A stretch of 64,000 nucleotides of DNA from Candidatus Omnitrophota bacterium (GTDB taxonomy: Bacteria > Omnitrophota > Omnitrophia > Omnitrophales > Aquincolibacteriaceae): positions 18,917 through 82,916 of the forward strand of contig JAKLIQ010000008.1 in the NCBI GenBank assembly GCA_022709525.1. The letters are read 5' to 3'. The notes beneath the pieces are model-generated. The model was not told the origin of the DNA. It made no database searches and was given only the letters and a program-made list of their open reading frames with translations. Of the stretch, positions 1 through 64,000 are shown piece after piece (within the stretch, counting starts at the first letter, position 1; each line of letters starts with the position of its first letter). Made by a program: the position numbers and the translations under genes.

Positions 1-43
1 GGCCAAAGCGACGACCGAGAAAAGGAGCGGAAAATGGATCCCG

Positions 44-1768
44 CTAAGCAGCCGGCGCAGCATGAAGATCCTTCCAGGCCTCAAGCATCTGTTTGACAAG
101 CCGGGCGCTTGTGATACCCCCCGAACCTCCATGCTCGACAAATACCACGAAAGCGATCTTCGGGTCCTTGTACGGGAAAAATCCCGTCATCCAGCTGTGG
201 GCTTTTTCGGGCGGGGCTTGCGCGGTCCCCGTCTTGCCGGCCAATTTATCAAAATCGACCCGCGCCAACTGCCCCGTGCCATAGTCGGATTCCACGACCT
301 GTAGCATCGCGCGGCGGATCGCGTTCAGATTGTGCTCCTGTATGGCGACATGCGGGGCTTCGTGCATCATACGCGGGTCGCGAACGACCAGATGCGGCTC
401 CACGACCCTCCCGTTTTTTGCAATGATCGAAGTAAGGCGCAGGATCTCGAACGGTGTGACAAGCATGTATCCTTGCCCGATGGCCATATTCAGTGTTTCG
501 CCTTGATACCACGGCTGTTTGAAGCGCGCCTTTTTCCAGGAAGAGTCCGGGATCAGGCCGGGCGCCATACGCGAGATCTCGAGTTTGAGCGGTTCGCCGA
601 GGCCAAGTTCGTGCGCGTAATGCGCGATCTCATCGGGCGTTAACCGCTTGGCTAGATTCCAAAAATAGACGTTACAGGAGCGCTCGAGGGCCTCGTAAAG
701 ATTAAGACTCCCGTGTCCCTCGTGAAGCCAGCAGCGCGCCACCTTGGCCTTGGGGCTTAATTGGAATGAGCCCTTGCAATAAAACCTTGTTTCAGGCGTG
801 ATCTTTCCAAGATCCAGCGCGGCAAGCGCGGTCACAAGCTTGAAAACAGAACCGGGCGGGTAGGCCGCATTGATCCCGCGATCCAACATGGGAGAACTTG
901 AGTCTTTAAGCACTTGAAGGCGCTGTTCGCTCGTCGCGGGCGAAACGAAGATGTTCGGGTCGTAAGCCGGCGCGCTCGCCATCGCCAGAAGCCCCTCTGT
1001 CTCGAGGTCCAGAACGACGATGCTCGCGTGCTTCCCCTCGATCATTGCCATGATCTTCTTTTGGAATTCCAGATCAAGCGTCAGCGTGATATCGGAACCG
1101 GGTTCGGGCTTTCGGTCCGAGAGGACCTGGACCATCTGGCCGCGCGCGTCCACTTCGATCTGCTGACCGCCGCGCCATCCGCGGAGAAAATCGTCGAATG
1201 CTTTTTCGATCCCCGCGCGGCCGATCTTGGAATTGACGCCAAAACGATCGTGATCCAGAACATCGTATTCGACGCGGTTGACCGTCCCGATATAACCGAT
1301 CACATGCGAGGCGATCTCACCGTAAGGGTAATAACGGATCCCCTCAACCCGGATCGCCACTCCGGGCAGTTCGGGCTTTTTCTCTTCGAGACGAAAGGCG
1401 AGCTCCCGGGGAATATCTTCCTTGATCACGGCGGGAGCGAACGGATATTCGCGGCCCGCGCTCATGCGGCGGCGGACTTCCTTCTCCGGTATGTCGAGAA
1501 GCTTCGCAAGTCGCGGATAGACCTCGGGCGTCACGTCCTCGGGCACGGCGACAACGTTGTAGGACGGGCGATTGGCCGCGAGCAGCCGTTCTTTCTGATC
1601 AAAAACGCGGCCGCGCGGGGCCTCAAGCGGGATCAGGCGAATGCGGTTCCGCTGGCCGAGTTCGCGGAAATAGTGTCCCCGCAGGACCTGGGTATGGAAA
1701 AGCCCGAACCCAAGCAATGCCAGAAGGATGAATACAAACACCTGAAAAAAATGAAATCGCGTGAACAT
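44..1768 (-). CDS. mrdA: Penicillin-binding protein 2, elongasome peptidoglycan transpeptidase
   Basis: 574 aa with an N-terminal TM segment. Transpeptidase motifs SVFK and KTGT are present. Lies directly downstream of mreBCD. Confidence 0.85.
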   Translation of the reverse strand: MFTRFHFFQVFVFILLALLGFGLFHTQVLRGHYFRELGQRNRIRLIPLEAPRGRVFDQKERLLAANRPSYNVVAVPEDVTPEVYPRLAKLLDIPEKEVRRRMSAGREYPFAPAVIKEDIPRELAFRLEEKKPELPGVAIRVEGIRYYPYGEIASHVIGYIGTVNRVEYDVLDHDRFGVNSKIGRAGIEKAFDDFLRGWRGGQQIEVDARGQMVQVLSDRKPEPGSDITLTLDLEFQKKIMAMIEGKHASIVVLDLETEGLLAMASAPAYDPNIFVSPATSEQRLQVLKDSSSPMLDRGINAAYPPGSVFKLVTALAALDLGKITPETRFYCKGSFQLSPKAKVARCWLHEGHGSLNLYEALERSCNVYFWNLAKRLTPDEIAHYAHELGLGEPLKLEISRMAPGLIPDSSWKKARFKQPWYQGETLNMAIGQGYMLVTPFEILRLTSIIAKNGRVVEPHLVVRDPRMMHEAPHVAIQEHNLNAIRRAMLQVVESDYGTGQLARVDFDKLAGKTGTAQAPPEKAHSWMTGFFPYKDPKIAFVVFVEHGGSGGITSARLVKQMLEAWKDLHAAPAA

Positions 1769-2283
1769 TAGCGAAATAACTCGTATTGTTTTCTGGAGGA
1801 CCGTCCGAACCAGCCATTGGTCATAAAATTAAAAAAAGGCAGGAGGGCGCTTGTGTAAAGGGCCGTCATCGCGATCGCCCCCAGATAATTCCAGACGAGC
1901 GAGGCGGGAAGCTCTCCGGCGTATCCCGCCAAAAGCCGCAGGGCGCCCGCGGAAAAAGCGAAAAGGAATGTCATGATAAAATAGATCCCTGGCAGGGCCT
2001 TCTCCATTTTTTGCACCAAAAAATCGAGCGCCAACGCCAGAAGAGTCAGGATCGACGCTTCCACTCCGATCAATCCCCCGCCCAAAAGATCCCGTAAAAG
2101 ACCGGCCCAGAATGCGACAAACAGGGTTTTGGGCGCTCCCCATTCAAAAGCGGCGTAGCAGACAAAAAGATAAAGCAGGCTTGGGTAAACACCATGGATC
2201 TGGAAGACCGGCATCACGGTCCCGTCCAGCACCGCGAGCAGAAAGAAATAAAGGATCACTTTTGCTGAGAAAAGTCGAGGCAT
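1768..2283 (-). CDS. mreD: Rod shape-determining protein MreD
   Basis: 171-aa polytopic hydrophobic protein immediately after mreC, overlapping its end. Position and size match MreD. Confidence 0.6.
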   Translation of the reverse strand: MPRLFSAKVILYFFLLAVLDGTVMPVFQIHGVYPSLLYLFVCYAAFEWGAPKTLFVAFWAGLLRDLLGGGLIGVEASILTLLALALDFLVQKMEKALPGIYFIMTFLFAFSAGALRLLAGYAGELPASLVWNYLGAIAMTALYTSALLPFFNFMTNGWFGRSSRKQYELFR

Positions 2284-3056
2284 AGCACTTCCTCAATCTT
2301 GGAGAATGGAACGGATGGCTTGACGAGCGCGAGCAGATGCAAACCGTCACCGTCGCGCTCGATCGATTCGATCTTTCCGATCTGCAGTCCTTTGGGAAAA
2401 ACACTTCCGATCCCCGAAGTGATCACATCTTCCCCAAGAGCGATCTCGGCGTCGAGCGACAAATAACGCATCTGCAGTTTTTCGGTGCCGATGCCGGCGA
2501 TGATCCCTTGGGCGCGGCTTGCGGACGTCAGGGCGCTTACCCGGCAATCAGGATCGGGCAGGAGAATGGCGCGAGAAGTGTAGGGTTCGACCTCGAGGAT
2601 CCTCCCCACCAACCCTTCCGGCACCACGACCACCATGTCTTTTTTCAAGTTATGGCGGCTCCCTTTATCCAGTACTACCACTTTTTTCCACGGCGTCAGG
2701 TCCTCGCCGATCACGCGCGCCCCGACTGTGCGCGCTCCGAGCGGCTTGCTGAAATTAAGAAGCCGTTTCAGCCGGGCATTCTCCCGCTCCATGTCATCGT
2801 AGTGGATCAGCTGGGTCTCAAGTTCCTGGATGCGCGCGCGGTATTCTTTCTGTTTGCTGACGGCGTTGAAAAAACCGGCGGATTCGTAGCGAAGGGCGTA
2901 AAACCCCTGGCGGAGGCCGCTCGCGATCACGAACGCGGGCCGCGCGAGCGTATAAAAAAAGGCGTGGATGGCTTCGTTGAAACGGGGGTATTGAAAGAAA
3001 AGGACGAGCGCGAGGACGGGAACCGCAAGAAAATAATAAGAACGCCAGCGCCGCAT
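2256..3056 (-). CDS. mreC: Rod shape-determining protein MreC
   Basis: 266 aa with N-terminal TM, a coiled-coil segment and a C-terminal beta domain. Located between mreB and mreD. Confidence 0.8.
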   Translation of the reverse strand: MRRWRSYYFLAVPVLALVLFFQYPRFNEAIHAFFYTLARPAFVIASGLRQGFYALRYESAGFFNAVSKQKEYRARIQELETQLIHYDDMERENARLKRLLNFSKPLGARTVGARVIGEDLTPWKKVVVLDKGSRHNLKKDMVVVVPEGLVGRILEVEPYTSRAILLPDPDCRVSALTSASRAQGIIAGIGTEKLQMRYLSLDAEIALGEDVITSGIGSVFPKGLQIGKIESIERDGDGLHLLALVKPSVPFSKIEEVLCLDFSQQK

Positions 3057-3144
3057 GAGGGCAAAATCTCCGATACGCGATAAAAAGGGCTTAAAACATC
3101 ATCCTTATTCGCAGGAGACCGCTTGTGGAAGGGCTCGAAAAATC

Positions 3145-4197
3145 CTAGTATTCCCGGGCGGTATTGCTATTCACCGATAAACGCTTCAAAAGATGGAAGT
3201 CGCTTAAATAACGTCCCGTGCCAAGCGCCACTGCGGTGAGAGGATCATCGGCGATATGAACGGGAAGCCCCGTTTCCTCGCTGATCAGCTTGTCAAAACC
3301 TCTTAAAAGCGATCCTCCCCCTGCCAAGATCAAACCTCTGTCGATCAGATCGGCCGACAGCTCCGGCGGTGTCCGTTCGAGAGCGATCCGGACGGCTTCG
3401 AGGATCGCGGATAGCGGCTCGGAAAGGGCCTCGCGGATCTCTTCGCTGGTCACGCTGATCGTCTTGGGAAGTCCTGCCAGGACATCGCGCCCCTTGACGT
3501 CCAAAGTGGTTTCTTCCTCGAGAGGATACGCCGAACCGATGCGGATCTTGATCTCTTCGGCCGTGCGCTCCCCGATCATCAAATTATAGGCCTTTTTAAG
3601 GTGAGAAATGATCGCCTCATCGAATTCGTCGCCGCCGATACGGATGCTTTTCGCGAAAACGATCCCTGAGAGGGAGATCACGGCGATCTCGGTCGTGCCG
3701 CCGCCGATATCGATGATCATGTTCCCGGCCGGCTCATGGATCGGCAAACCGACGCCGATCGCGGCCGCGATCGGTTCTTCCACAAGGTAGACCGGCGTGC
3801 GGGCCCCGGCCCGTTCCGCCGAATCTTTCACGGCGCGTTTTTCAACTTCGGTGATCCCGCTCGGGACCGCGATCACGACGCGCGGGCTGATCCCTGTCTT
3901 GCGGCGATGGACTTTCCGGATGAAATAGCGGAGCATGGCTTCGGTGATATCAAAATCCGCGATGACACCGTCCTTCATGGGGCGGATCGCGGTAATGTTG
4001 CCGGGCGTGCGACCGAGCATGCGTTTGGCTTCTTCGCCCACCGCAAGGACCTGGTGAGTCGAACGATCGATCGCCACGACGGAGGGTTCGCACAACACAA
4101 CGCCTTGGCCTTTGACGTAAACGAGGGTATTGGCGGTTCCGAGGTCTATTCCGATATCACTTGAAAAGAATCCTAACAAACGATCGATCAGAAACAT
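3145..4197 (-). CDS. mreB: Rod shape-determining actin homologue MreB
   Basis: Actin-fold motifs [14 protein letters not shown] and [11 protein letters not shown]. The track ORF (391 aa) is over-extended; an ATG at about 4195-4197 ([11 protein letters not shown]...) gives a typical ~350-aa MreB. Confidence 0.9.
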
Positions 4198-4329
4198 AAG
4201 CTCTGCCTCTTCGTATCTGGTGTGTGGGCTGGCACTTAAGGAAGCCGTAGTATATCGAAAGCCATTTTCACTGTCAAACCAAAACAAGCTTGCATTTTCA
4301 GCCCTTGAACTCACTGCCAAGCTCAGGGC

Positions 4330-5628
4330 CTAGCGGTTAAAAAGCATCTGGAAATGCTCCATGAAGGCGGGATAAGAGGTCGCGATGCAATCTGTATCCC
4401 GAACCGTGATAACCCCTTCGGTGGCGAGACTGGCCACGCCCATGCTCATGGCGGTACGGTGATCGCCAAAACTTTCGACGGTCGCTCCGTGCAATGTTTC
4501 CACTCCCCGGATGAGCGAACCGTCAGGAAGCTCCTCGATCGACGCCCCCAGAGCTCTCAAATTACCGACCATGGATTTAATGCGGTCCGTTTCCTTGACA
4601 CGCAGTTCGGCCGCGCCGGAAACAAGGCTTTCGCCTTCGGCAAGCGCCATCGCGACCATGAGAACCGGAAGCTCGTCAATAAGCGACGGGATCTCGGCGC
4701 GGGTAATCCCCGTGCCTTTCAGTTTCGCGCCGCGGATCCGGATATTCCCCATGGGCTCGGGCACCGTTTGCGTGATCTCCGTTTCGATCCCGGCGCCCAT
4801 GCGTTTTAAAACTTCGAGGATCCCGGTTCGCGTCGGGTTCAATCCGACATCTCGGATCGTCACTTCCGAACCCGGGATCATGGCCGCGCCCGTAATAAAA
4901 AACGCGGCGGATGAAATATCCCCGGCGATACGGGCCCTGAGCGGCAGAAGCATTTCGGTCGGCTCGATGATGAGATGATGGGCGACTTTTTGGAAGCGCG
5001 CGCCGGTCGCCTCGAGGAATCTTTCCGTATGGTCCCGCGATGGAACGGCCTCGCGGACGATCGTGCGCCCTTCGGCGTACATGCCCGCAAAAAGGAGGGC
5101 GGACTTGACCTGCGCGCTTGATAATTTATTGTCAAAATCGATCCCGCGCAGTTTTCCTCCGCGGATCGTCAGGGGCGCGAAATTACCGTTTTCCCTGCCT
5201 TTGATCTGGGCGCCCATCTTTTTGAGCGGTTCGGTCACGCGGCGCATCGGCCGCGACGAAAGCGAAGGGTCTCCGGTCAGGACCGTTTCAAAGCGTTGTC
5301 CCGCCGAGATCCCCAAAAGAAGCCGCATCGAAGTTCCGGAGTTGCCGAGATACAGTTCTTTTTTAGGCGCTGAAAGCTTGCGCAGGCCTTTGCCGAATAT
5401 CCGGACTTTTCCCGTGCCTTTTGCATGATGGATCTCGACCCCCATCTGCCGCATCGCGTCGAGCGTATGAAGACAGTCTTCGGCCTCAAGAAAATTTTCG
5501 TAAGCGCTTTCGCCTTCGGCTAACGAACCGAAAAGCACCGCGCGGTGGGAGATCGATTTATCGCCGGGAGGAGTGCAGACCCCGCAAAATTTCCCGGGGC
5601 CCTGAAAGGAAAGCGTTGCCATGGACAA
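4330..5628 (-). CDS. aroA: 3-phosphoshikimate 1-carboxyvinyltransferase (EPSP synthase)
   Basis: 432 aa. N-terminal motif PPGDKSISHRAVLFGSLAEGES matches the AroA/EPSP synthase family signature. Length also fits AroA. Confidence 0.8.
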   Translation of the reverse strand: MSMATLSFQGPGKFCGVCTPPGDKSISHRAVLFGSLAEGESAYENFLEAEDCLHTLDAMRQMGVEIHHAKGTGKVRIFGKGLRKLSAPKKELYLGNSGTSMRLLLGISAGQRFETVLTGDPSLSSRPMRRVTEPLKKMGAQIKGRENGNFAPLTIRGGKLRGIDFDNKLSSAQVKSALLFAGMYAEGRTIVREAVPSRDHTERFLEATGARFQKVAHHLIIEPTEMLLPLRARIAGDISSAAFFITGAAMIPGSEVTIRDVGLNPTRTGILEVLKRMGAGIETEITQTVPEPMGNIRIRGAKLKGTGITRAEIPSLIDELPVLMVAMALAEGESLVSGAAELRVKETDRIKSMVGNLRALGASIEELPDGSLIRGVETLHGATVESFGDHRTAMSMGVASLATEGVITVRDTDCIATSYPAFMEHFQMLFNR

Positions 5629-5629
5629 G

Positions 5630-5875
5630 CTATTTTCGGCGGACCCAAACGCGCAACTGGTCTAATTTCTCGATGATTTCAGCGTCCTTGGCCGCCACTT
5701 CTTGCTGTTGTTTTTCGATATTGGCGAGGCTCGTTTTGACCTCTTCGAACTCGGCAAGAAACTGGTCCGTCCAAGGTTTTTCTTCGGCAAAGCTCTGGCC
5801 CGCGAAGGGCATCAAAAAGAATACCGCAAGCGCACAAAGCGAACGTCGGACGATTTTTCTGTTCATATCAGTCAC
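5630..5875 (-). CDS. Small secreted protein, paralogue 1 (signal peptide plus about 55-aa helical mature part)
   Basis: 81 aa with an N-terminal signal peptide. Mature region EEKPWTDQFLAEFEEVKTSLANIEKQQQEV... is about 60% identical to the adjacent ORF 5868..6110. Confidence 0.5.
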   Translation of the reverse strand: MTDMNRKIVRRSLCALAVFFLMPFAGQSFAEEKPWTDQFLAEFEEVKTSLANIEKQQQEVAAKDAEIIEKLDQLRVWVRRK

Positions 5876-6110
5876 CGCTGTGGCGGGCCCAGATGCGGAC
5901 CCGATCGATCTCTTGGATGATCTCTTCTTTTTCCGCGAGAATATCGCGCTGGGTTTGCTCGATGATCGCGAGCCGCGTTTTGAGCCCGTTAAATTCGCTC
6001 AGGAATTGATCGGTCCAGGGTTTTTCTTCGGCAACAAGCGCCGGGGCGGCGGGAAACGCCAAAAATACCAGAAGTGCGAAAGCGGAAAGTTTAAGCCCCG
6101 CGGATCTCAT
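5868..6110 (-). CDS. Small secreted protein, paralogue 2
   Basis: 80 aa with a signal peptide and an EEKPWTDQFLSEFNGLKTRLAIIEQ... mature region. Tandem duplicate of 5630..5875. Confidence 0.5.
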   Translation of the reverse strand: MRSAGLKLSAFALLVFLAFPAAPALVAEEKPWTDQFLSEFNGLKTRLAIIEQTQRDILAEKEEIIQEIDRVRIWARHSGD

Positions 6111-6993
6111 CGCCTTCTACGACCTGCTGCTTCGGATCTTCTTCGAGGATGGTCGCCGCGGAAAATTTATCATAAAGTTTTTCGACCTGGATCGTCGCGC
6201 TTTCCTGGCCCTGCTTGAGGACCTTCAGCTTATCCCCCATCTTAAGCCCGTCCTGAAGTCCTTGATTGATCACCACAAAATTGAATTTGCGGTTCACGGT
6301 AAGGACTTTCGCGCTTACGGCCGCGCCTGATACCGAAGAGGTTGATCCGGTTTGAGGGATTTCTTTCACGGATTCGGATCCCGCCGGAACTTCCACGGCG
6401 GTCTTGGCCGCCGGCGGCGCGCCCGTATCGGAAGATGTTGAGGGAATGACCGAAGACGCGGTGGAAGGTTTGTAAGCAACAGAAACGGTTGCCCCGCTCG
6501 GGCTTACGGGTTTGAACGTAAGCTGCGTTGTGGGTGTCCCTGAAGCGGGCGTTGAATCGCCGAAGGGTTTGGGCGCTGAGAGAATATCGGTTTGGAGGTC
6601 TTGCGGGGTCACACCGCAAGCAGCCTGCGCTTCTTTGGCTTTCCTGGCAAGATCGGCAACTTGTTTCTGAAGATCAGCGATCATCCCTTGATGGGTTTTG
6701 AGCTGTTTTTCGAGGGTAGCTTTTTCGCTATCGATCCGGCTTTGTTCCGACTGGAGCCTTTCAAGCTGCGACTGCATCGCTTCGGCTTTGGAGCGGTATT
6801 CCTCGCTCTTGGCCTTCAGCTGCTCTTTTTCCGACTGGATCGTGATCATTTTTTCTTTGACCTGGTCGTATTTCGCTTCAACGCTTCCGCGGACAGTGCG
6901 TTCCTCGACCCATCCCTGGTACAAATAGTAAGAGCCGCCCGCGGCGGCGACGGAAAGGAGAAAAGCAAAAACGATGACAAGTTTAGAACCCAT
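6091..6993 (-). CDS. Membrane-anchored coiled-coil protein with Ser/Thr/Pro-rich linker and C-terminal beta domain
   Basis: 300 aa. N-terminal TM, about 110 aa of coiled coil, an S/T/P-rich low-complexity linker and a conserved-looking 70-aa C-terminal domain. The architecture is RodZ-like but it lacks an HTH. Confidence 0.5.
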   Translation of the reverse strand: MGSKLVIVFAFLLSVAAAGGSYYLYQGWVEERTVRGSVEAKYDQVKEKMITIQSEKEQLKAKSEEYRSKAEAMQSQLERLQSEQSRIDSEKATLEKQLKTHQGMIADLQKQVADLARKAKEAQAACGVTPQDLQTDILSAPKPFGDSTPASGTPTTQLTFKPVSPSGATVSVAYKPSTASSVIPSTSSDTGAPPAAKTAVEVPAGSESVKEIPQTGSTSSVSGAAVSAKVLTVNRKFNFVVINQGLQDGLKMGDKLKVLKQGQESATIQVEKLYDKFSAATILEEDPKQQVVEGDEIRGA

Positions 6994-7212
6994 AAAATCC
7001 CTCTCCCTTTTTAATCTTTTGACACAACAAAACTATCAGTCCTGAAGCGCGGCAGAAGCAGATCATAAAAAAAATAAAGACGCTGGACGAAAAAACTCAG
7101 GCAGGAGAGGTTCCGGAGCTTCGTTTCCGGAACCTCTCCGTCCATCCGACGTTACATGAACCCGCTCCGCCGCCTCATGGCTTTGGCGCGGGCAATGAAA
7201 AACGAAAGAGGC

Positions 7213-7467
7213 CTAAGAAAGGTGTTTGCTGACGAGTTTGGTCATCTCGAACATATTGACGACCGATTTCCCGCCGAACACAGCTTTCAGCGTGCCATCC
7301 GCATTGATGTTGCGCTTATTGGCCTGATCCTGAAGCTTGTTCTTCTTGATGTATTCCCAAAGTTTTTTCACGACTTCACTGCGAGGCATCGGACCTTTTC
7401 CGACCACTGCCGCAAGTTCCGCGCTCACACTCATCGGTTTCATAAACGCTGCGTTCGCTTTTGCCAT
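7213..7467 (-). CDS. SWIB/MDM2-domain protein
   Basis: 84 aa. The sequence LAAVVGKGPMPRSEVVKKLWEYIKKNKLQDQANKRNINADGTLKAVFG...MFEMTKLVSKHL matches the SWIB/MDM2 domain consensus. Confidence 0.75.
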   Translation of the reverse strand: MAKANAAFMKPMSVSAELAAVVGKGPMPRSEVVKKLWEYIKKNKLQDQANKRNINADGTLKAVFGGKSVVNMFEMTKLVSKHLS

Positions 7468-7615
7468 AATGCTCTCTCCTTTTAGTTTGAACCGAGTTCT
7501 CGCATCCGATGCACTGGACCCGCGTCCACGGCCTTTGCTGGGTTAGTATCATACAATACAGTTTCAAAGACGACAATAAAGGTTTTCTTGCTTTACCATC
7601 GGCCCTGTTAAAGCA

Positions 7616-8074
7616 TTACTTCGGCTTCGCCAGCAGAAACTTCAGTTCTTTCATAAAATGACCCACGTCCTGAAAATCGCGGTACACGCTGGCAAAGCGG
7701 ACATAAGCCACTTGGTCGACCTTCGCAAGGCGCTGCATAATGAATTCGCCGATAATGCGGGACGGGACCTCGCGGTCATATTTTTCCCGCATCGTCGCTT
7801 CAAGATCGTCGGCGACCTTCTCCTGGGCCGCAAGAGGCACCGGGCGCTTTTCGCAGGCCTTATAAACACCGGCGAGGACTTTTGCGCGCTCATAAGCCTC
7901 GCGCCGCTGGTCTTTTTTGACCACGAACATCGGGATCTCCTCGACGCGTTCATAGGTGGTGAACCGTTTGTTGCAGGCGGTGCACTCTCGCCGGCGGCGC
8001 ACCACTTCCCCTTCGTTCGCGGCCCGCGAATCGATCACTTTATCGGAATCCTGTTTGCAATAAGGACAGCGCAT
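7616..8074 (-). CDS. nrdR: Transcriptional repressor NrdR
   Basis: MRCPYCKQDSDKVIDSRAANEGEVVRRRRECTACNKRFTTYE zinc ribbon followed by an ATP-cone domain. 152 aa. Confidence 0.9.
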   Translation of the reverse strand: MRCPYCKQDSDKVIDSRAANEGEVVRRRRECTACNKRFTTYERVEEIPMFVVKKDQRREAYERAKVLAGVYKACEKRPVPLAAQEKVADDLEATMREKYDREVPSRIIGEFIMQRLAKVDQVAYVRFASVYRDFQDVGHFMKELKFLLAKPK

Positions 8075-8086
8075 AAGACCTTTCTT

Positions 8087-9382
8087 TTACTGAAGCTCCG
8101 GATAAAGCGGAAATTTTTCCGTCAAGGCCTCGACGCGGGAAAGGACTGCGGCGAGGTTATCCTCTTTTTCCGGGGCCTGAAGCGTCTGGTCGATCAACTC
8201 CGCGATCAATTCCATTTCTTTTTCTTTCATGCCGCGCGTCGTGACCGCCGGCGTTCCCAACCGGACGCCGGAACCCTTGAAAGGTGATTCCTTGTCGAAC
8301 GGGATCATATTCTTATTGACCGTGATCTTTACTTTATCCAGAAGTTCCTGAACCTGTTTTCCGTTAAAACCTTTGACGGTCACATCGACAAGCATGAGAT
8401 GATTGTCTGTTCCCCCGGAGACGATCCTCCAACCGCGCGACGCCATTGCGGCCGCAAGCGCTTGGGCGTTCTTGACAATCTGGCCGCTATACGCTTTAAA
8501 TTCGGGACTAAGCGCTTCCTTGAGCGCGACGGCCTTCGCTGCGATCACATGCATCAGCGGGCCACCCTGGATGCCGGGAAATACGGCCGTATCGATGGCC
8601 TTTGCGTATTTTTCCTTACAAAGAATCAAACCGGCGCGCGGACCGCGAAGCGTCTTATGCGTGGTCGTGGTCACGATGTCGGCATAGGGCACGGGACTCG
8701 GATGGTGCCCGGTCGCAACAAGTCCCGCGAAATGGGCCATATCCACCATAAGGAGCGCGCCCACCTGATCGGCGATTTTCCGGCCGCGCTCAAAATCAAT
8801 GACCCGGGGATAAGCTGAAGCGCCGAGCAGGATCATCTTGGGTTTGTGTTCTAGGGCGAGTTTTTCGAGCTGGTCATAATCGATCCGCTCATCCTTGGGG
8901 CTTACCCCATAAGGGATGATCTCGTAGAACTTGCCCGAAAAGTTCATCTTGTGGCCGTGGGAAAGATGGCCGCCGTGCGTCAAGTCCATTCCGAGGATCT
9001 TATCGCCCGGTGACAAAAGAGCCATAAAGACCGCGATATTGGCCGAGGTGCCGCTATGCGGTTGGACATTCGCGTGTTCGGCCCCGAAAAGCTGTTTGGC
9101 GCGGTCGATCGCGAGTTGCTCGACCACATCGACGTTCTCGCAGCCGCCGTACCAACGCTTGGCCGGGTACCCTTCGGCGTATTTATTGGTGAGGACCGAA
9201 CCCATCGCTTCCAGCACCGGGATCGAGGTGAAATTCTCGCTTGCGATCAATTCGATATTCTCGTTCTGACGTTTGACTTCGGCGCGAATGGCCCGGTAAA
9301 TATCCGGGTCGCTTTTTTTCAGGAATGTTTGATCAACGGTGCTTCTGCTCGTAAGCCCTAATTTTGTTAACACGGACTTCAT
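8087..9382 (-). CDS. glyA: Serine hydroxymethyltransferase
   Basis: IELIASENF and the PLP-region motif HGGHLSHG. The track ORF is over-extended at the N-terminus; the start is likely near MKSVLTK (approximate). Confidence 0.9.
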
Positions 9383-9788
9383 GACGTCCCCTTTCAAATG
9401 GTGTATTGAGCCAGGTATCGACCAGAGGAAAAACGATGTCCTGCGGTAAAAATCCCGCGCCAAGGATCAACATATTGGAATCGTTATGACAACGGGAAAG
9501 ACGCGCCTGTTCGATATTCTGACAAAGCGCCGCGCGGATCCCTGCGACCTTATTGGCCGCGATCGCGCTCCCGATGCCCGTATAACAGATCCCGATCGCC
9601 CGGTGGCATTCTTTTTTTGCGACCTTTTCGGCCGCGGCAAAAATGAAATCGGGGTAATCGCAAGATTCGTCGGAGAACGCCCCGCAATCAATGACTTCAA
9701 AGTTCTTTTTCTTAAGATAATCGATCAGCGCGCTCTTAAGCTGCACGCCGCGATGGTCGGTTGCGATCGCGATCTTGGGTTTCACCAT
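9333..9788 (-). CDS. rpiB: Ribose-5-phosphate isomerase B
   Basis: 151 aa. [18 protein letters not shown]...[14 protein letters not shown] is typical RpiB/LacAB. Confidence 0.85.
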
Positions 9789-9801
9789 GGTTTTTCGTCC
9801 T

Positions 9802-10869
9802 TTAATCCAATTGGAGGATCTTTGGCATATGCTGTTTCATTTTGGTCTCAATATCAAGCAAAGTCTTTTCATAGACGTTCATCCCCATGCCGATGGGGTC
9901 TTCCACATCCAGCGTGATCGTCTTCTGTTTTGAAGAAGCAAGCATCGTTTCGGCCGCTTCTGCGTGCTGCGGGCCCATCGCAAGAATCAACTCCGAACAC
10001 CAAAGATCGCCCTTCCGGAGGGCGCGGCTGCGGAACTTGCTAAGATCGATCTCGCGGTTCCGCATGACATATTCAGCTTCGGAAGTGCACGGCAACCCGT
10101 CATGCGCTTTAGTCCCGCAGGAAATGATTTCGATCTCGGAGCCCAAGCCTTTTTTCTCGATCTCGCGCCGAAGCCATCCTTCAGCCATCGGCGAGCGACA
10201 GGAATTCCCGGTACAGACGATCAAAATACGCTTGCGCGGACATTTCCCGGATTTTATTTTTTCAACGGTCTTTTCGACTTCCGCACCCTGAGCTCCTTTG
10301 CGTAAAAGGACCGGGACTTCGCCGGCCACATCGACGACCGTCGAATCCTGCATCAATTCGGTCTTTCCCCCGTCGATCAAAAGGTCAAAAGAACCGTGCA
10401 GCTGTTCGGCCGCCTGGTGCGCGGTATGAGGCGACATTTTGCCGCTGATATTCGCGCTGGTCGCGATAAAGGGCTCTCCCGTCTCCCGGAATAAAGCTCC
10501 CGCAATCTTGCTGCGCGGAAATCTGATGCCGATCTTGCGCTGATGGAGATCCGGCACGATCAAAGTGACGGGGCCGGGCCAGAATTGACGTGCCATCGCG
10601 CAAACAAGCGGTGCTTTGCTGACCTTGAGCGTATCGAGCATTTCCCAGTCGCCGATATGATAGGAAAACGGTTTTGTATCGGAACGCCCTTTGATCGAAC
10701 GGAGCTTTTTTTCGATCTCCGGGGCATGCATCCGGCCGCCGATCCCGTAAACAGTCTCCGTCGGGAATACCACGACCTTCCCCGACCGGCACGCGGCCAC
10801 CGCCTCTTGAAGGCGGGTCATGTCAGGATCATGGCTATCCAGTTTAATGATTACGGGGGTTGTCATCAC
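9802..10869 (-). CDS. tsaC: Fusion protein: threonylcarbamoyl-AMP synthase (TsaC/YrdC/YwlC domain) plus low-molecular-weight protein phosphatase (YwlE-like)
   Basis: The N-terminal ~200 aa carry the YrdC/Sua5 motif VVVFPTETVYGIGG. The C-terminal ~150 aa carry the LMW-PTP P-loop ILIVCTGNSCRSPMAEGW. The neighbourhood matches B. subtilis ywlC-ywlE-rpiB-glyA. Confidence 0.8.
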   Translation of the reverse strand: MMTTPVIIKLDSHDPDMTRLQEAVAACRSGKVVVFPTETVYGIGGRMHAPEIEKKLRSIKGRSDTKPFSYHIGDWEMLDTLKVSKAPLVCAMARQFWPGPVTLIVPDLHQRKIGIRFPRSKIAGALFRETGEPFIATSANISGKMSPHTAHQAAEQLHGSFDLLIDGGKTELMQDSTVVDVAGEVPVLLRKGAQGAEVEKTVEKIKSGKCPRKRILIVCTGNSCRSPMAEGWLRREIEKKGLGSEIEIISCGTKAHDGLPCTSEAEYVMRNREIDLSKFRSRALRKGDLWCSELILAMGPQHAEAAETMLASSKQKTITLDVEDPIGMGMNVYEKTLLDIETKMKQHMPKILQLD

Positions 10870-10901
10870 GGTAGTTATAAGGTTTTCTTCTGAGTCCGGT
10901 C

Positions 10902-11405
10902 CTATTTGCCCATTTTTTCCTGCAATTTTTTGTTCTTCTCCTGGGAGCTTTCTGCTAAAGAGCTCTTGTATTTTTCAAGTTTCTCGGAAAGCCTCGCATC
11001 GGAAAGGCCCAGGATCTGGACCGCCAGAAGGCCCGCATTGCGCGCGCCCGGTTTTCCGACCGCGACGGTCGCGACCGGCACCCCGGCGGGCATTTGAACC
11101 GTCGCAAGCAACGCGTCAAAACCGCTTAATTGCGTGGCAGCTAACGGCACGCCGATGACCGGTAATGTTGTATTAGCGGCGATCGCCCCGGCTAAATGGG
11201 CGGCCCCTCCCGCTCCGGCAATGATCACCTTCCTGCCTTTTTCTTTGGCTTTCGCGGCAAAATCCGCCACCAGACTCGGCGTTCGATGGGCGGAAAGCAC
11301 TTGCATTTCAAAACTGACGCCAAAATCCTTGAGCACATCCGCGCACTCCTGCATCACTTCCAGGTCTGAATCGCTTCCCATCACGATCGAAACAAGTTCG
11401 TTCAT
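10902..11405 (-). CDS. purE: N5-carboxyaminoimidazole ribonucleotide mutase
   Basis: 167 aa. IVMGSDSDLEVMQECADVLKDFGV...SAHRTP matches PurE. Confidence 0.9.
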   Translation of the reverse strand: MNELVSIVMGSDSDLEVMQECADVLKDFGVSFEMQVLSAHRTPSLVADFAAKAKEKGRKVIIAGAGGAAHLAGAIAANTTLPVIGVPLAATQLSGFDALLATVQMPAGVPVATVAVGKPGARNAGLLAVQILGLSDARLSEKLEKYKSSLAESSQEKNKKLQEKMGK

Positions 11406-12682
11406 TTTAGCACCTCAATGGCTTTTTGACCGATGTCCCGGCGGCAAAAACCGCCTTGAAAGTGGATCTTTGAAATCGCTTGATAGGCGCGTTCATGCGC
11501 CGCCCTGAGATTTTCCCCCAGCGCCGTCACCGCAAGCACCCGCCCGCCGGAAGCTACGATCTGTTTTTGTTCATTGAATGAAGTCCCCGCGTGAAAGACC
11601 ACCACATCCGGCTGATTCCTGACCGATTCAAGGCCATGGATCGGAAAACCTTTTTCGTAAGCTCCCGGATAACCGCCGGATGCCATCACGACCGTGATGC
11701 ATGCCTTCTCATGCCATTTCAACGCTTCGACCTCAAGACGTCCACCGGCGATCTGGACCATGACCGGAAGAAGGTCGGATTTCAAGCGTGGCAGAATGAC
11801 TTCTGTTTCGGGATCCCCGAAGCGGCAATTGTATTCGAGAACAAAAGGCCCGTCTTTCGTCATCATCAAACCGGCATAGAGCACGCCCCGGTAAGGGATC
11901 CCTTCTTTGGCAAGTCCGTCGATGATCGGCCGGATCGCGATATTGATGATACCGCCAATTTCGTTTTCCGGGATCTTCATGCTCGGTGAAAAAGCCCCCA
12001 TCCCTCCGGTATTCGGACCCTGATCATGATCATAAGCGCGTTTATGATCCCGGGCGCTGGCAAGCGGGATGATCTTCTTTCCGTCCGTCAGCACAAGAAC
12101 TGAAAGCTCCTCGCCTTCGAGTTTTTTCTCGATCACGACCTTCGCGCCGGCATCGCCAAAAACTTTTTCTTCCATCATCTGCGTGAGCGTCGCTACCGCC
12201 TGCTCCGAACTATCACAGATCACGACGCCCTTGCCGGCCGCAAGCCCGTCCGCCTTGATCACCGCCGGCATTTCAGCTTCGATCGCGTAATGCTTGGCTT
12301 CTTTGACGTTCGTGAACACTTCATAGGGGGCCGTCGGAACACCGAATTTTGTCATCATTTCTTTGGAAAAGGCCTTGCTGCCCTCCAGAAGGGCGGCGTC
12401 GCCGGAGGGGCCGAATACTTTAAGACCTCTTTCACGGAACTGATCCGAGATCCCGGCGACAAGCGGCGCCTCGGGACCGACGACCGTCAGGTCGATCTTT
12501 TCTTTGAGCGCGAATTCCAAAAGCCCCCGGACGTTGTCAGGCGCTATCGAAACGCATTCCGCGTGCTGGGCGATCCCGGCATTGCCGGGCGCCGCGTAAA
12601 GTTTGGTAAGCATGGGGCTTTCGGCGATCTTCCAGGCGAGCGCGTGTTCCCTTCCGCCGGAACCGATCAAAAGAACCTTCAT
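11402..12682 (-). CDS. purD: Phosphoribosylamine-glycine ligase
   Basis: 426 aa. MKVLLIGSGGREHALAWKIAESP with an ATP-grasp fold. Confidence 0.9.
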   Translation of the reverse strand: MKVLLIGSGGREHALAWKIAESPMLTKLYAAPGNAGIAQHAECVSIAPDNVRGLLEFALKEKIDLTVVGPEAPLVAGISDQFRERGLKVFGPSGDAALLEGSKAFSKEMMTKFGVPTAPYEVFTNVKEAKHYAIEAEMPAVIKADGLAAGKGVVICDSSEQAVATLTQMMEEKVFGDAGAKVVIEKKLEGEELSVLVLTDGKKIIPLASARDHKRAYDHDQGPNTGGMGAFSPSMKIPENEIGGIINIAIRPIIDGLAKEGIPYRGVLYAGLMMTKDGPFVLEYNCRFGDPETEVILPRLKSDLLPVMVQIAGGRLEVEALKWHEKACITVVMASGGYPGAYEKGFPIHGLESVRNQPDVVVFHAGTSFNEQKQIVASGGRVLAVTALGENLRAAHERAYQAISKIHFQGGFCRRDIGQKAIEVLK

Positions 12683-13698
12683 AAGACCGTTATCCCTCTT
12701 TGTTTTACGATCTTTCCGATGATCCAGGAATTTAATTTAAAACCTCTAAGGAGCTTTTGAGCGGCAGCAGCATAACGCTTCTCGAGGATTAATGCCATCC
12801 CGACACCCATATTGAACGTTTTATACATTTCGTGGCTTGAAATACTCCCGGCTTTCTGCGCGACGCGAAAGATCTTGGGAACTTCCCAAGAGGCGTTGTT
12901 GATCCTGGCGCCAAGCCCCGAGGGAATAACGCGCGGCAAGTTGTCATAGAAACCGCCGCCTGTGATATTGATGATACCTTTGAGCGGTAATTTTTTCAGG
13001 AGCGCGAGTACGGGTTTGACATAGATGATCGTGGGCGTCAAAAGCTTGCACCCGATCGATCCCTGAAGCTCTCTTTCTGTGAAAATCTTCCGGAGAAGCG
13101 AATAGCCGTTGGAATGAAAACCTGAGGACTGGATCCCGAGAAGAACATCCCCGGCTTTTATTTTTTGACCTGTTACCACTTTTCTCCGGGCTACCGCGCC
13201 GACTGAAAAGCCGGCGATATCATATTGGGCCGCGAGTTTCTTTTTCCGGTCAGAATAAAATCCAGGCATGATCGCCGTCTCGCCGCCCACAAGCGCGCAT
13301 CCGGCCTGCCGGCATCCTTCGGTGACGCCTCTGAGGACTTCACCAATCACATTTGTTTCGAATTTCCCCGCGGCATAGTAATCAAGAAAAAAAAGCGGTC
13401 GCGCGCCTGAAGTGATAAGGTCGTTGACACACATCGCCACGAGATCGATCCCGATCGTATCATGCTTCCGGAGAAGCCGCGCGAGCTCGAGCTTTGTTCC
13501 CACGCCGTCGGTCGAGGCAACAAGCAGCGGGTCCTTGATCCCTGTCTTCGACAGATCGAAGAGGGACGCGAAACCGAGCGTGCTGCCGCAAACTCCCGGA
13601 ACATGGGTCGAGCGGATCAAGCCTGCGATCTTCCGGTTATACGCAGGATCACCTTTAAGGTGCGGCACCCCGGCTTTTTCATAGGTCCAAGCGCTCAT
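12679..13698 (-). CDS. purM: Phosphoribosylformylglycinamidine cyclo-ligase (AIR synthase)
   Basis: 339 aa with AIRS N- and C-domains. Its position in the pur operon is consistent. Confidence 0.9.
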   Translation of the reverse strand: MSAWTYEKAGVPHLKGDPAYNRKIAGLIRSTHVPGVCGSTLGFASLFDLSKTGIKDPLLVASTDGVGTKLELARLLRKHDTIGIDLVAMCVNDLITSGARPLFFLDYYAAGKFETNVIGEVLRGVTEGCRQAGCALVGGETAIMPGFYSDRKKKLAAQYDIAGFSVGAVARRKVVTGQKIKAGDVLLGIQSSGFHSNGYSLLRKIFTERELQGSIGCKLLTPTIIYVKPVLALLKKLPLKGIINITGGGFYDNLPRVIPSGLGARINNASWEVPKIFRVAQKAGSISSHEMYKTFNMGVGMALILEKRYAAAAQKLLRGFKLNSWIIGKIVKQRGITVL

Positions 13699-15116
13699 AG
13701 TCTGCAGCTGTTCCTTTTGTGCTCGAGTTTATATTTGTCGTCCGCATCGTAGATCTTGGTCGGGTATTTTCCCGTATAGCACGCGGCGCAAAAATCCTTC
13801 GGATCTTGTGTGGTCGCGCCAAGCATCCCTTCCAAACTTAGATAGCCCAGCGTATCCACATTCAGGAACTTCTTGATATCTTCCATGCTGTTATTCGCGG
13901 CCAAGAGCTCTTTGGTGGACGGAAAATCGATCCCGTAAAAACAGGGTGAGATATGCGGAGGTCCGCTGATCCGCATATGGACCTCTTTAGCTCCGGCGCT
14001 TCTTAAAAGTTTAACACGGCTTCTGGCGGTATTTCCGCGAACGATCGAATCATCCACCACGATCACGCGCTTGCCTTGCACGACCTGCCGGATCGGGTTC
14101 AACTTGATCTTCACTTTGAGCGAACGGCCTGCTTCGGTGGGACTGATAAAGGTTCGGCCGATGTAGTGATTGCGAACAAATCCATGCGAAAGCGGGATCC
14201 CTGACTCGCGCGAATACCCCAGAGCCGCGAAACTCCCGGAATCCGGGACCGGGATCACGATATCCGCCTCAACAGGATGCTCTTTGGCGAGTTGCCGCCC
14301 CAATCTTTCGCGCACAAGCCCCACACTGTCATGGAAGATAGTGGAATCCGGACGCGCAAAATAGACATGTTCAAAGATGCACTGCGCTTTCGCGATCTTT
14401 TCATCCTTGAAAGGAAAATGGCTGCGCAACCCGGTATGATCGATCACAATGATCTCGCCGGGCTCGATCTCGCGCACAAATTCCGCTTCGATAAGATCAA
14501 AAGCGCAGGTTTCGGAAGCCAGCACGTAGCTATTGCCCAATTTCCCGAGGCAAAGGGGCCGGAAGCCGTGGGGATCGCGAACTCCGAACAGATGATCCTC
14601 GGTCAGAAGCACCAAACTGAATGCGCCTTTCGCGCGTTTCGTCGCCTCCACCACTCCTTCCTCATGAGAACGATAAGAGGGCTTCGCGATCATATGAACA
14701 AAAACCTCGGAATCGATCGTACTTCCGAAGATCGAACCGTAGGCCTCGAGCTCGGCGCGCAGGATCTGGGCATTGACGAGATTGCCATTATGCGCGATCG
14801 CGATCTGGCCGCGCGAGTAGTCCACTTTGTAGGGTTGGGCATTTAAAAGCGTTGAGGACCCCGTCGTGGAGTAGCGCACATGCCCGATAGCGCTTTTTCC
14901 CGGCAATTGCGAGAAAGACGCCTCATCGAAAGCCTCTCCAACCAGCCCCGTTTTTTTCACAAGGTAAAGATCGGAACTGTCGCTGGAACAAATGCCGGCC
15001 GCTTCTTCGCCGCGGTGCTGCAGCGCAAAAAGTCCGAGCTGGGTAATGCGCGCCGCTTGAGGATGATTGTAGATGCCGAAAATGCCGCAATGATGTTTGA
15101 TATTTTCGCCGCCCAT
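13695..15116 (-). CDS. purF: Amidophosphoribosyltransferase
   Basis: After a short propeptide comes the CGIFGIY N-terminal nucleophile cysteine. The ATG at 15114-15116 overlaps the purL stop (TAATG). The track ORF is over-extended. Confidence 0.9.
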   Translation of the reverse strand: MGGENIKHHCGIFGIYNHPQAARITQLGLFALQHRGEEAAGICSSDSSDLYLVKKTGLVGEAFDEASFSQLPGKSAIGHVRYSTTGSSTLLNAQPYKVDYSRGQIAIAHNGNLVNAQILRAELEAYGSIFGSTIDSEVFVHMIAKPSYRSHEEGVVEATKRAKGAFSLVLLTEDHLFGVRDPHGFRPLCLGKLGNSYVLASETCAFDLIEAEFVREIEPGEIIVIDHTGLRSHFPFKDEKIAKAQCIFEHVYFARPDSTIFHDSVGLVRERLGRQLAKEHPVEADIVIPVPDSGSFAALGYSRESGIPLSHGFVRNHYIGRTFISPTEAGRSLKVKIKLNPIRQVVQGKRVIVVDDSIVRGNTARSRVKLLRSAGAKEVHMRISGPPHISPCFYGIDFPSTKELLAANNSMEDIKKFLNVDTLGYLSLEGMLGATTQDPKDFCAACYTGKYPTKIYDADDKYKLEHKRNSCRL

Positions 15117-17383
15117 TATTTGCGCTCCATAACGTTGGGGATCGTACGATCGAAAAGATTCGCTGCATCCCACACCAACAACCGGACCCGGTCCTCCAGA
15201 ATGAGCGTATCCCCGCCCACCTTGCCGATCTCAAACAGTGTGGTCCCCTGTTTCTGCGCTAAATTCCTGACGTCCTTGCAATGCTCGGGTTTTACTGAAA
15301 TGATCGCGCGCGATTGGCTTTCTCCGAAGTAAAGCGCGTCGTCGCGAAGGCCTTTTTGACTTTTCCGGATACCCTCAAGGTCCGTGATCGTAGCGCCGAG
15401 GCCCTCTTCGCTTTTAATGCAACATTCCGCTAAAGCGACCGCGAGCCCGCCCTCGGAAAGATCGTGACAGGAAGCGAGCTTCCTTGTGTCGGCCGCGGCA
15501 AGAATGAACTGCTGAAGCGATCCTTCGCGCTTAAGATCAAGGCGCGGCGGCAATCCTTGTTTTAATCCATGCTCAAGCATCAGATAATGGCTCCCGCCCA
15601 ATTCATTGAAGGTCTCGCCCGCCAGAAAGACAATGTCGCCTTCATTTTGAAAAGCCGACGGAACCCGTTTTTCGATATTATCCAAAAGGCCGACCATGCC
15701 GATCGTGGGCGTCGGATAAATGGCGCCTTGGGGGCTTTCGTTGTAGAAACTGACGTTGCCGCCCGTGACCGGGGTCTCAAGCGCCGTACAGGATTCGATC
15801 ATGCCGGCAACGGCCTGGTGGAACTGCCAGAAGATCTCCGGCTTCATCGGATTCCCGAAATTAAGACAATTGGTCACCCCGATCGGTTTGGCGCCGGAGC
15901 ATACGACGTTCCGCGCGGCTTCCGCCACCGCGATCTTTCCGCCTTCGAACGGATCGAGATAAACATAGAGACTGTTGCAATCGGTCGCGACCGCAATGCC
16001 TTTTTGCGTCCCCTTGATGCGGATCAATGCGGCGTCATGACCGGGATAGAAAACCGTATCGGTGCGGACCATATGATCGTATTGCTGCCAGACCCAAGCT
16101 TTGGAGGCGATCGACGGATGAGATAACAGGCGTTTGAGCGTGAGATTAAAATCCTTCGGCTCGTAAATCGAGCGAAGATCGAGTTGCTGCGCTTTTTCTA
16201 AATAGGCGGGTTTTTCTTCTTCGCGCGTATAGACCGGCCCTTCGTCGGCCAAAGCTTTAGCGGGGATCTCTGCGGCTAACTTTCCGGCGTCAAGGACCCG
16301 GTATTTGTTCCCCGGGGTGACTTCGCCGATCTTGACGGCATGAAGGTCCCATTTTTCAAAAATAGCCTCGACTTCTTTTTCTTTACCCTTCTTGACGATC
16401 ACGAGCATGCGTTCCTGCGATTCGGAAAGGAGGATTTCATACGGGATCATACCGGTTTCGCGACGCGGGACTCTTGCCAGGTCGATCTCGACGCCTGTGC
16501 TTGCGCGTGAGGCGGTCTCACAACCCGCGCAGGTCAATCCGGCAGCGCCCATATCCTGCATCCCCACAAGCGCGTCGGTCTTCAAAAGTTCAAGGCACGC
16601 TTCCATCAGAAGTTTTTCCATAAAAGGATCGCCCACTTGCACGGCCGGCCGGTCTTCATGACTTTGCTCGGAAAGCTCCTTGGACGCGAAGGCCGCCCCG
16701 CCTAACCCGTCACGGCCCGTCGTCGCGCCGACATAGTAGACCGGATTGCCGATCCCGTGCGCTGCGCCGCGGACGATCTCGTCTTTTTTAATGATGCCAA
16801 GCGCCATGGCATTGACGAGCGGATTGCCTTCGTAAGAACCGTCAAAATAGATGTCGCCTCCGACAGTCGGGATCCCCATGCAATTTCCGTAGTGCGCGAT
16901 ACCCGCCACCACGCCGCGGAAAAGACGCTGGCTCACAGGCTGCGCGAGATCCCCGAAACGAAGCGAATTCATCAGGAGAATAGGGCGTGCGCCCATCGTA
17001 AAAATATCACGCAGGATCCCCCCAACACCTGTTGCCGCGCCCTGGAAAGGTTCGATCGCTGAAGGATGATTGTGGCTTTCGATCTTGAAACACACGGCAT
17101 AACCGTCACCGATATCGACAATGCCGGCGTTCTCCTGGCCGGGTTTGACCAAAAGGTTTTCCTGATGCGGCAACGCCGCGTTCATCTTGGAGAAGAGCTT
17201 CAGGATGGGCTTGGAATTCTTATAGGAGCAGTGCTCGCTCCACATCACGCTGAACATCCCGAGCTCCGTGATGTTGGGCTCGTGTCCAAGGATATCCTTG
17301 ATGCGTTGATATTCTTCTGGCGTGATCCCGTGCGCCACGATCAGTTCCGGAGTGATAGGCGTGGTTGAATCCAGTGCCGGCAT
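15116..17383 (-). CDS. purL: Phosphoribosylformylglycinamidine synthase subunit PurL
   Basis: 755 aa with two AIRS-like repeats. Sits between purQ and purF. Confidence 0.9.
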
Positions 17384-17386
17384 AAT

Positions 17387-18076
17387 TTATTCCAGTGCGG
17401 TTAAGATGCTTTCGAAGATCTTGCGCCCGTCCGAAGAGCCAAGAATATCTTCGCTGGAACGCTCCGGATGGGGCATCATCCCGAGAACGTTCTTCTTTTT
17501 ATTGACGATACCGGCGATATGGTCGCGCGACCCGTTCGGATTGAATTCCTCGCCGAGCTTTCCCTCTTCGGAGGAATAACGGAAAACGACCTGCGAATTA
17601 TCATGAAGGGATTTAAGCGTATCGTCATCACAGTAATAATTTCCTTCACCGTGAGCGATCGGAACACAAAGCGTCTCGCCCGGCTCCATTTGCCCGGTAA
17701 AGATCGTAAGATTCTCTTCCGTGCGGATCCAGGTGTGTTTGCAAATGAATTCGAGGGTTTTGTTCCGGAGCATCGCGCCCGGCAGGAGCCCCGACTCAAG
17801 AAGGATTTGAAAACCGTTACAGATCCCGATCACGGCGCGGCCGTCATTAGCATGTTTGATCACGGATTCCATCACCGGAGAAAAACGGGCGATGGCTCCG
17901 GTACGAAGATAATCACCGTAGCTGAAGCCGCCGGGAATGACCACAAGATCCACTTTGGGAAGGTCCTGACTTTTATGCCAGACATATTCGACTGGCACTT
18001 TGACCACATCGCGAAGCGCATGGAAACAATCCGTATCGCAGTTGGAACCCGGAAAAACAATGACCGCGGCTTTCAT
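17387..18076 (-). CDS. purQ: Phosphoribosylformylglycinamidine synthase glutaminase subunit PurQ
   Basis: 229 aa class-I glutamine amidotransferase with the GICNGFQ catalytic Cys motif. Confidence 0.9.
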
Positions 18077-18154
18077 GACCTTAATACCTCGGAAAGCGGA
18101 AAACAGCGCTTTAGAACCTGAACGGCTTCGGACTGTCCGCTTGATGCTTTAAAG

Positions 18155-18412
18155 TTAGGATGGCGATTCTTGGATCTCAAACGAATACTCTTCGATGACC
18201 GGATTATGGAGCAGCTTGTCGCACATGGCGTGAATGCTCGCTTCCGCCTTCTTGCGATCCGCCGCTTCAAGCGCCAGCTCGAAGTATTTTCCGATCCTCA
18301 ATCCTTTAGCTTCTTTAAATCCCAAGGATTCGAGAGCGTGGAGCGTTGTTTGACCCTGAGGATCGAGAACTGACTTTTTTAAACTGGTATGAATACGAGC
18401 TTTAAACATCAT
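18155..18412 (-). CDS. purS: FGAM synthase subunit PurS
   Basis: 85-aa ORF between purC and purQ. Size and position fit PurS. Confidence 0.8.
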   Translation of the reverse strand: MMFKARIHTSLKKSVLDPQGQTTLHALESLGFKEAKGLRIGKYFELALEAADRKKAEASIHAMCDKLLHNPVIEEYSFEIQESPS

Positions 18413-18472
18413 ACTGATTAACCTCTCTTGTTAATTAAAATTGTCCCGCCTCAGGCGGTGGCATACTTGCTC

Positions 18473-19399
18473 CTACTTCTGGTTTTGAACGTCTTTTCCG
18501 GAAAGACGTTTATAGATCTCGCAATAAGCCGCCGTGGTCTTTTCAATGATGTCGGCGGGCAGCTCCGGTGCGGGCGGACGCTTGTTCCATCCGAGCGTCT
18601 CGAGATAATTGCGCACGATCTGCTTGTCGAAACTCGGCTGATCGTGACCCGTCTCATAACGGTCGGCCGGCCAGAAACGAGAGCTATCCGGCGTCAAAAT
18701 CTCATCGATCAGCATGAGTTTTCCGTCATGGATCCCGAATTCGAATTTCGTATCAGCGATAATGATGCCTTTTTTCGCCGCGTACTCCTGTCCTTTTTTA
18801 TAAAGCAGGATCGAAAGCTCTTTCGCCTGCTGGGCGATGTCCTTGCCGACAATGCGGATTGCTTCGCTGAAATCGATATTAATGTCATGACCCGTTTTGG
18901 CCTTGGTTGACGGCGTAAAGATCGGCTCCGGGAATTTCTGGCACTGTTCCATCCCTGAAGGGAGTTTATGGCCGCACACAGCTCCGGTCGTGAGATAATC
19001 TTTCCATCCGGAACCGGTGATATAGCCGCGCACGACGCATTCGATCGCAAGAGGTTCCGCTTTTTTGACAAGGACCGAACGGCCGGCGAGTTCGTGGCGA
19101 TAACGGTTAAGCACCTCTTTAGGAAGACCCATCGCGTCCACATCGGAAGTGATCAAATGTTGCGGCAGGAGGTCCTTGAAATGTTCGAGCCAGAAAAGCG
19201 TGATCTGATTGAGCACTTTCCCCTTCATCGGGATCGGATTCGGCAACACTACGTCAAAAGCGCTTAAGCGGTCCGTCGTTACGATCAGAAGCTTATCGCT
19301 TCCGACGCCGTAGATATCCCGCACTTTCCCGACCGCCACGCGAGGCAACGGTAAACGGGTTTCCAAAAGGGCTTCGGTTTTTTCAAGATCGCTGACCAT
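18473..19399 (-). CDS. purC: SAICAR synthetase (long form)
   Basis: 308 aa with SAICAR synthetase motifs and pur operon context. Confidence 0.85.
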   Translation of the reverse strand: MVSDLEKTEALLETRLPLPRVAVGKVRDIYGVGSDKLLIVTTDRLSAFDVVLPNPIPMKGKVLNQITLFWLEHFKDLLPQHLITSDVDAMGLPKEVLNRYRHELAGRSVLVKKAEPLAIECVVRGYITGSGWKDYLTTGAVCGHKLPSGMEQCQKFPEPIFTPSTKAKTGHDINIDFSEAIRIVGKDIAQQAKELSILLYKKGQEYAAKKGIIIADTKFEFGIHDGKLMLIDEILTPDSSRFWPADRYETGHDQPSFDKQIVRNYLETLGWNKRPPAPELPADIIEKTTAAYCEIYKRLSGKDVQNQK

Positions 19400-19411
19400 A
19401 TTTTTCTCGCC

Positions 19412-20722
19412 TCATTTTGAACGTGAAAGGATCCCCGCGCGTTTTAAAATAATGGGGACATTTTTCAAATGCCTGTCATAGCTGAACACCGCCCGGATCT
19501 CCTTGGGGGTCAATATCTTCAAGATTTTCGGATCCTTTAAAACCACTTGTTCGAGATAAAGATTCTCATTTTCCCACAACTTTTTGGCGGCATCCTGCAC
19601 AAGTTTGTAACCTTCTTCGCGCGTAAGGCCTTTTTCAACAAGCTTCAGCAAAAGACCTTGCGAAAAGACCATGCCCCGGCTTGATTCGAGATTCTTGAGC
19701 ATCCGGTCTTTGTTGACCACGAGGTTTTCGATCACGTTCTGCATGAGCCCGAGCATATAATCAAGAAGGATCGTACTGTCGGGGAAAATGACGCGTTCGA
19801 CGGAAGAATGCGTGATATCCCGTTCATGCCAGAGTGCGATATTCTCAAAACCCGCCAAGGCGTTCCCGCGGAGGATCCGCGCAAGACCCGCGATGCGTTC
19901 GCAGGTGATCGGGTTACGCTTATGCGGCATCGCGGAAGATCCTTTTTGCCCTTTGGAGAAAAATTCCTGAACTTCGAAAGTTTCCGTTCTCTGTAGGCCG
20001 CGGATCTCCGTCGCAAGCTGCTCCAGGGATCCGCCGATAATGGCCAGCGCCCCGAGATATTCGGCGTGACGGTCACGTTGAAGGATCTGCGTTGAGACCG
20101 GCGCCGGGTTCAGCCCGAGTTTTTTACAAACAAATTCTTCGACCTTGGGATCCACATTCGCGAAAGTTCCGACCGCGCCCGAGATCTTCCCGTAGCGAAG
20201 ATTTTCTTTTGCGGCCTCAAGGCGCTGAAGGCCGCGCTTGAAGGCTTCGTGAAAAAGCGCCATTTTAAGACCGAACGTGATCGGTTCGGCGTGGACGCCG
20301 TGAGAACGGCCGACCATGAGCGTGTTGGCGTGCTTTTTGGCTTGTTGGGCTAGCAGCGTGATAAGTTTTTTAAGTTCGCGGATCAGGATATCCGAAGCTT
20401 CCTGAACCTGAAGCGAAAGACCAGTATCGAGAATATCGGAAGAGGTCAACCCGAAATGGACATACCGGCCGACGGGGCCGACGTGTTCGGCGACATTGGT
20501 AAGGAAGGCGATCACGTCGTGGTTGACGGTTTTCTCAATTTCTTTAACGCGTTCAACATTGAACTTTGCGCGAGCGCGAACCTTGGCGGGAACATCTTTG
20601 GGAATATAGCCGCAATGGGCAAGTCCTTCAAGGGCCGCCAGCTCTACTTCCAGCCACTTTTGGAGCTTGTTCTCTTCAGTCCAGATCTTCGCCATTTCCT
20701 GGCGCGCGTAACGAGAGATCAT
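19412..20722 (-). CDS. purB: Adenylosuccinate lyase
   Basis: 436 aa with fumarate-lyase family signature GSSAMPHKRNP. It is the first gene of the pur operon. Confidence 0.9.
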   Translation of the reverse strand: MISRYARQEMAKIWTEENKLQKWLEVELAALEGLAHCGYIPKDVPAKVRARAKFNVERVKEIEKTVNHDVIAFLTNVAEHVGPVGRYVHFGLTSSDILDTGLSLQVQEASDILIRELKKLITLLAQQAKKHANTLMVGRSHGVHAEPITFGLKMALFHEAFKRGLQRLEAAKENLRYGKISGAVGTFANVDPKVEEFVCKKLGLNPAPVSTQILQRDRHAEYLGALAIIGGSLEQLATEIRGLQRTETFEVQEFFSKGQKGSSAMPHKRNPITCERIAGLARILRGNALAGFENIALWHERDITHSSVERVIFPDSTILLDYMLGLMQNVIENLVVNKDRMLKNLESSRGMVFSQGLLLKLVEKGLTREEGYKLVQDAAKKLWENENLYLEQVVLKDPKILKILTPKEIRAVFSYDRHLKNVPIILKRAGILSRSK

Positions 20723-20754
20723 TTTCTGCCTGCCTTTTTATCACTTACAACCAG

Positions 20755-20832
20755 TGGTAGCGCTAACGGGATTTAAACCCGTGTTTCTGCCTTGAGAGGG
20801 CAGCGTCCTAGATCAGGCTAGACGATAGCGCC
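20755..20832 (-). tRNA. tRNA-Glu (anticodon CTC), CCA encoded
   Basis: Read on the minus strand: GGCGCTATCGTCTAGCCTGATCTAGGACGCTGCCCTCTCAAGGCAGAAACACGGGTTTAAATCCCGTTAGCGCTACCA. Acceptor stem is 7 bp (GGCGCTA/TAGCGCC). The anticodon loop CTCTCAA gives anticodon CTC. A T-arm is present. Confidence 0.75.
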
Positions 20833-21046
20833 CCAATAACAAACTTTATGCTTTTCCCACAAGCATCAGGGCGCCCCAAAAAACACGGGGCTTGTAATAA
20901 CCTAACCCACGATTGAAAAACAAGTTGCGGGGAGAAAAAGTCATCCAAGAACTGGGGCAGTATATCTTCGCCCTCCATGAATGTCAACGACCCGCCGCCC
21001 TCTCCCGTGATCCCCGAAAAAACAAGACGGAAAAGGTCGAAAAAAG

Positions 21047-21298
21047 TTATTGCCGCGATTTATAATCGAATACAGTCCGCTCGAGATCCTGCATCCGGTC
21101 CGCCAAAAACCGATTGGAACGTTCAAGATCCGTCACTCTTCGTTCGAGATTATCGATACGGTCTTGTTTGAGGGTCTTTTCCAAATCCTTGAATTCCGCC
21201 GGGGTCCCCGTATTCTCACCCTCGGCAGCCCAAGCAACGGGAAACGCCGTCAAAAACAGTAACATCCCAAGGATCGAAATAGCCGTAATGGTTTTCAT
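21047..21298 (-). CDS. Small secreted coiled-coil protein
   Basis: 83 aa with an N-terminal signal peptide (MKTITAISILGMLLFLTAFPVAWA) and a charged helical region. No recognisable family. Confidence 0.45.
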   Translation of the reverse strand: MKTITAISILGMLLFLTAFPVAWAAEGENTGTPAEFKDLEKTLKQDRIDNLERRVTDLERSNRFLADRMQDLERTVFDYKSRQ

Positions 21299-21368
21299 AG
21301 GTCACCTCGCAGGCGTGAGTATACCATATCTTGGGGTAAGACTAAAGACCAAAGCCTAGGGGTTCTGA

Positions 21369-22394
21369 CTAACCCCGCGGATGGAATTTGGCGTGAATGG
21401 ACTTCAGGCGGTTACCGGAAACGTGCGTGTAGATCTGGGTCGTCGAGATATCGGAATGGCCTAATAGCTCCTGCACGACGCGCAGGTCGGCGCCGCGCTC
21501 AAGAAGGTGGGTCGCGAACGAATGGCGGAACGTATGCGGCGTGATCTCCTTGGTAATGCCGGCAAGCCGCGCGTACCGCTTGATCATCTGCCAGACGAAT
21601 TGCCGCGTCAGCCCTTTTCCGTTTTTCCCAAGAAAGAAATGGTTGGTTTTAGGCTTCATTTTCGAGCGAACGCGGTTTAGATAGGACTTGCAGGCCGAAA
21701 CGGCGATGCTCCCAAGCGGGACAAGACGCTCCTTATCCCCTTTACCGCGGCATTTGATAAAACCGTTGTCGAGATAGACATTTTCGATCGGAAGGCCTGT
21801 GATCTCCGAGACGCGCATCCCGGTCGCGTAAAGACATTCCAAAAGCGCGAGATCACGAATCCCCGACTCTTTTTTGGGATCCGGTGTTTTAAGAATAGAA
21901 CTCATTTCCTCGGCCGTTAAAAATTGTGGAAGCTTTTTCCAAAGCTTGGGCGATTCAAGGACGCTCGTGATATCGGTTTGCACGTAGCGTTCCTTGGTAA
22001 GAAAACGGTGGAAAAGTTTGACCGAGACAAGTTCGCGCGCAACCGAAGAGGATTCAAGGCCGCGTTTATTTTCCGCGTTCAGGAACTTCAGGATGTGATG
22101 GCGCGTAACTTTGTTCCAATCCCCCACTTTCTCTTTTTTGAGAAAGGCTCCGTAGCGGGCAAGATCCTGACGGTAGGCGGTCAGAGTATTGGCCGCCAGG
22201 CCTTTTTCGACGGAAAGATAGTTCAGGAACTCTTCGAAAAGAAGCTGGTTCTTGTCCTGGCCGCTATTTTCTTCTGACAAAAGGTTGCCAGGGCTAGCCC
22301 CATTAACCTTTAATTTTTTGAATGGAGAATGGGACTTGTCTTTGGGTTTTTCAGGGATCGCCGCTATTTTATCCATCGCTTTGAGTATCGGCAA
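21369..22394 (-). CDS. Tyrosine site-specific recombinase, XerC/XerD type
   Basis: The C-terminal catalytic region RHSFATHLLERGADLRVVQELLGHSDISTTQIYTHV is Xer-like. An N-terminal SAM-like core-binding domain is present, preceded by an unusual ~45-aa Lys/Ser-rich extension. Confidence 0.8.
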   Translation of the reverse strand: MPILKAMDKIAAIPEKPKDKSHSPFKKLKVNGASPGNLLSEENSGQDKNQLLFEEFLNYLSVEKGLAANTLTAYRQDLARYGAFLKKEKVGDWNKVTRHHILKFLNAENKRGLESSSVARELVSVKLFHRFLTKERYVQTDITSVLESPKLWKKLPQFLTAEEMSSILKTPDPKKESGIRDLALLECLYATGMRVSEITGLPIENVYLDNGFIKCRGKGDKERLVPLGSIAVSACKSYLNRVRSKMKPKTNHFFLGKNGKGLTRQFVWQMIKRYARLAGITKEITPHTFRHSFATHLLERGADLRVVQELLGHSDISTTQIYTHVSGNRLKSIHAKFHPRG

Positions 22395-22439
22395 ATCAGA
22401 GGGCGGACTGGAGACTCTGGCGGAAAGGTCGCGACGCTA

Positions 22440-23171
22440 TTATTTTTTATTTTCGATCTTTTGGAGGGCTTTTTTGAAATAGTTTTCGGCGCCTTTGATG
22501 TACTGTTCTTCGGAAATGAGGGGTTTTTCGAGTTCTTTTTGAAGTTCGCCGGTGATCTTTCCGAGCTTGACGACTTCTTCGCCCGCTTTTCGAAGAAGGT
22601 TTTTATAGCGGCGGACTGGGAACCACGACCAAAAAGATTTGTCCGTAAGGATGGTGCCGCCGCCCCGGTAGATCTCGGCAACCAGCTCAGAGCTCATATT
22701 ACGGGCGATGCGCCTGAAAAGAAGTTTGAGGACCTGGAAGTGGCTTTGTTCCGGAAAGCCGCAGTTGGAGATCACGGCAAGTTTGGGAACTTTGGTTTTG
22801 TCGATCAGATGCCGGCATTCTCCGCCCGCGTCCTTTTCAAAATACGGATCCACTGTGGGAACGAGACGGTCCATAAAATTTTTCATAAGGCCTGTTACGT
22901 TATCAACATAAAGCGGCGTAGCGAAAATGGTGAGATCGGAGCCCTGCATTTTGGGAAGAAGCTCGTCCATATCGTCACGGATCGCGCATTTACCAGGCGT
23001 TTTCAGCCAGCAGGAGAAACATCCCATGCAAAAATGGATCTTTTTATGCGCTAGGAATATATTCTCCGTTTCGGCGCCGGCGCGGCGGGCCCCTTCCAGA
23101 AATGCCTCGACCATGACATGCGTATTCCCCCTTTCCGCCTGCGGACTCCCGTTAAAAACCGTGATCTTCAT
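22440..23171 (-). CDS. Iron-sulfur flavoprotein (Isf-like) / NADPH-dependent FMN reductase family
   Basis: MKITVFNGSP flavodoxin-like N-terminus plus the compact cysteine motif CMGCFSCWLKTPGKC (CX2CX2CX7C) typical of Isf proteins. Confidence 0.65.
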   Translation of the reverse strand: MKITVFNGSPQAERGNTHVMVEAFLEGARRAGAETENIFLAHKKIHFCMGCFSCWLKTPGKCAIRDDMDELLPKMQGSDLTIFATPLYVDNVTGLMKNFMDRLVPTVDPYFEKDAGGECRHLIDKTKVPKLAVISNCGFPEQSHFQVLKLLFRRIARNMSSELVAEIYRGGGTILTDKSFWSWFPVRRYKNLLRKAGEEVVKLGKITGELQKELEKPLISEEQYIKGAENYFKKALQKIENKK

Positions 23172-23195
23172 AAAAACCGCCTTATTACTCCATGA

Positions 23196-26100
23196 TTAGG
23201 ATTGTGTTTTGACAGTATAAACCGTCTTAGGCTTCGATGATGTCGTTGTTGTGGTTGTTGTCGACGACGTGGATTGAGCTGGCGGATTGTAGGTGCTAGC
23301 CGGAGGAGAGCTGTCCTTATGTTTTCTATCGACAGCGCTGAAAACCGTATCCAGAATTCCCGGCAGAAGGCTACCCACGGGATTATAAGCGCTTGAAGTA
23401 TCTGTCCGGGTAGCCGCTTGATAAGCATCGACCCGGAGAGAACGGGTCAAGGTATTATCGCTGCGGCGGATATCTTTTTTTCTGCTGAATGGATCGACAA
23501 CAAGAGCCATTTTATACATTCCGGGCGTCGTAAACGCCGGAACATCATTTTTCCCCATGGCTTTTCCGGTTGCGGGAATATTCAACGTTGCCGGAACGGC
23601 CGCGATCAGCTGTCCGTTTAAAAGAAACCGCACTTCACTAAAAACAGCATCCAAGGGCTCTTTTTTTCTGTTCCGGACAGTATAGGAAACCCATCCGCGT
23701 TGTCCGACCATAATACGCGATACCGAATGATTGACCCCCGGGACCCAAAAGGACACATCATCCGCTACCAGATCACAATCCGCGGTTTCGGATGAAGTGC
23801 TCATCATAGGGCGACGGTCTTGTGTGTCCGTTGCGACACTTGTTCCCAAGACCGTAAAACCATGATCCTCGCTGTTATTGTCCCTATTCGTATCATTTTT
23901 CTGAAAAGGCGCCGGGTCCACAACGACATACATTGTATGTGGCCCGGTTTCCGTCAAAGCAGGAAGATCCACGCGGCCAACAGCATCGCGATGATTCGCC
24001 GGCACATTGACAATTTTATCAACATCAGCCAGGACCGCGCCGCGAGGCGTGATCACCTTGATATGGACCTTGGTGTTGTCGACGGAGCCGTCTTTTTTGT
24101 TATAAACCTTGAATTCGACATAGCCTTGCTCCCCAACGTAAGCTTTATTTCCGATATGACGTCCCGGATACCAGAAAGTCGGGATCTGTGCTTTTAAGTC
24201 GCAGACGGGTCCCGTTGGCGCTCCTGTCGGCGGCGGAGTGATGGGGACAAGGGAGACTTCGCGGCCCATGGGTTCGAGGATCCTGAAGCCTTCGACAACC
24301 TTGATATCACGTTCGATGGAATTGCGACTGTCAGAATCTGCGTGATTGCCCGGCAAAGGCGCGATGGTGAGTTTCATTTTGTGAATTCCCGGCGTCGCGA
24401 ACGAATAATCCTCTACTCGGACATACACCGGCCTATAAGGTTCATTAGCGACTGGCTGCGCCGGCCCTGCAAGTTGACCGTCCACGTAAAGTGATGCGAT
24501 GGCATACACGGGCGAATGATCGGTATTATAAAAAGTGCCAACAAGAGCACCTTTTCTCCCGACCGTTGTTTGGGTTACCGGGTCGCCGACGCGAGTGATC
24601 TCCGTGGGTGAATATTGGTTAAATTGGACATTCAGGCATGCGAGATCGTTACGCCCCCCTCTTGTCGTTAATTCAGAGTTTTGCACGTTCACAATGCTTT
24701 CTTTATGATTATTATTCTCATTGGTTTCCTGGATTCTGTTCTGCGGATCAAGGTCGTACGTAACCTTGTAGCTGCCGGCTTGCGTGAATTTGTAAGGAAC
24801 TTGGAACCATCCGTGATCATTGGCCGGCACTTCGGCCACGGTAACATTCCCTCCGGGGATAGTTCGTCCGTTCACTTTGATCGTAACACCGACATTGGAT
24901 TCATTGTAATTCGTATCATTAGCGACAAAACCCCTGAAATCCCCCGGCAAGTTGGGGATAACCGCGCTTTCATCTGTGCTGAATTCATGAAAATGGCCTT
25001 CGGCATCGGTATAACCATATTGGGCGTAACCAATATCCCCAAATCTCAAATCATGGGATTCATCGGTATAGACCGAAGCAGACGGAGGCTCGGACGGAAT
25101 AACCGTAAGCCCTCCTTCCCGTACATTGATGGTCGCAACCGCTGGATTAAGACCCCTCGCATTAGGCGCTTGCGCAGGATTAAATCCGGTCATACTAAAA
25201 GTAAGCGTATGCGGGCCCGCTTGATTAAAGACATAATGCTCTTTAACAAATCGGATATTTTCACGGGGCGCACAATGGTCGACATGATCATCATGAACGC
25301 CTTGCCCGTCGATATTCAAAAAGCGTGAGATATTATGGGCCGCTGTGTCCCCCAAATTGGTGGTAACCGAAATAATCCTTACCGGCTCGCCCACTACCGG
25401 CTCACGAACTTCATGACCATCCGCATCCATCAAAACAAAATCGGCCCAGGTAAGGTCCACTCCTTGACTGGCCGAAGGCGGGTTTGCTCCTGCGGGAAGA
25501 ACATTGACCAGAATGGGCGCGGGGCTGGGATTGTTCCGCGCATTGGCCGCCTGAGCAGGCCTGAAGCCGGTCATGCTTAAAGTCACTTGATGCTGGCCGG
25601 GCTGATTAAAAACATAATCGTTTTTAAAGAAAGGGATATTCTGACCCGGAGCACATTGCACCGCCGCGTCATTGAGAACCCCTTGGCCGTCGATATTCAG
25701 AAACCTCGAAATACCCGTTGTCGTTGTATCTCCCGAATTGACCGTGACTGAGAAAATATTGACCGGTACTCCGGCCGTCGGTTCTCGGACTTCTCGGCCA
25801 TTGGCATCGGTCATAATAAAGTCGCCCCATCCAAGATCTACGCCTTGGGTTTGCCCGCCTCCGGCCGGAGGCGCTCCTGCAGGCAAAACATTGACGGTGA
25901 CCGTCAACGGATTGGTGCCTCTGGCATTCGCGGCTTGCGCAGGGCTGAAACCGCTCATGGTAAGAGTAAACGTATTCGGACCAGGTTGGAAAAAGGTGTA
26001 GCCGTGAATGACATAAGGGGTACACTGACCCGGGGCGCACTGCGGCACGTTGTCATTGCCGCCAGCGCCATTCATGCTAAAAGAGCGCGTAATATTCAGG

Positions 26101-26810
26101 GCGGTTGTATCCCCGTTATTCCTGCTTGAGGCGATAATATTAACGGGCACTCCGACGACCGGCTCCCTCACGTCTTGGCCCGCGGCGTCCGTCATGACGA
26201 CCTGTTCCCACGTTAGGTCGACGCCTTGGGTCTGGCCTCCGCCCGGCGGATTTCCGCCCGCGGCTTGAGGCCATATAAGAGCTGACGCTTGATTGTTGGC
26301 CGGGTCTTCCGCTACGATCGGGGCAACAAGGCTTATTTTTGCCATGATCGTGCGCTCACCTTCGATGTTGAACATCCATCCTGCCGGGACCGTGGATTCC
26401 CCCACCGGAATGGGGTAATTATCTTCAAAAAGAAGGTTGTTATTTTCAATCCACTGGATATGAACGGTTACTGGGATTTGAAAACTATTAATAACATCAA
26501 GAACCAAATTTCCGGGAACTCCCACGGTGGGCTGATTGGTTCTTTGACCATTGACTTCAAACCATATGTCCCATGCCGCGATGTCATTAGCGCCGAGATT
26601 CGCGGGGCCTACGAGGCCTCCAGGGGCTACAGGACCCGCGCAGCCTCCGGTAGGTTGTGAACCGGTCGAAGTAAGTTGCCCTAAGTCGACATTGGGCTGG
26701 CAACCACCACAACCGGAAAAAGAAAAAGAAAACGACGCAACAACAAGAATAACAACCGCGAGGAAAAAAACTTTCTTCAGGATCATCATAGGGCGCTCCT
26801 CCGGATTCAT
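23196..26810 (-). CDS. Large (1204 aa) secreted/surface protein with multiple CARDB-like domains and three internal ~125-aa tandem repeats
   Basis: N-terminal signal peptide with a possible lipobox (FSGC). Recurring CARDB-type motif ends (NENNN, ETNENNN, NDTNRDNN). Three near-identical repeats (GGGQTQGVDL...PAQAANARG...). The C-terminal tail is Ser/Thr-rich (STSSTTTTTTTSS). Confidence 0.7.
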   Translation of the reverse strand: MNPEERPMMILKKVFFLAVVILVVASFSFSFSGCGGCQPNVDLGQLTSTGSQPTGGCAGPVAPGGLVGPANLGANDIAAWDIWFEVNGQRTNQPTVGVPGNLVLDVINSFQIPVTVHIQWIENNNLLFEDNYPIPVGESTVPAGWMFNIEGERTIMAKISLVAPIVAEDPANNQASALIWPQAAGGNPPGGGQTQGVDLTWEQVVMTDAAGQDVREPVVGVPVNIIASSRNNGDTTALNITRSFSMNGAGGNDNVPQCAPGQCTPYVIHGYTFFQPGPNTFTLTMSGFSPAQAANARGTNPLTVTVNVLPAGAPPAGGGQTQGVDLGWGDFIMTDANGREVREPTAGVPVNIFSVTVNSGDTTTTGISRFLNIDGQGVLNDAAVQCAPGQNIPFFKNDYVFNQPGQHQVTLSMTGFRPAQAANARNNPSPAPILVNVLPAGANPPSASQGVDLTWADFVLMDADGHEVREPVVGEPVRIISVTTNLGDTAAHNISRFLNIDGQGVHDDHVDHCAPRENIRFVKEHYVFNQAGPHTLTFSMTGFNPAQAPNARGLNPAVATINVREGGLTVIPSEPPSASVYTDESHDLRFGDIGYAQYGYTDAEGHFHEFSTDESAVIPNLPGDFRGFVANDTNYNESNVGVTIKVNGRTIPGGNVTVAEVPANDHGWFQVPYKFTQAGSYKVTYDLDPQNRIQETNENNNHKESIVNVQNSELTTRGGRNDLACLNVQFNQYSPTEITRVGDPVTQTTVGRKGALVGTFYNTDHSPVYAIASLYVDGQLAGPAQPVANEPYRPVYVRVEDYSFATPGIHKMKLTIAPLPGNHADSDSRNSIERDIKVVEGFRILEPMGREVSLVPITPPPTGAPTGPVCDLKAQIPTFWYPGRHIGNKAYVGEQGYVEFKVYNKKDGSVDNTKVHIKVITPRGAVLADVDKIVNVPANHRDAVGRVDLPALTETGPHTMYVVVDPAPFQKNDTNRDNNSEDHGFTVLGTSVATDTQDRRPMMSTSSETADCDLVADDVSFWVPGVNHSVSRIMVGQRGWVSYTVRNRKKEPLDAVFSEVRFLLNGQLIAAVPATLNIPATGKAMGKNDVPAFTTPGMYKMALVVDPFSRKKDIRRSDNTLTRSLRVDAYQAATRTDTSSAYNPVGSLLPGILDTVFSAVDRKHKDSSPPASTYNPPAQSTSSTTTTTTTSSKPKTVYTVKTQS
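25100..26260. repeat. Three tandem ~375-bp intragenic repeats inside the CARDB protein gene
   Basis: Protein-level repeats of about 125 aa at 55-70% identity imply DNA repeats. Similar DNA blocks are visible (for example ccggtcat...ttaaagtcacttgatgctggccgggctgattaaaaacataatcg against ccggtcat...gcccgcttgattaaagacataatgc). Confidence 0.5.
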
Positions 26811-26866
26811 ACGTCTCGATGAATTGATAGATACGATAAACCGATTTCCTATTTTTAAAAGAACTT

Positions 26867-27775
26867 TTATTGAGCCCTCTTAAAATAAACCACGGTGTCA
26901 CAATTAGGAACTTCATGAGCGAGTTCGCGCTCAAAATCCTCCGCCAGCGCCTGGGCCTGAGCAATGGTCATGGCCCCGTGCACGGTAAAACCAACCTCGA
27001 GAAATGTTTTTTTGCCCGCTTTACGGATCCGCATGCGGTGAAGCCCGGAAAAATTACTTTTGTGCTTTTCAACAATTTTGACGATCTTTTCGTGGATCTT
27101 TTGTGCGGGAACACTATCAAGAAGTTCGCGAATATTCGCGGCAAGGGCTTTGAGGGGAAAACGCATCACGGCGAAAGCTAGGGCGATCGCAAGCCCGGGG
27201 TCTAAATAGGCCGCAATATTGGAATGACCGGACCGCAAAAGCAAGAAACCCACGAAAAAGCCGGCAAACATGCCGATCGATAGTGAAGAATCAATAAGCC
27301 ATTGCTTTGCGGAAGTTTTCAAAAGCTGCGAACCGGTTTCTTTCGAAACTTTCAAAAGATAAAAAGCAAGACCGATCGCAATGATCGTGCACCCGAAGGT
27401 CGCGACCGTGGCCAACCCGTAGGACGCGATATGATCGGGATGAACAATATCCTGAACGGCAAAGGCAAGACCGATCACGCAGGTAAAAATGATGGCGCTG
27501 TTCTGAAGGGCCATGGTGAGCGGCTCGTATTTTTCGTACCCGAAATTATAGCGGTGATCCGGAGGGCTATGGATCTTGCGGATAATGGAACGGACCCAAA
27601 AAGTCATAAGAAGGATCACAAACCCAGTGCCGGCATCCAACAACAGAGCCACCGAGTCAATCATGATCCCGACCGTTAATGAAACAAGAAAGATAATAAC
27701 AGCACCCGCGATCGAGATCTGCGCCGCTTTTATTTCCCGCAGATCCGCCGCGATAATTTTTGTTTTTTGATTCAT
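26867..27775 (-). CDS. Cation diffusion facilitator family metal efflux transporter
   Basis: 302 aa with six TM segments and a C-terminal cytoplasmic domain. CDF signature around SLTVGIMIDSVALLLDAGTG and HSPPDHRYNFGYEKYE. Confidence 0.85.
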   Translation of the reverse strand: MNQKTKIIAADLREIKAAQISIAGAVIIFLVSLTVGIMIDSVALLLDAGTGFVILLMTFWVRSIIRKIHSPPDHRYNFGYEKYEPLTMALQNSAIIFTCVIGLAFAVQDIVHPDHIASYGLATVATFGCTIIAIGLAFYLLKVSKETGSQLLKTSAKQWLIDSSLSIGMFAGFFVGFLLLRSGHSNIAAYLDPGLAIALAFAVMRFPLKALAANIRELLDSVPAQKIHEKIVKIVEKHKSNFSGLHRMRIRKAGKKTFLEVGFTVHGAMTIAQAQALAEDFERELAHEVPNCDTVVYFKRAQ

Positions 27776-27790
27776 AAAATCACCGGGCCT

Positions 27791-29851
<2,061 letters not shown>

Positions 29852-30631
29852 CTAAAGAAGCCTGTACGCCAGTTCGGGGGGCAAACCCGCAGCCAGGATC
29901 TTTTCCGAAGCTTTCTTATTATCGTAAGGCAAACGAATGATTTCAAATGTTAATTCTTCTTCGTCAAAGATCCCGAATGAAAGCCGCGGGTCGCGGTCAC
30001 GAGGCTGGCCGATGCTGCCGGGATTTAGAACATAGCGTTCGTCTTTACGAAGCTTGAGGACGCCTTCTTTTAAGCGGCCGCCTGTTCCCTCTTTTTCGGC
30101 AAAAAACGATGGAACATGACTGTGGCCGACAAATCCATAAACGGTTTGCATAGCCAGAAAACATTTATGGGCGTCACTTTCGCTGAAAAGATAATGGAAT
30201 TCTTCCGGGTCATGAATGGTCCCATGCGCCAATGTCAGAGAACCTTCGATCTGAAGATAAGGCAGTTCCTTGACTTTCGCGGCAAGACCGGGTTTCAACT
30301 GTTTGGCGGTCCAATCGATGGCTTTCCTGGCCCAGTCCGTGAAATGCTCGCGGATCGCTTCATTGAGGACAGCCGCCTCATGGTTACCGCGCACATGAAG
30401 CGAGGCGTTCTCGATCGCCCACTTAAGACATTCGTTCGGATCGGCGCCGTAGCCGATCGAGTCCCCGAGTACAAGAAATCGCGACAGATGATGTCTGCGC
30501 GTATAACTTAGAGCTGTTTCCAGCGCTTCCAGATTCCCGTGGATATCGGCAAAGATCGCGCAGCGCATATCAGAACGCGATGGTGAACCGCTTGAAGCAT
30601 TCTTCGGGATCGGACCAATGAGCTTCAACAT
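29852..30631 (-). CDS. Metallophosphoesterase (calcineurin-like phosphoesterase)
   Basis: Motifs MRCAIFADIHGN, LGDSIGYG and GNHE. The start is probably at MRCAIF, about 60 nt inside the track ORF. Confidence 0.75.
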   Translation of the reverse strand: MLKLIGPIPKNASSGSPSRSDMRCAIFADIHGNLEALETALSYTRRHHLSRFLVLGDSIGYGADPNECLKWAIENASLHVRGNHEAAVLNEAIREHFTDWARKAIDWTAKQLKPGLAAKVKELPYLQIEGSLTLAHGTIHDPEEFHYLFSESDAHKCFLAMQTVYGFVGHSHVPSFFAEKEGTGGRLKEGVLKLRKDERYVLNPGSIGQPRDRDPRLSFGIFDEEELTFEIIRLPYDNKKASEKILAAGLPPELAYRLL

Positions 30632-30848
30632 CCCGTATATAATGTTTCATGCCGGATTCACGGATCGTCTTGAGAAATCCCACGAGATCCGCTTCCTCAC
30701 CCTCCGCGGTCACTTCTACGCGACCATCATCGAGATTGCGGACAAATCCGGTTATGGGAAAACGCCGGGCAAGACGTTCGGCCGTAAAGCGAAATCCGAC
30801 GCCCTGAACGGTCCCGCTAAAGAAAACCTGCATCCGTTTCCGGGTCAT
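30570..30848 (-). CDS. acyP: Acylphosphatase
   Basis: 92 aa. VQGVGFRFTAERLARRFPITGFVRNLDDGRVEV matches the acylphosphatase signature. Confidence 0.8.
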   Translation of the reverse strand: MTRKRMQVFFSGTVQGVGFRFTAERLARRFPITGFVRNLDDGRVEVTAEGEEADLVGFLKTIRESGMKHYIRDVEAHWSDPEECFKRFTIAF

Positions 30849-31411
30849 GACAGAACCGTTTTTTGTTTAAGGCAGTTTCGGAAATGATAAGCCACGATCC
30901 CGAAAGCGACGGTAACATTCAGGGAATTTTTCACCCCCGCCATATCGATCTCAACGGTCTTGTCGCAAAACGGCAATAAAGACTCGGAAACACCTTCAAT
31001 CTCATTGCCAACCACAAGACAAACGGGGCCGGACGGGTAATAATCCTGAAAAGAAATACTTTCGGCGGTCTGTTCGAGAAGGACAACGCTATAACCTTTC
31101 GTTTTTAGTTCCTGCAATAATTCGGAAGCGTCTTTCCGGTATTCCCAAGGAATTTCTTTTTCAGCGCCGAGTGCCGTTTTGGAGATCTGCGTATCGGGAG
31201 GATGGCCGGTAATACCGCATAGCCATAATTTTTCTAATCCTGCGCCGTCGGCGGTGCGAAAAATGGACCCAACATTATAAAGACTGCGGACATTATTCAG
31301 GACCGCGCAGAAAGGAAGTTTTGATTCTTTTTGACGTGTGCGCTGGCGCGCTAAAAGCTCAGGATGGCTTAGCTTTCTCATAAGCACGGAAGGGTCCTTG
31401 ATCCCAGGCAA
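30845..31411 (-). CDS. SpoU/TrmH-family RNA 2'-O-methyltransferase
   Basis: 188 aa with SPOUT motifs LNNVRSLYNVGSIFRTADGAG and VVGNEIEGVS. Confidence 0.75.
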   Translation of the reverse strand: MPGIKDPSVLMRKLSHPELLARQRTRQKESKLPFCAVLNNVRSLYNVGSIFRTADGAGLEKLWLCGITGHPPDTQISKTALGAEKEIPWEYRKDASELLQELKTKGYSVVLLEQTAESISFQDYYPSGPVCLVVGNEIEGVSESLLPFCDKTVEIDMAGVKNSLNVTVAFGIVAYHFRNCLKQKTVLS

Positions 31412-32183
31412 GATACCGACGGTAGCCCCAATGATAGAGCGACTCGGGAAGACGCGTAAAAAACCACATCACGATCTTCCACCATGACGGGACATAAGCG
31501 ATCCTTTTCCCTTTTTGGATCGCTTGATAAATATCGTTCGCAGCCTGCTCCGGAGAAATGATCCCGAAAAGCCCTTTCCGGCCGCGGATCATTTCGGTAT
31601 CCACAAAGCCGGGACGGATATCGATGACTTTAATGGGGGTTGCCGAGAACTTTTGCCGCAATCCTTCCATGTAATTGGACATGAAAGCCTTGGAAGCGTT
31701 ATAAGCCGGCGCGCGGCCGCTCCCCCGGTGGGAAGCCACCGAAGAAATGCCGACAATACAGCCCGCATGATGTTCCGCAAAATAATTTGCGGCGACGTTC
31801 GCGATACCTGCAAAACCAAGCGCATTGACTTTGATCATTTCCTCCTCGGAATTCCAATTTAATCTTTCATTTTGGAAATGAACGCCGGCGTTGATGATGA
31901 TCAGGTCCATACCGTGAAGGATCATGATAAGATTGCGCAATGTATGCATAGCCTCGCGCAGATCCCGCACATCAAGTTCGCGCGCGATACTTTCCGCGGG
32001 AAGTTCTTTCTGGAGTTTTTCCAGCCTTTCAAGTGAACGGCCGGTCAATCCCACCACATAGCCCTCCGAAGAAAGCTTTTTGGCAAGCGCGCGGCCGATA
32101 CCGGTACTTGCTCCGACAATAACCGCCTTTTTCCTGGAATGATCCATATCTGATTTTATCTCACATTTCGAGGTTTGAGGCAT
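31359..32183 (-). CDS. Short-chain dehydrogenase/reductase (SDR)
   Basis: Rossmann motif KKAVIVGASTGIGRALAKKL and the catalytic YNASKAF motif. The start is probably at MDHSRKK. Confidence 0.8.
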   Translation of the reverse strand: MPQTSKCEIKSDMDHSRKKAVIVGASTGIGRALAKKLSSEGYVVGLTGRSLERLEKLQKELPAESIARELDVRDLREAMHTLRNLIMILHGMDLIIINAGVHFQNERLNWNSEEEMIKVNALGFAGIANVAANYFAEHHAGCIVGISSVASHRGSGRAPAYNASKAFMSNYMEGLRQKFSATPIKVIDIRPGFVDTEMIRGRKGLFGIISPEQAANDIYQAIQKGKRIAYVPSWWKIVMWFFTRLPESLYHWGYRRYLAWDQGPFRAYEKAKPS

Positions 32184-32240
32184 AAAAAAAGCGCCGTTGC
32201 TGGAAAGTTCCGAAACGGCGCCTTTTTAGAAGAAAATAAA

Positions 32241-32831
32241 CTACATGCTGAGCGATTTTTTTGCTTGTTTGCTCGCTTTTTCGGCTTCTTTTTGTTTCTT
32301 CTTCGCTTCTTCTGCAGCTTTCTTTTTCGCCTTCTCGGCTTCGCGTTGCGCTTTCTTTTTCGCCTCTTCGGCCTCTTTTTGTTTCTTTTTGGCCAATTTT
32401 TCGGCCTCGGCTTTCTGAGCTTTCAGTTTTTTCTCGGATTCAATTTTCTTTTTGGCCTCTTCGGCTTTCTTCTTGGCTTTTTCGGCTTCGCGCTCGGCCT
32501 GCTTTTTGGCTTTCTCCGCTTCGCGTTCCGCCTTTTTCTTGGCTTCTTCGGCCTCTTTTTGTTTCTTTTTCGCTTCTCTTTCGGCCTCTTTCTTCGCCTT
32601 CGCGGCCTCTCGTTCGGCTTTTTCCGCTTCTTTCTTACTTAAACCGGGAGGCATATTCCCTTCCCAGCCTTTTTTCTCGCCCTTTCCCCAGCCTGCGGGA
32701 TTGGTGTTCTCCTCCTCGGCAAAGGCCAAGCTACCGCCTAAACTGAGTCCCAGCACTAACACAAAAACACACATCCGCATAAAGATGTTTGCTTTCATGA
32801 TCTTGCCCTCCTCTCGTTGAATAAAAAACAC
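32241..32831 (-). CDS. Secreted Lys/Glu/Ala-repeat protein, paralogue 1
   Basis: 196 aa with a signal peptide. Conserved head PAGWGKGEKKGWEGNMPPGLSKKEAEK, then about 120 aa of (KKxAEREAEKA) repeats. Confidence 0.55.
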   Translation of the reverse strand: MFFIQREEGKIMKANIFMRMCVFVLVLGLSLGGSLAFAEEENTNPAGWGKGEKKGWEGNMPPGLSKKEAEKAEREAAKAKKEAEREAKKKQKEAEEAKKKAEREAEKAKKQAEREAEKAKKKAEEAKKKIESEKKLKAQKAEAEKLAKKKQKEAEEAKKKAQREAEKAKKKAAEEAKKKQKEAEKASKQAKKSLSM

Positions 32832-32836
32832 TGTGA

Positions 32837-33583
32837 TCAGGACGCGTTCTTCTTCGCTTCTTTTTCCGCGCGCTTTGCTTCGCGCTTCGCCTGTTTTTCA
32901 GCTTTTTTTGCAGCTCTCTTCGCGTCACGTTCCTGCCGCTTGATATCCCGCTTGGCTTTGGCTGCCTGATAATCAGCCTCCGCCTTAGCGCGATCGGCAG
33001 CGCGGTCGGCTTTCAGTTTCGCCAGTCTCTCTTCGTTCTTTTTCCTCTCAATGTCCCGCTCGGCTTTTTTTGCTTCGTATTGGGCCTTTTCTTCGGCTTT
33101 CTTCGCTTCGCGCTCGGCTTTCTTCTTGGCTTTCTTTGCTTCATTTTCTGCTTTCTTTTTGGCCGCCTCCTTTTCATTTTCCGCTTTCTCTTTGGCTTTT
33201 TGAGCTTCCTTTTCGGCCTCTTTTTTAGCCTTCTCCGCTTCCTTTTGCGCTTTCTTCTCGGCTTTCTCGGCTTCTTTTTGCTTTTTTTTCGCTTCTTTCT
33301 CGGCTTCCTTGGCAGCTTTTTCAGCTTTCTTTTGTTCTTTTTTAGAAGCCTTTTCGGCTTTCTTTTGAGCTTTCTTTGCCTCTTTGTCAGCTTTCTTTTG
33401 CGTTTTTTTGGCCTCTTTTTCGCTTAGGCCGGGGGGCACGTTCGTTTCCCAACCTTTTTTCTCGCCTTTTTCCCAACCCGAAGGACTAGTGCCATTTTCT
33501 TCAGCAAAAGCAATGCCTCCGCCTAAACTCAATCCCCAAGCAATTAAAAAAGTGCATACCCATTGGCTCATCTTAGTTTTCAT
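32837..33583 (-). CDS. Secreted Lys/Glu/Ala-repeat protein, paralogue 2
   Basis: 248 aa with a signal peptide and the same head (PSGWEKGEKKGWETNVPPGLSEKEAKK) followed by KAE-type repeats. Tandem duplicate of 32241..32831. Confidence 0.55.
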   Translation of the reverse strand: MKTKMSQWVCTFLIAWGLSLGGGIAFAEENGTSPSGWEKGEKKGWETNVPPGLSEKEAKKTQKKADKEAKKAQKKAEKASKKEQKKAEKAAKEAEKEAKKKQKEAEKAEKKAQKEAEKAKKEAEKEAQKAKEKAENEKEAAKKKAENEAKKAKKKAEREAKKAEEKAQYEAKKAERDIERKKNEERLAKLKADRAADRAKAEADYQAAKAKRDIKRQERDAKRAAKKAEKQAKREAKRAEKEAKKNAS

Positions 33584-33656
33584 GTTTTTCTCCCATGGTT
33601 ATAAATTCGAAGCTTTGGCTGGTTCTATCATACCCCATAAAAAAAGGGGGGTTACG

Positions 33657-33857
33657 TTATTTTTTATTTTGAATTAACGAAACAAAGCGACGGAACGAAC
33701 GGTCATAGGTCTTTTCAATGTCATCAGGAAAGTAACAGGCCGGTAACTGGTTCTGGCTTCGATGGTAGGCGATACATTCGCAGCATATTCCCTTGCGGGG
33801 ACAAGGTTCGTACGAACAGTTGCACCTTGCTTTATTGGTTTCGATCTTGCATTCCAT
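33657..33857 (-). CDS. Small cysteine-rich protein (8 Cys, CxC...PCxRKGxCCxC...YH...C pattern)
   Basis: 66 aa: [44 protein letters not shown] conserved-looking metal-binding cysteine array. No family assigned here. Confidence 0.45.
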
Positions 33858-34003
33858 AATATTCTCCCGCAGAAAAATGAAATGAAAAATCGCGCCACTC
33901 CGTCCCGCTAAAGGCGGAACGTCGAGTGCCGCCCAAATCCTATCGACGCGAAAGGGCCTGGCCCGAAAGCCAGGTCCCGATTTTCCCGTTTTTTTATTTA
34001 AAT

Positions 34004-34030
34004 AGAAAAATCGGGGCGCCCTGTTTTTTC
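34004..34030 (-). terminator. GC palindrome (GGGGCGCCCC) with flanking T-tracts, downstream of tRNA-Pro
   Basis: aaatagaaaaatcGGGGCGCCCtgtttttt. The same motif recurs upstream of the tRNA at 34236-34258. Confidence 0.35.
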
Positions 34031-34096
34031 ATTTATTTTTTAAATTGAAAACAGGACTGCCGCTGATTACCAATCATAATTTCAATATAATGACAA

Positions 34097-34171
<75 letters not shown>

Positions 34172-34331
34172 CGTACAATTGTTTAAAAATCAACAGATCG
34201 TCGGGAGCAGTCTTGATTTCCTTAAAATCTTTTTAAATAGAAATCAAGGCGCCCCGAGAAAAACAATGAAGCAACAAGAACAAAACGGCGGGGATTATAA
34301 CATTCTCTGGAGGGCGATTCAATCAAAGGCG

Positions 34332-36086
34332 TCAAACATCCACGGCCAGATCAGCCGTTGACGCAACCTGTTCGGGCGTGATCGGTGATGGAGCGATCGA
34401 ACGGCGCTTCATCCCCCGGGTTAAAAGCGCGGCCTCCATCACCTCCTTGAACACCGGAGCCGCCACGGTGCCGCCATAATAGAGAGGCCTTGGCTCATCC
34501 AGAACAACGACCATCGCGTAACGGGGATCGTCTGCGGGAGCGAACCCCACGAACGAGGACATGAACGCACTATGGGAATACCCCTTGCCCCCTGGAAGGA
34601 TCTTCTGACCGGTACCGGTCTTGCCGCCGACCGGAATATCCGGTATTTTAGCTTTAGTGCCGGTGCCTCTTTCCACGACCTGTTTCAAGATCTCGCGCAT
34701 TATAGCGGCGATTTCTGGCTTGATGACCTGCTGCCTTATTACGGGCTTTTTTTCTTTTAGCGTCACGCCTGCCGGGTCCTGAACTTTAGAAATGATATAG
34801 GGACGCATGAGGTAACCTCCATTCGCGATCACCGCTATAGCGTTCACCATTTGAAGGGCCGTCACCATAACCTCCTGTCCCATGGGAATATTATAAGGAG
34901 AGGTTTTGGACCACTGAGAAGGCGGCCGCGTATAACCGGGCGCCTCCCCCGCCATATCGATCCCGGCACGCACGCCGAAACCGAATTTCTGCACGTAATC
35001 CTGAAACTTGGCGGGGCCCATTTTTTGAGCGATCTTGACCGTCCCGATATTGCTTGATTTAACAATGATCTCGCTCATTGGAAGCGTCCCGTAAGCGTGA
35101 ACATCACGTAATGTTTTGATGCCGTAATTCCATTTTCCATTCTCGCAAAAAAAGGTTGTTTCCGGTTTCACCGCATCCTCATTGAGGGCGCCGCTTGCGG
35201 CCACGATCTTGAAAACGGAGCCCGGTTCATACATATCTGTGATGGCGCGGTTGCGCTTAGCGTCTGCTCCGACTTTGGCGTAGTGGTTCGGATCAAAGCC
35301 CGGTTGATTCGCCATCGCCAGGATTTCGCCTGTCTTCGGATCCATAACGATCGCCCACGCGCCCTTAGCCTTCCATTGCTTGAAAGCGGACTCGAGCGCT
35401 TTTTCGGTCAAATATTGAAGGTGTTGGTCGATCGTTAATACCACCCGGTTCCCGTCGATCACAGGAAGGCTTTTCACTTCGAATGCTTTGATCTCGCGCC
35501 CTTTAGCGTCGCGCTGCGTGACGCGTTTTCCGGGTTTTCCTCTCAGATCGCCATCCATGGAACGCTCAATGCCCTCCACGCCTTCGTTGTCGACGGTAGA
35601 AAAACCCAACACCTGCGCGAGCATGGACCCCTGCGGGTAAAACCGCTTATATTCTTCCAAAATGCCCAAGGCCGGCGAATTGAGCTTCCGGATCTTGTCG
35701 GATTCCTCGAAGGTCACGCGGCGTTTAAGCCAGACGAACGCTTTATCCCGCGATAACCGCTCCAGCACCCATTTCCGGTCAAGGCCCAGGATCTTCGCGA
35801 CCTCAGAGCTCAGGTCTTTGCGTTCTCCCTCCTCCAGCACGCGAGGAACGGCGTAGATCGAAGGGATCTTCAAATTGGTAACGAACTCCTTGCCGTTTCG
35901 GTCCGTGATGGGACCCCGGAGCGGCGGGACATCCACGCTAATGTAATGCTGGCGATGCGCCAGTTGGAGAAGCGAGGACTGGTGAAAGCAGGTCAATTGA
36001 ACGATCTGGTAAATGATCAAACAGAAAAAAATAAAGAGGACAATGTAGAGGAACCAGAACCGACGCGGCGAAAGCAACGCTCGCAT
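34332..36086 (-). CDS. ftsI: Division-specific peptidoglycan transpeptidase FtsI (PBP3)
   Basis: 584 aa with N-terminal TM, PBP dimerisation and transpeptidase domains (SVFK, SSN, KTGT). Lies downstream of ftsL. Confidence 0.85.
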   Translation of the reverse strand: MRALLSPRRFWFLYIVLFIFFCLIIYQIVQLTCFHQSSLLQLAHRQHYISVDVPPLRGPITDRNGKEFVTNLKIPSIYAVPRVLEEGERKDLSSEVAKILGLDRKWVLERLSRDKAFVWLKRRVTFEESDKIRKLNSPALGILEEYKRFYPQGSMLAQVLGFSTVDNEGVEGIERSMDGDLRGKPGKRVTQRDAKGREIKAFEVKSLPVIDGNRVVLTIDQHLQYLTEKALESAFKQWKAKGAWAIVMDPKTGEILAMANQPGFDPNHYAKVGADAKRNRAITDMYEPGSVFKIVAASGALNEDAVKPETTFFCENGKWNYGIKTLRDVHAYGTLPMSEIIVKSSNIGTVKIAQKMGPAKFQDYVQKFGFGVRAGIDMAGEAPGYTRPPSQWSKTSPYNIPMGQEVMVTALQMVNAIAVIANGGYLMRPYIISKVQDPAGVTLKEKKPVIRQQVIKPEIAAIMREILKQVVERGTGTKAKIPDIPVGGKTGTGQKILPGGKGYSHSAFMSSFVGFAPADDPRYAMVVVLDEPRPLYYGGTVAAPVFKEVMEAALLTRGMKRRSIAPSPITPEQVASTADLAVDV

Positions 36087-36089
36087 TTT

Positions 36090-36482
36090 TTAGGAGGAAA
36101 GGTCGGTCTTGGCCTGGGCCGTCTGGATCCAACGACCGAGAAAGCTTGAAACTTCGGACGACAACGTGCGCGTGGCTTTATGCTCCTGCGATGCCGGAAT
36201 AGCCAATTCCGGCACGGGAGGGATCTCCACGACCTGGATCTTATTGGGAAGCGCGAGACCCATGTCGTGCCGTTTCATTTTTGCCTCAAGAAGGCGGGGG
36301 GCCCTCAATTGATCGACCTTATATTGGAACCTGCGAAGGAGTTCTTGCTTTTCGGCAACGGCGCGGGAATTTTTGTGGATATCGAGAGAGACAAGAACGG
36401 AAGCGATCTGAAGATGCACAAAAAGAAGCATCGAACAGGTCAACGTCGCGATAAGAATTAAAACTTTTCCGCTGCCTTTCAT
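36090..36482 (-). CDS. ftsL: Cell division protein FtsL-like
   Basis: 130 aa with a single TM plus coiled coil, between rsmH and ftsI. Confidence 0.6.
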   Translation of the reverse strand: MKGSGKVLILIATLTCSMLLFVHLQIASVLVSLDIHKNSRAVAEKQELLRRFQYKVDQLRAPRLLEAKMKRHDMGLALPNKIQVVEIPPVPELAIPASQEHKATRTLSSEVSSFLGRWIQTAQAKTDLSS

Positions 36483-37387
36483 GATATTTTTTCAATGACC
36501 CGGAGTTTAGCGCTTCTTGATCTTGGATTATTCAATATTTCCGAACGTTTTGCAACAAGTGGTTTACGAAAAATCAATTTTCCGCGCTCTTCAAGGTCCC
36601 ATGCCCGGAACTGTTGCTTGACGATCCGGTCCTCAAGGGAATGAAAACTGATGACTCCGAGCCTTCCGCCCGGAACGAGGTGCTTGAAAGCGCCGCTCAT
36701 GCCTTCTTTCAGGGCTTCCAGCTCGTCGTTGACGCCGATCCGGAGGGCTTGAAAAACTTTTGTGGCGGGATGGCGCCGCGCCCAACCGGGCCGCTTTCCT
36801 TTCTCAAACCGCAGATGGGACGGAAGGGCCTTTTCAAGGGCTTGATGGAGGTCTTCGACGGTCTTGAGAGGATGATGGCGACGCGTCTCTACGATCACCT
36901 TGGCAAAACGCCGCGATCGACGTTCTTCGCCGTAATGATAGAAGAGGTCTGCCAGCTGAACTTCGGACATCTGCGTGAGCAGGTCCGAGGCCTTGCGGCC
37001 GATCTCAGGGTTCATCCGCATATCCAATTCCCCTTCCCCTTGGAAACTGAAACCGCGCTTTCCGTCCGCCAATTGTTCCGACGAGATCCCGATATCCAGA
37101 AGCACGGCATCGAATGCCTTGACCTCTAACCGCATAAAAACTTTGTCTAAATTCCTGAAATTCTCGTGGACCAAAACGATCCGCGGGTCTTTTTCGAAGA
37201 GCGCCCGGCACCGCCGGATCGCGTCCGGATCCTGATCGAATCCGACCAGTTTCCCGGACGGCCCTATCTTTTCCAGGATCGCTTCCGCGTGCCCCCCGCC
37301 CCCGAGCGTACCGTCCATCACGACGGCGCCCGGCTTGAGCGCCAGAGCGTCCAGAACTTCTTGTAAAAGAACGGGCTTATGCCGCAA
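36479..37387 (-). CDS. rsmH: 16S rRNA (cytosine1402-N4)-methyltransferase RsmH/MraW
   Basis: 302 aa with the MRHKPVLLQEVLDAL N-terminus and an SAM-methyltransferase fold. Confidence 0.9.
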   Translation of the reverse strand: MRHKPVLLQEVLDALALKPGAVVMDGTLGGGGHAEAILEKIGPSGKLVGFDQDPDAIRRCRALFEKDPRIVLVHENFRNLDKVFMRLEVKAFDAVLLDIGISSEQLADGKRGFSFQGEGELDMRMNPEIGRKASDLLTQMSEVQLADLFYHYGEERRSRRFAKVIVETRRHHPLKTVEDLHQALEKALPSHLRFEKGKRPGWARRHPATKVFQALRIGVNDELEALKEGMSGAFKHLVPGGRLGVISFHSLEDRIVKQQFRAWDLEERGKLIFRKPLVAKRSEILNNPRSRSAKLRVIEKIS

Positions 37388-37715
37388 AACTAAGGATCGC
37401 CTCTTCTTCCGACGGATAGCTTTCCATAAGACCGTTCACGCCGATCATCTGGAAAGTCCGTTCGACCTCGGGGCGTAAATTGCAAAGTTTGATATCCCCT
37501 TTTTGCTCGCGCACCTTGCGGAGGCGATCCACCAAGATCCCGACTCCCGCCAGCTCCACGCGCCGCGTATCCTTCAGATCCAGCAATAAGCGCTTGTGGT
37601 TGCGGTGAAGCAGGCGATTCATGCGGTCCTTCATTTTGATCATGGTAAGGGCATTAAGATCTCCGTTAAAACGCAACACATCGACCCCGATCTTCGTCCT
37701 GGCGTGATAGACCAT
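37377..37715 (-). CDS. STAS-domain protein (anti-sigma-factor antagonist family)
   Basis: 112 aa. The VLRFNGDLNA...LLLDLKDTRRVELAGVGILV pattern resembles SpoIIAA/RsbV. Embedded between mraZ and rsmH. Confidence 0.65.
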   Translation of the reverse strand: MVYHARTKIGVDVLRFNGDLNALTMIKMKDRMNRLLHRNHKRLLLDLKDTRRVELAGVGILVDRLRKVREQKGDIKLCNLRPEVERTFQMIGVNGLMESYPSEEEAILSFAA

Positions 37716-37728
37716 GATGACTCCTTTC

Positions 37729-38166
37729 CTATTCGGATACTAGCTTTTCTGCGAGTTCTTCAAAATGGTTCTTATGATGATCGAAAAATCCCTGCCACTT
37801 CTCTTTCGCCCAGATCTCGATACGGCTCGAAACGCCGACGATCACCACATCGGTTTTGATGTCGGCATAACTTTTCAAATAATCCGGGATCAAGACCCTT
37901 CCCTGTTTGTCGCAAACGACTTCACAGGCACCGGAAAAGAAAAGGCGGTTGAAGGTCCTGGATTCGGATTTAGTAAAGGGCATATCGCGAAACTTTTTTT
38001 CTTCCGTCTTCCATTGCTCTTCGGTGAAAACGAACAGACATTGATCGAGACCGCGGGTAATAAAGAAACGCTCAACATAGCGTTCTTTAAAGATCTCGCG
38101 GAATTTGGCGGGGATCATCACGCGGCTTTTTGCGTCGATCACATGTTCGTATTCACCGTAAAACAT
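37729..38166 (-). CDS. mraZ: Division/cell wall cluster transcriptional regulator MraZ
   Basis: 145 aa with two MraZ repeats. The first reads IDAKSRVMIPAKFRE and the second DKQGRVLIPDYL. Confidence 0.85.
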   Translation of the reverse strand: MFYGEYEHVIDAKSRVMIPAKFREIFKERYVERFFITRGLDQCLFVFTEEQWKTEEKKFRDMPFTKSESRTFNRLFFSGACEVVCDKQGRVLIPDYLKSYADIKTDVVIVGVSSRIEIWAKEKWQGFFDHHKNHFEELAEKLVSE

Positions 38167-38188
38167 GTCTTTTTGTTCCTTTCAGCAT

Positions 38189-38258
38189 TCCCACTATTTA
38201 CCACTTTTCCCCACTTTATTATCGACGGTAGTATAACTTTCCCTTAATTTCGTGTCAA
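38189..38258 (-). promoter_or_regulatory. mraZ promoter (TTGACA-17-TATACT) with a downstream MraZ operator (three GTGG[G/T] direct repeats at 10-bp spacing)
   Basis: Minus-strand sense: TTGACAcgaaattaagggaaagtTATACT...aaGTGGGgaaaaGTGGTaaataGTGGGaatg, placed just upstream of the mraZ ATG. It matches the MraZ box architecture. Confidence 0.5.
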
Positions 38259-38399
38259 CAGTCTTTTTTATAGGGATGGTATGAATAAAGAACTCCCTTG
38301 GAGACGGCTTTTTGTAGAGAGGAAACGGGTAAAAAACGCCTAAGAGGCAGGATGGTCGGGGTCGGAATCTAAACGAGGCGTTTCAGCAAAGACGAAGAA

Positions 38400-39116
38400 T
38401 TACGATTCGAAATAAAGGATGCGGGAACAGTTCTCGCAGACAATGATCTGTTCGCCGAGACGGATCTCATTGATCAATTGAGGCCGAAGCTGCATTTGGC
38501 AAGCCGCACAGACTTCGCCATTCACCGCAGCGAGCGCAAGCCCCTGTTTTTTGACGACGATCCGGTTATAAAGCTCCGCAAGTTCGGGCGGAAGCTGCGT
38601 AACGGCTTCTTCGCGTTGTTTTTTAAGATCGACAAGGCGTCCTTGCAGATTTTTTTCCTGCGTCACTAATTCGCTATCTTTATCCTGGAACGATTTGGTC
38701 ACCAAAGCGACTTTTTCTTTTTCTTTTCGCGTCTCATCCTTGGCGGCTTCGACCTCATCCAGGATATGGATGATCCCCTCCTCAAGAAGGGAATTATCGG
38801 CCTTAAGCGAAGCGATCTCCTGCTGGAGCGCCGCATATTCCTTGTTCGTCTTCACCTGCGACAATTGCCCGTCAAGTTTTTTGATCTGCATTTCCTTCTG
38901 GGAAAGCTCGAGCTCTTTTTCTTTAAGCTTTAGCTGGATGTCCTTAAGCATTTTCTCGAGTTCGGTGAAATGAGTTTTTTCGAGCTCAAGGTCGGCCTTA
39001 AGCTGGGCTCTCTGCGACGGGATCTCTTCCAGCAAGATATGGGCGTGATGGATCTCGCTGTCAAGTTGCTGGGCTTTTTTTAAGATATCAAGGTTCTGGG
39101 TAATGGGGCTTGGCAT
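38400..39116 (-). CDS. Coiled-coil protein with C-terminal C4 zinc ribbon (COG1579-like)
   Basis: 238 aa with a long coiled coil, then CAACQMQL...CENCSRILY. Confidence 0.6.
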   Translation of the reverse strand: MPSPITQNLDILKKAQQLDSEIHHAHILLEEIPSQRAQLKADLELEKTHFTELEKMLKDIQLKLKEKELELSQKEMQIKKLDGQLSQVKTNKEYAALQQEIASLKADNSLLEEGIIHILDEVEAAKDETRKEKEKVALVTKSFQDKDSELVTQEKNLQGRLVDLKKQREEAVTQLPPELAELYNRIVVKKQGLALAAVNGEVCAACQMQLRPQLINEIRLGEQIIVCENCSRILYFES

Positions 39117-39187
39117 AATTAGAGGGGATTATAAGAGAGATAGAAGACGCCATCAAGAACGAAATGAGAGGATCGCCTGAAAGGAAA

Positions 39188-39721
39188 TTAGATCCTTCGC
39201 AGGAAGCGGGATAGTTCGGCCAGTCCCCGGATCTCTTCGGGGGTCAAGCGCGCGTTCTGCAAAAAGCTTTTGGAAGAAGGGACAGCGCTCGGAACTTCTC
39301 CTTTCGCTAAAGACGTGAGCGCATAGGCGGGAGACGGGACCCATTTGCAGATCCGCGCGCTCGTTCTCTCTCCTACCACGGCAAAAAGGCCTCGGTATTC
39401 AAAAAAACTGAGCCGGTCGCTGAAACCGTTCATTTCCAGGATCCGGTGCCGGTCCAATTCCGGATAGAAAAAATAAAGCGCGGCGTTGTTCGGCATCAGC
39501 ACCCAAAGCTTTCTGATCTCCTGCTGGAGCTCTTCTTTCGAAAAATCTCTCATGGAGCGGTAAAAGATGCGCACCCATATTTGTGCGTCCTTGCTCTTGA
39601 ACAAGAAGGGGGCTCCGTTCGCATCTTCAAGGATCACCTTGTCGTTGTGAAGCTCCTGAACCGACGAACGGATCGACTGGAAGATCTCTTGCCGGTGGGC
39701 GCGTTCTTGAAGGGCGATCAT
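39188..39721 (-). CDS. Hypothetical protein (about 178 aa)
   Basis: Start inferred from an ATGA overlap with the upstream gene's stop at 39718. No recognisable domain. Confidence 0.4.
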   Translation of the reverse strand: MIALQERAHRQEIFQSIRSSVQELHNDKVILEDANGAPFLFKSKDAQIWVRIFYRSMRDFSKEELQQEIRKLWVLMPNNAALYFFYPELDRHRILEMNGFSDRLSFFEYRGLFAVVGERTSARICKWVPSPAYALTSLAKGEVPSAVPSSKSFLQNARLTPEEIRGLAELSRFLRRI

Positions 39722-40503
39722 TGGGAAACTCCCGAAAAAGATTCGATCCAGCCAGCCAACATATATTTCTGAAGGGCCGGCTTCGCGTTCCATGACTGGT
39801 AGCGTAAAAGCTCCGCATGCAAAGCCGCCGAAAAATGCTTCGAGGGATCCGCAAGGTCCAGCCACCCGAGCCAAGCCAGATGGGTATCAAGATGCCTGAA
39901 AACCAAATCCGAAAAACGCTCGAAGATCATCTCTCCCTGGACCCCTTCCCCGCCTCCCGCCAAAGCGATATAGAACTCGAGCTGGGGATTTAGCGCGAGA
40001 CCGGCTTTCATCATCTTATAACCATCAGTTAAAGATTCAGGGTCCGGCTCGAGCAATAAGACCCATTTATCGAGAAAAGCGATCGTTTTTTCAAATTGAA
40101 AAAGATGGCGGTATTCAAAATCCAGGAAAATATCCCGGCTTTGCAAGATCCCGCCTGCATGGCGCGGCAGAGGAGCGTTCATAAGATCACGAAATTCGTC
40201 CCAATAAAGACAAAAACGTTCCAGCCGCTCCCCGAAAGGTTCGGGCGTATGGTTCAGGGATCCTGAAAGAACAGGAGCGGAACGCGGCAGGAGACTGATC
40301 AGCGAACAATCTTTATCCTGGGAGGCGATTTGGGAAGCGAAAAACGTGTTTAAGAAAAGAGAATCATTGTCATGTCCGGGACTTGAAACGGCCAAAACCT
40401 GCACTTCCGGCGGGCGGCGGGCCGGAAGCTCTTCGGACTCGACGCAAAAAAGCGGCGAAAGGTCCTTGAGTCCCCGCGTTAATTTCTTCTCGAGATCCAT
40501 CAT
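39718..40503 (-). CDS. ParA/MinD-like pseudo-ATPase (degenerate Walker A)
   Basis: About 261 aa. Start inferred from an ATGA overlap with the parA-like stop at 40500. VLAVSSPGHDNDSLFLNTFFASQIASQDKDCSLISLLP aligns to the ParA P-loop region (IIAIANQKGGCGKTTTS...VLLVDLDP) but the GKT is lost. Later segments keep the fold (WVLLLEPDPESL... resembles the ILDCPP switch region). Confidence 0.45.
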   Translation of the reverse strand: MMDLEKKLTRGLKDLSPLFCVESEELPARRPPEVQVLAVSSPGHDNDSLFLNTFFASQIASQDKDCSLISLLPRSAPVLSGSLNHTPEPFGERLERFCLYWDEFRDLMNAPLPRHAGGILQSRDIFLDFEYRHLFQFEKTIAFLDKWVLLLEPDPESLTDGYKMMKAGLALNPQLEFYIALAGGGEGVQGEMIFERFSDLVFRHLDTHLAWLGWLDLADPSKHFSAALHAELLRYQSWNAKPALQKYMLAGWIESFSGVSQ

Positions 40504-41600
40504 GCAAACTCCATATAAGAGTCCACGCCGCCATAAGCGTTCTCTTTTTGCATCGGCTGGCTCGGATCCACCTGCCATTCCCCATCCACGATGAACTTGT
40601 ACCGGAAGGTTTTAAGCTGCACGGGAATGACCCTCTGCCAGAGCCCTTCCTGATTGCGCTTGACGAGGGGCTCGGGGATCCAATGGTTGAAATCCCCGGC
40701 GATCTCTACCGAGGAAGCGATCTTGCTGAAGAACTGGAAAAGGATCCCATCCGAGATCTGGCGCGGACCAAAATGATTTTTATAAACCTTTTCCCACCCC
40801 AGCTCTTTCTCGGGCAGTTTCCGGTTCCAATCGCGTTCAAGATATTCCACGGCGAGGTTTAAATAGTCCTGGAACGCTTGCGATTGCGGCGCGTACTGCG
40901 CGATGCTCTGCCCCGCCGCGGCGGCTTCTTTGAGACTGATATGATCATGAATGATGGTCGTAAAAAGACGGTTCTGGAAATGGGCCCGGACCTCGTCGTA
41001 GATCTCCTGCGAAAAATTCATTTGGGAGTTGTAGATCGTCAGAAGCGCGTGTACCAGCAATGGCGTTTCGCGGCTCCGGTTGACGATCTGTAGGGTCTCC
41101 GAGATCTTGGCAAGCCCGTGAAGCGAGAAAAAAGAGGGTTCGATCGGGATGATGATCTCATCGGCCGCATTCAGAGCGTTCCAGGTGAGGACCCCAAGAT
41201 TGGGCGGACAATCAAGGATTACAAAATCGTAGAAGCGTTGTTCCTCGGCCAGGCGATTCATCAGTTCGCGCAGTTTGAGGTGATAGTGGGGCATAAAACC
41301 GAATTCTTCCTCAAGGGCATTGAGACTGGCGTTGCAGGGAATAAGATCAAGATCATTTTGCAGGGACCGGATCACTTGAGAAACCGGCGGACCGGCCCTC
41401 TGGAAAGGACTTAAAAGATCGTAGAGCGTGGGGGTGCCCTTCGGGGTTTTGACCCCTAGCCCGCACGTGGAATGCCCTTGGGGATCCAGATCGACGAGAA
41501 GGACCTTTTTCTGGAGAAAATTCAAACACGCAGAGAAATTGATGCTGGTCGTGGTCTTCCCGCATCCGCCTTTTTGATTCGCGATCGCGATGATTCTCAA
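40500..41600 (-). CDS. ParA/MinD-family ATPase fused to a C-terminal AMPK-beta glycogen-binding (CBM48-like) domain
   Basis: Deviant Walker A motif NQKGGCGKTT, DLDPQG and ILDCPP. The C-terminal ~80 aa (IAGDFNHW...FRYKFIVDGEWQVDPSQP...GGVDSYMEF) match the AMPK1_CBM/CBM48 glycogen-binding domain consensus (GSFNNW...YKFFVDGQWTHDPSEP). The track start is a TTG. Confidence 0.8.
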   Translation of the reverse strand: MRIIAIANQKGGCGKTTTSINFSACLNFLQKKVLLVDLDPQGHSTCGLGVKTPKGTPTLYDLLSPFQRAGPPVSQVIRSLQNDLDLIPCNASLNALEEEFGFMPHYHLKLRELMNRLAEEQRFYDFVILDCPPNLGVLTWNALNAADEIIIPIEPSFFSLHGLAKISETLQIVNRSRETPLLVHALLTIYNSQMNFSQEIYDEVRAHFQNRLFTTIIHDHISLKEAAAAGQSIAQYAPQSQAFQDYLNLAVEYLERDWNRKLPEKELGWEKVYKNHFGPRQISDGILFQFFSKIASSVEIAGDFNHWIPEPLVKRNQEGLWQRVIPVQLKTFRYKFIVDGEWQVDPSQPMQKENAYGGVDSYMEFA

Positions 41601-41740
41601 AAAGTTCGTCTCCTTGAATAGAAATGTATCGCATTAATGTAACGACTTAGCCGGGCAAAGCTTTACAAAAATGGAGTGTTTTAAAGGGGTGTTTTGGGGA
41701 AGGAAAAATCCGCTCTGGGAAGGGCCGCGACCCGGATGGA

Positions 41741-42694
41741 TCAGTGCTTTTCGAATATAAGAAGCCGCTCGATCGGGACAACGCCTTTGATATCCCCCGT
41801 CCGGTCGGTCACGATCGCGTAAGATTGGCGTTTTTTCTGCAGCGTCAGAAAGGCTTTCTCAAGGGAGGTCTCGTCCGGGATAAAAACAGGAGCGCGAAGG
41901 AAATCGTGCAGCCCCTGAGCGTCTTCTTCCTCCCAAAGGATATCAAAAACGTAGATCATGCCCATCACGATCGAAGGGATCTCCTCATAAACAAGCATCA
42001 TGCGAGCATGCTTTTCCCGGGCGATCTTTTTGACATCCTCAATCTTACTGTGAATATCCACCATCGGCACCTGGCTCACCGGCAACATCACGGATTGGAC
42101 CTGGATGCGTTCAAAATCCAAAATCGTATGGATTAGCTTTTCTTCCTGGGGCCCCACGATGCCGCGCTGGGTGCTTTCGTCGATCAGGGAACGGAATTCC
42201 TCTTCGTTAACGAAGATATCCCTCGTCGAGGCCTGCCGCAAGGACGGCAAAATAAAATTCAACAATTTGAAGAAAAGAACGATGGGGCCGTACAGGATCG
42301 CGGTAAGCAATCGGATCCAAAGCGTGTTCCCCATCAGGAAAGGAATGGCTGTCAGGCGGCAATAATCCTTAGGGACCATTTCGCCAAAAATGATCAAAAT
42401 GGGAGCCAGAAGGAGCATGACACCCCATTCCGTGTTCCAGCCGAAATATTCTTTGAGGATATAGGTAGCGATGGAGATTGCGGTAACATTGACAATGTTA
42501 TTACCGATCAGGATCGCGGTTAAAAAATAGTTTGGATGTTGTTGGAGCCGCATAATGAATTTGGCTTTTTTATCCCCCGCATCCGCCATCTCCCGCAGCC
42601 TCAGCTTATTGGCCGAAACAAAGGCCATCTCTGCGCCAGAAAAAAAAGCCGAGGCGACCAGCGATAAACCAAAAAGGGTCAGAAGGCCTATCAT
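41741..42694 (-). CDS. CNNM/HlyC-CorC-family membrane protein (DUF21 plus CBS pair, no CorC C-terminal domain)
   Basis: 317 aa with 4 TM segments (DUF21) followed by two CBS domains. Confidence 0.7.
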   Translation of the reverse strand: MIGLLTLFGLSLVASAFFSGAEMAFVSANKLRLREMADAGDKKAKFIMRLQQHPNYFLTAILIGNNIVNVTAISIATYILKEYFGWNTEWGVMLLLAPILIIFGEMVPKDYCRLTAIPFLMGNTLWIRLLTAILYGPIVLFFKLLNFILPSLRQASTRDIFVNEEEFRSLIDESTQRGIVGPQEEKLIHTILDFERIQVQSVMLPVSQVPMVDIHSKIEDVKKIAREKHARMMLVYEEIPSIVMGMIYVFDILWEEEDAQGLHDFLRAPVFIPDETSLEKAFLTLQKKRQSYAIVTDRTGDIKGVVPIERLLIFEKH

Positions 42695-43926
42695 GATTTT
42701 CTCCTGACCGCGACCTGATGGATGCGCTGGCGGATCATATCCTGGACAGTAAAATCAAATTTTTCCGTGTTCAGCACCGCCCCTTTAACGGGCACGACCC
42801 CCATTTTCTCAAAAAGATAACCGCCGAGCGTGGTGGCTTCCTCCGCCACGAGATGGGAAGAGAAATAATCATTAAATTCCTGGAGATTGATCTTTCCTTC
42901 CACGAGGTAGAGATCCTCCCCTAACCGCCGGATCGGATTCTCCACTTTCGCGTATTCATCGTAGGACTCGCCGAAGATCTCCTCGAGGATATCCTCCTGC
43001 GTGACGACGCCGGCCGTCCCTCCGAATTCGTCGACGCAAACAGCAAATCGTTCGTTCTTGACCCGAAAGGTTTCCAAGAGGTCATCGACCCGCTTACTCT
43101 CGGGCACAAAAAAAGGTTCCCGCATCACTTGCTTGATCTCGGGGCGGGGCTCCTGCAGGAGGTAGTTTTGGGACTCGATCACACCGAGAATATGGTCCAA
43201 GGATCCCTGAAAAACGGGTAATCTTGTAAAATGATACTTCTTGATGGTCTCTTCGTGTTTTTCGGGCGTTTCTTCGATGTCCAGACCGACCAGGTCCGTC
43301 CGGGGCGTCATGATGTCTTTTACGGGCCGCTCCCCGAGGTCCAAAAGCTTTTGGATCATGTAGCGCTCCTGCCCTCCGAGCACCCCCTCTTCCTCGCCGA
43401 TCTTCACAAGCACTTTCAACTCTTTTTCCGAGATCATGTCGGATTGTTCGATCTTTTCATGGATCAGAAAAGAGAGGATGCGATCGGTGATATAGCGCAT
43501 CAAGATCCTGAAAGGAGTGAACAAGAATGCAAAGAATTTCAGAGGCAGGGATACGAGCAGGGCCATTTTAATGCGGGCATTGACGGAGAGTATCTTGGGG
43601 AACATCTCGCAGAAAATAATAAAAAACACGGTCAGTAAAGCCATGATCCCGCCAAGATATTTTTCTTCAAAAACGTTCAGCGCGATCAAAGCAACGATGG
43701 CCGTCGCGAGAGTATTGACGAACCAATTCCCGATAAGGACGGTTCCCAGAGTCTTACGGGGCGTTTGAAGGTTTTCAAAGATCCATTTTGAGAGATTCGG
43801 GTATTGTTCCCGAAGCTTGCGTTTGTCCAGCTTGGAAAGGGAAAAAAGAGCTGTCTCGGAAGCGGAAAAGAAAAAAGAAAGCGCAAAAAGAACGCAAAGG
43901 ATCACAAGATGAGGCGTTATGTCCAT
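42691..43926 (-). CDS. CNNM/HlyC-CorC-family membrane protein (DUF21-CBS-CorC_HlyC)
   Basis: Hemolysin/CorC family with DUF21 TMs, CBS pair and a C-terminal transporter-associated domain. The track ORF is over-extended into nadD; the start is likely MDITPHLVIL. Confidence 0.7.
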   Translation of the reverse strand: MDITPHLVILCVLFALSFFFSASETALFSLSKLDKRKLREQYPNLSKWIFENLQTPRKTLGTVLIGNWFVNTLATAIVALIALNVFEEKYLGGIMALLTVFFIIFCEMFPKILSVNARIKMALLVSLPLKFFAFLFTPFRILMRYITDRILSFLIHEKIEQSDMISEKELKVLVKIGEEEGVLGGQERYMIQKLLDLGERPVKDIMTPRTDLVGLDIEETPEKHEETIKKYHFTRLPVFQGSLDHILGVIESQNYLLQEPRPEIKQVMREPFFVPESKRVDDLLETFRVKNERFAVCVDEFGGTAGVVTQEDILEEIFGESYDEYAKVENPIRRLGEDLYLVEGKINLQEFNDYFSSHLVAEEATTLGGYLFEKMGVVPVKGAVLNTEKFDFTVQDMIRQRIHQVAVRRKS

Positions 43927-44513
43927 GCCTGGTCTTTCCGGTAAAGTTCGTTGGTTCGAATGTATTGAAGGACCTTTGGAGATAAGTAATCGTCCACAGA
44001 CTCTCCCCGCTTGAGCGCAGCCCGGATCCCGGAAGCCGAGATTGGGCATAACGGCATCTGGATCCAATCGGCGCGGACATCCCGCACCGCAGGAAGCCCG
44101 TGATTTTCGCGCTTCGCCACGATGAACCGGACCTTCTGTTTCAGTTCCGGAGCGCGGTGCCAAGCATCCAGCCCTTCAAAAGCGTCTTTGCCGAGGATCA
44201 GGAAAAATTCGGCGCCAGGATATTGCTTTTCAAATTCGATCAGGGTATCGAACGTATAAGAAATGCCCTGGCGTTTTAATTCGCTATCGGAAAGCCCACA
44301 ATGAGGTTCGCTCTCGATAGCAAGCCGGACCATTTCATAGCGGTGCGCCGCCGGCGTTATAGAAGGAACGTCCTGCTTATGCGGGGACTGGAAGGCGGGA
44401 ACAAAAATAACTTTGTCGAGCGAGAATTGAACCCGGGCATTCCGGGCTAATTGGAGATGCCCAAAATGGATCGGATCGAAAGTTCCTCCGAAAATGCCTA
44501 TTTTCATTTGCAA
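43917..44513 (-). CDS. nadD: Nicotinate-nucleotide adenylyltransferase
   Basis: 198 aa. IGIFGGTFDPIHFGHL carries the HxGH motif. Confidence 0.85.
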   Translation of the reverse strand: MQMKIGIFGGTFDPIHFGHLQLARNARVQFSLDKVIFVPAFQSPHKQDVPSITPAAHRYEMVRLAIESEPHCGLSDSELKRQGISYTFDTLIEFEKQYPGAEFFLILGKDAFEGLDAWHRAPELKQKVRFIVAKRENHGLPAVRDVRADWIQMPLCPISASGIRAALKRGESVDDYLSPKVLQYIRTNELYRKDQAWT

Positions 44514-44522
44514 AGACCGCTC

Positions 44523-45779
44523 TTAGGTGCGTATATGGCCGTTCCCTTCGACAATGTATTTATAAGAGGTAAGCCCCTCGAGGCCCATCGGGCCGCGAGC
44601 GTGTATCTTATCCGTTGAAATGCCGATCTCGGCGCCAAATCCGTACTCAAAACCGTCGGAGAAACGCGTGGAGGCGTTGATCATGACAGAAGAGGAATCG
44701 ACTTTGGCTTTGAAAGCCGACGCCGCTTGGGGGTCTTCAGTCACGATCGCATCGGTATGACGCGAACCGTAAGTTTCGATATGCTCGATCGCTTCGTCGA
44801 GATCTTTGACGACCTTTACCGCGAGGATTTTCTCAAGAAATTCACAACCGTAATCGTCCGCTTTCGCGCGTTTGGCCCAAGGAATGTAACGGCGGGTCAG
44901 AGCATCCCCTCTGATTTCGCATCCCCCCTTTTTAAGAAGAACGCCGGCCAAAGGTAAGAACGCGCCTGCGATCTCACGATGGACCAAAAGAGTCTCCATG
45001 GCATTACAAACCCCCGGCCGCTGGAGTTTGGCATTCAGGACGATGGGAACGGCTTTTCGGATATCGGCTTTCCGGTCCACATAAACATGGCAGATCCCCT
45101 GATAATGTTTGACCACGGGAATGCGGGATTTCGCGACAACGCGCCGGATCAGTTTCTCGCCGCCACGCGGGATCACAAGATCGATCCGTCCTTCCTGCGA
45201 TAAAAGAAAGTCCACGGCTTTATAATCGGTGGTTGTCACAAGGTTCACAAAACAAGACGGGAGTTTGTGGTATTTAAGAGATTCCTTAAAAATCGCGACA
45301 AGCGCGCGGTTGGAAGCCATGGCTTCGCGTCCGCCGCGCAGGATCGCTACATTGGAACTTTTAAGACAAAGCGCGGCGCATTCTACCGTCACATTGGGCC
45401 GGGATTCGTAGATCATGAGGATCACGCCAAGAGGCACCGTCACTTTTTGGATCTTGAGACCGTTCGGCCGTTTCCATTGGGATTGCACGGAACCGATCGG
45501 ATCTTGAAGCCCGGCAACCGCTCGGACGCCCTCAGCCATTTTCTTGACCCGCTCAGGAGTCAGCGTCAAGCGATCGATCATGGCGGCAGAAAGTCCGGTC
45601 GTCTTGGCGGCCGCGAGATCTTTTTTATTTTCAGAGACCAGTCGCGCTGTTTTTTTCTTCATTCTGGCGGCGACATCAAGAAGGATCTTCTTTTTAAGCG
45701 CCGGCGAACACTGCGCCGCGCAGAAGGAGGCGGCGCGGGCATTGCCAAGCATTCGGTCGAGTTCTTTTTTCCAGCTCAT
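44523..45779 (-). CDS. proA: Gamma-glutamyl phosphate reductase
   Basis: 418-aa aldehyde dehydrogenase-fold protein. Overlaps proB by 4 nt. Confidence 0.9.
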   Translation of the reverse strand: MSWKKELDRMLGNARAASFCAAQCSPALKKKILLDVAARMKKKTARLVSENKKDLAAAKTTGLSAAMIDRLTLTPERVKKMAEGVRAVAGLQDPIGSVQSQWKRPNGLKIQKVTVPLGVILMIYESRPNVTVECAALCLKSSNVAILRGGREAMASNRALVAIFKESLKYHKLPSCFVNLVTTTDYKAVDFLLSQEGRIDLVIPRGGEKLIRRVVAKSRIPVVKHYQGICHVYVDRKADIRKAVPIVLNAKLQRPGVCNAMETLLVHREIAGAFLPLAGVLLKKGGCEIRGDALTRRYIPWAKRAKADDYGCEFLEKILAVKVVKDLDEAIEHIETYGSRHTDAIVTEDPQAASAFKAKVDSSSVMINASTRFSDGFEYGFGAEIGISTDKIHARGPMGLEGLTSYKYIVEGNGHIRT

Positions 45780-46891
45780 CGCTCGCTCCAGATCACAAGA
45801 TCATTGCGATGGATCACTTCATCGGGGGTTTTTCGGCCGAGGATTGACGGGATCTCGCTGGTGCGCTTGCCGGCGATACGGCTGAGATCATGGCTCCGGT
45901 AATGGACGACACCGCGGCCGAAGACCTTTCCGTCAGCCGTCTCAAGTTCCACAACCTGCCCCGATTCAAAATCGCCATGAACTTTCGTGATGCCGCCGGG
46001 CAAAAGACTTTTTTTCGCGAGAAGCGCCTGGTACGCCCCCTGATCGACCGTAATGCCCCCGCTTCGGGTCGCTGAGAAAGCGATCCATTTGTGCCGCATG
46101 TCTTTTTTTCCCCCGGAGCTAATGAATAAAGTTCCGACATCCCTGCCGCTCAGGATCTCCTGTAAAATGCGGGGTTTGTGGCCGTTCACGATCATAAAGG
46201 GGATCCCGAGCCGCATAGCGACGCGGGCGGCTTTGAGCTTCGCGGCCATGCCGCCGACCGTCTCTTCCCGTTTCTTTTCGGACAAATGCATCAGGAGCTT
46301 ATTATCGATCTCATCCTCGGAGGAAACTTCGCGAACGCGGGTTCCGTCCTTTAAGAGGAATCCCTCAGCATCCGACAGATTGATCAAAAGATCCGCGCCG
46401 ACTAAGTGCGCCACATGGACCGAAAGGATATCGTTATCCCCGAACGCGATCTCTTCGACCGCGATGGTGTCGTTCTCATTGACGATCGGCAGGATATTGC
46501 GTTTTAAAAGAGCCTCGAGCGTGTTGCGGGCGCAGAGAAAGCGCTTCCGGTCCTCAAGCCCGTCCCTTGTCAAAAGCAATTGGGCTGTGTGTATTTTTTT
46601 CTTGGTAAAAAAACTTTCATAGGCGTGCATGAGCTTTCCCTGACCGATGGCGGCGCAGGCCTGAAGCTCAGCCATTTCCTTGGGCCGTTTTTTAAACCCG
46701 CAGCTTTTCATCCCGAGAGCGATCGCCCCCGAACTTACCAGGACCGGTTGGCGGCCCTTTTTGATAAGCGCGTAGATCTCCCCGCAAATACGGGCATGTT
46801 CTTGGGCGGAGAAACTTTCCCCTCGCGTCTTCAGAATGCTCGTACCGATCTTGATGACGATCTTTTGGGCCCGGCGGATACGTTCAGGCAT
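45776..46891 (-). CDS. proB: Glutamate 5-kinase (with PUA domain)
   Basis: 371-aa amino-acid kinase fold with a C-terminal PUA domain. Confidence 0.9.
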   Translation of the reverse strand: MPERIRRAQKIVIKIGTSILKTRGESFSAQEHARICGEIYALIKKGRQPVLVSSGAIALGMKSCGFKKRPKEMAELQACAAIGQGKLMHAYESFFTKKKIHTAQLLLTRDGLEDRKRFLCARNTLEALLKRNILPIVNENDTIAVEEIAFGDNDILSVHVAHLVGADLLINLSDAEGFLLKDGTRVREVSSEDEIDNKLLMHLSEKKREETVGGMAAKLKAARVAMRLGIPFMIVNGHKPRILQEILSGRDVGTLFISSGGKKDMRHKWIAFSATRSGGITVDQGAYQALLAKKSLLPGGITKVHGDFESGQVVELETADGKVFGRGVVHYRSHDLSRIAGKRTSEIPSILGRKTPDEVIHRNDLVIWSER

Positions 46892-47882
46892 GGCCTTTTT
46901 CTTCGATCCTTTCCTGGATAAATTTTAGAAGAGATTCTACTCCCTCTCCGGTCTTGACTGAAATCAAAAAATAGATCTGCCCCGAACCCTGGAGATCCTC
47001 CTGGACCTTCCCGATGTCTTTCCCGAGATCGATCTTGTTGACGACCGCCGCATTCGGGATCTGGCGGAAAACCGGATCATGCTCATAAACGATCCTCCGG
47101 AGCGCGTTGAGCCCTTCGATCTCCGTAGCGGAAAATTTTGCGGTCGTATCCACCATGAAAATGATCAGTTTGGCGCGCGCTAAATGCCTTAAGAAATCCG
47201 TGCCCAACCCGCGTCCGTCCGTTGAACCCTCGAAAATGGAAGGAAGCTCGCAGAAATTGATCTGTTTGTAGTCATCGTAGCTATAGACGCCGATCACGGG
47301 ACTCCGTGTTGCAAAAGGATAATCCTTCCCCTCGACAGGGGCGCGCGTCAGACGATGGAGAAGGGACGACTTCCCGGAACCCGGTAACCCTACCAAAAAA
47401 ACATCCGCCAGGATCCGGAATTCCAGCTCCACCTCGATCCTTTCGCCTTCTTCGCCGGGAGTTGCCGTTTTATCACCGATATTCCCAGAACCGCCGCGGC
47501 CGCCGCGAGCCACGATCACTTCTTCGCCTTCCCGCTGAAGATCCCGGATCGCCAAATGATTTTCGCGGCGGTAGATCGAAGTACCGATCGGCACAAGGAC
47601 GATCAGGTCTTTCCCCTGGCTTCCGCGCTTATTGTCGCTACTGCCGTGTTCGCCCGAGTCCGCTTCAAGATGTTGCTTTAATTTGAGCCGGTCAAAGCCG
47701 GGGGCATTATGGGAAGCGCGGAAGATCACGCTACCGCCTCCCCCGCCGTCCGCGCCGTTAGGAACTCTCTTGTGGTCTTTGCGGTGATTGTAGCTTTCGC
47801 ATCCTTTTCCGCCCCGACCGCCTTGGACGGTAAGATGTATTTTATCGATCAACATGGACCCCCCGAAAAAGAAAAAGGCCAA
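46884..47882 (-). CDS. obg: GTPase Obg/CgtA
   Basis: Gly-rich Obg fold followed by a GTPase domain (GLPGSGKSSL, DTTAKF, NKID). Downstream of rpmA. Confidence 0.9.
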   Translation of the reverse strand: MAFFFFGGSMLIDKIHLTVQGGRGGKGCESYNHRKDHKRVPNGADGGGGGSVIFRASHNAPGFDRLKLKQHLEADSGEHGSSDNKRGSQGKDLIVLVPIGTSIYRRENHLAIRDLQREGEEVIVARGGRGGSGNIGDKTATPGEEGERIEVELEFRILADVFLVGLPGSGKSSLLHRLTRAPVEGKDYPFATRSPVIGVYSYDDYKQINFCELPSIFEGSTDGRGLGTDFLRHLARAKLIIFMVDTTAKFSATEIEGLNALRRIVYEHDPVFRQIPNAAVVNKIDLGKDIGKVQEDLQGSGQIYFLISVKTGEGVESLLKFIQERIEEKGHA

Positions 47883-47930
47883 AAAGCTGAGGACCGCTTT
47901 TTAGCCTTTTCGAACTGAATGAAATTTAAA

Positions 47931-48173
47931 TTAACTCGGAATGATATGAACAGATCGATTCGCTCGAAACTCCACGATCCCAGCGCGCTTTGCAAAAAGC
48001 GTGTAGTCGGTGCCAATCCCGACGAAATTGCCGGGGTGATACCGCGTTCCGCGCTGACGGACGATGATGCTGCCCGCCGTGACTTTCTGCCCGCCGTAAA
48101 CTTTCACGCCAAGGCGCTTGGAATTAGAGTCTCTTCCGTTGGTGGTACTTCCCTGACTTTTTGTATGTGCCAT
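47931..48173 (-). CDS. rpmA: 50S ribosomal protein L27
   Basis: [29 protein letters not shown]. Confidence 0.9.
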
Positions 48174-48194
48174 GTTTTCCTTTTTAAACTAAGC

Positions 48195-48518
48195 TCAGCC
48201 GACTTTGATCTCTTTGACGAGCAAACGCAGAAACTCCTGCCGATGGCCGTGTTTGCGCCGGGATGATTTGCGGCGGCGCATGCGGTAATGGATCAATTTC
48301 GGCCCACGAAACTCGCCTAAATTTTCGCAAACGACTTTAGCGCCTGAGATAACGGGTGATCCCACCTTCAGCTGCCCGGCGTTCTGAACGAGCAATACCT
48401 GGTCCAAGACCACTTCTTTTTTGCCCTCGGCCGCGTCCAATAACTCGACCTCGATAACCTGATTGGGTTCGACCCAGTACTGTTTCGAACCTGTCTCAAT
48501 GATTGCATAATTTGACAT
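48195..48518 (-). CDS. rplU: 50S ribosomal protein L21
   Basis: MSNYAIIETGSKQYWVEPNQVIEVE. 107 aa. Confidence 0.9.
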   Translation of the reverse strand: MSNYAIIETGSKQYWVEPNQVIEVELLDAAEGKKEVVLDQVLLVQNAGQLKVGSPVISGAKVVCENLGEFRGPKLIHYRMRRRKSSRRKHGHRQEFLRLLVKEIKVG

Positions 48519-48550
48519 AAAATGGCTCCTTTTGCCGTAAGAGAGCGTGT

Positions 48551-48579
48551 ATCTTATGGGAATTCCCTAAGTATGTCAA
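48551..48579 (-). promoter_or_regulatory. Candidate sigma70-type promoter for the rplU operon (TTGACA-17-TAAGAT)
   Basis: Minus-strand sense: TTGACAtacttagggaattcccaTAAGAT, about 30 nt upstream of the rplU ATG. Confidence 0.4.
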
Positions 48580-48658
48580 CGCTTTTTGGAATGACCGCAA
48601 CTACTTGGAAAGAAAAGAGTTAGGAAGAATCAAAAAGAGAAATCCTTCGGGGGTCCGT

Positions 48659-49495
48659 CTAAGCTGCCGCGGATTGCCCGCCCTGGTCGTTTAGCGACCA
48701 GTCAAAGGGAAGATATGCGAGCTTATAGGAGCCATCTTGAAGGAACTCGGATTTCGCCTCATCTTCCAGATAGTAGGCCAGGAAAGAAAGCACGGCGCTT
48801 TCAATAGGCGTGGACTTCCCAACCGGTTGAGGAGTCCCGAAATCAAGATTGAAATCGGCACCGTACCATTTGAACACCTTGGAGATCCTTATTTTTTTTC
48901 TACCGGGAACAACATCGACTTGGGCTGGGTCATTCACAAATTGACGCGTTAAGAGGAAAAGTTGCCCCTCCACCTTCGGACCGGTAAAAGCTTCCCGCAT
49001 CAATCGCGGGCCGCCCCGGGCGCCCACAGAAAGCGCTAAGTGGATCTTCTCATCCCGGTATGTTCCGATGAGATTTTTTACGCGAATATCATTGAGACTG
49101 TATTGGATCTGTCCCGTTTTGGGATCGCCCAGACGAAATGCCGCGATATCCGAGACGCTCGGTATTTTTTGCACCGAAGCGACAGGATAATTCTCGACGA
49201 TCAGCTTGATCAAGAGCGCATGATAGGCGTTCAACCAGAAGGCCATCGCTTCCTCCCGCGGCCATTTTTTTATTACCGCGGATGGATCGGCGGCCATGAG
49301 GTGGGCTAAATAGTCGTTCAATTCCTTCGGATCCTGGACAATAGCCCGGTAATTAACTTCGCCTCTCTCGTTGACATATTTTTTAAGAAAAGCGTCCCAA
49401 AGGGAATGGTCGAACGCGTCGGAGACAGAAAATGCCGCGTGAGAAAAAGTAAAGCAGCAAAGAAGAGCGATACAAAAGATTTTTTTAAGCATCAT
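48659..49495 (-). CDS. DUF547-family secreted protein
   Basis: 278 aa with a signal peptide. EAMAFWLNAYHALLIKLIVENYP is characteristic of DUF547. Confidence 0.6.
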   Translation of the reverse strand: MMLKKIFCIALLCCFTFSHAAFSVSDAFDHSLWDAFLKKYVNERGEVNYRAIVQDPKELNDYLAHLMAADPSAVIKKWPREEAMAFWLNAYHALLIKLIVENYPVASVQKIPSVSDIAAFRLGDPKTGQIQYSLNDIRVKNLIGTYRDEKIHLALSVGARGGPRLMREAFTGPKVEGQLFLLTRQFVNDPAQVDVVPGRKKIRISKVFKWYGADFNLDFGTPQPVGKSTPIESAVLSFLAYYLEDEAKSEFLQDGSYKLAYLPFDWSLNDQGGQSAAA

Positions 49496-49507
49496 GAAGA
49501 CGAATCC

Positions 49508-49822
49508 TTAGAAACGTATGCCATGCTGTTTGAGGAAGGCGTGGTCATCGGCATTAAGCTCACATTTCAATTCGCCAGATTTAAGATATTCGCTCATGGC
49601 ACCGCTTTCAAACATCTCTTCGATCTCGTCGAATTCTTCCGGAGAAAGCGGCGACATATTCAAAAAGAAAATATTCACATCAGGACTTTTGTCCTTCATA
49701 TCCCTAAGGAATTTCATCATCTCAGCGGGACTTTTGCCATCCATCGAATATTGCCCCATGATCTTTTTAAGAAGCAGCATCAGTTGTTTCATATTTTGCT
49801 CGAACTCTTTTTCAAAACCCAT
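49508..49822 (-). CDS. Hypothetical acidic protein (about 104 aa)
   Basis: ORF downstream of trxB. The start is likely MGFEKEFEQ because the track ORF overlaps trxB. No domain recognised. Confidence 0.35.
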   Translation of the reverse strand: MGFEKEFEQNMKQLMLLLKKIMGQYSMDGKSPAEMMKFLRDMKDKSPDVNIFFLNMSPLSPEEFDEIEEMFESGAMSEYLKSGELKCELNADDHAFLKQHGIRF

Positions 49823-49860
49823 AAAGACCTCCCTCGAAAATTTTTTTATAAAAACTTTTT

Positions 49861-50802
49861 TCAGTGATGACCTTCCAAATAAGCCTGCGCGGCCAAAGCC
49901 GCGGCGCAACCTTCGCCGCAAGCCGATACAAGCTGACGTACGGCCCCTTCGCGCACTTCGCCGGCCGCAAAAACCCCCGGAACGGAAGCCGCAAGGTTCG
50001 CGTCGGTCACGACATATCCTTTTTCATTGAGTTTTACGAAGCCTCGCGCAAGACCGCTGTTGGGGTCATGCCCGATAAAGATAAACACGCCGTCGACCGG
50101 AACTTTCTGAACGGCGCCTGTTTTGACATTTTTTAAAAGAACATGCGTGACGCTCTTTTCGCCTTCAATTTTATCAACAACCGCATCCCAAATAAAGCTG
50201 ATCTTGGGATTTTTTTTAGCCCGCTCCTGCAGGATCGGACTGGCCCGCAGAGCGTCCCGCCGGTGAACAATCGTCACTTGCTCGGCAAAACGCGTCAGAA
50301 AAAGCCCCTCCTGAAGAGCTGAATCGCCGCCCCCCACCGCGATGATCTTCTTGCCTTTAAAAAAAGCTCCATCGCAGGTCGCGCAATAAGAAACGCCCTT
50401 GCCGGTAAGCTGTTTTTCAAGAGGCACGCCAAGCGTCCGGAAAGAGGCGCCCATGGCCAAAATCACCGCACGGCCCGCATAAGAAGTTCCTGCCGAGCTT
50501 TTGATCTCGAAGCGACCCTCCCTTTTTGAAAGCTCGAGGACTTCCTCATAAATGATCTCGGCTCCGTAGCGTGCCGCCTGGGCTTCCATTTTCTGGGCGA
50601 CTTCGGGCCCCAAAACTCCCTCCGGGAATCCCGGATAATTTTCAACAAGGTCCGTGGAAGCGATCTGCCCTCCCGGAACGAGTTTTTCGAAAAGAACGGT
50701 GGAAAGTTTGGCGCGCGAAGTGTAAAGGGCTGCCGTCAGGCCCGCGCCGCCGCCGCCAATGATCATGACGTCGTAAGTTTTTTTCCCGGAAAGTTCAGAC
50801 AT
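49861..50802 (-). CDS. trxB: Thioredoxin-disulfide reductase
   Basis: FAD motif VMIIGGGGAGLTAALY, redox-active CATC and the NADPH motif. The ATG at 50800-50802 (MSELSGKK) was confirmed in the DNA. Confidence 0.9.
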   Translation of the reverse strand: MSELSGKKTYDVMIIGGGGAGLTAALYTSRAKLSTVLFEKLVPGGQIASTDLVENYPGFPEGVLGPEVAQKMEAQAARYGAEIIYEEVLELSKREGRFEIKSSAGTSYAGRAVILAMGASFRTLGVPLEKQLTGKGVSYCATCDGAFFKGKKIIAVGGGDSALQEGLFLTRFAEQVTIVHRRDALRASPILQERAKKNPKISFIWDAVVDKIEGEKSVTHVLLKNVKTGAVQKVPVDGVFIFIGHDPNSGLARGFVKLNEKGYVVTDANLAASVPGVFAAGEVREGAVRQLVSACGEGCAAALAAQAYLEGHH

Positions 50803-51202
50803 CGTAGACGCCCGCTTTGTCCAACACTTCTTCTTCAGCAAAGACCGGCACTTGAGCGCGTAAAGCGATCGCAACGCTATCGGAGGGACGCGAATCCACA
50901 ACTATCTCCTGCCCCTCCTTACTCAGAAGGTGGATCTTGGCATGGAACGTATTGCTTTCAAGTTTATCTATGACGACTTTCACGATCTTGCCGCCTAATT
51001 CCTGCACGACTTTCAGCATCAAGTCATGGGTCATGGGCCGCGGCGGTTTGACGTTGCCGAGCTTTAATTTGATGGCGTGGATCTCCGGCAATCCGATCAC
51101 GACGGGAAGAAAGCGGTTTCCGGCCTTCTCACGGAAGACGACGAGCTGTTCATGGCGATTTTCATCGACCTTGATCTTGCTCAAAACCAGCTCAATCATC
51201 AA
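50795..51202 (-). CDS. Bifunctional nuclease family protein (DUF151/BFN)
   Basis: 135 aa. VVFREKAGNRFLPVVIGLPEIHAIKLKLGN...PMTHDLM is typical of the BFN domain. Confidence 0.7.
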   Translation of the reverse strand: MMIELVLSKIKVDENRHEQLVVFREKAGNRFLPVVIGLPEIHAIKLKLGNVKPPRPMTHDLMLKVVQELGGKIVKVVIDKLESNTFHAKIHLLSKEGQEIVVDSRPSDSVAIALRAQVPVFAEEEVLDKAGVYDV

Positions 51203-52772
51203 CGGCCTCGGGCTGAGATTGGGAGGCGCGAAGCTTGGTAATATCAGCAGGATGGATTGTTTTCCGGTGCTCCGAAAGAGGGCTTTCGTGTTTGGTCTTT
51301 TCGCTTAAATGGCGTTGCAGCTGCTTTGCTTCGATCACTTCGCGTTCGATCGTTTCCTGCTCGGCCAGCAATTTCCGCATTTCTTCCTCGCGGTCCCGGA
51401 TCTCGGATTCAACCTTCTCTTGTTGCTTGACCACCTGCTTGAGGCGAAGCTCTTTGGCGGCAAGCTGTTCGTGGATCTGGTTCCTTTTCTGAACCGCTTC
51501 CCGTTGATCAAGTTCGGCATGAAGCTCCCGGATCTGTTTGCGGGCATTTTCAAGATCGTGTTCCCGTGCCTCAAGTTGCGCGAGCCGGAGCTGCCAAGAT
51601 TTCTGCTGATCCTCAAAGGTCCCCCGCAAACGCCGCATTTCTTTTTCAAGCTCGGACGCTTTCTGCTCCCACCGCTTGGCCTGCTGGTTCTGGAGTTCTA
51701 ATTCCTGAATCAAGCGAGTCTCGCTTGACTGGATGATCTTTTTGCCTTCTTCAAGATTACGGATCTTGGCTTGAAGCCCTTCGATCAAGGTTTTCTGGCT
51801 GTCCAATTCCCGGCCGAACTGAGCAGACTGGCTTTCCCACTCCCTCCGCGACTGCTCCTGCTCGTCTTTGGCGCGCTGAAGATCGTTTTTCGCGGCATGA
51901 AAACTTTTAAGCAGGGCCTGTTTTTCCTGAAGCAACTCTTTCTGGGACAGGTCCCGATCCTCGATCTGCCTTAAAAGCTCTTCGGTCTTTTGTTCCTGGG
52001 AAGCCAGCTTCTCTTCAAAATATTGGCGTGTCTGGCGGAATTCCTCGCGGAGAAGTTCGTATTTTTCCTCGGTATGGCCGACGAGCGCGTGGAGTTCCTG
52101 CGCTTCTTTTTCTTTTTGTTTTCGCGCGATTTCGCTCGCCTGCGTTGTTTTTTCTTTTTCCAGCGTTTCGGTTTGCGACTTTTCAAGGGCCTTGCGGAGC
52201 TGTCCAAGATCTTCCTTCAAGCCCACATTCTCCTTCAGGAGTTTTTCCCGTTCTTCCTCGAGAATGCTCCGGAAGTGGCGATTGTTCTGATGATTCATAT
52301 GGCTGATACCGTTCTTGACCGGGGACCTGTCGCCGCGCTCCGGCGCAACCCCTTCGGTCTGGACCCATGAGCGGATCTCCTGGATCGCCTCGTTGTGACT
52401 TAATTTTTCAGTTTCATTTTTTTGCGGGGCCTGGGAAGAAGGCGGCGCTTGATGAAGAAACGCAAGATTGGGAGGCGTCGGCCATACGGTCCGGTAACAC
52501 CGGCGTTTAAGAAAATTATCGTTGCTGACAACGATATCGGCCTGGGAAGCTCGGAAGTATTGTTTGACCTGCAGGGCGGTCGCATAAAGAAGATTGTCGA
52601 TCAAGATGATGGGCGTGCTGGCGACAAGATCGAGGGCTTCATCAACGGGAAGGCGGAAAGCTTTGGCGATCTCCCGAGCGGTCTTGTTGCGCTCCAACTC
52701 GCTTTTGAGAGGGTTCAGAACAACGAACCAATCCTGTCCGCTCGGTTGAACCTTTTTAGTGCCAGTCAGCAT
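51192..52772 (-). CDS. Coiled-coil protein with an N-terminal ribosomal L7/L12 C-terminal-domain-like module
   Basis: 526 aa. Residues ~14-82 (DWFVVLNPLKSELERNKTAREIAKAFRLPVDEALDLVASTPIILIDN...ADIVV) align with the L7/L12 CTD ([45 protein letters not shown]...AEVEV). About 400 aa of charged coiled coil follow. Confidence 0.55.
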   Translation of the reverse strand: MLTGTKKVQPSGQDWFVVLNPLKSELERNKTAREIAKAFRLPVDEALDLVASTPIILIDNLLYATALQVKQYFRASQADIVVSNDNFLKRRCYRTVWPTPPNLAFLHQAPPSSQAPQKNETEKLSHNEAIQEIRSWVQTEGVAPERGDRSPVKNGISHMNHQNNRHFRSILEEEREKLLKENVGLKEDLGQLRKALEKSQTETLEKEKTTQASEIARKQKEKEAQELHALVGHTEEKYELLREEFRQTRQYFEEKLASQEQKTEELLRQIEDRDLSQKELLQEKQALLKSFHAAKNDLQRAKDEQEQSRREWESQSAQFGRELDSQKTLIEGLQAKIRNLEEGKKIIQSSETRLIQELELQNQQAKRWEQKASELEKEMRRLRGTFEDQQKSWQLRLAQLEAREHDLENARKQIRELHAELDQREAVQKRNQIHEQLAAKELRLKQVVKQQEKVESEIRDREEEMRKLLAEQETIEREVIEAKQLQRHLSEKTKHESPLSEHRKTIHPADITKLRASQSQPEAVDD

Positions 52773-52835
52773 GACAACCCTTGAGGGTCCCTGATTTAGA
52801 AGAAAAGGACGTTACGGATCCAGCCCTTCGGCCGC

Positions 52836-53195
52836 TTAAAGAGTGATCCGCTCGGCGATCTCATGGATCACCGGGATCTCCCACCGCTCCCCCATCAGGA
52901 CCTTCACGATCCCGATGAGCGAAAGGATCCCGAACACCACGAAAGAAAGCGTGAACACAAGATCCCCTAATGCAGGGACGACTTTCAGGATCGCCGCGGC
53001 GAGCTCTAATATGAAAAGCACGAGGGCCTGCTTGCCGTGAAAGATCGCGAACTTATTCCCTTTTTTAAGGGCGAGCGGTACAAAACAAAGAAAGCTTAAA
53101 TAGCCGATCGCCGCAAAGAACTGCGCGTCCTGGATTTCAGGATCTTTCGGCGCCTGGTTTTTTTCCGCAGTATCCATGAATACTCCTTTATCCAA
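52836..53195 (-). CDS. DUF4870-like small membrane protein
   Basis: Two or three TM segments with a FHGKQAL motif. The start is probably at MDTAEKN. Confidence 0.5.
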   Translation of the reverse strand: MDKGVFMDTAEKNQAPKDPEIQDAQFFAAIGYLSFLCFVPLALKKGNKFAIFHGKQALVLFILELAAAILKVVPALGDLVFTLSFVVFGILSLIGIVKVLMGERWEIPVIHEIAERITL

Positions 53196-53279
53196 TGTTC
53201 GGGCTATTATAGAAAGACCCGAGCATGACCGTCAAGGTGCAATCCTTTTAAAATCGCTTCGTTCGTTCACAAATCAACT

Positions 53280-53621
53280 TTATGCGACCTTGGGCTCTTC
53301 TTTATGACAAACTCTCGGGATCGTCCGCTCCATCGGGATGAAAAAAGTCCCGACTTCCGTGACGCCGACCAGCATCCGCCGCAACATGAAAAGGGTCCCT
53401 TTGCCAAAACCGGAAAAAAATCCGGCGCCCCCCTGGTCGCTCATATCGCTGTGGACCGTACATGGGACTTCCGCAAGACTTGTGACCACATTTTCAAGCC
53501 CGCGGCCAAACTTGGTCCCGATACCGTACATATAATCGCCTACGGTTTCCTCTTCGGCGAAAAGAAACGGCGCCGCCGAGATCATCACCAGCGTAAAACA
53601 AAAGATCGCCCTGGAACGCAT
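53280..53621 (-). CDS. Small secreted protein, last gene of the mla operon
   Basis: 113 aa with a signal peptide (MRSRAIFCFTLVMISAAPFLFA). Sits 9 nt downstream of mlaD. No family assigned. Confidence 0.45.
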   Translation of the reverse strand: MRSRAIFCFTLVMISAAPFLFAEEETVGDYMYGIGTKFGRGLENVVTSLAEVPCTVHSDMSDQGGAGFFSGFGKGTLFMLRRMLVGVTEVGTFFIPMERTIPRVCHKEEPKVA

Positions 53622-53630
53622 AAACCCTCC

Positions 53631-54266
53631 TTACGAACCTTTACGGATCAAGCGCCACGGATGGAGCTTGAGATCCGCCGTCATATCCCGCAAGTTGGCC
53701 GTCACTTCATGGAGATTGCTGATACTTTTTGAGATTTCCTCTTTATTACCGGAAACAATGTCGTTGGTGGTCTTAAGAAGAGGATTCAGACTTTCGGTCA
53801 TCTGGGCGACCTCGTCGGCCAGATCGTTCATTTTACGGATCAGGACATGCATGGGGATCGGATCGATGCCCCGGATCACCTTGCCCGCTCCCATCGCCGG
53901 CGCGTTCTGAGAGCCAACGGAGATCTCGATGAATTTCTCGCCCATCATCCCGAGCGTATCGATATAAGCCACGCTGTCTTCGCGCACATAAACCTCTTTG
54001 GAAACCTTGACGGTGACCATCACGGGCCTCGGTTCCCCCGGAACGACCTGGATCTTGTCGACTTTACCGACTTCGCGGCCCGCGTAATAAACGGGGGCGC
54101 TGTCGCTGAGACCATTGAGATACCCGAATTGGATCTTCAGCTCGTTGGCCCCTTTCTTAAAATACCCTCCGACCACGAAGGTAAGCACCAAGAGCATGAT
54201 GATCGTGATCAACACAAAAAATCCGGACTTGATCTCCGATGACGAATAGCCATTTGAAGAATCCAT
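53631..54266 (-). CDS. mlaD: MCE-domain protein MlaD
   Basis: 211 aa with an N-terminal TM and an MCE domain (YFKKGANELKIQFGYLNGL...VYYAGREVGKV). Confidence 0.8.
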   Translation of the reverse strand: MDSSNGYSSSEIKSGFFVLITIIMLLVLTFVVGGYFKKGANELKIQFGYLNGLSDSAPVYYAGREVGKVDKIQVVPGEPRPVMVTVKVSKEVYVREDSVAYIDTLGMMGEKFIEISVGSQNAPAMGAGKVIRGIDPIPMHVLIRKMNDLADEVAQMTESLNPLLKTTNDIVSGNKEEISKSISNLHEVTANLRDMTADLKLHPWRLIRKGS

Positions 54267-54289
54267 CTTCTCCTCCTTGAAACGGTTTC

Positions 54290-55096
54290 TTAAGTGGAAA
54301 GAAGCCCTTTTAAATAAGCTTCGCTGGTTTGCTTGAACGGGATGACGCCTTCCGACTCTCCCTGGATGAATTGCTGAACATAGGAATTCTTGGAATTCTG
54401 GATCTCTTCGGCGGTGCCCACCTGCAGGACTTTGCCCTTATGAAGAATGATGACCTGATCCGCGATGCGGAACGCACTCTTCATTTCGTGTGTCACCACC
54501 ACCGAAGTGATATTGAGCTTCTTGCTGAGATCCAGGATCAGACGGTCGATCATGCTGGCCGTGATCGGATCAAGACCCGCCCCTGGTTCATCGTAAAAAA
54601 CGATCTTGGGATCAAGGGCGATCGCGCGGGCGAGCGCGACGCGTTTCTTCATCCCGCCCGAGATCTGATGCGGCATGAAATCCTCAAAACCCGTCAAACC
54701 GACGAGTTCTAATTTGACGCGAACGATGATCCGGATGATCTCCGGAGAAAGATCCGTGTGCTCCCTCAAAGGCACGGCAACATTCTCGCCGACAGTCATG
54801 GAATTAAAAAGAGCGGAGCCCTGGAACAGCATGCCGAACTTGCGGCGCACCTCGTTCATTTCTTTTTCTTTAAGGCCCGCGATATTGACGCCGTCGACCA
54901 AAATATCGCCCGAGGTCGGTTGATAAAGGCCGATCAAATGGCGCAGAAACGTGGTCTTGCCGCATCCCGACCCGCCCATGATCACGGTAATCTTGCCTCG
55001 CGGGATGTTCACATTGATACCGTCAAGGACCGCGCGGTCGCCGAAACGCTTGACGAGTTCTTTAACTTCAATAATAGGTTGTTCGGATTCGTTCAT
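54290..55096 (-). CDS. mlaF: ABC transporter ATP-binding protein MlaF
   Basis: Walker A GGSGCGKTT, signature ISGGMKKRVALARA and Walker B. The start is likely MNESEQPIIEV; the track ORF is over-extended. Confidence 0.85.
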   Translation of the reverse strand: MNESEQPIIEVKELVKRFGDRAVLDGINVNIPRGKITVIMGGSGCGKTTFLRHLIGLYQPTSGDILVDGVNIAGLKEKEMNEVRRKFGMLFQGSALFNSMTVGENVAVPLREHTDLSPEIIRIIVRVKLELVGLTGFEDFMPHQISGGMKKRVALARAIALDPKIVFYDEPGAGLDPITASMIDRLILDLSKKLNITSVVVTHEMKSAFRIADQVIILHKGKVLQVGTAEEIQNSKNSYVQQFIQGESEGVIPFKQTSEAYLKGLLST

Positions 55097-55103
55097 ATTT
55101 TTC

Positions 55104-55904
55104 TCAGGTCGGCAAAGCGTAATAAATGACCGCCGTGGCCAAGCAGTCCACCACAATGATCAGCACGATCGAGATCACGACGGCCTGCGTGGTGGCTTTT
55201 CCCACGGCGTCAGCGCCGCCGGAAACGGAAAGTCCCTGGTGGCAGCTCACAAGAGCGATCAGGATACTGAAAATAAAACTTTTGAGAAGTCCGGTATAAA
55301 TGTCTTTGAGAACCAGCGCGTCGATGCTTTTCGCGATATAGAGGTGGGAATTGATCCCGAGACCCGTTACGCCGATCGCCCAGCCGCCGATCATCCCCAT
55401 GACATCCGCAATGACAGTCAAGCACGGGAGCATCGCGGCGAGCGCCAGAACGCGCGGGACCACGAGGTAACGGATCGGATTGATGCCCATCGTGGTAAGA
55501 GCGTCCACTTCCTCCTGCACCATCATCGTTCCGATCTCCGCCGCCATACGCGCGCCGATACGGCCGCAGATCACGATCGAGGCGATCAAAGGGCCTAATT
55601 CGCGCGCCATCGCAACGCAGACAAGACTGCCGGTGTACATGATCGCGCCGAAGGATTTGAGGGAATAAGCGGCTTGCAAAGCCAGCACGGTCCCGACCGA
55701 AGCGCCAACCAGCGAAACGATCGCGGTGGAATCAATCCCGATAAGGACCATCTGACGGAAAAGAACGGCGCGAGGAATAACTTTTTTCTTGAAAAAAGCC
55801 GAGATCGTATAAGCGGCAACCGCCGAACCGAGACTCCACAAGCGGGCCACACCGGCTAAAACAAAATAGAGGGCTTGCCCCACTTTCCCCATGAATTCTT
55901 TCAT
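55104..55904 (-). CDS. mlaE: ABC transporter permease MlaE
   Basis: 266-aa polytopic permease of the MlaE/YrbE family, upstream of mlaF. Confidence 0.8.
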   Translation of the reverse strand: MKEFMGKVGQALYFVLAGVARLWSLGSAVAAYTISAFFKKKVIPRAVLFRQMVLIGIDSTAIVSLVGASVGTVLALQAAYSLKSFGAIMYTGSLVCVAMARELGPLIASIVICGRIGARMAAEIGTMMVQEEVDALTTMGINPIRYLVVPRVLALAAMLPCLTVIADVMGMIGGWAIGVTGLGINSHLYIAKSIDALVLKDIYTGLLKSFIFSILIALVSCHQGLSVSGGADAVGKATTQAVVISIVLIIVVDCLATAVIYYALPT

Positions 55905-55930
55905 GAAAAAATAATCCCTTAAATGTTAGA

Positions 55931-56275
55931 TCACGCCTTGGTGCCTAGACGCGTCATGGCTTCCGCGACCGTCGGAGCGATCTCAAAAATACTGTCCAAC
56001 TTCGCGATCTCAAAAACGCCCCGCACCGTCCCGGTCAGTTCCGCAAGCACAAGCCGTCCCTGATAACGCTTGGTTTTCTGGAACGCTTCTACGAAGGTCG
56101 CGATGCCTGAACTGTCCATATAATCCACGCCGCTTAGATTCATGAGGATCTTGGAGGCCTGTTTTCCGGTCAGCTCGCCAAGCTTTTCGCGAAGTTCCGG
56201 CGAAGAATGATAGTCCAACTCCCCTGAAAGCTCGAGAATATTCACATCGCCTTGCGTTGTTGATTGGATCTTCAT
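55931..56275 (-). CDS. STAS-domain anti-sigma-factor antagonist
   Basis: 114 aa. ILELSGELDYHSSPELREKL...YMDSSGIATFVEAF includes a conserved phosphorylatable Ser context (DSSGI). Confidence 0.75.
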   Translation of the reverse strand: MKIQSTTQGDVNILELSGELDYHSSPELREKLGELTGKQASKILMNLSGVDYMDSSGIATFVEAFQKTKRYQGRLVLAELTGTVRGVFEIAKLDSIFEIAPTVAEAMTRLGTKA

Positions 56276-56294
56276 AAGAATTCGCCTTTCCTTT

Positions 56295-56699
56295 TCAAAT
56301 TTTCTTTTTATGTTTGATCAAACGGAGCCGGTTTCCTTCCAAGCATTGAGGATCATAGATCATCTCGTCCATGATCGTCCGAATAAAATGAACGCCCAAC
56401 CCTCCCGGTTTATGCCGCGGAAGCTCCGGCGGCGGCACCTGGGTCGGATCGAATTTCTTCCCAAGGTCTTCGATGACGATCTCGATCTTGTCATGAGCCG
56501 CGCGGACTAAGACCGTCATTTTGCCCGATCCTCCCGCGTAGGCATGGCGGATCACATTCGTCAAAGCCTCGTCGACCGCCAGCAGGATCTCATCGGAGGT
56601 TTTCTTCTCCCATCCCTCATGGACCAGGATCTGGCGAAGCTCCTTCCGGAAAGGCGAAAGAACTTCCGAGGAAGCGTTTAATTCAAATCTTTTTTCCAC
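56295..56699 (-). CDS. Anti-sigma regulatory factor / partner-switching Ser kinase (RsbW/SpoIIAB-like HATPase_c)
   Basis: 134 aa. LAVDEALTNVIRHAY (N-box) and GGLGVHFIRTIMDE (G-box) are present. Immediately upstream of the STAS gene. Confidence 0.7.
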   Translation of the reverse strand: MEKRFELNASSEVLSPFRKELRQILVHEGWEKKTSDEILLAVDEALTNVIRHAYAGGSGKMTVLVRAAHDKIEIVIEDLGKKFDPTQVPPPELPRHKPGGLGVHFIRTIMDEMIYDPQCLEGNRLRLIKHKKKI

Positions 56700-57355
56700 T
56701 CAAACCCCTGCCGGAGAAGTTCCCGCAGGATCGCGCGCGACGAAAAGGCCCTGCCGGATCTTTCTCTTGCAAAACATTTTTGAAGATAACGCGCCACAAT
56801 ATCCACTTCCAGATTCACTTCGGATCCAACGCGTTTGATCCCCAGCGTTGTTACTTTAAGCGTATGAGGAATAACGGCGATCTGGAACACGGAACCCCGG
56901 ACCTTTTGAACGGTTAAACTGATGCCGTCGCAAGCGACCGATCCTTTGTCCGCGAGCAGGGCGATTATATCCTTGGAGGCCGTGAGGAACAAGGTCGTAT
57001 TTTTCTTCCGTTTCTCGATCTTCATGATACGGCCCCGGCCGTCAATATGGCCCGTTACAAAATGTCCGCCCAACCCGTCGCCGACCCGAAGCGACCTTTC
57101 CAGATTGACCCGCCCGCCCATTTCCAAAGTCCCGAGCGTCGTGGCTTCAAGGGTTTGGCGCACCACATCGACCTCAAATCCTTGAGAGCTAGCGCCTACC
57201 GCTGTAAGGCAAACACCCGAAACGGCAATGCTGTCTCCTATTTTGAGGCCTTTTTCCTTTTTGAGAAAACGGAAACCGAAGCGGACCTGCCCGCCGCGCT
57301 CCTCCTTTTTTATGACGATGCCTTCATTCTCAATGATCCCTGTGAACATAGCCAC
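56678..57355 (-). CDS. ribE: Riboflavin synthase alpha subunit
   Basis: MFTGIIENEGIV... plus two lumazine-binding repeats. 225 aa. Confidence 0.85.
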   Translation of the reverse strand: MAMFTGIIENEGIVIKKEERGGQVRFGFRFLKKEKGLKIGDSIAVSGVCLTAVGASSQGFEVDVVRQTLEATTLGTLEMGGRVNLERSLRVGDGLGGHFVTGHIDGRGRIMKIEKRKKNTTLFLTASKDIIALLADKGSVACDGISLTVQKVRGSVFQIAVIPHTLKVTTLGIKRVGSEVNLEVDIVARYLQKCFARERSGRAFSSRAILRELLRQGFEWKKDLN

Positions 57356-57361
57356 CCTCTT

Positions 57362-58450
57362 TTATTTTTTATGAAAAGTTCCTTCAAAAAGCCAGTCATC
57401 TCCCAGGCGGGTAACGCGCCCGGGCCTAAAAATAAAAGCGCGGTCCGGGGTCTTGACACCCAGGCCTTCTATGGAAGTTTTGGCATCCCGTCCTCCAAAA
57501 ACTTTGGGCGCCAGGATCCAATAAGCGCGATCCACGCAACCCGCCTCCAAAAAAGACCAGGCCAGTTCCCCGCCGCCTTCCAGCAGCAGCCGGGTGATCC
57601 CGAGCCCGGCAAGTTTTTTGAGAAGTTCCCGGATCTCGATCCTTCCGTTCTTTGTTCTTACCGGTAAAAGCATGAGAGATCTTTTTTGGGCGCTTGTCTG
57701 CTTGACGATCTTGCCAAGATCTCGTTCTGGAAAAACAAGAACAGCCATTCGAGGATCATCAAAGATACGGGCTTTTGCAGGACACCCTCGCGAAGAAATA
57801 ATCGCGACCTTCCAAGGTTTTCCTTTTTTGAAGGAAACCGCCCCGGGCGAAACCGTAAATCTGGGATCATCTTGGTAAAAGGTGTTTTCCCCCACCAAGA
57901 CCGCGTCCTGCTGCGAACGAAGCTTGTGAACGAATTTCCGGGAAAGCGGCGAAGAGATCCATCTTGAAAGCCCTTCGCGCGTGGCGATCTTCCCGTCCAG
58001 CGTCTGCGCCATCTTAAGCGTCACGAACGGCCGTTTTTCTTTTACGTAAGTAAAAAATCCTTCGTTTTGCCGCCGGACCTCTTTTTCCAAAACACCCACG
58101 GTCACCGAAATCCCCTGTTGGCGTAAAAAACGGATGCCTTTACCACGATTCAAGGGATTTGGATCGAGGCAACCGACCACGACTTTTTTTATCCCTTGCT
58201 CTTTGATAAGCGGCGCGCAAGGCGGCGTTTTTTGCCAAGTAGAACAAGGCTCTAGCGTCACATAAAGCGTAGCGCCTTTGGCTTTTTTGCCGGCTTTTTT
58301 AAAAGCGTTAGGTTCAGCATGCGGTCCGCCGAATTTTTCGTGAAAACCCGACCCTACAAGCTTCCCTCCGGACACAACGCACGCGCCGACCATGGGATTG
58401 GGACTTACGGTAAAACGTCCCTTTTCGGCAAGCGCAAGGGCGCGCCTCAT
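57362..58450 (-). CDS. ribD: Bifunctional riboflavin biosynthesis deaminase/reductase RibD
   Basis: CMP/dCMP deaminase Zn motif (HAE...PCxxC) plus a RibD C-terminal reductase domain. The start is likely MRRALALAEK, 5 nt after the nusB stop; the track ORF overlaps nusB. Confidence 0.85.
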   Translation of the reverse strand: MRRALALAEKGRFTVSPNPMVGACVVSGGKLVGSGFHEKFGGPHAEPNAFKKAGKKAKGATLYVTLEPCSTWQKTPPCAPLIKEQGIKKVVVGCLDPNPLNRGKGIRFLRQQGISVTVGVLEKEVRRQNEGFFTYVKEKRPFVTLKMAQTLDGKIATREGLSRWISSPLSRKFVHKLRSQQDAVLVGENTFYQDDPRFTVSPGAVSFKKGKPWKVAIISSRGCPAKARIFDDPRMAVLVFPERDLGKIVKQTSAQKRSLMLLPVRTKNGRIEIRELLKKLAGLGITRLLLEGGGELAWSFLEAGCVDRAYWILAPKVFGGRDAKTSIEGLGVKTPDRAFIFRPGRVTRLGDDWLFEGTFHKK

Positions 58451-58457
58451 CCAATGC

Positions 58458-58907
58458 TCATGCGGCGGAAGGGTCATGGGTCTTTGGATTTTTGGGTTTT
58501 TCGGTGTGGTTGATCTTATCAAGGATACCGTTGACGAACTTGCCGGATTCCTCCTGCGAAAATTTTTTGGCAAGATTCACAGCTTCATTGATGGTCACTT
58601 TCGGCGGTACATCGGCCAGATAAAGAAGCTCATAGGTCGCCGCGCGCATCACGTTACGGTCGATCGCGGCCATCCTGGGCAATTCCCAGTTGTCGGCGTA
58701 CTTTTCGAGGACCTTGTCGATCTCCGCTTGCCGCTCTACAACCCCGAGCGCGAGCTTCTCCGCAAAATCCCGGACATCTTCCGGAAAGGTTTCGTCCTGC
58801 TGGGTCCAGAAATGCTTCAGGATCTCCGGCATGGACTCCGGATTCATTTCATATTGATAAAGGATCTGGAGAGCGCATTCGCGAGCTTGGGTTCTTTTAC
58901 GAAGCAT
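58458..58907 (-). CDS. nusB: Transcription antitermination factor NusB
   Basis: 149 aa. RECALQILYQYEM...IDRNVMRAATYELL are NusB hallmarks. Confidence 0.85.
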   Translation of the reverse strand: MLRKRTQARECALQILYQYEMNPESMPEILKHFWTQQDETFPEDVRDFAEKLALGVVERQAEIDKVLEKYADNWELPRMAAIDRNVMRAATYELLYLADVPPKVTINEAVNLAKKFSQEESGKFVNGILDKINHTEKPKNPKTHDPSAA

Positions 58908-58941
58908 AGGAATGTTCCCGGGTTTTATAAAATTTGAAGGT

Positions 58942-59442
58942 TCACTTTTTCTTTAAAGTTCTCGGCTTTTTCCTGGCCATGCCAAGCTCGTCGTTGAGAC
59001 TCGCGATCTCGAGCGCCGCTAAGGCCGCCTGTTCGCCCTTATTGCCGTGTTTGAGGCCCGCGCGGTCGATCGCCTGCTCAAGATTGTCAACTGTGATCAC
59101 GCCGGTTGCGATCGGTGTGCCTGTTTCAAGCGCTACCTGATCGATCCCACGCGTCAGCTCGTTTGAAACACATTCAAAATGGTAAGTTCCGCCCCGGATC
59201 ACGCAGCTGAGCGCGATCACAACGTCGCAATGTTTTTGCGCTTTCAGTTTTTTACAGAAAAAAGGCACTTCAAGCCCGCCGGGGACCCAAACAACCTTGA
59301 TATTTTTTTCCGGCACGCCTGCTTTACGGAGCACTCTCAAAGCCCCATCGAGCAAACGCTCGGTGATGTAATCGTTGAAACGGGAGACAACAATGCCGAA
59401 TTTTTTATTTCCGGGGACGAACTTTCCGTGGTGAATTTTCAT
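58942..59442 (-). CDS. ribH: 6,7-dimethyl-8-ribityllumazine synthase
   Basis: 166 aa. KFGIVVSRFNDYITERLLDGA...VPGGLEVP. Confidence 0.9.
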   Translation of the reverse strand: MKIHHGKFVPGNKKFGIVVSRFNDYITERLLDGALRVLRKAGVPEKNIKVVWVPGGLEVPFFCKKLKAQKHCDVVIALSCVIRGGTYHFECVSNELTRGIDQVALETGTPIATGVITVDNLEQAIDRAGLKHGNKGEQAALAALEIASLNDELGMARKKPRTLKKK

Positions 59443-60653
59443 GGATGAGGTTCGATATCGAAAATGTGGCCGAGTTTTTCTTTTTTGGTTTTAAGATATT
59501 TCGCGCGCGTGGGGCTTGAAGGCATGACAAGCGGAAGCCGCTCCACGACCTGAAGGCCGTATCCTTCCAAACCCACGATCTTGCGGGGATTATTTGTCAT
59601 GAGACGAAGTTTTGAAAGCCCGAGATCATGAAGGATCTGCGCCCCGATCCCGTAATCGCGCAAGTCCGGTTTAAAACCCAACGCTTCGTTCGCCTGGACC
59701 GTATCAAGACCGTGCTTGTCCTGAAGCTCATAAGCTTTGATCTTATTGGCAAGCCCGATCCCGCGGCCTTCCTGGCGCATATAAAGGATCACGCCGGAAC
59801 CTTCCTTGTGGATCATTTCCATTGCCGCGTTCAATTGGTCCTGGCAATCGCAGCGCAGCGAATTCAGCACGTCTCCCGTAAAACATTCGGAATGAACGCG
59901 CACGAGGGCCGGCGCTTCGCCCACCTTGCCCTGGATAAGCGCCACATGCTGAACGCCATCCAACAGGGACTCATAGATCCGGATCGTCCAAGTGCCGAAT
60001 TTCGTCGGAAGCGTTGCCTCGCTAATTTTTTTGACAAGCCTGTCGGTTTTTGTCCGGTAAGCGATCAAATCGCGGATCGTGCCTATCTTAAGCCGATGCG
60101 TTTCAGCAAAGATCATCAGATCGGAAAGTCGCGCCATTTTTCCGTCATCGTTCACAATCTCACAGATGACGGCCGCGGGAGGCAATCCGGCGGCTTTGAC
60201 AAGGTCCACGGCGGCTTCGGTGTGGCCGGCGCGCCTCAAAATGCCGCCTTGTTTCGCTTTTAAAGGAAAAATATGGCCGGGGATCACAAGATCTTCGCGT
60301 TTCGTTGCGGGATCCGCCAAAAGCTCGATCGTACGATTCCGGTCATAGGCCGAGATGCCGGTCGTGATCCCGGATTTTGCGTCCACAGACACCGTAAAGG
60401 CGGTCCTCATGGCGTCCTCCGGATTAGGATTCATCTGGTCCAGGCCTAAGGCATGGATCCGGTCTTCCGTCATGGGAACGCAGATCAGCCCCCGAGCTGA
60501 CCGCATCATGAAATTGACCATTTCAGGGGTTGTCTTGGAAGCGGCAAAAATAATGTCCCCTTCATTCTCGCGGGTCTCGTCATCGGTCATGATGACCATA
60601 CGGCCCTCGCGGACATCCTGGATGATCTCTTCGATCGTATTGAGAGTTTTCAT
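59439..60653 (-). CDS. ribBA: Bifunctional 3,4-dihydroxy-2-butanone-4-phosphate synthase / GTP cyclohydrolase II
   Basis: 404 aa with an N-terminal DHBP synthase domain (DDETRENEGD) and a C-terminal GTP cyclohydrolase II domain (CxC...C zinc site, RGIGL). Confidence 0.9.
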   Translation of the reverse strand: MKTLNTIEEIIQDVREGRMVIMTDDETRENEGDIIFAASKTTPEMVNFMMRSARGLICVPMTEDRIHALGLDQMNPNPEDAMRTAFTVSVDAKSGITTGISAYDRNRTIELLADPATKREDLVIPGHIFPLKAKQGGILRRAGHTEAAVDLVKAAGLPPAAVICEIVNDDGKMARLSDLMIFAETHRLKIGTIRDLIAYRTKTDRLVKKISEATLPTKFGTWTIRIYESLLDGVQHVALIQGKVGEAPALVRVHSECFTGDVLNSLRCDCQDQLNAAMEMIHKEGSGVILYMRQEGRGIGLANKIKAYELQDKHGLDTVQANEALGFKPDLRDYGIGAQILHDLGLSKLRLMTNNPRKIVGLEGYGLQVVERLPLVMPSSPTRAKYLKTKKEKLGHIFDIEPHP

Positions 60654-61033
60654 ATATTCCTTTGGAGAACAAGTAAAAGAGTAGAGGGTATCCTAACAAC
60701 AACCTCTTTTTTTGTCAAAACCTGTTTTCCTAAGTCATTCATTATCATTGACTTACAAAGCGGGCCTTGACAGGACGCTCCCGGAAGGTTAGCTTTAGTG
60801 TGAGAGGCCTTATAAGTTGTTTCTTTGATAATGAGGGCGATTGAGGAACGGGCACGGCAACCCCGTTGGGATCAGCCCTCCCAAAAGCTAAAGCCCCGAC
60901 GTGAGCAAAGCAGCCACGGCCTATAGGGTTTCGCCTGACGAGCAATGCGTTGTTTTATCTTAATAATATTGCTAGGGAAAGCGGAATTCTTAAACTCACA
61001 GTTGGGGCTTTTTTTGTCCCGACTTATTTTATG

Positions 61034-62011
61034 CTAGACGGGCTTCGCGGCCTTTGATTTTAAGAAGGGCCCCAGCTGGTCTAAGGCGTCCATGATATTG
61101 ACCGGTACGGCCAGCACCACTGTATTGGATGCGGTAGGTCCCAGACCATCGATCGTCTGAAGGGTCCTGAGCTGCATGGCTCCCGGGCTTTCAGCCATGG
61201 TTTTAGCCGCTAAAGCAAGATTGGACGCTGCTTCACGATCCCCTTCGGCCTTGGTGATGGTCGCGCGTTTTTCACGCTCGGCCGACGCTTGACGCGACAT
61301 CATCTTCTTAAGTTCCTCCGGCATATCGATATCCTGGATGCGGATGCCGGTCACTTCAAGCCCCCACGCCTCGGTATCTTTTTCCACGTTCGCTTCTATT
61401 TTTTTGCCGATCTCTTCGCGTTCCGTCAGTAATTGATCCAAAGTCATTTGCCCGATCACATCACGAAGCGAGGTTTGGGCGTATTGCGAGATCGCGTAAC
61501 GGTAATCCTGGACCTTGATGATCGCGTTTCCCGGATCATCCACTTTAAAAAAGATGACGCCGTTGATCTTCACCGGCACGTTATCTTTTGTGATCACTTG
61601 TTGCGCGGGAATATCCATCGTGAGGACGCGCATATCGATCTTGCGGACTTCTTCGATGACCGGAATAATAAAAAACAGGCCCGGCCCTGAAATGCGGCTG
61701 AATTTGCCAAGCTGAAAAACAACACCTTTTTCCCACTGCGCCGCCATCTGAACGCCTGAAGCGACCACCATGGATACAAAGAACCAAACCATGCCAAGAA
61801 ATCCTCCCAAAGCCTGGTTTATCGCAAAAATAGGCGCTCCCACGAAAAAACCGAGAATAAGAAGCGCGACAAAGATAAGCCCTGCGATCGGATTGTTCAT
61901 AGAAGCTCCTCCTGAAGAAGATGAAAAGTTTCTGGTGATGGTTGGACGGGATGCCGGTTGATTTTTCCTTAAGGATTCAACGAGCTCAAAAAAATCAGAG
62001 TCTTTTTCCAT
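61034..62011 (-). CDS. SPFH/band-7 (stomatin/slipin-like) membrane protein
   Basis: N-terminal TM hairpin then an SPFH domain (QQVITKDNVPVKINGVIFFKV...YAISQYAQTSLRDVIG). The start is probably at MNNPIAG. Confidence 0.8.
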   Translation of the reverse strand: MEKDSDFFELVESLRKNQPASRPTITRNFSSSSGGASMNNPIAGLIFVALLILGFFVGAPIFAINQALGGFLGMVWFFVSMVVASGVQMAAQWEKGVVFQLGKFSRISGPGLFFIIPVIEEVRKIDMRVLTMDIPAQQVITKDNVPVKINGVIFFKVDDPGNAIIKVQDYRYAISQYAQTSLRDVIGQMTLDQLLTEREEIGKKIEANVEKDTEAWGLEVTGIRIQDIDMPEELKKMMSRQASAEREKRATITKAEGDREAASNLALAAKTMAESPGAMQLRTLQTIDGLGPTASNTVVLAVPVNIMDALDQLGPFLKSKAAKPV

Positions 62012-62104
62012 AAAAACTCCCCGCTGTTCACAGGAACAACGGGGAGGATTCTAACTCGGGGTGAAGATTATGGCAAATCCAATTCCCTGCCCCAGAAAAT
62101 CTCT

Positions 62105-64000
62105 TTAGGCCAGACCCTTGATTTCGATGCGAAGATCGCCCACCTCATTACCAGCGCTCACTGAGCTGGTGTCCACGCCGAAATGGATCTTTTTCACATG
62201 CGCGAGGTCGACGGAACTTCCCGCAAGCGAGGTGAGAAATTTATAGTAACTGCGAGTGACATCGACGTTTTGCGCGTAGTAGGTGGCGCGATGGCCGCTT
62301 GTGTCTTCGATCTCGAATTTGACCATACCCGCCTTGGATGAATCAAGGCCGAAAACAATCTGCGAAAGTCCGGAAACGTTCGCGCTGCTTCCGTTATTCA
62401 ACGGATCAAAGTTGACAGACAGTTCGGCGAACGCATTGGCCGCGGAAAGATCGAAGTGAAGCTGGAACACGCTTGCCGAAATGCGCGTCAGCGTGCTGCT
62501 CGGCGAAGAGCTCGCGAGCTGACCGACAGGATTGTTTGGTAGCGTGGTCACGTTCCCGGAACCAACGCTTCCGTCGGGAAGAAGATTCTGCGCCGATGGC
62601 ACATGCTGGAACACCATCGCATGGATCCTGAAATCCCCTCCGGTCGCATCACCGCCCGCGGCAGGATCAACCACTAAACGAACCTCTCGGACATTGCCAA
62701 GAATGGTTTGATTCGGGAGGTCGATCACGATAGTTTCATATGCCGCCCCTTCGACCAGCGTCACATTGGTCTGGTAGAGAAGTTGATCGGCAGCGTCTCT
62801 AAACTCAAGACGTACGGTTTGCGGTGAATTCACAGCCGAATAATGAAAGAACAGCTGATTGGCCTGGGCATCATAAGTCTGATTCAATTCCCAATAGTGT
62901 CCGCTCGCTACACCGCCTAGATCGCCATAGACGAGGCGAACGCCATAATCCTGCGTGGTGGCCACTTGGAAGTTCGGTGAAGAGCCCGTGATCGTCCCCT
63001 CGGATGAGAAATTACCAAAAACTCCGAGAGAGCGATCCGGAAATTCCGGAGCGTCCGCGGGGTCTGTTCCGGCGCGAACCACATTCGCCAGAAGATGGCT
63101 CATTTCATCATAGAGCTCGTTGTAACCGGCTTCAAGACCGCGGTTCCGCAGATAAGTCTCAAAATCCGCGCCGCCCTGCCCCTTCAATCCAAGGACGGTC
63201 GATGCTACATCGATCCCGATGTGGGTCAAGGCGATCTCGCTTCCGGACCTCGCTGAATCATAGAATCCGTAAGTGCCGTTCATGCCATAGAGGTAATCGA
63301 TCGCATCCAGCCAGCCGAGCACCGCGTAAATATCAACATTCGCTGCGCTGGCAAGCGCATAAGTGGAGCCAACATCGATTAAGAGGTTGTTGTTGTAGGT
63401 CATGTTATGCTCCGCAACCTGCGGGATCCCGATGTGCCCCGTATAAGACCCGTCCGGCGGTGTTGCGGCCGAAAGAATGCCGGGGATCCGGTTCTGATAC
63501 GAATAATCCAGTTGCGTTACAAGCTGGTTGTAGAGGGCGTTGCGAAACCCGATAAAATTCATCTCGTTATTGCGAAGCGAGGGCCAGAACGTCTGGAACG
63601 CAGCGCCATCCCAAGAAGCAAGATTCACAACATTATCTCCATCACGATCGACATAATTATCGTTTGTGACAATAACAAGGTTATCCCAAACCGTATCGGG
63701 GATGGCCGGATAGCGCATCACAAGGAATGCGACCGCGCCGCGGAACTCGTTCGCTAGCCGGTCAATTTCGTAAGTAGTATTGGGTGCTCCCGTCAATCTA
63801 TTGATTTCTCCATAAAAAAGCCCCGTAGCAGGATTGACCAAGGATGCTGAGGTGTATCCCGCCGCTTGATTGTTCAGGAACTGGTCGGCCTGGGCAATGA
63901 CCGTCTGAGCAAGCGTGAGATCCGACCCGCTCAATCCGGAACCTTCCAAAGCGCCGATCATCACGGCTACGCTCTGAGAAAGATTGGCATTATCCCCGAT
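62105..64000 (-). CDS. Large exported protein of unknown function, 5'-truncated by the window edge
   Basis: The frame stays open from 63964 to the window end (...IGDNANLSQSVAVMMIGALEG), so the N-terminus lies outside the window. At least 630 aa of Gly/Asn/Ser/Thr/Tyr-rich beta-type composition typical of secreted proteins. No family assigned. Confidence 0.5.
   Translation of the reverse strand: MGDNANLSQSVAVMIGALEGSGLSGSDLTLAQTVIAQADQFLNNQAAGYTSASLVNPATGLFYGEINRLTGAPNTTYEIDRLANEFRGAVAFLVMRYPAIPDTVWDNLVIVTNDNYVDRDGDNVVNLASWDGAAFQTFWPSLRNNEMNFIGFRNALYNQLVTQLDYSYQNRIPGILSAATPPDGSYTGHIGIPQVAEHNMTYNNNLLIDVGSTYALASAANVDIYAVLGWLDAIDYLYGMNGTYGFYDSARSGSEIALTHIGIDVASTVLGLKGQGGADFETYLRNRGLEAGYNELYDEMSHLLANVVRAGTDPADAPEFPDRSLGVFGNFSSEGTITGSSPNFQVATTQDYGVRLVYGDLGGVASGHYWELNQTYDAQANQLFFHYSAVNSPQTVRLEFRDAADQLLYQTNVTLVEGAAYETIVIDLPNQTILGNVREVRLVVDPAAGGDATGGDFRIHAMVFQHVPSAQNLLPDGSVGSGNVTTLPNNPVGQLASSSPSSTLTRISASVFQLHFDLSAANAFAELSVNFDPLNNGSSANVSGLSQIVFGLDSSKAGMVKFEIEDTSGHRATYYAQNVDVTRSYYKFLTSLAGSSVDLAHVKKIHFGVDTSSVSAGNEVGDLRIEIKGLA

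Follow-up and report, generated by a model that had tools for sequence, protein, structure and literature searches.

A basic STAS-domain protein with a leucine or phenylalanine at the acceptor position is encoded between mraZ and rsmH in a lineage of Candidatus Omnitrophota

In one lineage of Candidatus Omnitrophota, the dcw (cell-division) operon carries an additional gene between mraZ and rsmH. Database and structure comparisons confirmed that its product, here called the dcw STAS, is a genuine single-domain STAS-fold protein resembling SpoIIAA and RsbV. Sequence comparisons indicate that it descends from canonical anti-sigma-factor antagonists and has lost their serine, their kinase linkage and their acidic charge. 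These data suggest that the dcw STAS is probably a phosphorylation-independent part of the MraZ/RsmH module, and not a classical partner-switching signal.

Operon layout and identity of the inserted gene

The window (the whole 64-kb stretch of DNA that was analyzed) carries the operon on its minus strand, with the following features.

38230..38258, minus strand: sigma-70-like promoter (TTGACA, 17-nt spacer, TATACT; 11/12 consensus matches)
38190..38215, minus strand: MraZ operator, downstream of the -10 hexamer and ahead of the mraZ start, three AGTGGK boxes with exact 10-nt spacing
37729..38166, minus strand: mraZ, 145 aa (Pfam MraZ PF02381, 4.7e-35)
37716..37728, minus strand: mraZ–STAS spacer of 13 nt with an AAGGAG Shine–Dalgarno element, read from the sequence
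37377..37715, minus strand: dcw-embedded STAS gene, 112 aa, pI 9.8 (PF01740 and PF13466)
37377..37387, minus strand: 11 nt shared by the STAS 3' end and the beginning of rsmH (TTG), from the coordinates; putative translational coupling
36479..37387, minus strand: rsmH (mraW), 16S rRNA methyltransferase, 302 aa, TTG start (Methyltransf_5 PF01795, 1.4e-95)
36090..36482, minus strand: ftsL-like small membrane protein, 130 aa, assigned by position and an N-terminal hydrophobic segment; no family match
34332..36086, minus strand: ftsI-type class B penicillin-binding protein (PBP_dimer, Transpeptidase), the final gene of the operon
34171..34096: tRNA-Pro, after ftsI

The original prediction was that the cluster opens with a promoter, MraZ operator repeats and mraZ, and that a 112-aa STAS protein lies between mraZ and rsmH and overlaps the rsmH start. 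All of these elements are present, the STAS gene at 37715..37377. The promoter at 38258..38230 was the top-scoring site in a consensus scan of 34200..38450, and the AGTGGK box array had no other match in the 64-kb window and none in 100 shuffles. The promoter and tandem MraZ boxes lie upstream of mraZ, and the STAS gene, on the same strand and in the interval from mraZ to rsmH, has no room for signals of its own. Given the 13-nt gap with its Shine–Dalgarno element, the 11-nt overlap with rsmH, and a consensus scan in which no strong promoter or terminator was seen within the operon, the STAS gene is predicted to be co-transcribed with mraZ and rsmH. The earlier proposal of co-expression with the division operon therefore stands on this geometry.

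This arrangement is shared by the orthologues. The mraZ–STAS spacer is 11–33 nt long, purine-rich and Shine–Dalgarno-like in nearly all of 44 orthologous loci, and the identical 11-nt overlap and TTG start of rsmH recur in 43 of 45 sequences, the window included. The ftsL-like gene is kept at the same position across the clade, and the operon of the STAS-bearing lineage consists of five genes only, ending at ftsI.

Assignment of the product to the STAS family, as originally predicted, was borne out by Pfam: PF01740 matched residues 9–106 at 1.6e-15, with 57.2 bits against a gathering cutoff of 22.6. A profile search of the PDB ranked SpoIIAA first (2e-11). The AF2 model (pLDDT 84, pTM 0.76) was most similar in Foldseek to SpoIIAA bound to SpoIIAB (1thn_B; TM 0.84, E 3.6e-8). 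Every one of the 57 PDB matches at E ≤ 1e-3 was a STAS domain, the YchM STAS-ACP complex 3ny7 among them. With TIGR00377, the dcw STAS of the window scored 57.0, narrowly above the cutoff of 53.45; a member of a second, more divergent branch (P0301) scored 51.6, under the cutoff, and the second STAS protein of the window (STAS2) scored 93.3.

Distribution and selection

The order mraZ-STAS-rsmH-ftsL-ftsI was seen in all 47 species-level related Omnitrophota loci found (L009–L055) and also in eight metagenome contigs. The second branch, 46–56% identical, has the same gene order (L089, L169–L171). Hence the insertion, whose conservation in relatives had been in question, is retained in both branches. 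Omnitrophota with an MraZ 53–61% identical have mraZ directly adjoining rsmH, with no STAS gene, and their cluster carries on with a Mur ligase, whereas the STAS-bearing cluster stops after ftsI.

For a wider background, we used a broad bacterial sample taken from a metagenome scan with an outgroup RsmH alignment, which comprised 63 loci among the matches listed. The set includes the informative loci L089–L091, L096, L097, L100 and L103. Among the matches listed, mraZ was immediately beside rsmH in 53 of the 63 diverse loci, and an extra gene separated the two in 2 of the 63, both times a member of the dcw STAS family. Because mraZ adjoins rsmH in other Omnitrophota and in these 53 diverse loci, gene order identifies the STAS gene as a lineage-specific insertion in Candidatus Omnitrophota, stable in position ever since. 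A literature search found no published description of a STAS protein associated with mraZ or the dcw cluster, or with division in Omnitrophota.

The gene is under strong purifying selection. Its dN/dS is 0.041 (45 orthologues), compared with 0.026 for MraZ and 0.093 for RsmH, and clade-wide identity is 56–92% for the STAS protein, 71–93% for MraZ and 50–81% for RsmH. Mean column identity of the dcw STAS is 81%, the ORF is nearly always 112 codons long, and its GC3 matches that of the neighboring genes. The concern, voiced in the original prediction, that the ORF might be spurious and poor in codon usage is thus dispelled by its dN/dS, fixed length and conservation, and by its ordinary GC3. Two other candidates were set aside. 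The two STAS proteins of the window are only 19% identical, which rules out that one arose from the other by recent duplication. Nor was a STAS–RsmH fusion seen among the RsmH representatives: N-terminal extensions of 95–145 aa occur in several of them, but these are neither STAS nor MraZ domains.

Because rsmH begins at a TTG that lies within the STAS ORF (43 of 45 sequences), its translation probably relies on ribosomes that complete this ORF. One might then suppose that the gene is a passenger that borrows the promoter for some unrelated housekeeping task, or a device that couples rsmH translation, with no role in division. We regard this as very unlikely. Any upstream ORF would suffice for coupling, and neither a dN/dS of 0.04, nor 81% column identity, nor a well-predicted fold would be needed. 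Moreover, outgroups translate rsmH without a STAS ORF, and the position of the gene is stable over two deep branches.

Acceptor, kinase linkage and charge

The nearest relatives of the dcw STAS are members of STAS–kinase pairs in Gemmatimonadota, Fibrobacterota, Krumholzibacteriota and Planctomycetota (33 loci, L056–L088). They are similar in size (∼110–117 aa) and 25–37% identical over most of their length; unlike the dcw STAS, none is encoded near mraZ or rsmH. Helix 2 of the antagonists opens with a conserved D-S-S/T-G motif whose Ser/Thr can be phosphorylated; the dcw STAS has E54-L55-A56-G57 there. Alignment with PDB entries, together with the 1TID trapping mutant, places the acceptor at position 55 (Ser58 of SpoIIAA, Ser56 of RsbV). 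As neither position 55 nor position 56 is Ser or Thr, the result is the same in either register. Leu55 is invariant in 31 aligned members, and dcw-embedded STAS proteins of both branches carry, without exception, Leu or Phe at the acceptor, compared with Ser in 33 of 33 nearest relatives; STAS2 and SpoIIAA also keep the serine. The preceding residue is Glu in the main dcw branch, where antagonists have Asp. A phospho-acceptor Ser/Thr, a point raised by the original prediction, is therefore absent at the acceptor position of the protein and of all its dcw homologues.

The genomic setting and charge differ as well. A gene for a HATPase_c_2 kinase was present within the flanks of 0 of 60 dcw loci, compared with 26 of the 33 nearest relatives, where it lies immediately downstream; the dcw STAS gene thus has no cognate HATPase_c_2 kinase or anti-sigma factor gene next to it. 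Within the 64 kb of the window, no gene for a PP2C phosphatase or a sigma factor was found. The pI of 174 dcw STAS members ranges from 8.8 to 12 and is typically ∼10, versus a median of 5.85 for the relatives and 4.9–5.9 for acidic antagonists. Conserved basic residues occur on helix 1 (K27, R31, R34 and R38) and on helix 2 (R64, K67 and R69). Replacement of the serine by Leu or Phe, loss of the kinase gene and the change from acidic to basic together argue against phosphorylation-controlled switching, and we infer that the dcw STAS is kinase-independent in vivo.

A kinase and a second STAS protein are encoded 18 kb away.

56295..56699, minus strand: RsbW-like HATPase_c_2 kinase (5.4e-27), outside the dcw feature and in a module of its own with the next gene
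55931..56275, minus strand: canonical STAS protein (STAS2) with an MDSSG motif, pI 5.4 (7.3e-26), directly upstream of mlaE-mlaF-mlaD

Both genes exist as had been described, but they do not appear to be cognate to the dcw STAS. The order kinase-STAS2-mlaE-mlaF-mlaD is also kept in three further loci (L172–L174), and since the kinase gene is followed, in this conserved order, by a canonical acidic, Ser-bearing STAS and mlaE-mlaF-mlaD, STAS2 is the probable substrate of the kinase. With Leu55 in the protein and no kinase in any of 60 dcw loci, the notion that phosphorylation-based partner switching feeds into the division operon through this kinase was not supported.

The dcw STAS could still be a non-phosphorylatable ligand of the RsbW-like kinase. 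An acceptor-less STAS can bind its kinase, given that SpoIIAA with Ala at the acceptor was crystallized with SpoIIAB (1TID/1TIL). The protein would then be a dead-end antagonist or decoy. Its target would be an anti-sigma factor or a kinase of the RsbW/SpoIIAB type, perhaps the one at 56699..56295, and MraZ-controlled expression of the division operon would titrate the kinase. Expression of the division genes would thereby be coupled to the kinase's outputs, either a sigma factor or the STAS2/Mla module. Consistent with such a scheme, the closest solved relatives by both sequence and fold are SpoIIAA and RsbV, kinase-bound SpoIIAA included, the TIGR00377 score is slightly above the cutoff (57.0 versus 53.45), and the genome encodes an RsbW-like HATPase_c_2 protein. 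Yet the residue at the acceptor is bulky (Leu or Phe) and not Ala, the Asp before it is Glu in the main branch, and a pI of ∼10 contrasts with the 4.9–5.9 of acidic antagonists. In addition, linkage to a kinase is nil at dcw loci, as opposed to 26 of 33 relatives, the single kinase of the window belongs to a separate conserved operon that also encodes a canonical substrate, and the window contains no sigma factor or PP2C gene. On balance, dosage-controlled partner switching seems rather unlikely.

Candidate role and comparison with known systems

The explanation we favor, and hold tentatively, is that the dcw STAS is a neofunctionalized, kinase-independent adaptor, dosed by the MraZ-controlled operon and acting in the MraZ/RsmH module. 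A STAS gene would have been inserted between mraZ and rsmH in one Omnitrophota lineage and retained there. The ancestral antagonist would have been rebuilt, with Leu or Phe in place of the acceptor Ser, the kinase neighbor gone, and the acidic protein turned strongly basic. The MraZ-repressed promoter, together with translational coupling to the genes on either side (mraZ and rsmH), would determine how much of the protein is made and keep it in constant proportion to MraZ, RsmH, FtsL and FtsI. It may act by stoichiometric binding to an acidic partner or nucleic acid within the module; for example, it might modulate the repressor activity of MraZ, or assist RsmH, as a third component. MraZ is an AbrB/antitoxin-like repressor, and Eraso et al., as cited in PMC12283558, reportedly described MraZ/MraW antagonism in 2014. 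A more specific version, in which the basic adaptor binds MraZ, RsmH or the rRNA substrate and, as a kinase-independent third component, tunes autoregulation of the division operon, is possible but doubtful. Evolutionary rates of the STAS protein covaried weakly with those of MraZ (r 0.22, p 0.065) and RsmH (r 0.23, p 0.02), in an analysis where covariation is also high for pairs without known interaction and residual phylogenetic signal inflates unrelated pairs. A literature search found no precedent for a STAS domain alone binding MraZ, RsmH or nucleic acid.

Alternatively, the protein may bind a division or envelope protein outside MraZ/RsmH and directly regulate septal peptidoglycan synthesis. 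Candidate partners would be FtsZ/FtsA, the cytoplasmic tails of FtsL or FtsI, or an ATPase of the ABC type (FtsE, for instance), which it would bind much as MlaB binds MlaF. STAS domains do bind non-kinase partners (YchM STAS-ACP, 3ny7; VapS–VapC; MlaB–MlaF), and the gene shares one operon with ftsL and ftsI in a lineage whose operon is reduced to five genes. But the gene always lies between mraZ and rsmH and never beside ftsL or ftsI, its product shows no residual covariation in rate with FtsI (r -0.06), the MlaB model gives 18 bits against a cutoff of 90, and the operon contains no ABC ATPase. We therefore consider a partner in the divisome unlikely.

mraZ–rsmH is among the most conserved bacterial gene pairs, and the adaptor reading bears on two questions, the signal to which MraZ answers and the reason for its pairing with an rRNA methyltransferase. 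A STAS protein held between the two genes under long and strong purifying selection is a candidate partner, physical or functional, of MraZ, RsmH or both. The MraZ/RsmH question thereby gains an experimental handle, namely a set of three small, soluble proteins amenable to heterologous expression. If the third-component reading is true, MraZ would have in the dcw STAS its first protein modulator, and a STAS domain would have been reused wholly outside phospho-signaling. In evolutionary terms, it exemplifies a partner-switching antagonist without the switch (serine, kinase and charge) that was apparently recruited elsewhere, and it cautions against labeling every small STAS protein an "anti-sigma factor antagonist". 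The scope is one lineage of uncultured bacteria, and the function is a candidate one.

Among known systems, SpoIIAA/RsbV (TIGR00377, PF01740) resemble the dcw STAS in size, in being a single domain and in the beta-alpha STAS fold (TM 0.84 to SpoIIAA), and the dcw STAS likewise keeps G-x-G at the start of helix 2. It differs in its Leu/Phe acceptor, its basic charge, the lack of an adjacent kinase or anti-sigma gene, and its location inside the dcw operon. MlaB, the STAS subunit of the MlaFEDB lipid transporter, binds MlaF, a non-kinase partner. The likeness is that of a small STAS protein, the non-kinase partner being MlaB's feature; the dcw STAS scores 18.2 bits with NF033618 (cutoff 90), its operon has no MlaF-type ATPase, and the mlaEFD-linked STAS of the window is STAS2 (55931..56275). 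CapS is a STAS-containing repressor that binds DNA through a separate wHTH domain, and VapS is a STAS antitoxin-like inhibitor of the VapC toxin; in both, a Ser/Thr is conserved without exception and there is a cognate kinase of the GHKL type (EMBO J 2026, PMC13373217). They set a precedent for modular-partner reuse, in that a STAS protein acts without intermediary on a promoter or on VapC, both non-sigma targets, and regulates the adjacent operon, whereas the dcw STAS is a single 112-aa domain with no wHTH, conserved Ser or kinase. Finally, canonical mraZ-rsmH-ftsL-ftsI-murE clusters share with the window's cluster the MraZ-box promoter and the one-strand order of mraZ, rsmH, ftsL and ftsI, but they have no gene between mraZ and rsmH, and the window's cluster ends after ftsI with tRNA-Pro.

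The dcw operon and its STAS gene

As originally predicted, the division (dcw) operon starts canonically, and a gene for a 112-aa STAS protein (dcw STAS) lies between mraZ and rsmH, overlapping the rsmH start.

Features of the dcw operon
38258..38230, minus strand: sigma-70-like promoter, TTGACA-17-TATACT, 11/12 matches
38215..38190, minus strand: three AGTGGK boxes spaced exactly 10 nt apart, the sole such match in the window (0 in shuffles)
38166..37729, minus strand: mraZ (Pfam MraZ, 4.7e-35)
between 37729 and 37715, minus strand: 13-nt mraZ-STAS spacer with AAGGAG
37715..37377, minus strand: dcw STAS ORF, 112 codons (Pfam STAS)
37387..36479, minus strand: rsmH (Methyltransf_5, 1.4e-95), TTG start 11 nt before the STAS ORF stop codon
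36482..36090, minus strand: ftsL-like gene
36086..34332, minus strand: ftsI, class B PBP
34171..34096: tRNA-Pro, 3' of ftsI

Since ftsI is followed by tRNA-Pro and then by genes unrelated to the operon, the operon comprises five genes.

The 112-codon ORF encodes a real STAS protein. It matched Pfam STAS at 1.6e-15 (57.2 bits; cutoff 22.6), and a profile of 31 homologues searched against the PDB gave SpoIIAA as the best solved relative (2e-11). The AlphaFold model (pLDDT 84, pTM 0.76) superposed with a TM score of 0.84 on SpoIIAA as solved in complex with SpoIIAB, and about 57 further significant PDB matches were STAS domains without exception. The original prediction had allowed for a spurious ORF, but GC3 agrees with that of adjacent genes and dN/dS is 0.041 (Nei-Gojobori, 45 orthologues; 0.036 without the codons overlapping rsmH), between MraZ (0.026) and RsmH (0.093). 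A passenger gene or coupling ORF, to which the overlap might point, is very improbable at this level of constraint.

The insertion is also conserved in relatives. Names attached to homologues in the sources place the window in Candidatus Omnitrophota. At least 10 metagenome contigs encode an identical dcw STAS, each with the order mraZ-STAS-rsmH. Across GTDB species, each represented by one genome, 47 Omnitrophota loci matched with 56–92% identity; the next matches, at ≤37%, were in other phyla. The order (CT398-like)-mraZ-STAS-rsmH-ftsL-ftsI holds in 47/47 loci as far as contigs extend. With few exceptions the ORF is 112 codons long and the mraZ-STAS gap, of 11–33 nt, contains a Shine-Dalgarno-like sequence; 43 of 45 sequences share the 11-nt overlap and TTG rsmH start. 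A smaller, divergent second branch (13 clusters, ~46–56% identical to the window's protein) occupies the same position in four loci (L089, L169, L170, L171).

Origin of the insertion and neighboring genes

As background we took 80 rsmH loci sampled broadly across bacteria. Among the matches listed, mraZ lies upstream of rsmH in 63, at ≤150 nt in 53 of these 63; a STAS gene intervenes in two of the 63, both of the dcw STAS family. Ranking loci by MraZ similarity to the window's revealed a sharp boundary between STAS-bearing and STAS-less loci.

Loci by MraZ identity to the window's MraZ
L093, 93%: STAS between mraZ and rsmH
L089, 71%: STAS between mraZ and rsmH, divergent
L103, L090, L091, L100, L096, 53–61%: no gene between mraZ and rsmH, gap 22–69 nt

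NCBI gives the MraZ cluster of each of L091, L096 and L100 the name Candidatus Omnitrophota. Thus, dcw STAS is a lineage-specific insertion. In STAS-less Omnitrophota (L090, L096, L100), a Mur ligase comes straight after ftsI (about 6460..7880), whereas in the STAS-bearing lineage the operon stops at ftsI; STAS gain and cluster truncation therefore co-occur. In the window (34096..34171 and 32241..33583), tRNA-Pro is followed by two ORFs without family match, beyond which lie genes for an SDR and a SpoU methylase. Locus L097 (MraZ 59% identical) has a 76-aa ORF between mraZ and rsmH (3260..3490), weakly similar to the C-terminal half of dcw STAS (28% over 58 aa, HMM E 0.002). This ORF may be what is left of a decayed STAS gene, or a small gene of unrelated origin; its exact sequence is absent from the protein collection.

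Immediately upstream of mraZ lies a gene for a CT398-like coiled-coil and zinc-ribbon protein (PF24481, PF02591; 38400..39116, minus strand), with a terminator-like hairpin (38349..38337) before the mraZ promoter. The gene holds this place in every locus of the STAS-bearing clade (52–100% identity); by tblastn, it does so in one background locus outside the family among the matches listed (L135, 32%) and in no Omnitrophota outgroup. A ParA/MinD-type ATPase (AAA_31, CbiA and MipZ matches) fused to a C-terminal CBM48/AMPK glycogen-binding module (40500..41600, minus strand) and two conserved ORFs without family match (39718..40578 and 39188..39874) come before it, as in L001-L004 and L171. One RsmH representative (P0133) has a C-terminal circularly permuted YpsA SLOG domain (PF12694, 1.6e-48), and several others have N-terminal extensions of 95–145 aa without family match. 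A separate cell-shape cluster (44..5628, minus strand) encodes an EPSP_synthase-family enzyme (MurA- or AroA-like), mreB, mreC, mreD and a PBP2-type transpeptidase, so this organism possesses peptidoglycan machineries for elongation as well as for division. Elsewhere, a tyrosine recombinase (Phage_integrase and SAM-like N-terminal domain; 20758..22394 region, minus strand), which could be XerC/D or an integrase, adjoins a tRNA gene (20758..20832), and 23196..26810 encodes a 1204-aa CARDB-domain protein.

Acceptor site and kinase linkage

In canonical antagonists the phospho-acceptor is the first Ser of D-S-S/T-G (SpoIIAA Ser58, RsbV Ser56; the trapping mutant 1TID reads MDASG). We looked for an acceptor Ser/Thr in dcw STAS and found Leu55 at this position (E54-L55-A56-G57), invariant across 31 aligned homologues; every dcw-embedded member of both branches has Leu or Phe. 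The residue is Ser in STAS2 (the window's second STAS protein), SpoIIAA and 33/33 nearest non-dcw relatives. Immediately downstream of 26 of these 33, on the same strand, is an RsbW-type HATPase_c_2 gene; such a gene flanks 0 of 60 dcw STAS loci. Moreover, the family is basic (pI 8.8–12 in 174 proteins, branch medians 9.9 and 10.7), compared with 5.85 (median) for the nearest relatives, 5.9 for SpoIIAA and 4.9 for RsbV. The basic residues that are conserved group together on helix 1 (K27, R31, R34, R38) and helix 2 (R64, K67, R69). On the NCBI antagonist superfamily model (cutoff 53.45), the window protein passes narrowly (57.0) and a second-branch member falls below (51.6). Three derived characters, namely missing acceptor, missing linked kinase and inverted charge, thus set the family apart from the canonical antagonists that are its ancestors. 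We infer that dcw STAS has no phospho-switch and is phosphorylation-independent.

The RsbW-like kinase and second STAS protein predicted ~18 kb away are both present.

Features of the kinase locus
56699..56295, minus strand: RsbW-like HATPase_c_2 kinase (5.4e-27), start overlapping the ribE end
56275..55931, minus strand: STAS2, canonical, 19 nt after the kinase (MDSSG, pI 5.4, 93 bits on TIGR00377)

After STAS2 come mlaE, mlaF and mlaD (whole module 53631..56699, minus strand), and the order ribD-ribE-kinase-STAS-mlaE-mlaF-mlaD is kept in L172-L174. The kinase, proposed as cognate to dcw STAS, therefore has a probable canonical substrate of its own next door, and seems to regulate an Mla-type transporter instead. 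An acceptor-less dcw STAS might still serve this kinase as a non-phosphorylatable decoy, which is unlikely given that pairing. Genes for a PP2C phosphatase or a sigma factor are absent from the 64-kb window. Against the MlaB model, STAS2 scored only 23 bits (cutoff 90). The locus suggests an Mla-type lipid transporter with an MlaB-like STAS subunit controlled by phosphorylation.

Proposed role and comparison with known STAS systems

dcw STAS is kinase-unlinked, acceptor-less and basic, and the layout of its gene, under the MraZ-box promoter, should tie its synthesis to that of MraZ and RsmH. Of the proposal that partner switching feeds into the division operon or is co-expressed with it, the placement within the MraZ-box operon stands; the switching finds no support, with the acceptor Ser gone and kinase linkage absent. 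Instead, dcw STAS may act by stoichiometric binding, its activity set by expression level rather than phosphorylation. We favor a role inside the MraZ/RsmH module because stable gene order and translational coupling are typical of interacting proteins, because both neighbors act on nucleic acids (MraZ on operator DNA, RsmH on 16S rRNA), and because MraZ overproduction is reportedly toxic in E. coli and counteracted by RsmH. This overall picture is tentative, falling somewhat short of probable, and a specific partnership with MraZ/RsmH is doubtful. A divisome adaptor, to which ftsL and ftsI in the same operon might point, is improbable. Rate covariation among operon proteins did not discriminate between the MraZ/RsmH role, decoy, divisome adaptor and passenger.

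We found no published description of dcw clusters that contain a STAS gene. The original observation is confirmed and its interpretation partly supported: dcw STAS is a lineage-specific, strongly constrained STAS protein inside the division operon. By fold and descent it belongs to the STAS superfamily, but two features that define partner-switching antagonists, an acceptor Ser and a linked cognate kinase, are missing. The name "anti-sigma factor antagonist", which some sources give it, is therefore best avoided. In a 2021 review of STAS-only proteins, all characterized systems depend on the conserved serine, and division is unmentioned. CapS and VapS (2026, PMC13373217) are STAS proteins that regulate operons or inhibit toxins directly; unlike dcw STAS, they keep the serine and kinase, and in CapS a separate wHTH domain handles DNA.

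Follow-up and report, generated by a model that had tools for sequence, protein, structure and literature searches.

A ParA-type ATPase fused to a CBM48 glycogen-binding module, with a MinD-fold partner protein: a candidate positioning module in Omnitrophota and other phyla

ATPases of the ParA/MinD family are a general bacterial means of placing chromosomes, plasmids, carboxysomes, chemoreceptor arrays, flagella and the division ring, and no carbon store is more common in bacteria than glycogen, but to our knowledge nothing has been learned about how glycogen granules are placed in the bacterial cell and inherited. A gene in a 64,000-nucleotide stretch of DNA from a Candidatus Omnitrophota bacterium (hereafter the window) appears to join these two subjects in one protein, an ATPase of this family ending in a putative glycogen-binding domain, and it raises the question of what such an ATPase might position and with which partner. 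An initial annotation of the locus, made from its letters, had proposed a block of four genes, two of which would encode an active and an inactive copy of the same ATPase.

All four genes (G1 to G4, Table 1) were found at the positions given in the initial annotation, on the minus strand. G1 starts with a TTG codon that has an AGGAG site upstream, the ATG of G2 lies within an ATGA overlap with G1 (at 40503) and G3 starts in a second ATGA overlap (at 39721), both overlaps being present as described earlier; G1, G2 and G3 are thus translationally coupled. The earlier length of G2 (261 aa) was also correct, while G3 has 177 rather than 178 aa and its stop codon is separated from the start of G4 by 71 rather than 72 nt.

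Table 1. Genes and features of the ParA-CBM48 locus, in window coordinates
Feature	Position	Strand	Description
G1	40500..41600	-	ParA/Soj-type deviant Walker A ATPase with C-terminal CBM48; 366 aa plus stop
G1 ATPase domain	40845..41600	-	Residues 1-252; KGGCGKTT (K10 signature lysine, K15), DLDPQG (D37, D39), ILDCPP (D130)
G1 CBM48/AMPK-beta-type glycogen-binding module	40503..40772	-	Residues about 277-366
G2 partner protein	39718..40503	-	261 aa; N-terminal ParA-binding-like peptide, disordered linker, MinD/FlhG-fold pseudo-ATPase domain
G2 N-terminal peptide MMDLEKKLTRGLKDLSPLFC	40444..40503	-	Residues 1-20
G2 degenerate P-loop QVLAVSSPGHDNDSL	40357..40401	-	Q35-L49; Asp47 at the place of the Walker A lysine
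G3	39188..39721	-	177-aa accessory; alpha/beta core (1-126), disordered linker, C-terminal helix (161-176)
G4	38400..39116	-	Coiled-coil hairpin and C4 zinc ribbon (CT398/CdsZ/HP0958-like)

The assignment of G1 to the deviant-Walker ATPases of the ParA/MinD family held. Its residues 1-178 match Pfam AAA_31 (6.8e-48; 163 bits, cutoff 27), and the motifs NQKGGCGKTT, DLDPQG and ILDCPP are present, with K10, G11, G12, K15, T16 and T17 of the deviant Walker A, D37 and D39 of the Walker A'/switch and D130 of Walker B invariant among 33 homologues (alignment A2). The solved structures nearest to G1 are a chromosomal ParA (8ray, 2.9e-47) and the Soj protein of T. thermophilus (1wcv, 8e-43); judged by its residues, the Soj-like ATPase site of G1 is complete, and the protein is predicted to be active as an ATPase. 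When IPRNVRLAEAP of T. thermophilus Soj was aligned with IHDHISLKEAA of G1, the equivalent of Soj R189, which we take to be the non-specific DNA-binding arginine (R189 in B. subtilis Soj, R238 in M. xanthus ParA), was found to be a serine. This position is S, L, A, Q or M in Omnitrophota and R or K in 22 of 24 fusions from elsewhere, and a K or R two residues past it is kept in all fusions compared.

The proposed fusion of a ParA domain to a CBM48/AMPK-GBD module proved to be real, as G1 scores above the Pfam cutoffs not only for AAA_31 but also for AMPK1_CBM (3.2e-10; 40.5 bits, cutoff 26.8) and for CBM_48 (1e-8; 35.8 bits, cutoff 22.4; residues 277-359), and the same architecture is found in all of the best 120 G1 homologues. 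Using phmmer, the C-terminus was matched to the AMPK beta1 CBM (1z0m, 5.7e-7) and otherwise to GlgB, pullulanase and SEX4, that is, solely to starch- or glycogen-active proteins. We take W100, K126, W133, L146, G147 and N150 of AMPK beta1 to be the sugar-contact residues of 1Z0M; W100, K126, W133, G147, N150 and N151 correspond to W307, K335, W342, G357, D360 and S361 of G1. Across 82 loci from six phyla (58 of them from Omnitrophota and 24 from other phyla), W100 is kept in 82/82, a K or R at 126 in 81/82, W133 in 80/82, G147 in 79/82 and an N or D at 150 in 78/82, and position 146 is aromatic or aliphatic, while elsewhere in the domain identity across phyla has fallen to 36-40%. A sugar site under selection would give this pattern, and the conservation of these residues makes it a well-supported prediction that the C-terminal domain binds glucan. 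The G1 proteins of Omnitrophota additionally share a conserved linker motif (W258, P263, L267-G268-W269), which may be a dock for another protein.

G2 had been described as a paralogue of G1 that aligns to the same ATPase fold and has a destroyed P-loop. At the level of fold this stands, though G2 has no Pfam or NCBIfam match: a profile of G2 homologues found FlhG (4rz2, E 0.0015), and Foldseek, given the AlphaFold model (pLDDT 81, pTM 0.79), returned FlhG first (4rz3, E 9.5e-9, TM 0.54-0.57), followed by FleN and MinD (1hyq), the FlhG/FleN set including 5j1j and 8p53. The loss of the P-loop was also borne out: VLAVSSPGHDNDS is present in G2, and in the letters S-S-P-G-H-D-N-D-S, which come after strand 34-40 of the model, P42 replaces the signature lysine and D47 the catalytic (Walker A) lysine. 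Among 41 homologues V39, S40, S41, P42, D47 and S48 are nearly invariant and this loop contains no lysine; the partners from Myxococcota and Nitrospirota have a degenerate loop too. Towards the C-terminus, where an amphipathic membrane-targeting helix would be expected in the MinD/FlhG/FleN family, the model contains a helix at 244-254 (KYMLAGWIESF; pLDDT about 80-86). From sequence and model, G2 is predicted to comprise a MinD/FlhG-fold domain incapable of normal ATP binding. The claim of paralogy fell, since hhalign detected no sequence relation between the G1 and G2 families (E 0.65 and 0.28) and the structures nearest to G2 are FlhG, FleN and MinD. A recent copy of G1 was ruled out by the same profile comparison (E 0.65).

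The most conserved block of G2 is its N-terminal peptide, KKLxRGLKDISPLF, in which L8, R10, G11, L12, S16 and F19 are invariant among 41 homologues, with L-x-R-G-L as the core, and which is modelled as a low-confidence helix (2-15) followed by a disordered stretch (21-27). The peptide is likened to the N-terminus of T. thermophilus Spo0J (GLGRGLEALL) by a short motif only; a PDB search with a 24-aa family-consensus version of it gave no match, and tblastn with Spo0J gave none, either in the window or among 83 loci. In 52 Omnitrophota loci the gene 3' of the fusion begins with this motif, as does its counterpart in Nitrospirota, Desulfobacterota, Phycisphaerae and Myxococcota; near the fusions of a few loci (L064, L080) no partner motif was found. 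In Desulfobacterota the peptide sits on an HTH_17 and coiled-coil protein that has no ATPase fold, suggesting that the peptide, and not the fold, is the conserved contact. Because this conserved peptide resembles the ParA-binding peptide of ParB, we read G2 as a putative ATPase-activating partner of the ParB/McdB type.

The pair is conserved over at least five phyla (Omnitrophota and at least four others): Myxococcota, Nitrospirota and Phycisphaerae have pairs homologous to G1+G2, and the Desulfobacterota partner retains the peptide alone. The downstream partners of Myxococcota and Nitrospirota are homologous to G2 (hhalign 91.9%, 7e-7 and 90.6%, 1.3e-6, respectively). Since the pair is accompanied in other phyla by neither G3 and G4 nor the dcw cluster, G3 is found in most Omnitrophota loci and missing in some, and G4 has a promoter-like site (39156..39128) and a terminator-like site (38349..38337) of its own, the functional unit appears to consist of two genes and not of the four initially grouped. 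G3, which has no Pfam or NCBIfam match and a weak, restriction-endonuclease-like (PD-(D/E)xK) fold match, is a lineage-specific accessory. G4 was rightly called a coiled-coil C4 zinc-ribbon protein (Zn_ribbon_9, 4.4e-12, 46.3 bits, cutoff 29.1; CT398_CC, 2.5e-10, 40.9 bits, cutoff 27); as it scores 86 bits with the NCBIfam CdsZ equivalog model, below the cutoff of 275, it is a member of the CdsZ/CT398/HP0958 family and not an equivalog. To judge from its flanking sites G4 is probably a separate transcription unit with its own promoter, and it is absent beside the pair outside Omnitrophota and in the Omnitrophota loci L012, L016, L023 and L046; G4, like the dcw cluster, is a neighbour specific to this lineage. 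PADLOC defence-system models gave no match at the locus beyond weak P-loop/coiled-coil noise (E 7e-4 or worse). Glycogen synthesis is encoded in most Omnitrophota MAGs of one survey, in which some genera have trehalose but no glycogen synthesis (PMC8542988). A full-text literature search found no paper describing a ParA-CBM48 pair or fusion, in agreement with the earlier suggestion that the system is undescribed.

We give an even chance to the reading that G1 and G2 make up a positioning module of the ParA/MinD type in which the ATPase is linked to alpha-glucan and G3 is a lineage-specific accessory, and we infer that glycogen is its cargo. The pair might instead position the division site or the chromosome, with CBM48 as a sensor through which glycogen or an oligosaccharide tunes the ATPase as in AMPK, so that division or segregation is coupled to the carbon reserve and the MinD-like body of G2 contacts the division machinery. 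Such a role would fit the ATPase domain of G1, nearest to chromosomal ParA/Soj, the fold of G2, nearest to FlhG and MinD (regulators of flagellar number and division site), the absence of glycogen metabolism genes adjoining the pair in the window and in loci from four other phyla, and the position of the pair, which in about 40 Omnitrophota species is directly followed by G4-mraZ-STAS-rsmH-ftsL-ftsI. However, no other phylum shows this linkage and four Omnitrophota loci lack it, and it may be plain synteny, because the locus belongs to a syntenic core-genome region that is collinear across Omnitrophota from rplU to ftsI. Moreover, G2 lacks the ATP site of MinD and any recognisable MinC- or FtsZ-binding feature, and the sensor and cargo roles of CBM48 can coexist; we regard this explanation as unlikely.

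That the C-terminal domain is merely CBM48-like, an Ig-like protein-binding module or one for other glycans, with G2 and G3 picking an unrelated cargo, is in our view quite unlikely. CBM48 does belong to a broad class of beta-sandwich folds, its Pfam matches here are of moderate E-value (1e-8 to 1e-10), the linker motif of Omnitrophota could serve to dock a protein and a genomic tie to glycogen genes is missing, but the retention of five AMPK beta1 contacts (W100, K126, W133, G147 and N150) in six phyla, within an otherwise diverged domain, and the restriction of its matches to starch- and glycogen-active proteins both speak against this reading. We consider it very improbable that, as the initial annotation had it, G1 and G2 form an active/inactive heterodimer across the nucleotide sandwich interface, G2 replacing a second G1. 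The two do have a MinD/ParA-class fold in common and their translational coupling favours 1:1 synthesis, yet we found no evidence for such a dimer: their families are unrelated in sequence by hhalign, G2 has neither the P-loop nor the signature lysine on which the sandwich dimer is built, its activator-type peptide on a flexible linker is a hallmark of partners that bind outside the ParA homodimer, and the Desulfobacterota peptide is carried by a protein of another fold altogether.

If the pair is a glucan-tied positioning module, ATP would cause G1 to dimerise, as all ParA/MinD proteins do, two CBM48 modules would meet and the dimer would hold on to glycogen particles avidly, just as MinD dimers owe their affinity for the membrane to two weak helices at the C-terminus. 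In the other phyla, which have kept the DNA-binding arginine of Soj, a seat on the nucleoid would also be possible. Docking of the G2 peptide on the dimer would trigger ATP hydrolysis, returning G1 to monomers and causing release, and repeated cycles would space the granules or pass them to daughter cells, or else the granule surface would serve as a matrix for positioning whatever G2 holds. The dead MinD-like body of G2 would probably dimerise, present two peptides and hold a further partner, which in most Omnitrophota may be G3. In the ParA systems known to us it is the partner and not the ATPase that holds the cargo, and so the roles given here to glycogen (cargo or matrix) and to the G2 body are guesses. 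It also weighs against a glucan-tied module that glycogen metabolism genes are missing beside the pair in the window and in the loci from four other phyla, and the location of the Omnitrophota pair beside the division cluster could indicate a division role instead.

In its boldest form, which we consider doubtful, the proposal is that ParA-CBM48 is the first ParA/MinD-family ATPase to use the surface of a storage polysaccharide as its matrix, neither nucleoid nor membrane, with ATP-driven dimerisation pairing the CBM48 modules and thereby turning on avid glycogen binding, a pseudo-MinD partner with a ParB-like peptide acting as the off-switch, and the whole serving as an ancient, multi-phylum device for spacing and partitioning granules or for using them as a track. 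A ParA with a built-in glycogen-binding module is a concrete, testable candidate for the placement of glycogen granules, one that comes with a defined putative activator peptide and ranges from Omnitrophota to Myxococcota and Nitrospirota. It would also place the cargo or matrix module on the ATPase instead of on an adaptor, and G2 would be a natural case of a MinD-fold pseudo-ATPase that has come to serve an active ParA as its partner.

Among known systems, chromosomal ParABS shares with this pair the nearest ATPase domain, a partner gene immediately 3' of the ATPase gene and, as a motif-level match, the basic-aliphatic L-x-R-G-L start of the partner (cf. GLGRGLxAL of ParB), whereas G2 has a dead MinD-like domain in place of the ParB/Srx CTPase or HTH domain, G1 carries CBM48 and the R189-type arginine of Soj has been lost from G1 in Omnitrophota. 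McdA/McdB and other ParA systems with non-DNA cargo similarly consist of two genes, for a ParA-type ATPase and a small, fast-evolving partner whose N-terminal peptide is expected to activate it, and the cargo presumed for G1 and G2 is, like theirs, a cytoplasmic body; here, however, the cargo-binding module is on the ATPase and not on the partner, the G2 body is a folded pseudo-ATPase instead of a disordered or coiled-coil protein, and the cargo would be a polysaccharide granule. PomXYZ of Myxococcus xanthus also combines a ParA-like ATPase with non-ParB activators that act via an N-terminal peptide, and is linked to cell division, but neither PomX nor PomY is a pseudo-ATPase, both being of the coiled-coil or scaffold kind, and PomZ has no CBM48. 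MinD/MinE offers a C-terminal appendage that binds a surface more avidly once ATP has driven dimerisation, a partner that brings about release and, in MinD, the MinD/FlhG fold seen in G2; the appendage of G1 is a glucan-binding domain of ~90 residues and not an amphipathic helix, and G1 itself is Soj-like, the MinD-fold protein being the inactive partner. Structurally G2 is closest to FlhG and FleN, MinD-like proteins that regulate flagellar number, but G2 lacks Walker A lysines and a Pfam match, and its neighbours include no flagellar genes. By sequence the C-terminus of G1 best matches the AMPK beta GBD and the CBM48 modules of SEX4, GlgB and pullulanase, with the sugar contacts conserved, and whereas theirs bring a kinase, phosphatase or glycoside hydrolase to the glucan, that of G1 is fused to a ParA.

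The locus comprises G1, which encodes a ParA/Soj-type ATPase fused to a C-terminal CBM48, its downstream partner G2 and an accessory gene, G3, all translationally coupled through ATGA overlaps (G1/G2 and G2/G3), followed by G4, the gene for a zinc-ribbon coiled-coil protein of the CT398/HP0958 type. Downstream of these four genes lies a short division cluster (dcw; mraZ, a STAS gene, rsmH, an ftsL-like gene and ftsI), upstream lie two CNNM/CorC genes, nadD, proA, proB and obg, and housekeeping genes make up the rest of the window (mreB, PBP2, aroA, glyA, pur genes, ligA, rib genes). Glycogen genes were found neither in the window nor around the pair (G1 and G2, or their counterparts) in loci of four other phyla.

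Features of the locus and of homologous loci (L-numbers denote loci in other genomes)
Feature	Position	Strand	Details
G1	40500..41600	minus	366 aa; TTG start nine bases after AGGAG site
G1 linker between ATPase and CBM48	about 40731..40844	minus	residues 253-290
G2	ATG of ATGA overlap with G1 stop, 40503	minus	261 aa
G3	second ATGA overlap, 39721	minus	177 aa
G4	38400..39116	minus	start 71 nt past G3 stop
Promoter-like site, G3-G4 gap	39128..39156	minus	10/12, consensus match only
Terminator-like hairpin after G4	38337..38349	minus	consensus match only
Promoter-like site before mraZ	38230..38258	minus	11/12, consensus match only
Division cluster	34332..38166	minus	mraZ to ftsI
Tandem paralogues	32241..32831 and 32837..33583	minus	33-nt repeat period
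CARDB protein	23196..26810	minus	1204 aa
Nitrospirota downstream gene			N-terminal peptide RRLGRGLEDISHYFIS
Desulfobacterota downstream gene	L076 8266..8922; L083 8266..8922		N-terminal peptide QERGLAKVSHFFLS
Phycisphaerae downstream gene			N-terminal peptide PDRGIDSIAHLFLS
Myxococcota downstream gene			N-terminal peptide RRxLGDVLHYFIxEEEQ
Nitrospira sp. fusion	L080 5843..7561		571 aa
CBM48 without ParA domain	L077 7947..8288; L065 7734..8606		Desulfotignum and Spirochaetales MAG
Myxococcota flanks	L066 5928..6860 and 10408..11769; L060 5845..6810		Ppx/GppA and PGM/PMM-like

The initial annotation had read G1 as a ParA ATPase carrying a CBM48/AMPK-type glycogen-binding domain, and Pfam searches bore this out: residues 1-178 matched AAA_31 (6.8e-48), along with CbiA, BcsQ and MipZ, and the C-terminus matched AMPK1_CBM (3.2e-10) and CBM_48 (1e-8), both beyond the curated cutoffs. 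The structures nearest to the ATPase domain were those of chromosomal ParA/Soj (8ray, 2.9e-47; T. thermophilus Soj, 8e-43), and the KGGCGKTT deviant Walker A and the aspartates of DLDPQG and Walker B were invariant among 33 G1 homologues (55-88% identity). The C-terminal 96 residues matched the glycogen-binding domains of AMPK beta1/beta2 at ~5e-7, the next-best matches being GlgB, pullulanase and the starch phosphatase SEX4. In an alignment of AMPK beta1 with 58 sequences from Omnitrophota and 24 from elsewhere, we compared the residues that contact cyclodextrin in 1Z0M (W100, K126, W133, L146, G147 and N150). These six positions were W, K/R, W, aromatic or aliphatic, G and N/D in nearly all 82 sequences, while between-phylum identity of the whole domain had fallen to 36-40%, the pattern expected of a working sugar site. 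As judged from its sequence, then, G1 is an intact Soj-like ATPase with a glucan-binding module that looks intact at its C-terminus.

The linker between the two domains harbors an invariant motif specific to Omnitrophota (W258, P263, L267-G268-W269 and G278-P279), which may be a docking site; in its place, the fusions of other phyla carry an acidic linker. The position of the arginine by which Soj binds DNA was occupied by R/K in 22 of the 24 non-Omnitrophota fusions and by small or hydrophobic residues instead in Omnitrophota.

G2 and G3 had no match in Pfam or NCBIfam, and the database held only 109 relatives of G2, every named one from Omnitrophota. A profile built from 41 of these relatives reached FlhG (4rz2, E 0.0015), and the AlphaFold model of G2 (pLDDT 81, pTM 0.79) had FlhG, FleN and MinD as its best Foldseek matches (top E 9.5e-9, TM about 0.55). 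Where MinD-type proteins carry GKGGxGK[ST] after the first strand, G2 has S-S-P-G-H-D-N-D-S, in which a conserved Pro and a conserved Asp take the places of the signature and the catalytic lysine, respectively. Because of these fold matches and the replacement of both lysines, we consider G2 a MinD-fold pseudo-ATPase. The initial annotation's dead paralogue of G1 thus survives as a dead MinD-like protein but not as a copy of its neighbor: recent paralogy was rejected, since profile-profile comparison in hhalign yielded an E of 0.65, and of 0.28 once the G2 alignment was deepened.

Conservation in G2 is highest over the first 20 residues (consensus KKLVRGLKDISPLF), in which L8, R10, G11, L12, S16 and F19 were invariant among 41 homologues. 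The model shows this peptide as a helix of low confidence that leads into a disordered stretch, with the domain beginning at residue 34. The motif resembles the N-termini of ParB proteins, such as that of T. thermophilus Spo0J (SGLGRGLEALLPK); the unstructured N-terminal motif of ParB, aliphatic and basic, is necessary and sufficient to bind ParA and, supplied as a peptide, stimulates its ATPase (PMC12462528). From the likeness of this short motif to the ParA-binding peptide, we infer that G2 activates G1 as its cognate partner. Searched against the PDB, a 24-aa consensus form of the peptide gave no match, and tblastn with Spo0J detected no ParB in the window or among 83 loci.

Scanning one genome per GTDB species with an alignment of the linker and CBM48 retrieved 171 relatives, and 56 of the best 80 were from Omnitrophota, the remainder belonging to Myxococcota/'Deltaproteobacteria', Nitrospirota, Phycisphaerae, Termititenax, a Spirochaetales MAG and Desulfotignum. 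With two exceptions, the non-Omnitrophota loci had a ParA domain in frame with the CBM48 and some 840 nt upstream of it, and the AAA_31 plus AMPK1_CBM architecture was confirmed by Pfam in six representatives; the G1 homologues that bear names were from Candidatus Omnitrophota. The gene following the fusion begins with a peptide of this kind in several phyla (Table), and its body was homologous to G2 in profile comparisons with Myxococcota (91.9% probability, E 7e-7, 195 columns), Nitrospirota (90.6%, E 1.3e-6, 211 columns) and Phycisphaerae (75%, E 2.5e-5), the Nitrospirota partner by itself matching MinD (1hyq, E 0.009). Degenerate P-loops are common to all of these partners. In two Desulfobacterota loci the N-terminal RGL peptide was the only part in common with G2, the body consisting of an HTH_17 DNA-binding domain and a coiled coil and having no MinD-like fold. 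The recurrence of the peptide behind the fusions, together with the homologous bodies, means that the conserved unit is two genes, ParA-CBM48 and a peptide-bearing partner.

Several loci depart from this arrangement or adjoin other genes. In the Nitrospira sp. fusion an insert of ~200 aa separates ParA from CBM48, and no partner motif lies in its vicinity. A Ppx/GppA phosphatase gene (Pfam-scanned in L060 only) flanks the pair in Myxococcota, and in one locus (L066) a PGM/PMM-like gene, recognized by eye from the sequence of its N-terminus, lies two genes from the pair, the sole loose tie to sugar-phosphate metabolism seen. A HMMER search of the all-library set (1.8 billion proteins) with the C-terminal 114 aa of G1 was swamped by tandem-CBM proteins (3-18 copies) and was thus little informative about fusions, only P0386 being a clear ParA fusion. 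As seen in the range P0350-P0499, that set includes thousands of proteins in which a CBM48 similar to that of G1 is repeated in tandem, in 2 to 18 copies, many of them about 480 aa long with four copies.

The initial annotation had also proposed a four-gene block. G4 and the division cluster do come next after the pair in some 40 Omnitrophota loci, but they are absent from its side in four others and in every other phylum. Moreover, rplU to ftsI is collinear within Omnitrophota, so that adjacency to the pair alone says little about function, and we rejected G4 and the cluster as components, regarding them as lineage-specific neighbors. The promoter-like and terminator-like sites around G4 suggest, as consensus matches, that it is transcribed on its own. 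G3 had 121 relatives, almost all from Omnitrophota or unnamed (one fragment is labelled Deltaproteobacteria), and diverges fast, being barely alignable at 60% G1 identity though keeping its length and position; three loci (L047, L058, L059) have no space for it between partner and G4, and two (L040, L052) too little. In its model (pLDDT 75) a disordered linker joins an alpha/beta core to a C-terminal helix, and Foldseek found no significant match in the PDB.

We propose, at about even confidence, that the pair runs an ATPase cycle in which ATP switches glycogen binding on and G2 triggers release. ATP would dimerize G1 and thereby pair two CBM48 modules, which could then bind glycogen particles avidly, much as two weak C-terminal helices give MinD its affinity for the membrane; the G2 peptide would trigger hydrolysis and thus release. 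Outside Omnitrophota, where the Soj DNA-binding arginine is kept, the dimer could link the granule to the nucleoid, and in Omnitrophota, where it is replaced, glycogen may be the main binding surface. Most Omnitrophota MAGs in one survey encode glycogen synthesis (PMC8542988).

Other readings fit the data less well. A division- or chromosome-linked system, in which CBM48 serves as a reserve sensor, would agree with the dcw adjacency and with the affinities to Soj and FlhG/MinD, but that adjacency is lineage-specific and we hold this reading to be unlikely. Somewhat less likely still is a C-terminal domain that binds something other than alpha-glucan, given the conserved sugar site. The active/inactive G1/G2 heterodimer of the initial annotation now seems very improbable: the two families have no detectable relatedness, the dimer-forming lysines are lost in G2, its activator peptide is flexible, and the Desulfobacterota partner carries that peptide on a non-ATPase body. 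A defence system was rejected, as PADLOC gave no match and the locus belongs to the syntenic core of the genome.

The pair shares its ATPase class and partner-peptide logic with known ParA/MinD positioning systems, and is unlike them in its fused glucan module, its pseudo-MinD partner and its likely cargo. Searches of the full-text literature, whose coverage leaves out most subscription journals, found no relevant paper on ParA/MinD with CBM48 or glycogen, or on Omnitrophota ParA in cell division, and database names do not go beyond 'AAA family ATPase', 'chromosome partitioning protein' or 'hypothetical'.

Elsewhere in the window, the STAS (anti-sigma-antagonist) gene keeps its place between mraZ and rsmH across Omnitrophota loci, and the genes past ftsI are unrelated, none of them a mur or fts gene. 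The strong skew in AT and GC at 32-34 kb is accounted for by a tandem pair of paralogues that have signal-peptide-like N-termini, long K/E/A-rich repeats and no Pfam match. A large protein in which CARDB is the sole recognizable domain adjoins a flavodoxin-like gene and a XerC-type recombinase.

Follow-up and report, generated by a model that had tools for sequence, protein, structure and literature searches.

A bL12-like C-terminal domain heads a family of long coiled-coil proteins in the Omnitrophota

In the ribosomal protein bL12 (L7/L12), the C-terminal domain (CTD) recruits all translational GTPases (trGTPases) to the ribosome and is a highly specialised protein-protein interaction module. 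To our knowledge, hardly any cellular reuse of this domain outside the ribosomal stalk has been described, the known precedent being phage proteins. A first-pass annotation of the 64-kb window studied here, i.e. the whole stretch of Omnitrophota DNA that was analysed, had located such a domain N-terminally in a coiled-coil protein of 526 aa and had suggested that this protein could either mimic the stalk to bind translational GTPases or serve as a tether. The question raised by this locus is whether the domain is a genuine bL12 homologue and, if so, which of these functions it could serve. The Omnitrophota are an uncultured phylum with ultra-small cells in which most conserved hypothetical proteins are uncharacterised, and we know of no pure culture of any member.

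The open reading frame, read directly from the window, matches the annotated coordinates exactly, and an identical protein is encoded on the Omnitrophota MAG GCA_035454205.1. The start codon is supported because the N-terminal MLLGxKK sequence is common to the whole family. The family is unannotated in databases ('hypothetical protein'), and our literature searches returned no description of it. The gene and its parts are as follows.

51192..52772, minus strand: whole gene, encoding the 526-aa protein (GenBank HOW88543.1 / HRY85258.1, 'hypothetical protein')
52734..52772, minus strand: N-terminal tail, residues 1–13, basic, consensus MLLGxKKxQ by alignment conservation
52524..52733, minus strand: diverged homologue of the bL12 (L7/L12) CTD, residues 14–83, β-α-α-β-α-β, from profile, hhalign, PF00542, AF2 and Foldseek
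52455..52523, minus strand: family-specific, very conserved extension of 23 aa, residues 84–106, TNDxxxKRKC(Y/F)R(T/A)VWPExPxLSFL
52263..52454, minus strand: variable, Pro/Ser/Gln-rich linker of ~64 aa, residues 107–170, with low alignment occupancy and conservation
51288..52262, minus strand: heptad coiled coil of ~330 aa, residues 171–495, E/K/Q/R/L-rich, from the heptad score
51297..51575, minus strand: conserved C-terminal coiled-coil block, residues 400–492, ...QExxExEIRxREExMRKxLAEQExxEKEIIExKQxQRHL in the full-length alignment
51192..51287, minus strand: C-terminal tail, residues 496–526, and stop codon, variable and partly acidic, with low occupancy and conservation

The N-terminal domain and its relation to bL12

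The relationship to bL12 is barely visible from the protein itself. The 526-aa sequence alone gave zero Pfam or NCBIfam matches at E ≤ 10, a single-sequence phmmer search of the PDB did not recover bL12, and the single-sequence AF2 model was uninformative (pLDDT 50), while pairwise BLASTP against E. coli bL12 yielded E = 0.001 with 33% identity over 58 aa. A profile of the 7 close relatives that a word-index homologue search provided still missed bL12 in the PDB, and sufficient diversity was obtained only by an exhaustive HMMER search. Single-sequence searches alone would hence have led to a wrong rejection of the homology. When a profile of 59 diverse relatives was compared with the PDB, the bL12 CTD structure 1ctf was matched with E = 1.1e-7, far below the E > 1 at which the first-pass annotation had been prepared to give up the similarity, and profile positions 10–82 aligned with chain positions 3–73, i.e. 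the whole CTD. Alignment of the family with bL12 by hhalign gave a probability of 95.2% (E = 2.9e-8), and PF00542 was matched by 28 of the 59 relatives at E ≤ 1e-3 and by 52 at E ≤ 10 (best 1.1e-8).

The structural prediction leads to the same family. AF2 modelled the head with a pLDDT of 86.5 as three helices on a three-stranded antiparallel sheet (E15–19, H25–39, H43–51, E55–61, H63–74, E80–83), and since no templates and a family-only MSA were used, this fold is independent of known bL12 structures. Foldseek returned 1ctf as the first match of the model (TM 0.85, rmsd 1.8 Å over 69 columns, E = 1.5e-4, 23% identity). The claimed position-by-position alignment of residues ~14–82 was borne out as well, since all three motifs named at first reading fall into the same register as those of E. 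coli bL12: W15-F-V-V-L19 with F54-D-V-I-L58, E45-A-L-D-L-V-A-S-T-P54 with E82-A-K-D-L-V-E-S-A-P91, and A78-D-I-V-V82 with A115-E-V-E-V119. The hydrophobic core of bL12, formed by L58, L94, L106 and L110 in E. coli (PMC3505967), is preserved across the 59 relatives (L/I in 54, L in 51, I/V/L in 55 and F/L in all 59, respectively). The fold and the EAxDLVxSxP motif of helix 5 and the loop are likewise shared with bL12.

One could object that the N-terminus is an unrelated small α/β or helix-turn-helix-like segment which happens to share a few bL12 motifs, a view for which the missing Pfam and NCBIfam matches of the single sequence would speak, along with the fact that its top single-sequence PDB match, 8vd6, is a designed repeat protein aligned over a helix-loop-helix stretch of 30 aa. 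The latter match to the designed 'CAP repeat' is an additive artefact, being the sum of five individually insignificant helix-loop-helix repeats. The PDB profile, hhalign, PF00542 and Foldseek tests all agree on bL12, the alignments span the CTD from end to end and the hydrophobic core is intact. A chance resemblance, whose probability we regard as negligible, is refuted by these four family-level tests, and by sequence and profile comparison residues 14–83 represent a genuine, though diverged, bL12 CTD homologue.

Architecture and distribution of the family

Genuine bL12 proteins carry PF16320 together with PF00542. The former, which represents the N-terminal dimerisation and uL10-binding domain, was not found in the 526-aa protein by Pfam search, and the order of the parts is inverted relative to bL12: the head lies at the extreme N-terminus, 440 residues follow it, and a 330-aa coiled coil replaces the 30-aa N-terminal domain. 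Ahead of the head, the N-terminal tail (pLDDT < 50 at residues 5–10 in the AF2 model) is probably flexible. Behind it, the head is enlarged by the conserved extension containing a cysteine and a tryptophan, for which bL12 has no counterpart, as the PDB and hhalign alignments end at residue 82. W97 is invariant (59/59), and C92 (56/59), P101 (56/59) and K89 (52/59) are nearly so. The extension is predicted to pack on the head domain; in the AF2 model it has a pLDDT of 88–95, with a short helix at 86–91 and a strand bridge at 93–94. The subsequent linker has a low heptad score and prolines at 110, 111, 116, 144 and 151, and contains one small conserved helix-like patch at ~124–134 (LxxxEA(I/L)xEIR).

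A continuous, charged coiled coil was correctly recognised in the first reading, but it extends over ~330 rather than ~400 aa (residues ~171–495), and it does not begin directly after the domain, as the 23-aa extension and the ~64-aa linker intervene. Its heptad score of 0.62 compares with 0.41 ± 0.03 for shuffled sequences, none of 200 shuffles attaining this value, and its hydrophobic periodicities are 3.5 and 2.33 residues. Proline is absent between residues 152 and 497, and E, K, Q, R and L make up 65% of the coiled-coil composition. The conserved C-terminal block of the rod showed no specific relative in the PDB (best E = 0.08, unrelated helical proteins), and a Pfam scan of 8 diverse full-length members revealed zero additional domains. 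In the full-length alignment, conservation is highest in the head and extension and not in the rod.

The exhaustive HMMER search identified 191 or more clusters at 50% identity. The head is N-terminal in every one of them, and protein lengths range from 350 to 2399 aa through expansion of the rod. Using a genome-locus pattern scan based on an 8-sequence subset of the 59-sequence alignment, we obtained 62 species-level genome loci, of which the 38 taxonomically named ones all belong to the Omnitrophota and zero were assigned to another phylum; judged from these sequences, the family has so far been found only in the Omnitrophota. Tandem paralogues occur in 5 loci. The head now tops a phylum-wide, syntenic and unannotated family, and hundreds of 'hypothetical' or mis-named proteins gain a domain annotation. 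Public entries name some relatives 'chromosome segregation ATPase' or 'EnvC'; these names are coiled-coil artefacts.

The first-pass view that a CTD outside the stalk is rare broadly holds, with precedents in the bL12 domains borne by phage proteins as large as 724 aa (Mizuno et al. 2019, PMC6375957) and by one cyanobacterial orthocaspase (PMC8283722). The phage proteins likewise place a CTD-type domain inside a much larger non-ribosomal polypeptide. Their domains, however, share 30–40% identity with cellular bL12 and are reported to have kept the uL11 and EF-G/EF-Tu contacts (PMC6375957), whereas the Omnitrophota heads are ~23% identical to bL12 and mostly lack these contacts. The Omnitrophota family is moreover chromosomal and syntenic across the phylum, and we found no sequence relationship between the two groups: tblastn against 50,697 phage records gave zero matches at E ≤ 1, a pattern scan of IMG/VR gave zero confirmed relatives, and PHROG and PADLOC searches were likewise negative.

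Gene neighbourhood

In contrast to bL12 genes, the gene of the 526-aa protein lies outside an rplJL context, rplJ and rplL being absent from the 64-kb window, and its family is confined to one phylum. It is surrounded by the following features.

53206..53235, minus strand: candidate operon promoter, TTGACG-18-TATAAT, 11/12, sigma-70-like, best in the region and just upstream of the MamF-like gene
52836..53177, minus strand: MamF/MmsF-like (DUF4870) small membrane protein, 113 aa, upstream, PF09685 weak (E = 0.0019)
50795..51199, minus strand: BFN/DUF151 (Cor-like) protein, 134 aa, downstream, PF02577 E = 4e-38, ATG overlapping by 8 nt (ATGATTGA)
49861..50802, minus strand: thioredoxin reductase (trxB-like), 313 aa, Pyr_redox_2 E = 6.6e-48, overlapping BFN by 8 nt (ATGTCTGA)

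The order MamF/DUF4870-like, 526-aa protein, BFN/DUF151, TrxB is kept in more than 50 species. The MamF-like stop codon precedes the ATG of the 526-aa protein by 63 nt, and a MamF-like gene is directly upstream in 53 of 59 evaluable loci. Of 55 evaluable species loci, 53 have BFN directly downstream, and the modal distance from stop to stop is 397 nt, equal to the 8-nt overlap seen here (11 nt if BFN starts from its upstream TTG), and TrxB follows BFN in all 51 evaluable loci. The genes are thus co-oriented and overlapping as first described, except that the 526-aa protein gene directly overlaps only BFN, which then overlaps trxB. The promoter remains a candidate, as the sigma-70-like site is a consensus match only, which may not fit Omnitrophota promoters, and the count of such sites is not significantly above that in shuffled sequences.

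In the P0090 lineage, with a member of 39% identity, the triad is intact but TrxB is replaced by another flavoenzyme, an FMN reductase, plus PFOR. P0147, the subfamily that has diverged furthest (~28% identity), occurs in a different gene context lacking BFN and MamF, hence the head is not strictly dependent on BFN. Synteny inside one phylum could also mirror shared ancestry instead of function. The locus provides a testable four-gene module of MamF-like protein, bL12-head coiled coil, Cor-like DUF151 protein and flavoenzyme, which could illuminate the molecular role of DUF151/Cor proteins. Cor itself is a dimer with undetectable nuclease activity that has been tied to redox balance (PMC3870250).

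Contact surface and possible role of the protein

In bL12, V66–V68, K70, L80 and E82 contact EF-G (PMC5887453), residues 66–70 and 80–85 are shifted by trGTPases, and K95 contacts uL11 through a salt bridge to D63 of L11 (PMC3505967). We compared these positions with the 59 relatives, taking the literature and E. coli as the contact reference; the set of bL12 homologues, which is enterobacterial only, confirmed the E. coli sequence and was used for the hhalign comparison. Within the contact region only E82 (E/D in 56/59) and the neighbouring K65 (K/R in 55/59) are kept. Variability is high in the columns of V66 and L80 (3.6 and 3.9 bits of entropy), that of K70 is basic in 16/59 relatives only and that of K81 acidic in 42/59. 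The position of the uL11 contact K95 is occupied by leucine in 45/59 and by I, F or V in the rest, including I58 of the 526-aa protein. This protein carries N29, K30, T31, R33, V43 and E45 at the trGTPase-contact positions, and itself keeps R33 (=K70), V43 (=L80) and E45 (=E82). Judged from these columns, the head has probably lost the usual binding surface of the stalk. The family offers a natural experiment on fold-determining versus function-determining bL12 surfaces.

A stalk mimic would bind EF-G, EF-Tu, IF2, RF3 or another GTPase (e.g. Obg) by its head, and its coiled coil would sequester, localise or concentrate these GTPases away from or beside ribosomes. A conserved L21-L27-Obg cluster lies ~3 kb from the gene, but this cluster is near-universal in bacteria and four genes separate it from the gene of the 526-aa protein. 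The head being a true bL12-CTD homologue fits the idea, as does the extra-ribosomal precedent of phage bL12 domains within large polypeptides (PMC6375957), and since residues equivalent to K65 and E82 are kept throughout the family and the 526-aa protein has a basic R33, a hydrophobic V43 and E45, residual GTPase binding is possible. Yet a classical stalk mimic is not favoured, because the contact to uL11 and most of the positions that touch EF-G/EF-Tu are missing, V66 and L80 being among the most variable columns, and the conservation of the family instead peaks in strand β2 (NTPIILLD) and in the extension that bL12 does not possess. The initial proposal of an L7/L12-CTD module on a coiled-coil protein is therefore confirmed by profile, hhalign and fold, whereas the stalk-mimic function attached to it appears unlikely.

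The rod invites a comparison with DivIVA, crescentin, FilP/Scy, EzrA and SMC/Rad50 proteins, whose long heptad coiled coil likewise ends in parts that are globular or conserved. A filament-forming or cytoskeletal protein comparable to crescentin, DivIVA, FilP or Scc would chiefly play a mechanical or spatial role (shape, division, organelle or chromosome positioning) with the head as anchor or cap. The long unbroken heptad coiled coil with its conserved terminal block, the expansion of the rod between 350 and 2399 aa, the tandem paralogues in 5 loci, the small membrane protein gene upstream and sub-threshold tropomyosin, EzrA and crescentin-type family matches are all compatible with such a role. 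We nevertheless consider it doubtful: the matches to coiled-coil families reflect composition and stay below their cut-offs, the conserved neighbourhood contains BFN and flavoenzymes as partners and no division, shape or segregation genes, and the conservation peak falls on head and extension instead of the rod. Different from DivIVA, EzrA and SMC/Rad50, the protein has no ATPase head, DivIVA or EzrA domain or significant family match; P-loop Pfam matches were zero in the 526-aa protein and 8 diverse full-length members. The NCBIfam matches to Rad50 and SMC were discarded as they reflect the composition of coiled-coil regions only (8–23 bits against cut-offs of 567–1087; Rad50, 23 bits against 1087 bits).

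Very unlikely, in our assessment, is an adaptor resembling ClpS (PF02617, the N-degron adaptor of ClpAP), in which the head would read N-terminal or other degrons and pass substrates to a Clp/AAA+ unfoldase, with BFN as cofactor or substrate. ClpS shares the superfold and is a small protein-binding adaptor module as well, and Foldseek recovers ClpS structures from rank 12 with TM ~0.75; these matches, however, have E ≥ 1.4e-2 and 10–18% identity and stand below eleven bL12 chains. The sequence signal is essentially nil, PF02617 being matched by 1/59 members (E = 0.076) while the profiles select bL12, and Clp genes are absent from the conserved neighbourhood. Plant DUF151-UVR proteins are strongly enriched interactors of CLPC1 (PMC8889267), but this interaction is credited to proteins that possess UVR, a domain missing here.

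The best explanation, to which we assign a probability of roughly one half, is a lineage-specific tether or structural protein in which a dimeric coiled coil carries two bL12-like capture heads, the Cor-like BFN being the most likely partner. The head would be a duplicated and diverged bL12 CTD, stabilised by the family-specific extension (KRKCYRTVWP...) and joined by the ~64-aa flexible linker to the ~330-aa coiled coil, which most likely dimerises. Such a protein would share with bL12 the common design of dimerising element, flexible hinge and small mobile capture head and resemble a bL12 dimer turned inside out, from which we infer two mobile heads able to catch a partner protein. As the core is kept while the uL11 and most trGTPase contacts are missing, the head has probably been redirected to a target other than the GTPase centre of the ribosome. 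As its new partner, the best candidate is the Cor-like BFN/DUF151 protein, whose gene lies downstream and is translationally coupled. After it the flavoenzyme (TrxB or FMN reductase) is encoded, and the upstream-encoded MamF/DUF4870-like membrane protein could anchor the assembly. The tethering function that had been offered as the alternative to a stalk mimic is thus favoured, as head, flexible linker and long coiled coil fit it.

A further elaboration, which we rate as rather improbable, would see the coiled-coil dimer with its bL12-derived heads as a second, non-ribosomal 'stalk' that is anchored to the membrane or the cytoskeleton and recruits a GTPase or ribosome-associated factor, or as a Cys92 redox-gated clamp under TrxB/Cor-like control. 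If true, this would link translation, or some other GTPase-driven process, with redox state or cell position in these ultra-small cells, and it would be the first cellular case of a stalk head reused as a regulated tether. The Cys92 redox switch was considered and is weakened by the tyrosine found at position 92 in several members.

Architecture of the protein and homology of its head

The minus-strand ORF 51192..52772 encodes a protein of 526 aa (hereafter the target), exactly as the first-pass annotation had it, and its start codon is right, since the N-terminal consensus MLLGxKK is conserved among relatives.

Parts of the target (residues)
1-13: basic flexible tail
14-83: bL12-like domain (head)
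84-106: family-specific extension, TNDxxxKRKC(Y/F)R(T/A)VWPExPxLSFL
107-170: variable Pro/Ser/Gln-rich linker
171-495: coiled coil, from heptad score, periodicity and absence of proline
496-526: variable tail

The coiled coil described earlier is present, but it spans ~330 aa instead of ~400 and does not lie directly behind the domain, as extension and linker intervene. Its heptad score is 0.62 versus 0.41±0.03 for shuffles, with periodicities of 3.5 and 2.33 residues and a proline-free run of 346 residues, and conservation is good over its final ~95 residues. Across the whole protein, conservation peaks in the extension (W97 59/59, C92 and P101 56/59 each). The extension has no counterpart in bL12, and a high-confidence prediction packs it against the head. 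Eight diverse family members contain no other Pfam domain.

Searched alone, neither the whole target nor its first 120 aa matched Pfam or NCBIfam at E≤10, phmmer against PDB sequences returned only a designed repeat protein, and the target stayed below significance against every bL12 model. Pairwise BLASTP to E. coli bL12 aligns 58 residues at 33% identity (E 0.001) and matches the end of the C-terminal domain (CTD) in register, which is suggestive, not decisive. Close relatives retrieved by a word-index search numbered only seven, and their profile still did not match bL12. HMMER, run exhaustively over 1.84 billion representatives, yielded 191 clusters, 138 of them at E≤1e-10. The head lies at or near the N-terminus in all 150 matches listed, starting at residue 1-31 with one exception; full-length relatives among these are mostly ~350-950 aa long. 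Across relatives, length ranges from 350 to 2399 aa (the latter a single protein), and that of the rod varies widely.

From the HMMER clusters, 59 sequences with <62% pairwise identity were aligned (A3). PF00542 (Ribosomal_L12 CTD) matches 52 of the 59 at E≤10; 28 of them reach E≤1e-3 (best 1.1e-8), and no other Pfam family recurs. Automated pipelines would flag the domain in the less diverged members only. The A3 profile matches the sequence of the E. coli L7/L12 CTD crystal structure 1ctf over the whole domain (E=1.1e-7), as well as bL12 of Thermotoga, Thermus, Mycobacterium, Deinococcus, Mycoplasma and mitochondria, and hhalign of A3 with a bL12 alignment pairs residues 13-82 with the CTD (95.2% probability, E=2.9e-8). 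AlphaFold2 on A3, run with no templates, predicted a beta-alpha-alpha-beta-alpha-beta topology (pLDDT 86.5), for which Foldseek against the PDB ranked 1ctf top (E=1.5e-4, TM 0.85, rmsd 1.8 Å, 23% identity), followed by ten further bL12 chains and then ClpS. In addition, tblastn with E. coli bL12 against the loci of the family found a member (L036) at E=3e-4. These four largely independent family tests (Pfam, PDB profile, hhalign, AlphaFold2/Foldseek) agree and confirm the proposed L7/L12 CTD-like domain: by sequence, fold and core residues, the head is a member of the bL12-CTD domain superfamily. The three motifs named at first pass are all present in register with bL12, and the profile searches pointed neither to an unrelated family nor to a similarity at E>1.

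Distribution and gene neighbourhood

An identical protein, annotated "hypothetical protein", occurs on the Omnitrophota MAG GCA_035454205.1. In a pattern scan for two conserved peptides, with each GTDB species represented by one genome, 62 loci were found: 38 bear the title Candidatus Omnitrophota/Omnitrophica, the other 24 are MAGs without phylum title, and none is assigned to another phylum. Since the scan rests on two conserved peptides, distant members outside Omnitrophota are possible. The family is conserved in every Omnitrophota-named genome in which it was found. Relatives were absent from phage genomes and IMG/VR, and there was no defence-system or PHROG match. No description of the family was found in the searchable literature; the bL12-CTD domain is already well known, whereas its architecture, lineage and operon here are undescribed. 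Two short database proteins (P0007, P0137) begin with the family's first 40-52 residues and continue as unrelated sequence, in P0007 a PF00384 molybdopterin-oxidoreductase fragment; both most likely stem from chimeric metagenome contigs rather than from genuine fusions.

The minus strand carries, in order, riboflavin genes, anti-sigma kinase/STAS, MlaEFD, a small secreted ORF, a MamF/DUF4870-like membrane protein gene, the target, BFN/DUF151 (Cor-like), thioredoxin reductase (TrxB), ORF104, DUF547, L21, L27 and Obg. A gap of 63 nt separates the end of the MamF-like gene from the target, and the region's best promoter-like site, a consensus match only, lies upstream of the MamF-like gene. As claimed earlier, target, DUF151 and trxB genes are co-oriented and overlapping: the BFN ATG lies within the target's last codons, an 8-nt overlap (ATGATTGA), and BFN and trxB overlap in the same way (ATGTCTGA).

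Conservation of the neighbourhood
BFN immediately downstream: 53/55 loci, modal stop-to-stop distance 397 nt (8-nt overlap)
TrxB after BFN: 51/51 loci
MamF-like gene directly upstream: 53/59 loci
Second tandem paralogue: 5 loci

In a divergent lineage with a 39%-identical member (P0090; locus L065, 3055-10754), the MamF-like/target/BFN triad is kept, but a flavodoxin-like FMN reductase gene takes the place of trxB, and one for pyruvate:ferredoxin oxidoreductase (PFOR) comes next. The conserved theme downstream of BFN seems to be a redox enzyme, not TrxB as such. The family's most divergent branch (P0147, ~28% identity, ENA ERZ1426824 contig) has the motif NHDMIKKNC(Y/F)QI(V/L)WP and a stronger bL12 signal (PF00542 E=3.7e-5); its gene lies between Dus tRNA-dihydrouridine synthase and YjeF_N genes, with neither BFN nor MamF-like neighbours.

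Some Omnitrophota (loci L031, L039, L048, L051) carry a second bL12-head coiled-coil paralogue just upstream of the MamF-like gene, in the order paralogue, MamF-like, paralogue, BFN (e.g. L051 220-7419, 7959-10556); the extra copy in L051 is the 2399-aa protein (P0112). Two small ORFs of the neighbourhood are also conserved.

53280-53621 (-): 113 aa, signal-peptide-like N-terminus, directly after MlaD; no Pfam match; homologues in most related loci, usually near Mla genes; possibly akin to small exosortase-associated secreted proteins
49508-49822 (-): 104-aa hypothetical ORF, conserved, flanked by trxB and the DUF547 gene; unmatched in Pfam, PADLOC and PHROG; syntenic in nearly all related loci

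Interaction surface and possible role

In bL12, V66-V68, K70, L80 and E82 contact the EF-G G' domain (PMC5887453), residues 66-70 and 80-85 shift upon trGTPase binding, K95 bridges to uL11 D63, and the core consists of L58, L94, L106 and L110 (PMC3505967). The core positions are conserved in A3, as are K65 (K/R 55/59), E82 (E/D 56/59), A83, L86, V87 and P91. The V66 and L80 columns are among the most variable; a basic residue stands at position 70 in 16/59 sequences, 42/59 have an acidic one in place of K81, and Leu replaces K95 in 45/59. Judged by these columns, the heads retain the fold-determining residues and appear to have lost most of the stalk-specific surface, which argues against the canonical form of the stalk mimic suggested at first pass. 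The target itself is somewhat nearer to bL12 than the family at large (R33, V43, E45). In all features tested, namely N-terminal domain, contact residues, uL11 contact and gene context, it differs from a bL12 orthologue. For a bL12 domain built into a large polypeptide, the nearest precedent is the phage bL12-domain proteins (PMC6375957), to which the target is unrelated.

The target most likely acts as a coiled-coil tether that would present two mobile capture heads, because it follows the design logic of the bL12 dimer with the parts reversed (head, flexible hinge, dimerising element). The Cor-like BFN/DUF151 protein would be the best candidate partner of the heads, since its translational coupling is conserved, with the MamF-like membrane protein as a possible anchor of the assembly. 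Cor from M. tuberculosis forms a dimer, shows no detectable nuclease activity and affects redox balance (PMC3870250), which fits the invariable flavoenzyme downstream of BFN. We infer this mechanism solely from architecture and synteny; that a stalk head has been repurposed is a real surprise.

The alternatives are weaker to differing degrees. A GTPase-binding stalk mimic, to which the retained E82 and K65 positions would be suited, is unlikely with most contact positions lost, though the head may bind a GTPase-like partner. To a similar extent we doubt a primarily cytoskeletal protein; the long rod would suit it, but conservation is highest in the head and extension. Source names such as "chromosome segregation ATPase" and "EnvC" for relatives are coiled-coil artefacts, and an assignment to SMC/Rad50 was rejected. 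ClpS and the bL12 CTD have a common superfold, but bL12 chains precede ClpS in Foldseek; the target was rejected as ClpS, and a ClpS-like adaptor is highly improbable. Least credible of all is a chance similarity to bL12, as the target searched alone might suggest, set against the four concordant family tests.

Cys92 (codon 52497-52499, motif KRKCYRTVWP) is the sole cysteine of the target and is kept in 105 of 117 full-length relatives, so that a redox-sensitive role is conceivable; elsewhere in these full-length sequences cysteine makes up only 0.28%, and a few members have Tyr at this position. The gene is co-operonic with that of thioredoxin reductase.

Repeat genes elsewhere in the window

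The window's strongest compositional anomaly (AT skew -0.43, GC 0.47) is caused by two tandem paralogous genes at 32241-33583 (-), whose products of 196 and 248 aa carry signal peptides and share the N-terminal motif GWxKGEKKGWExNxPPGLSxKEA. Both are extremely Lys/Glu/Ala-rich and consist of AEKEAKKKQKE-type repeats with a unit of 33 nt (11 aa).
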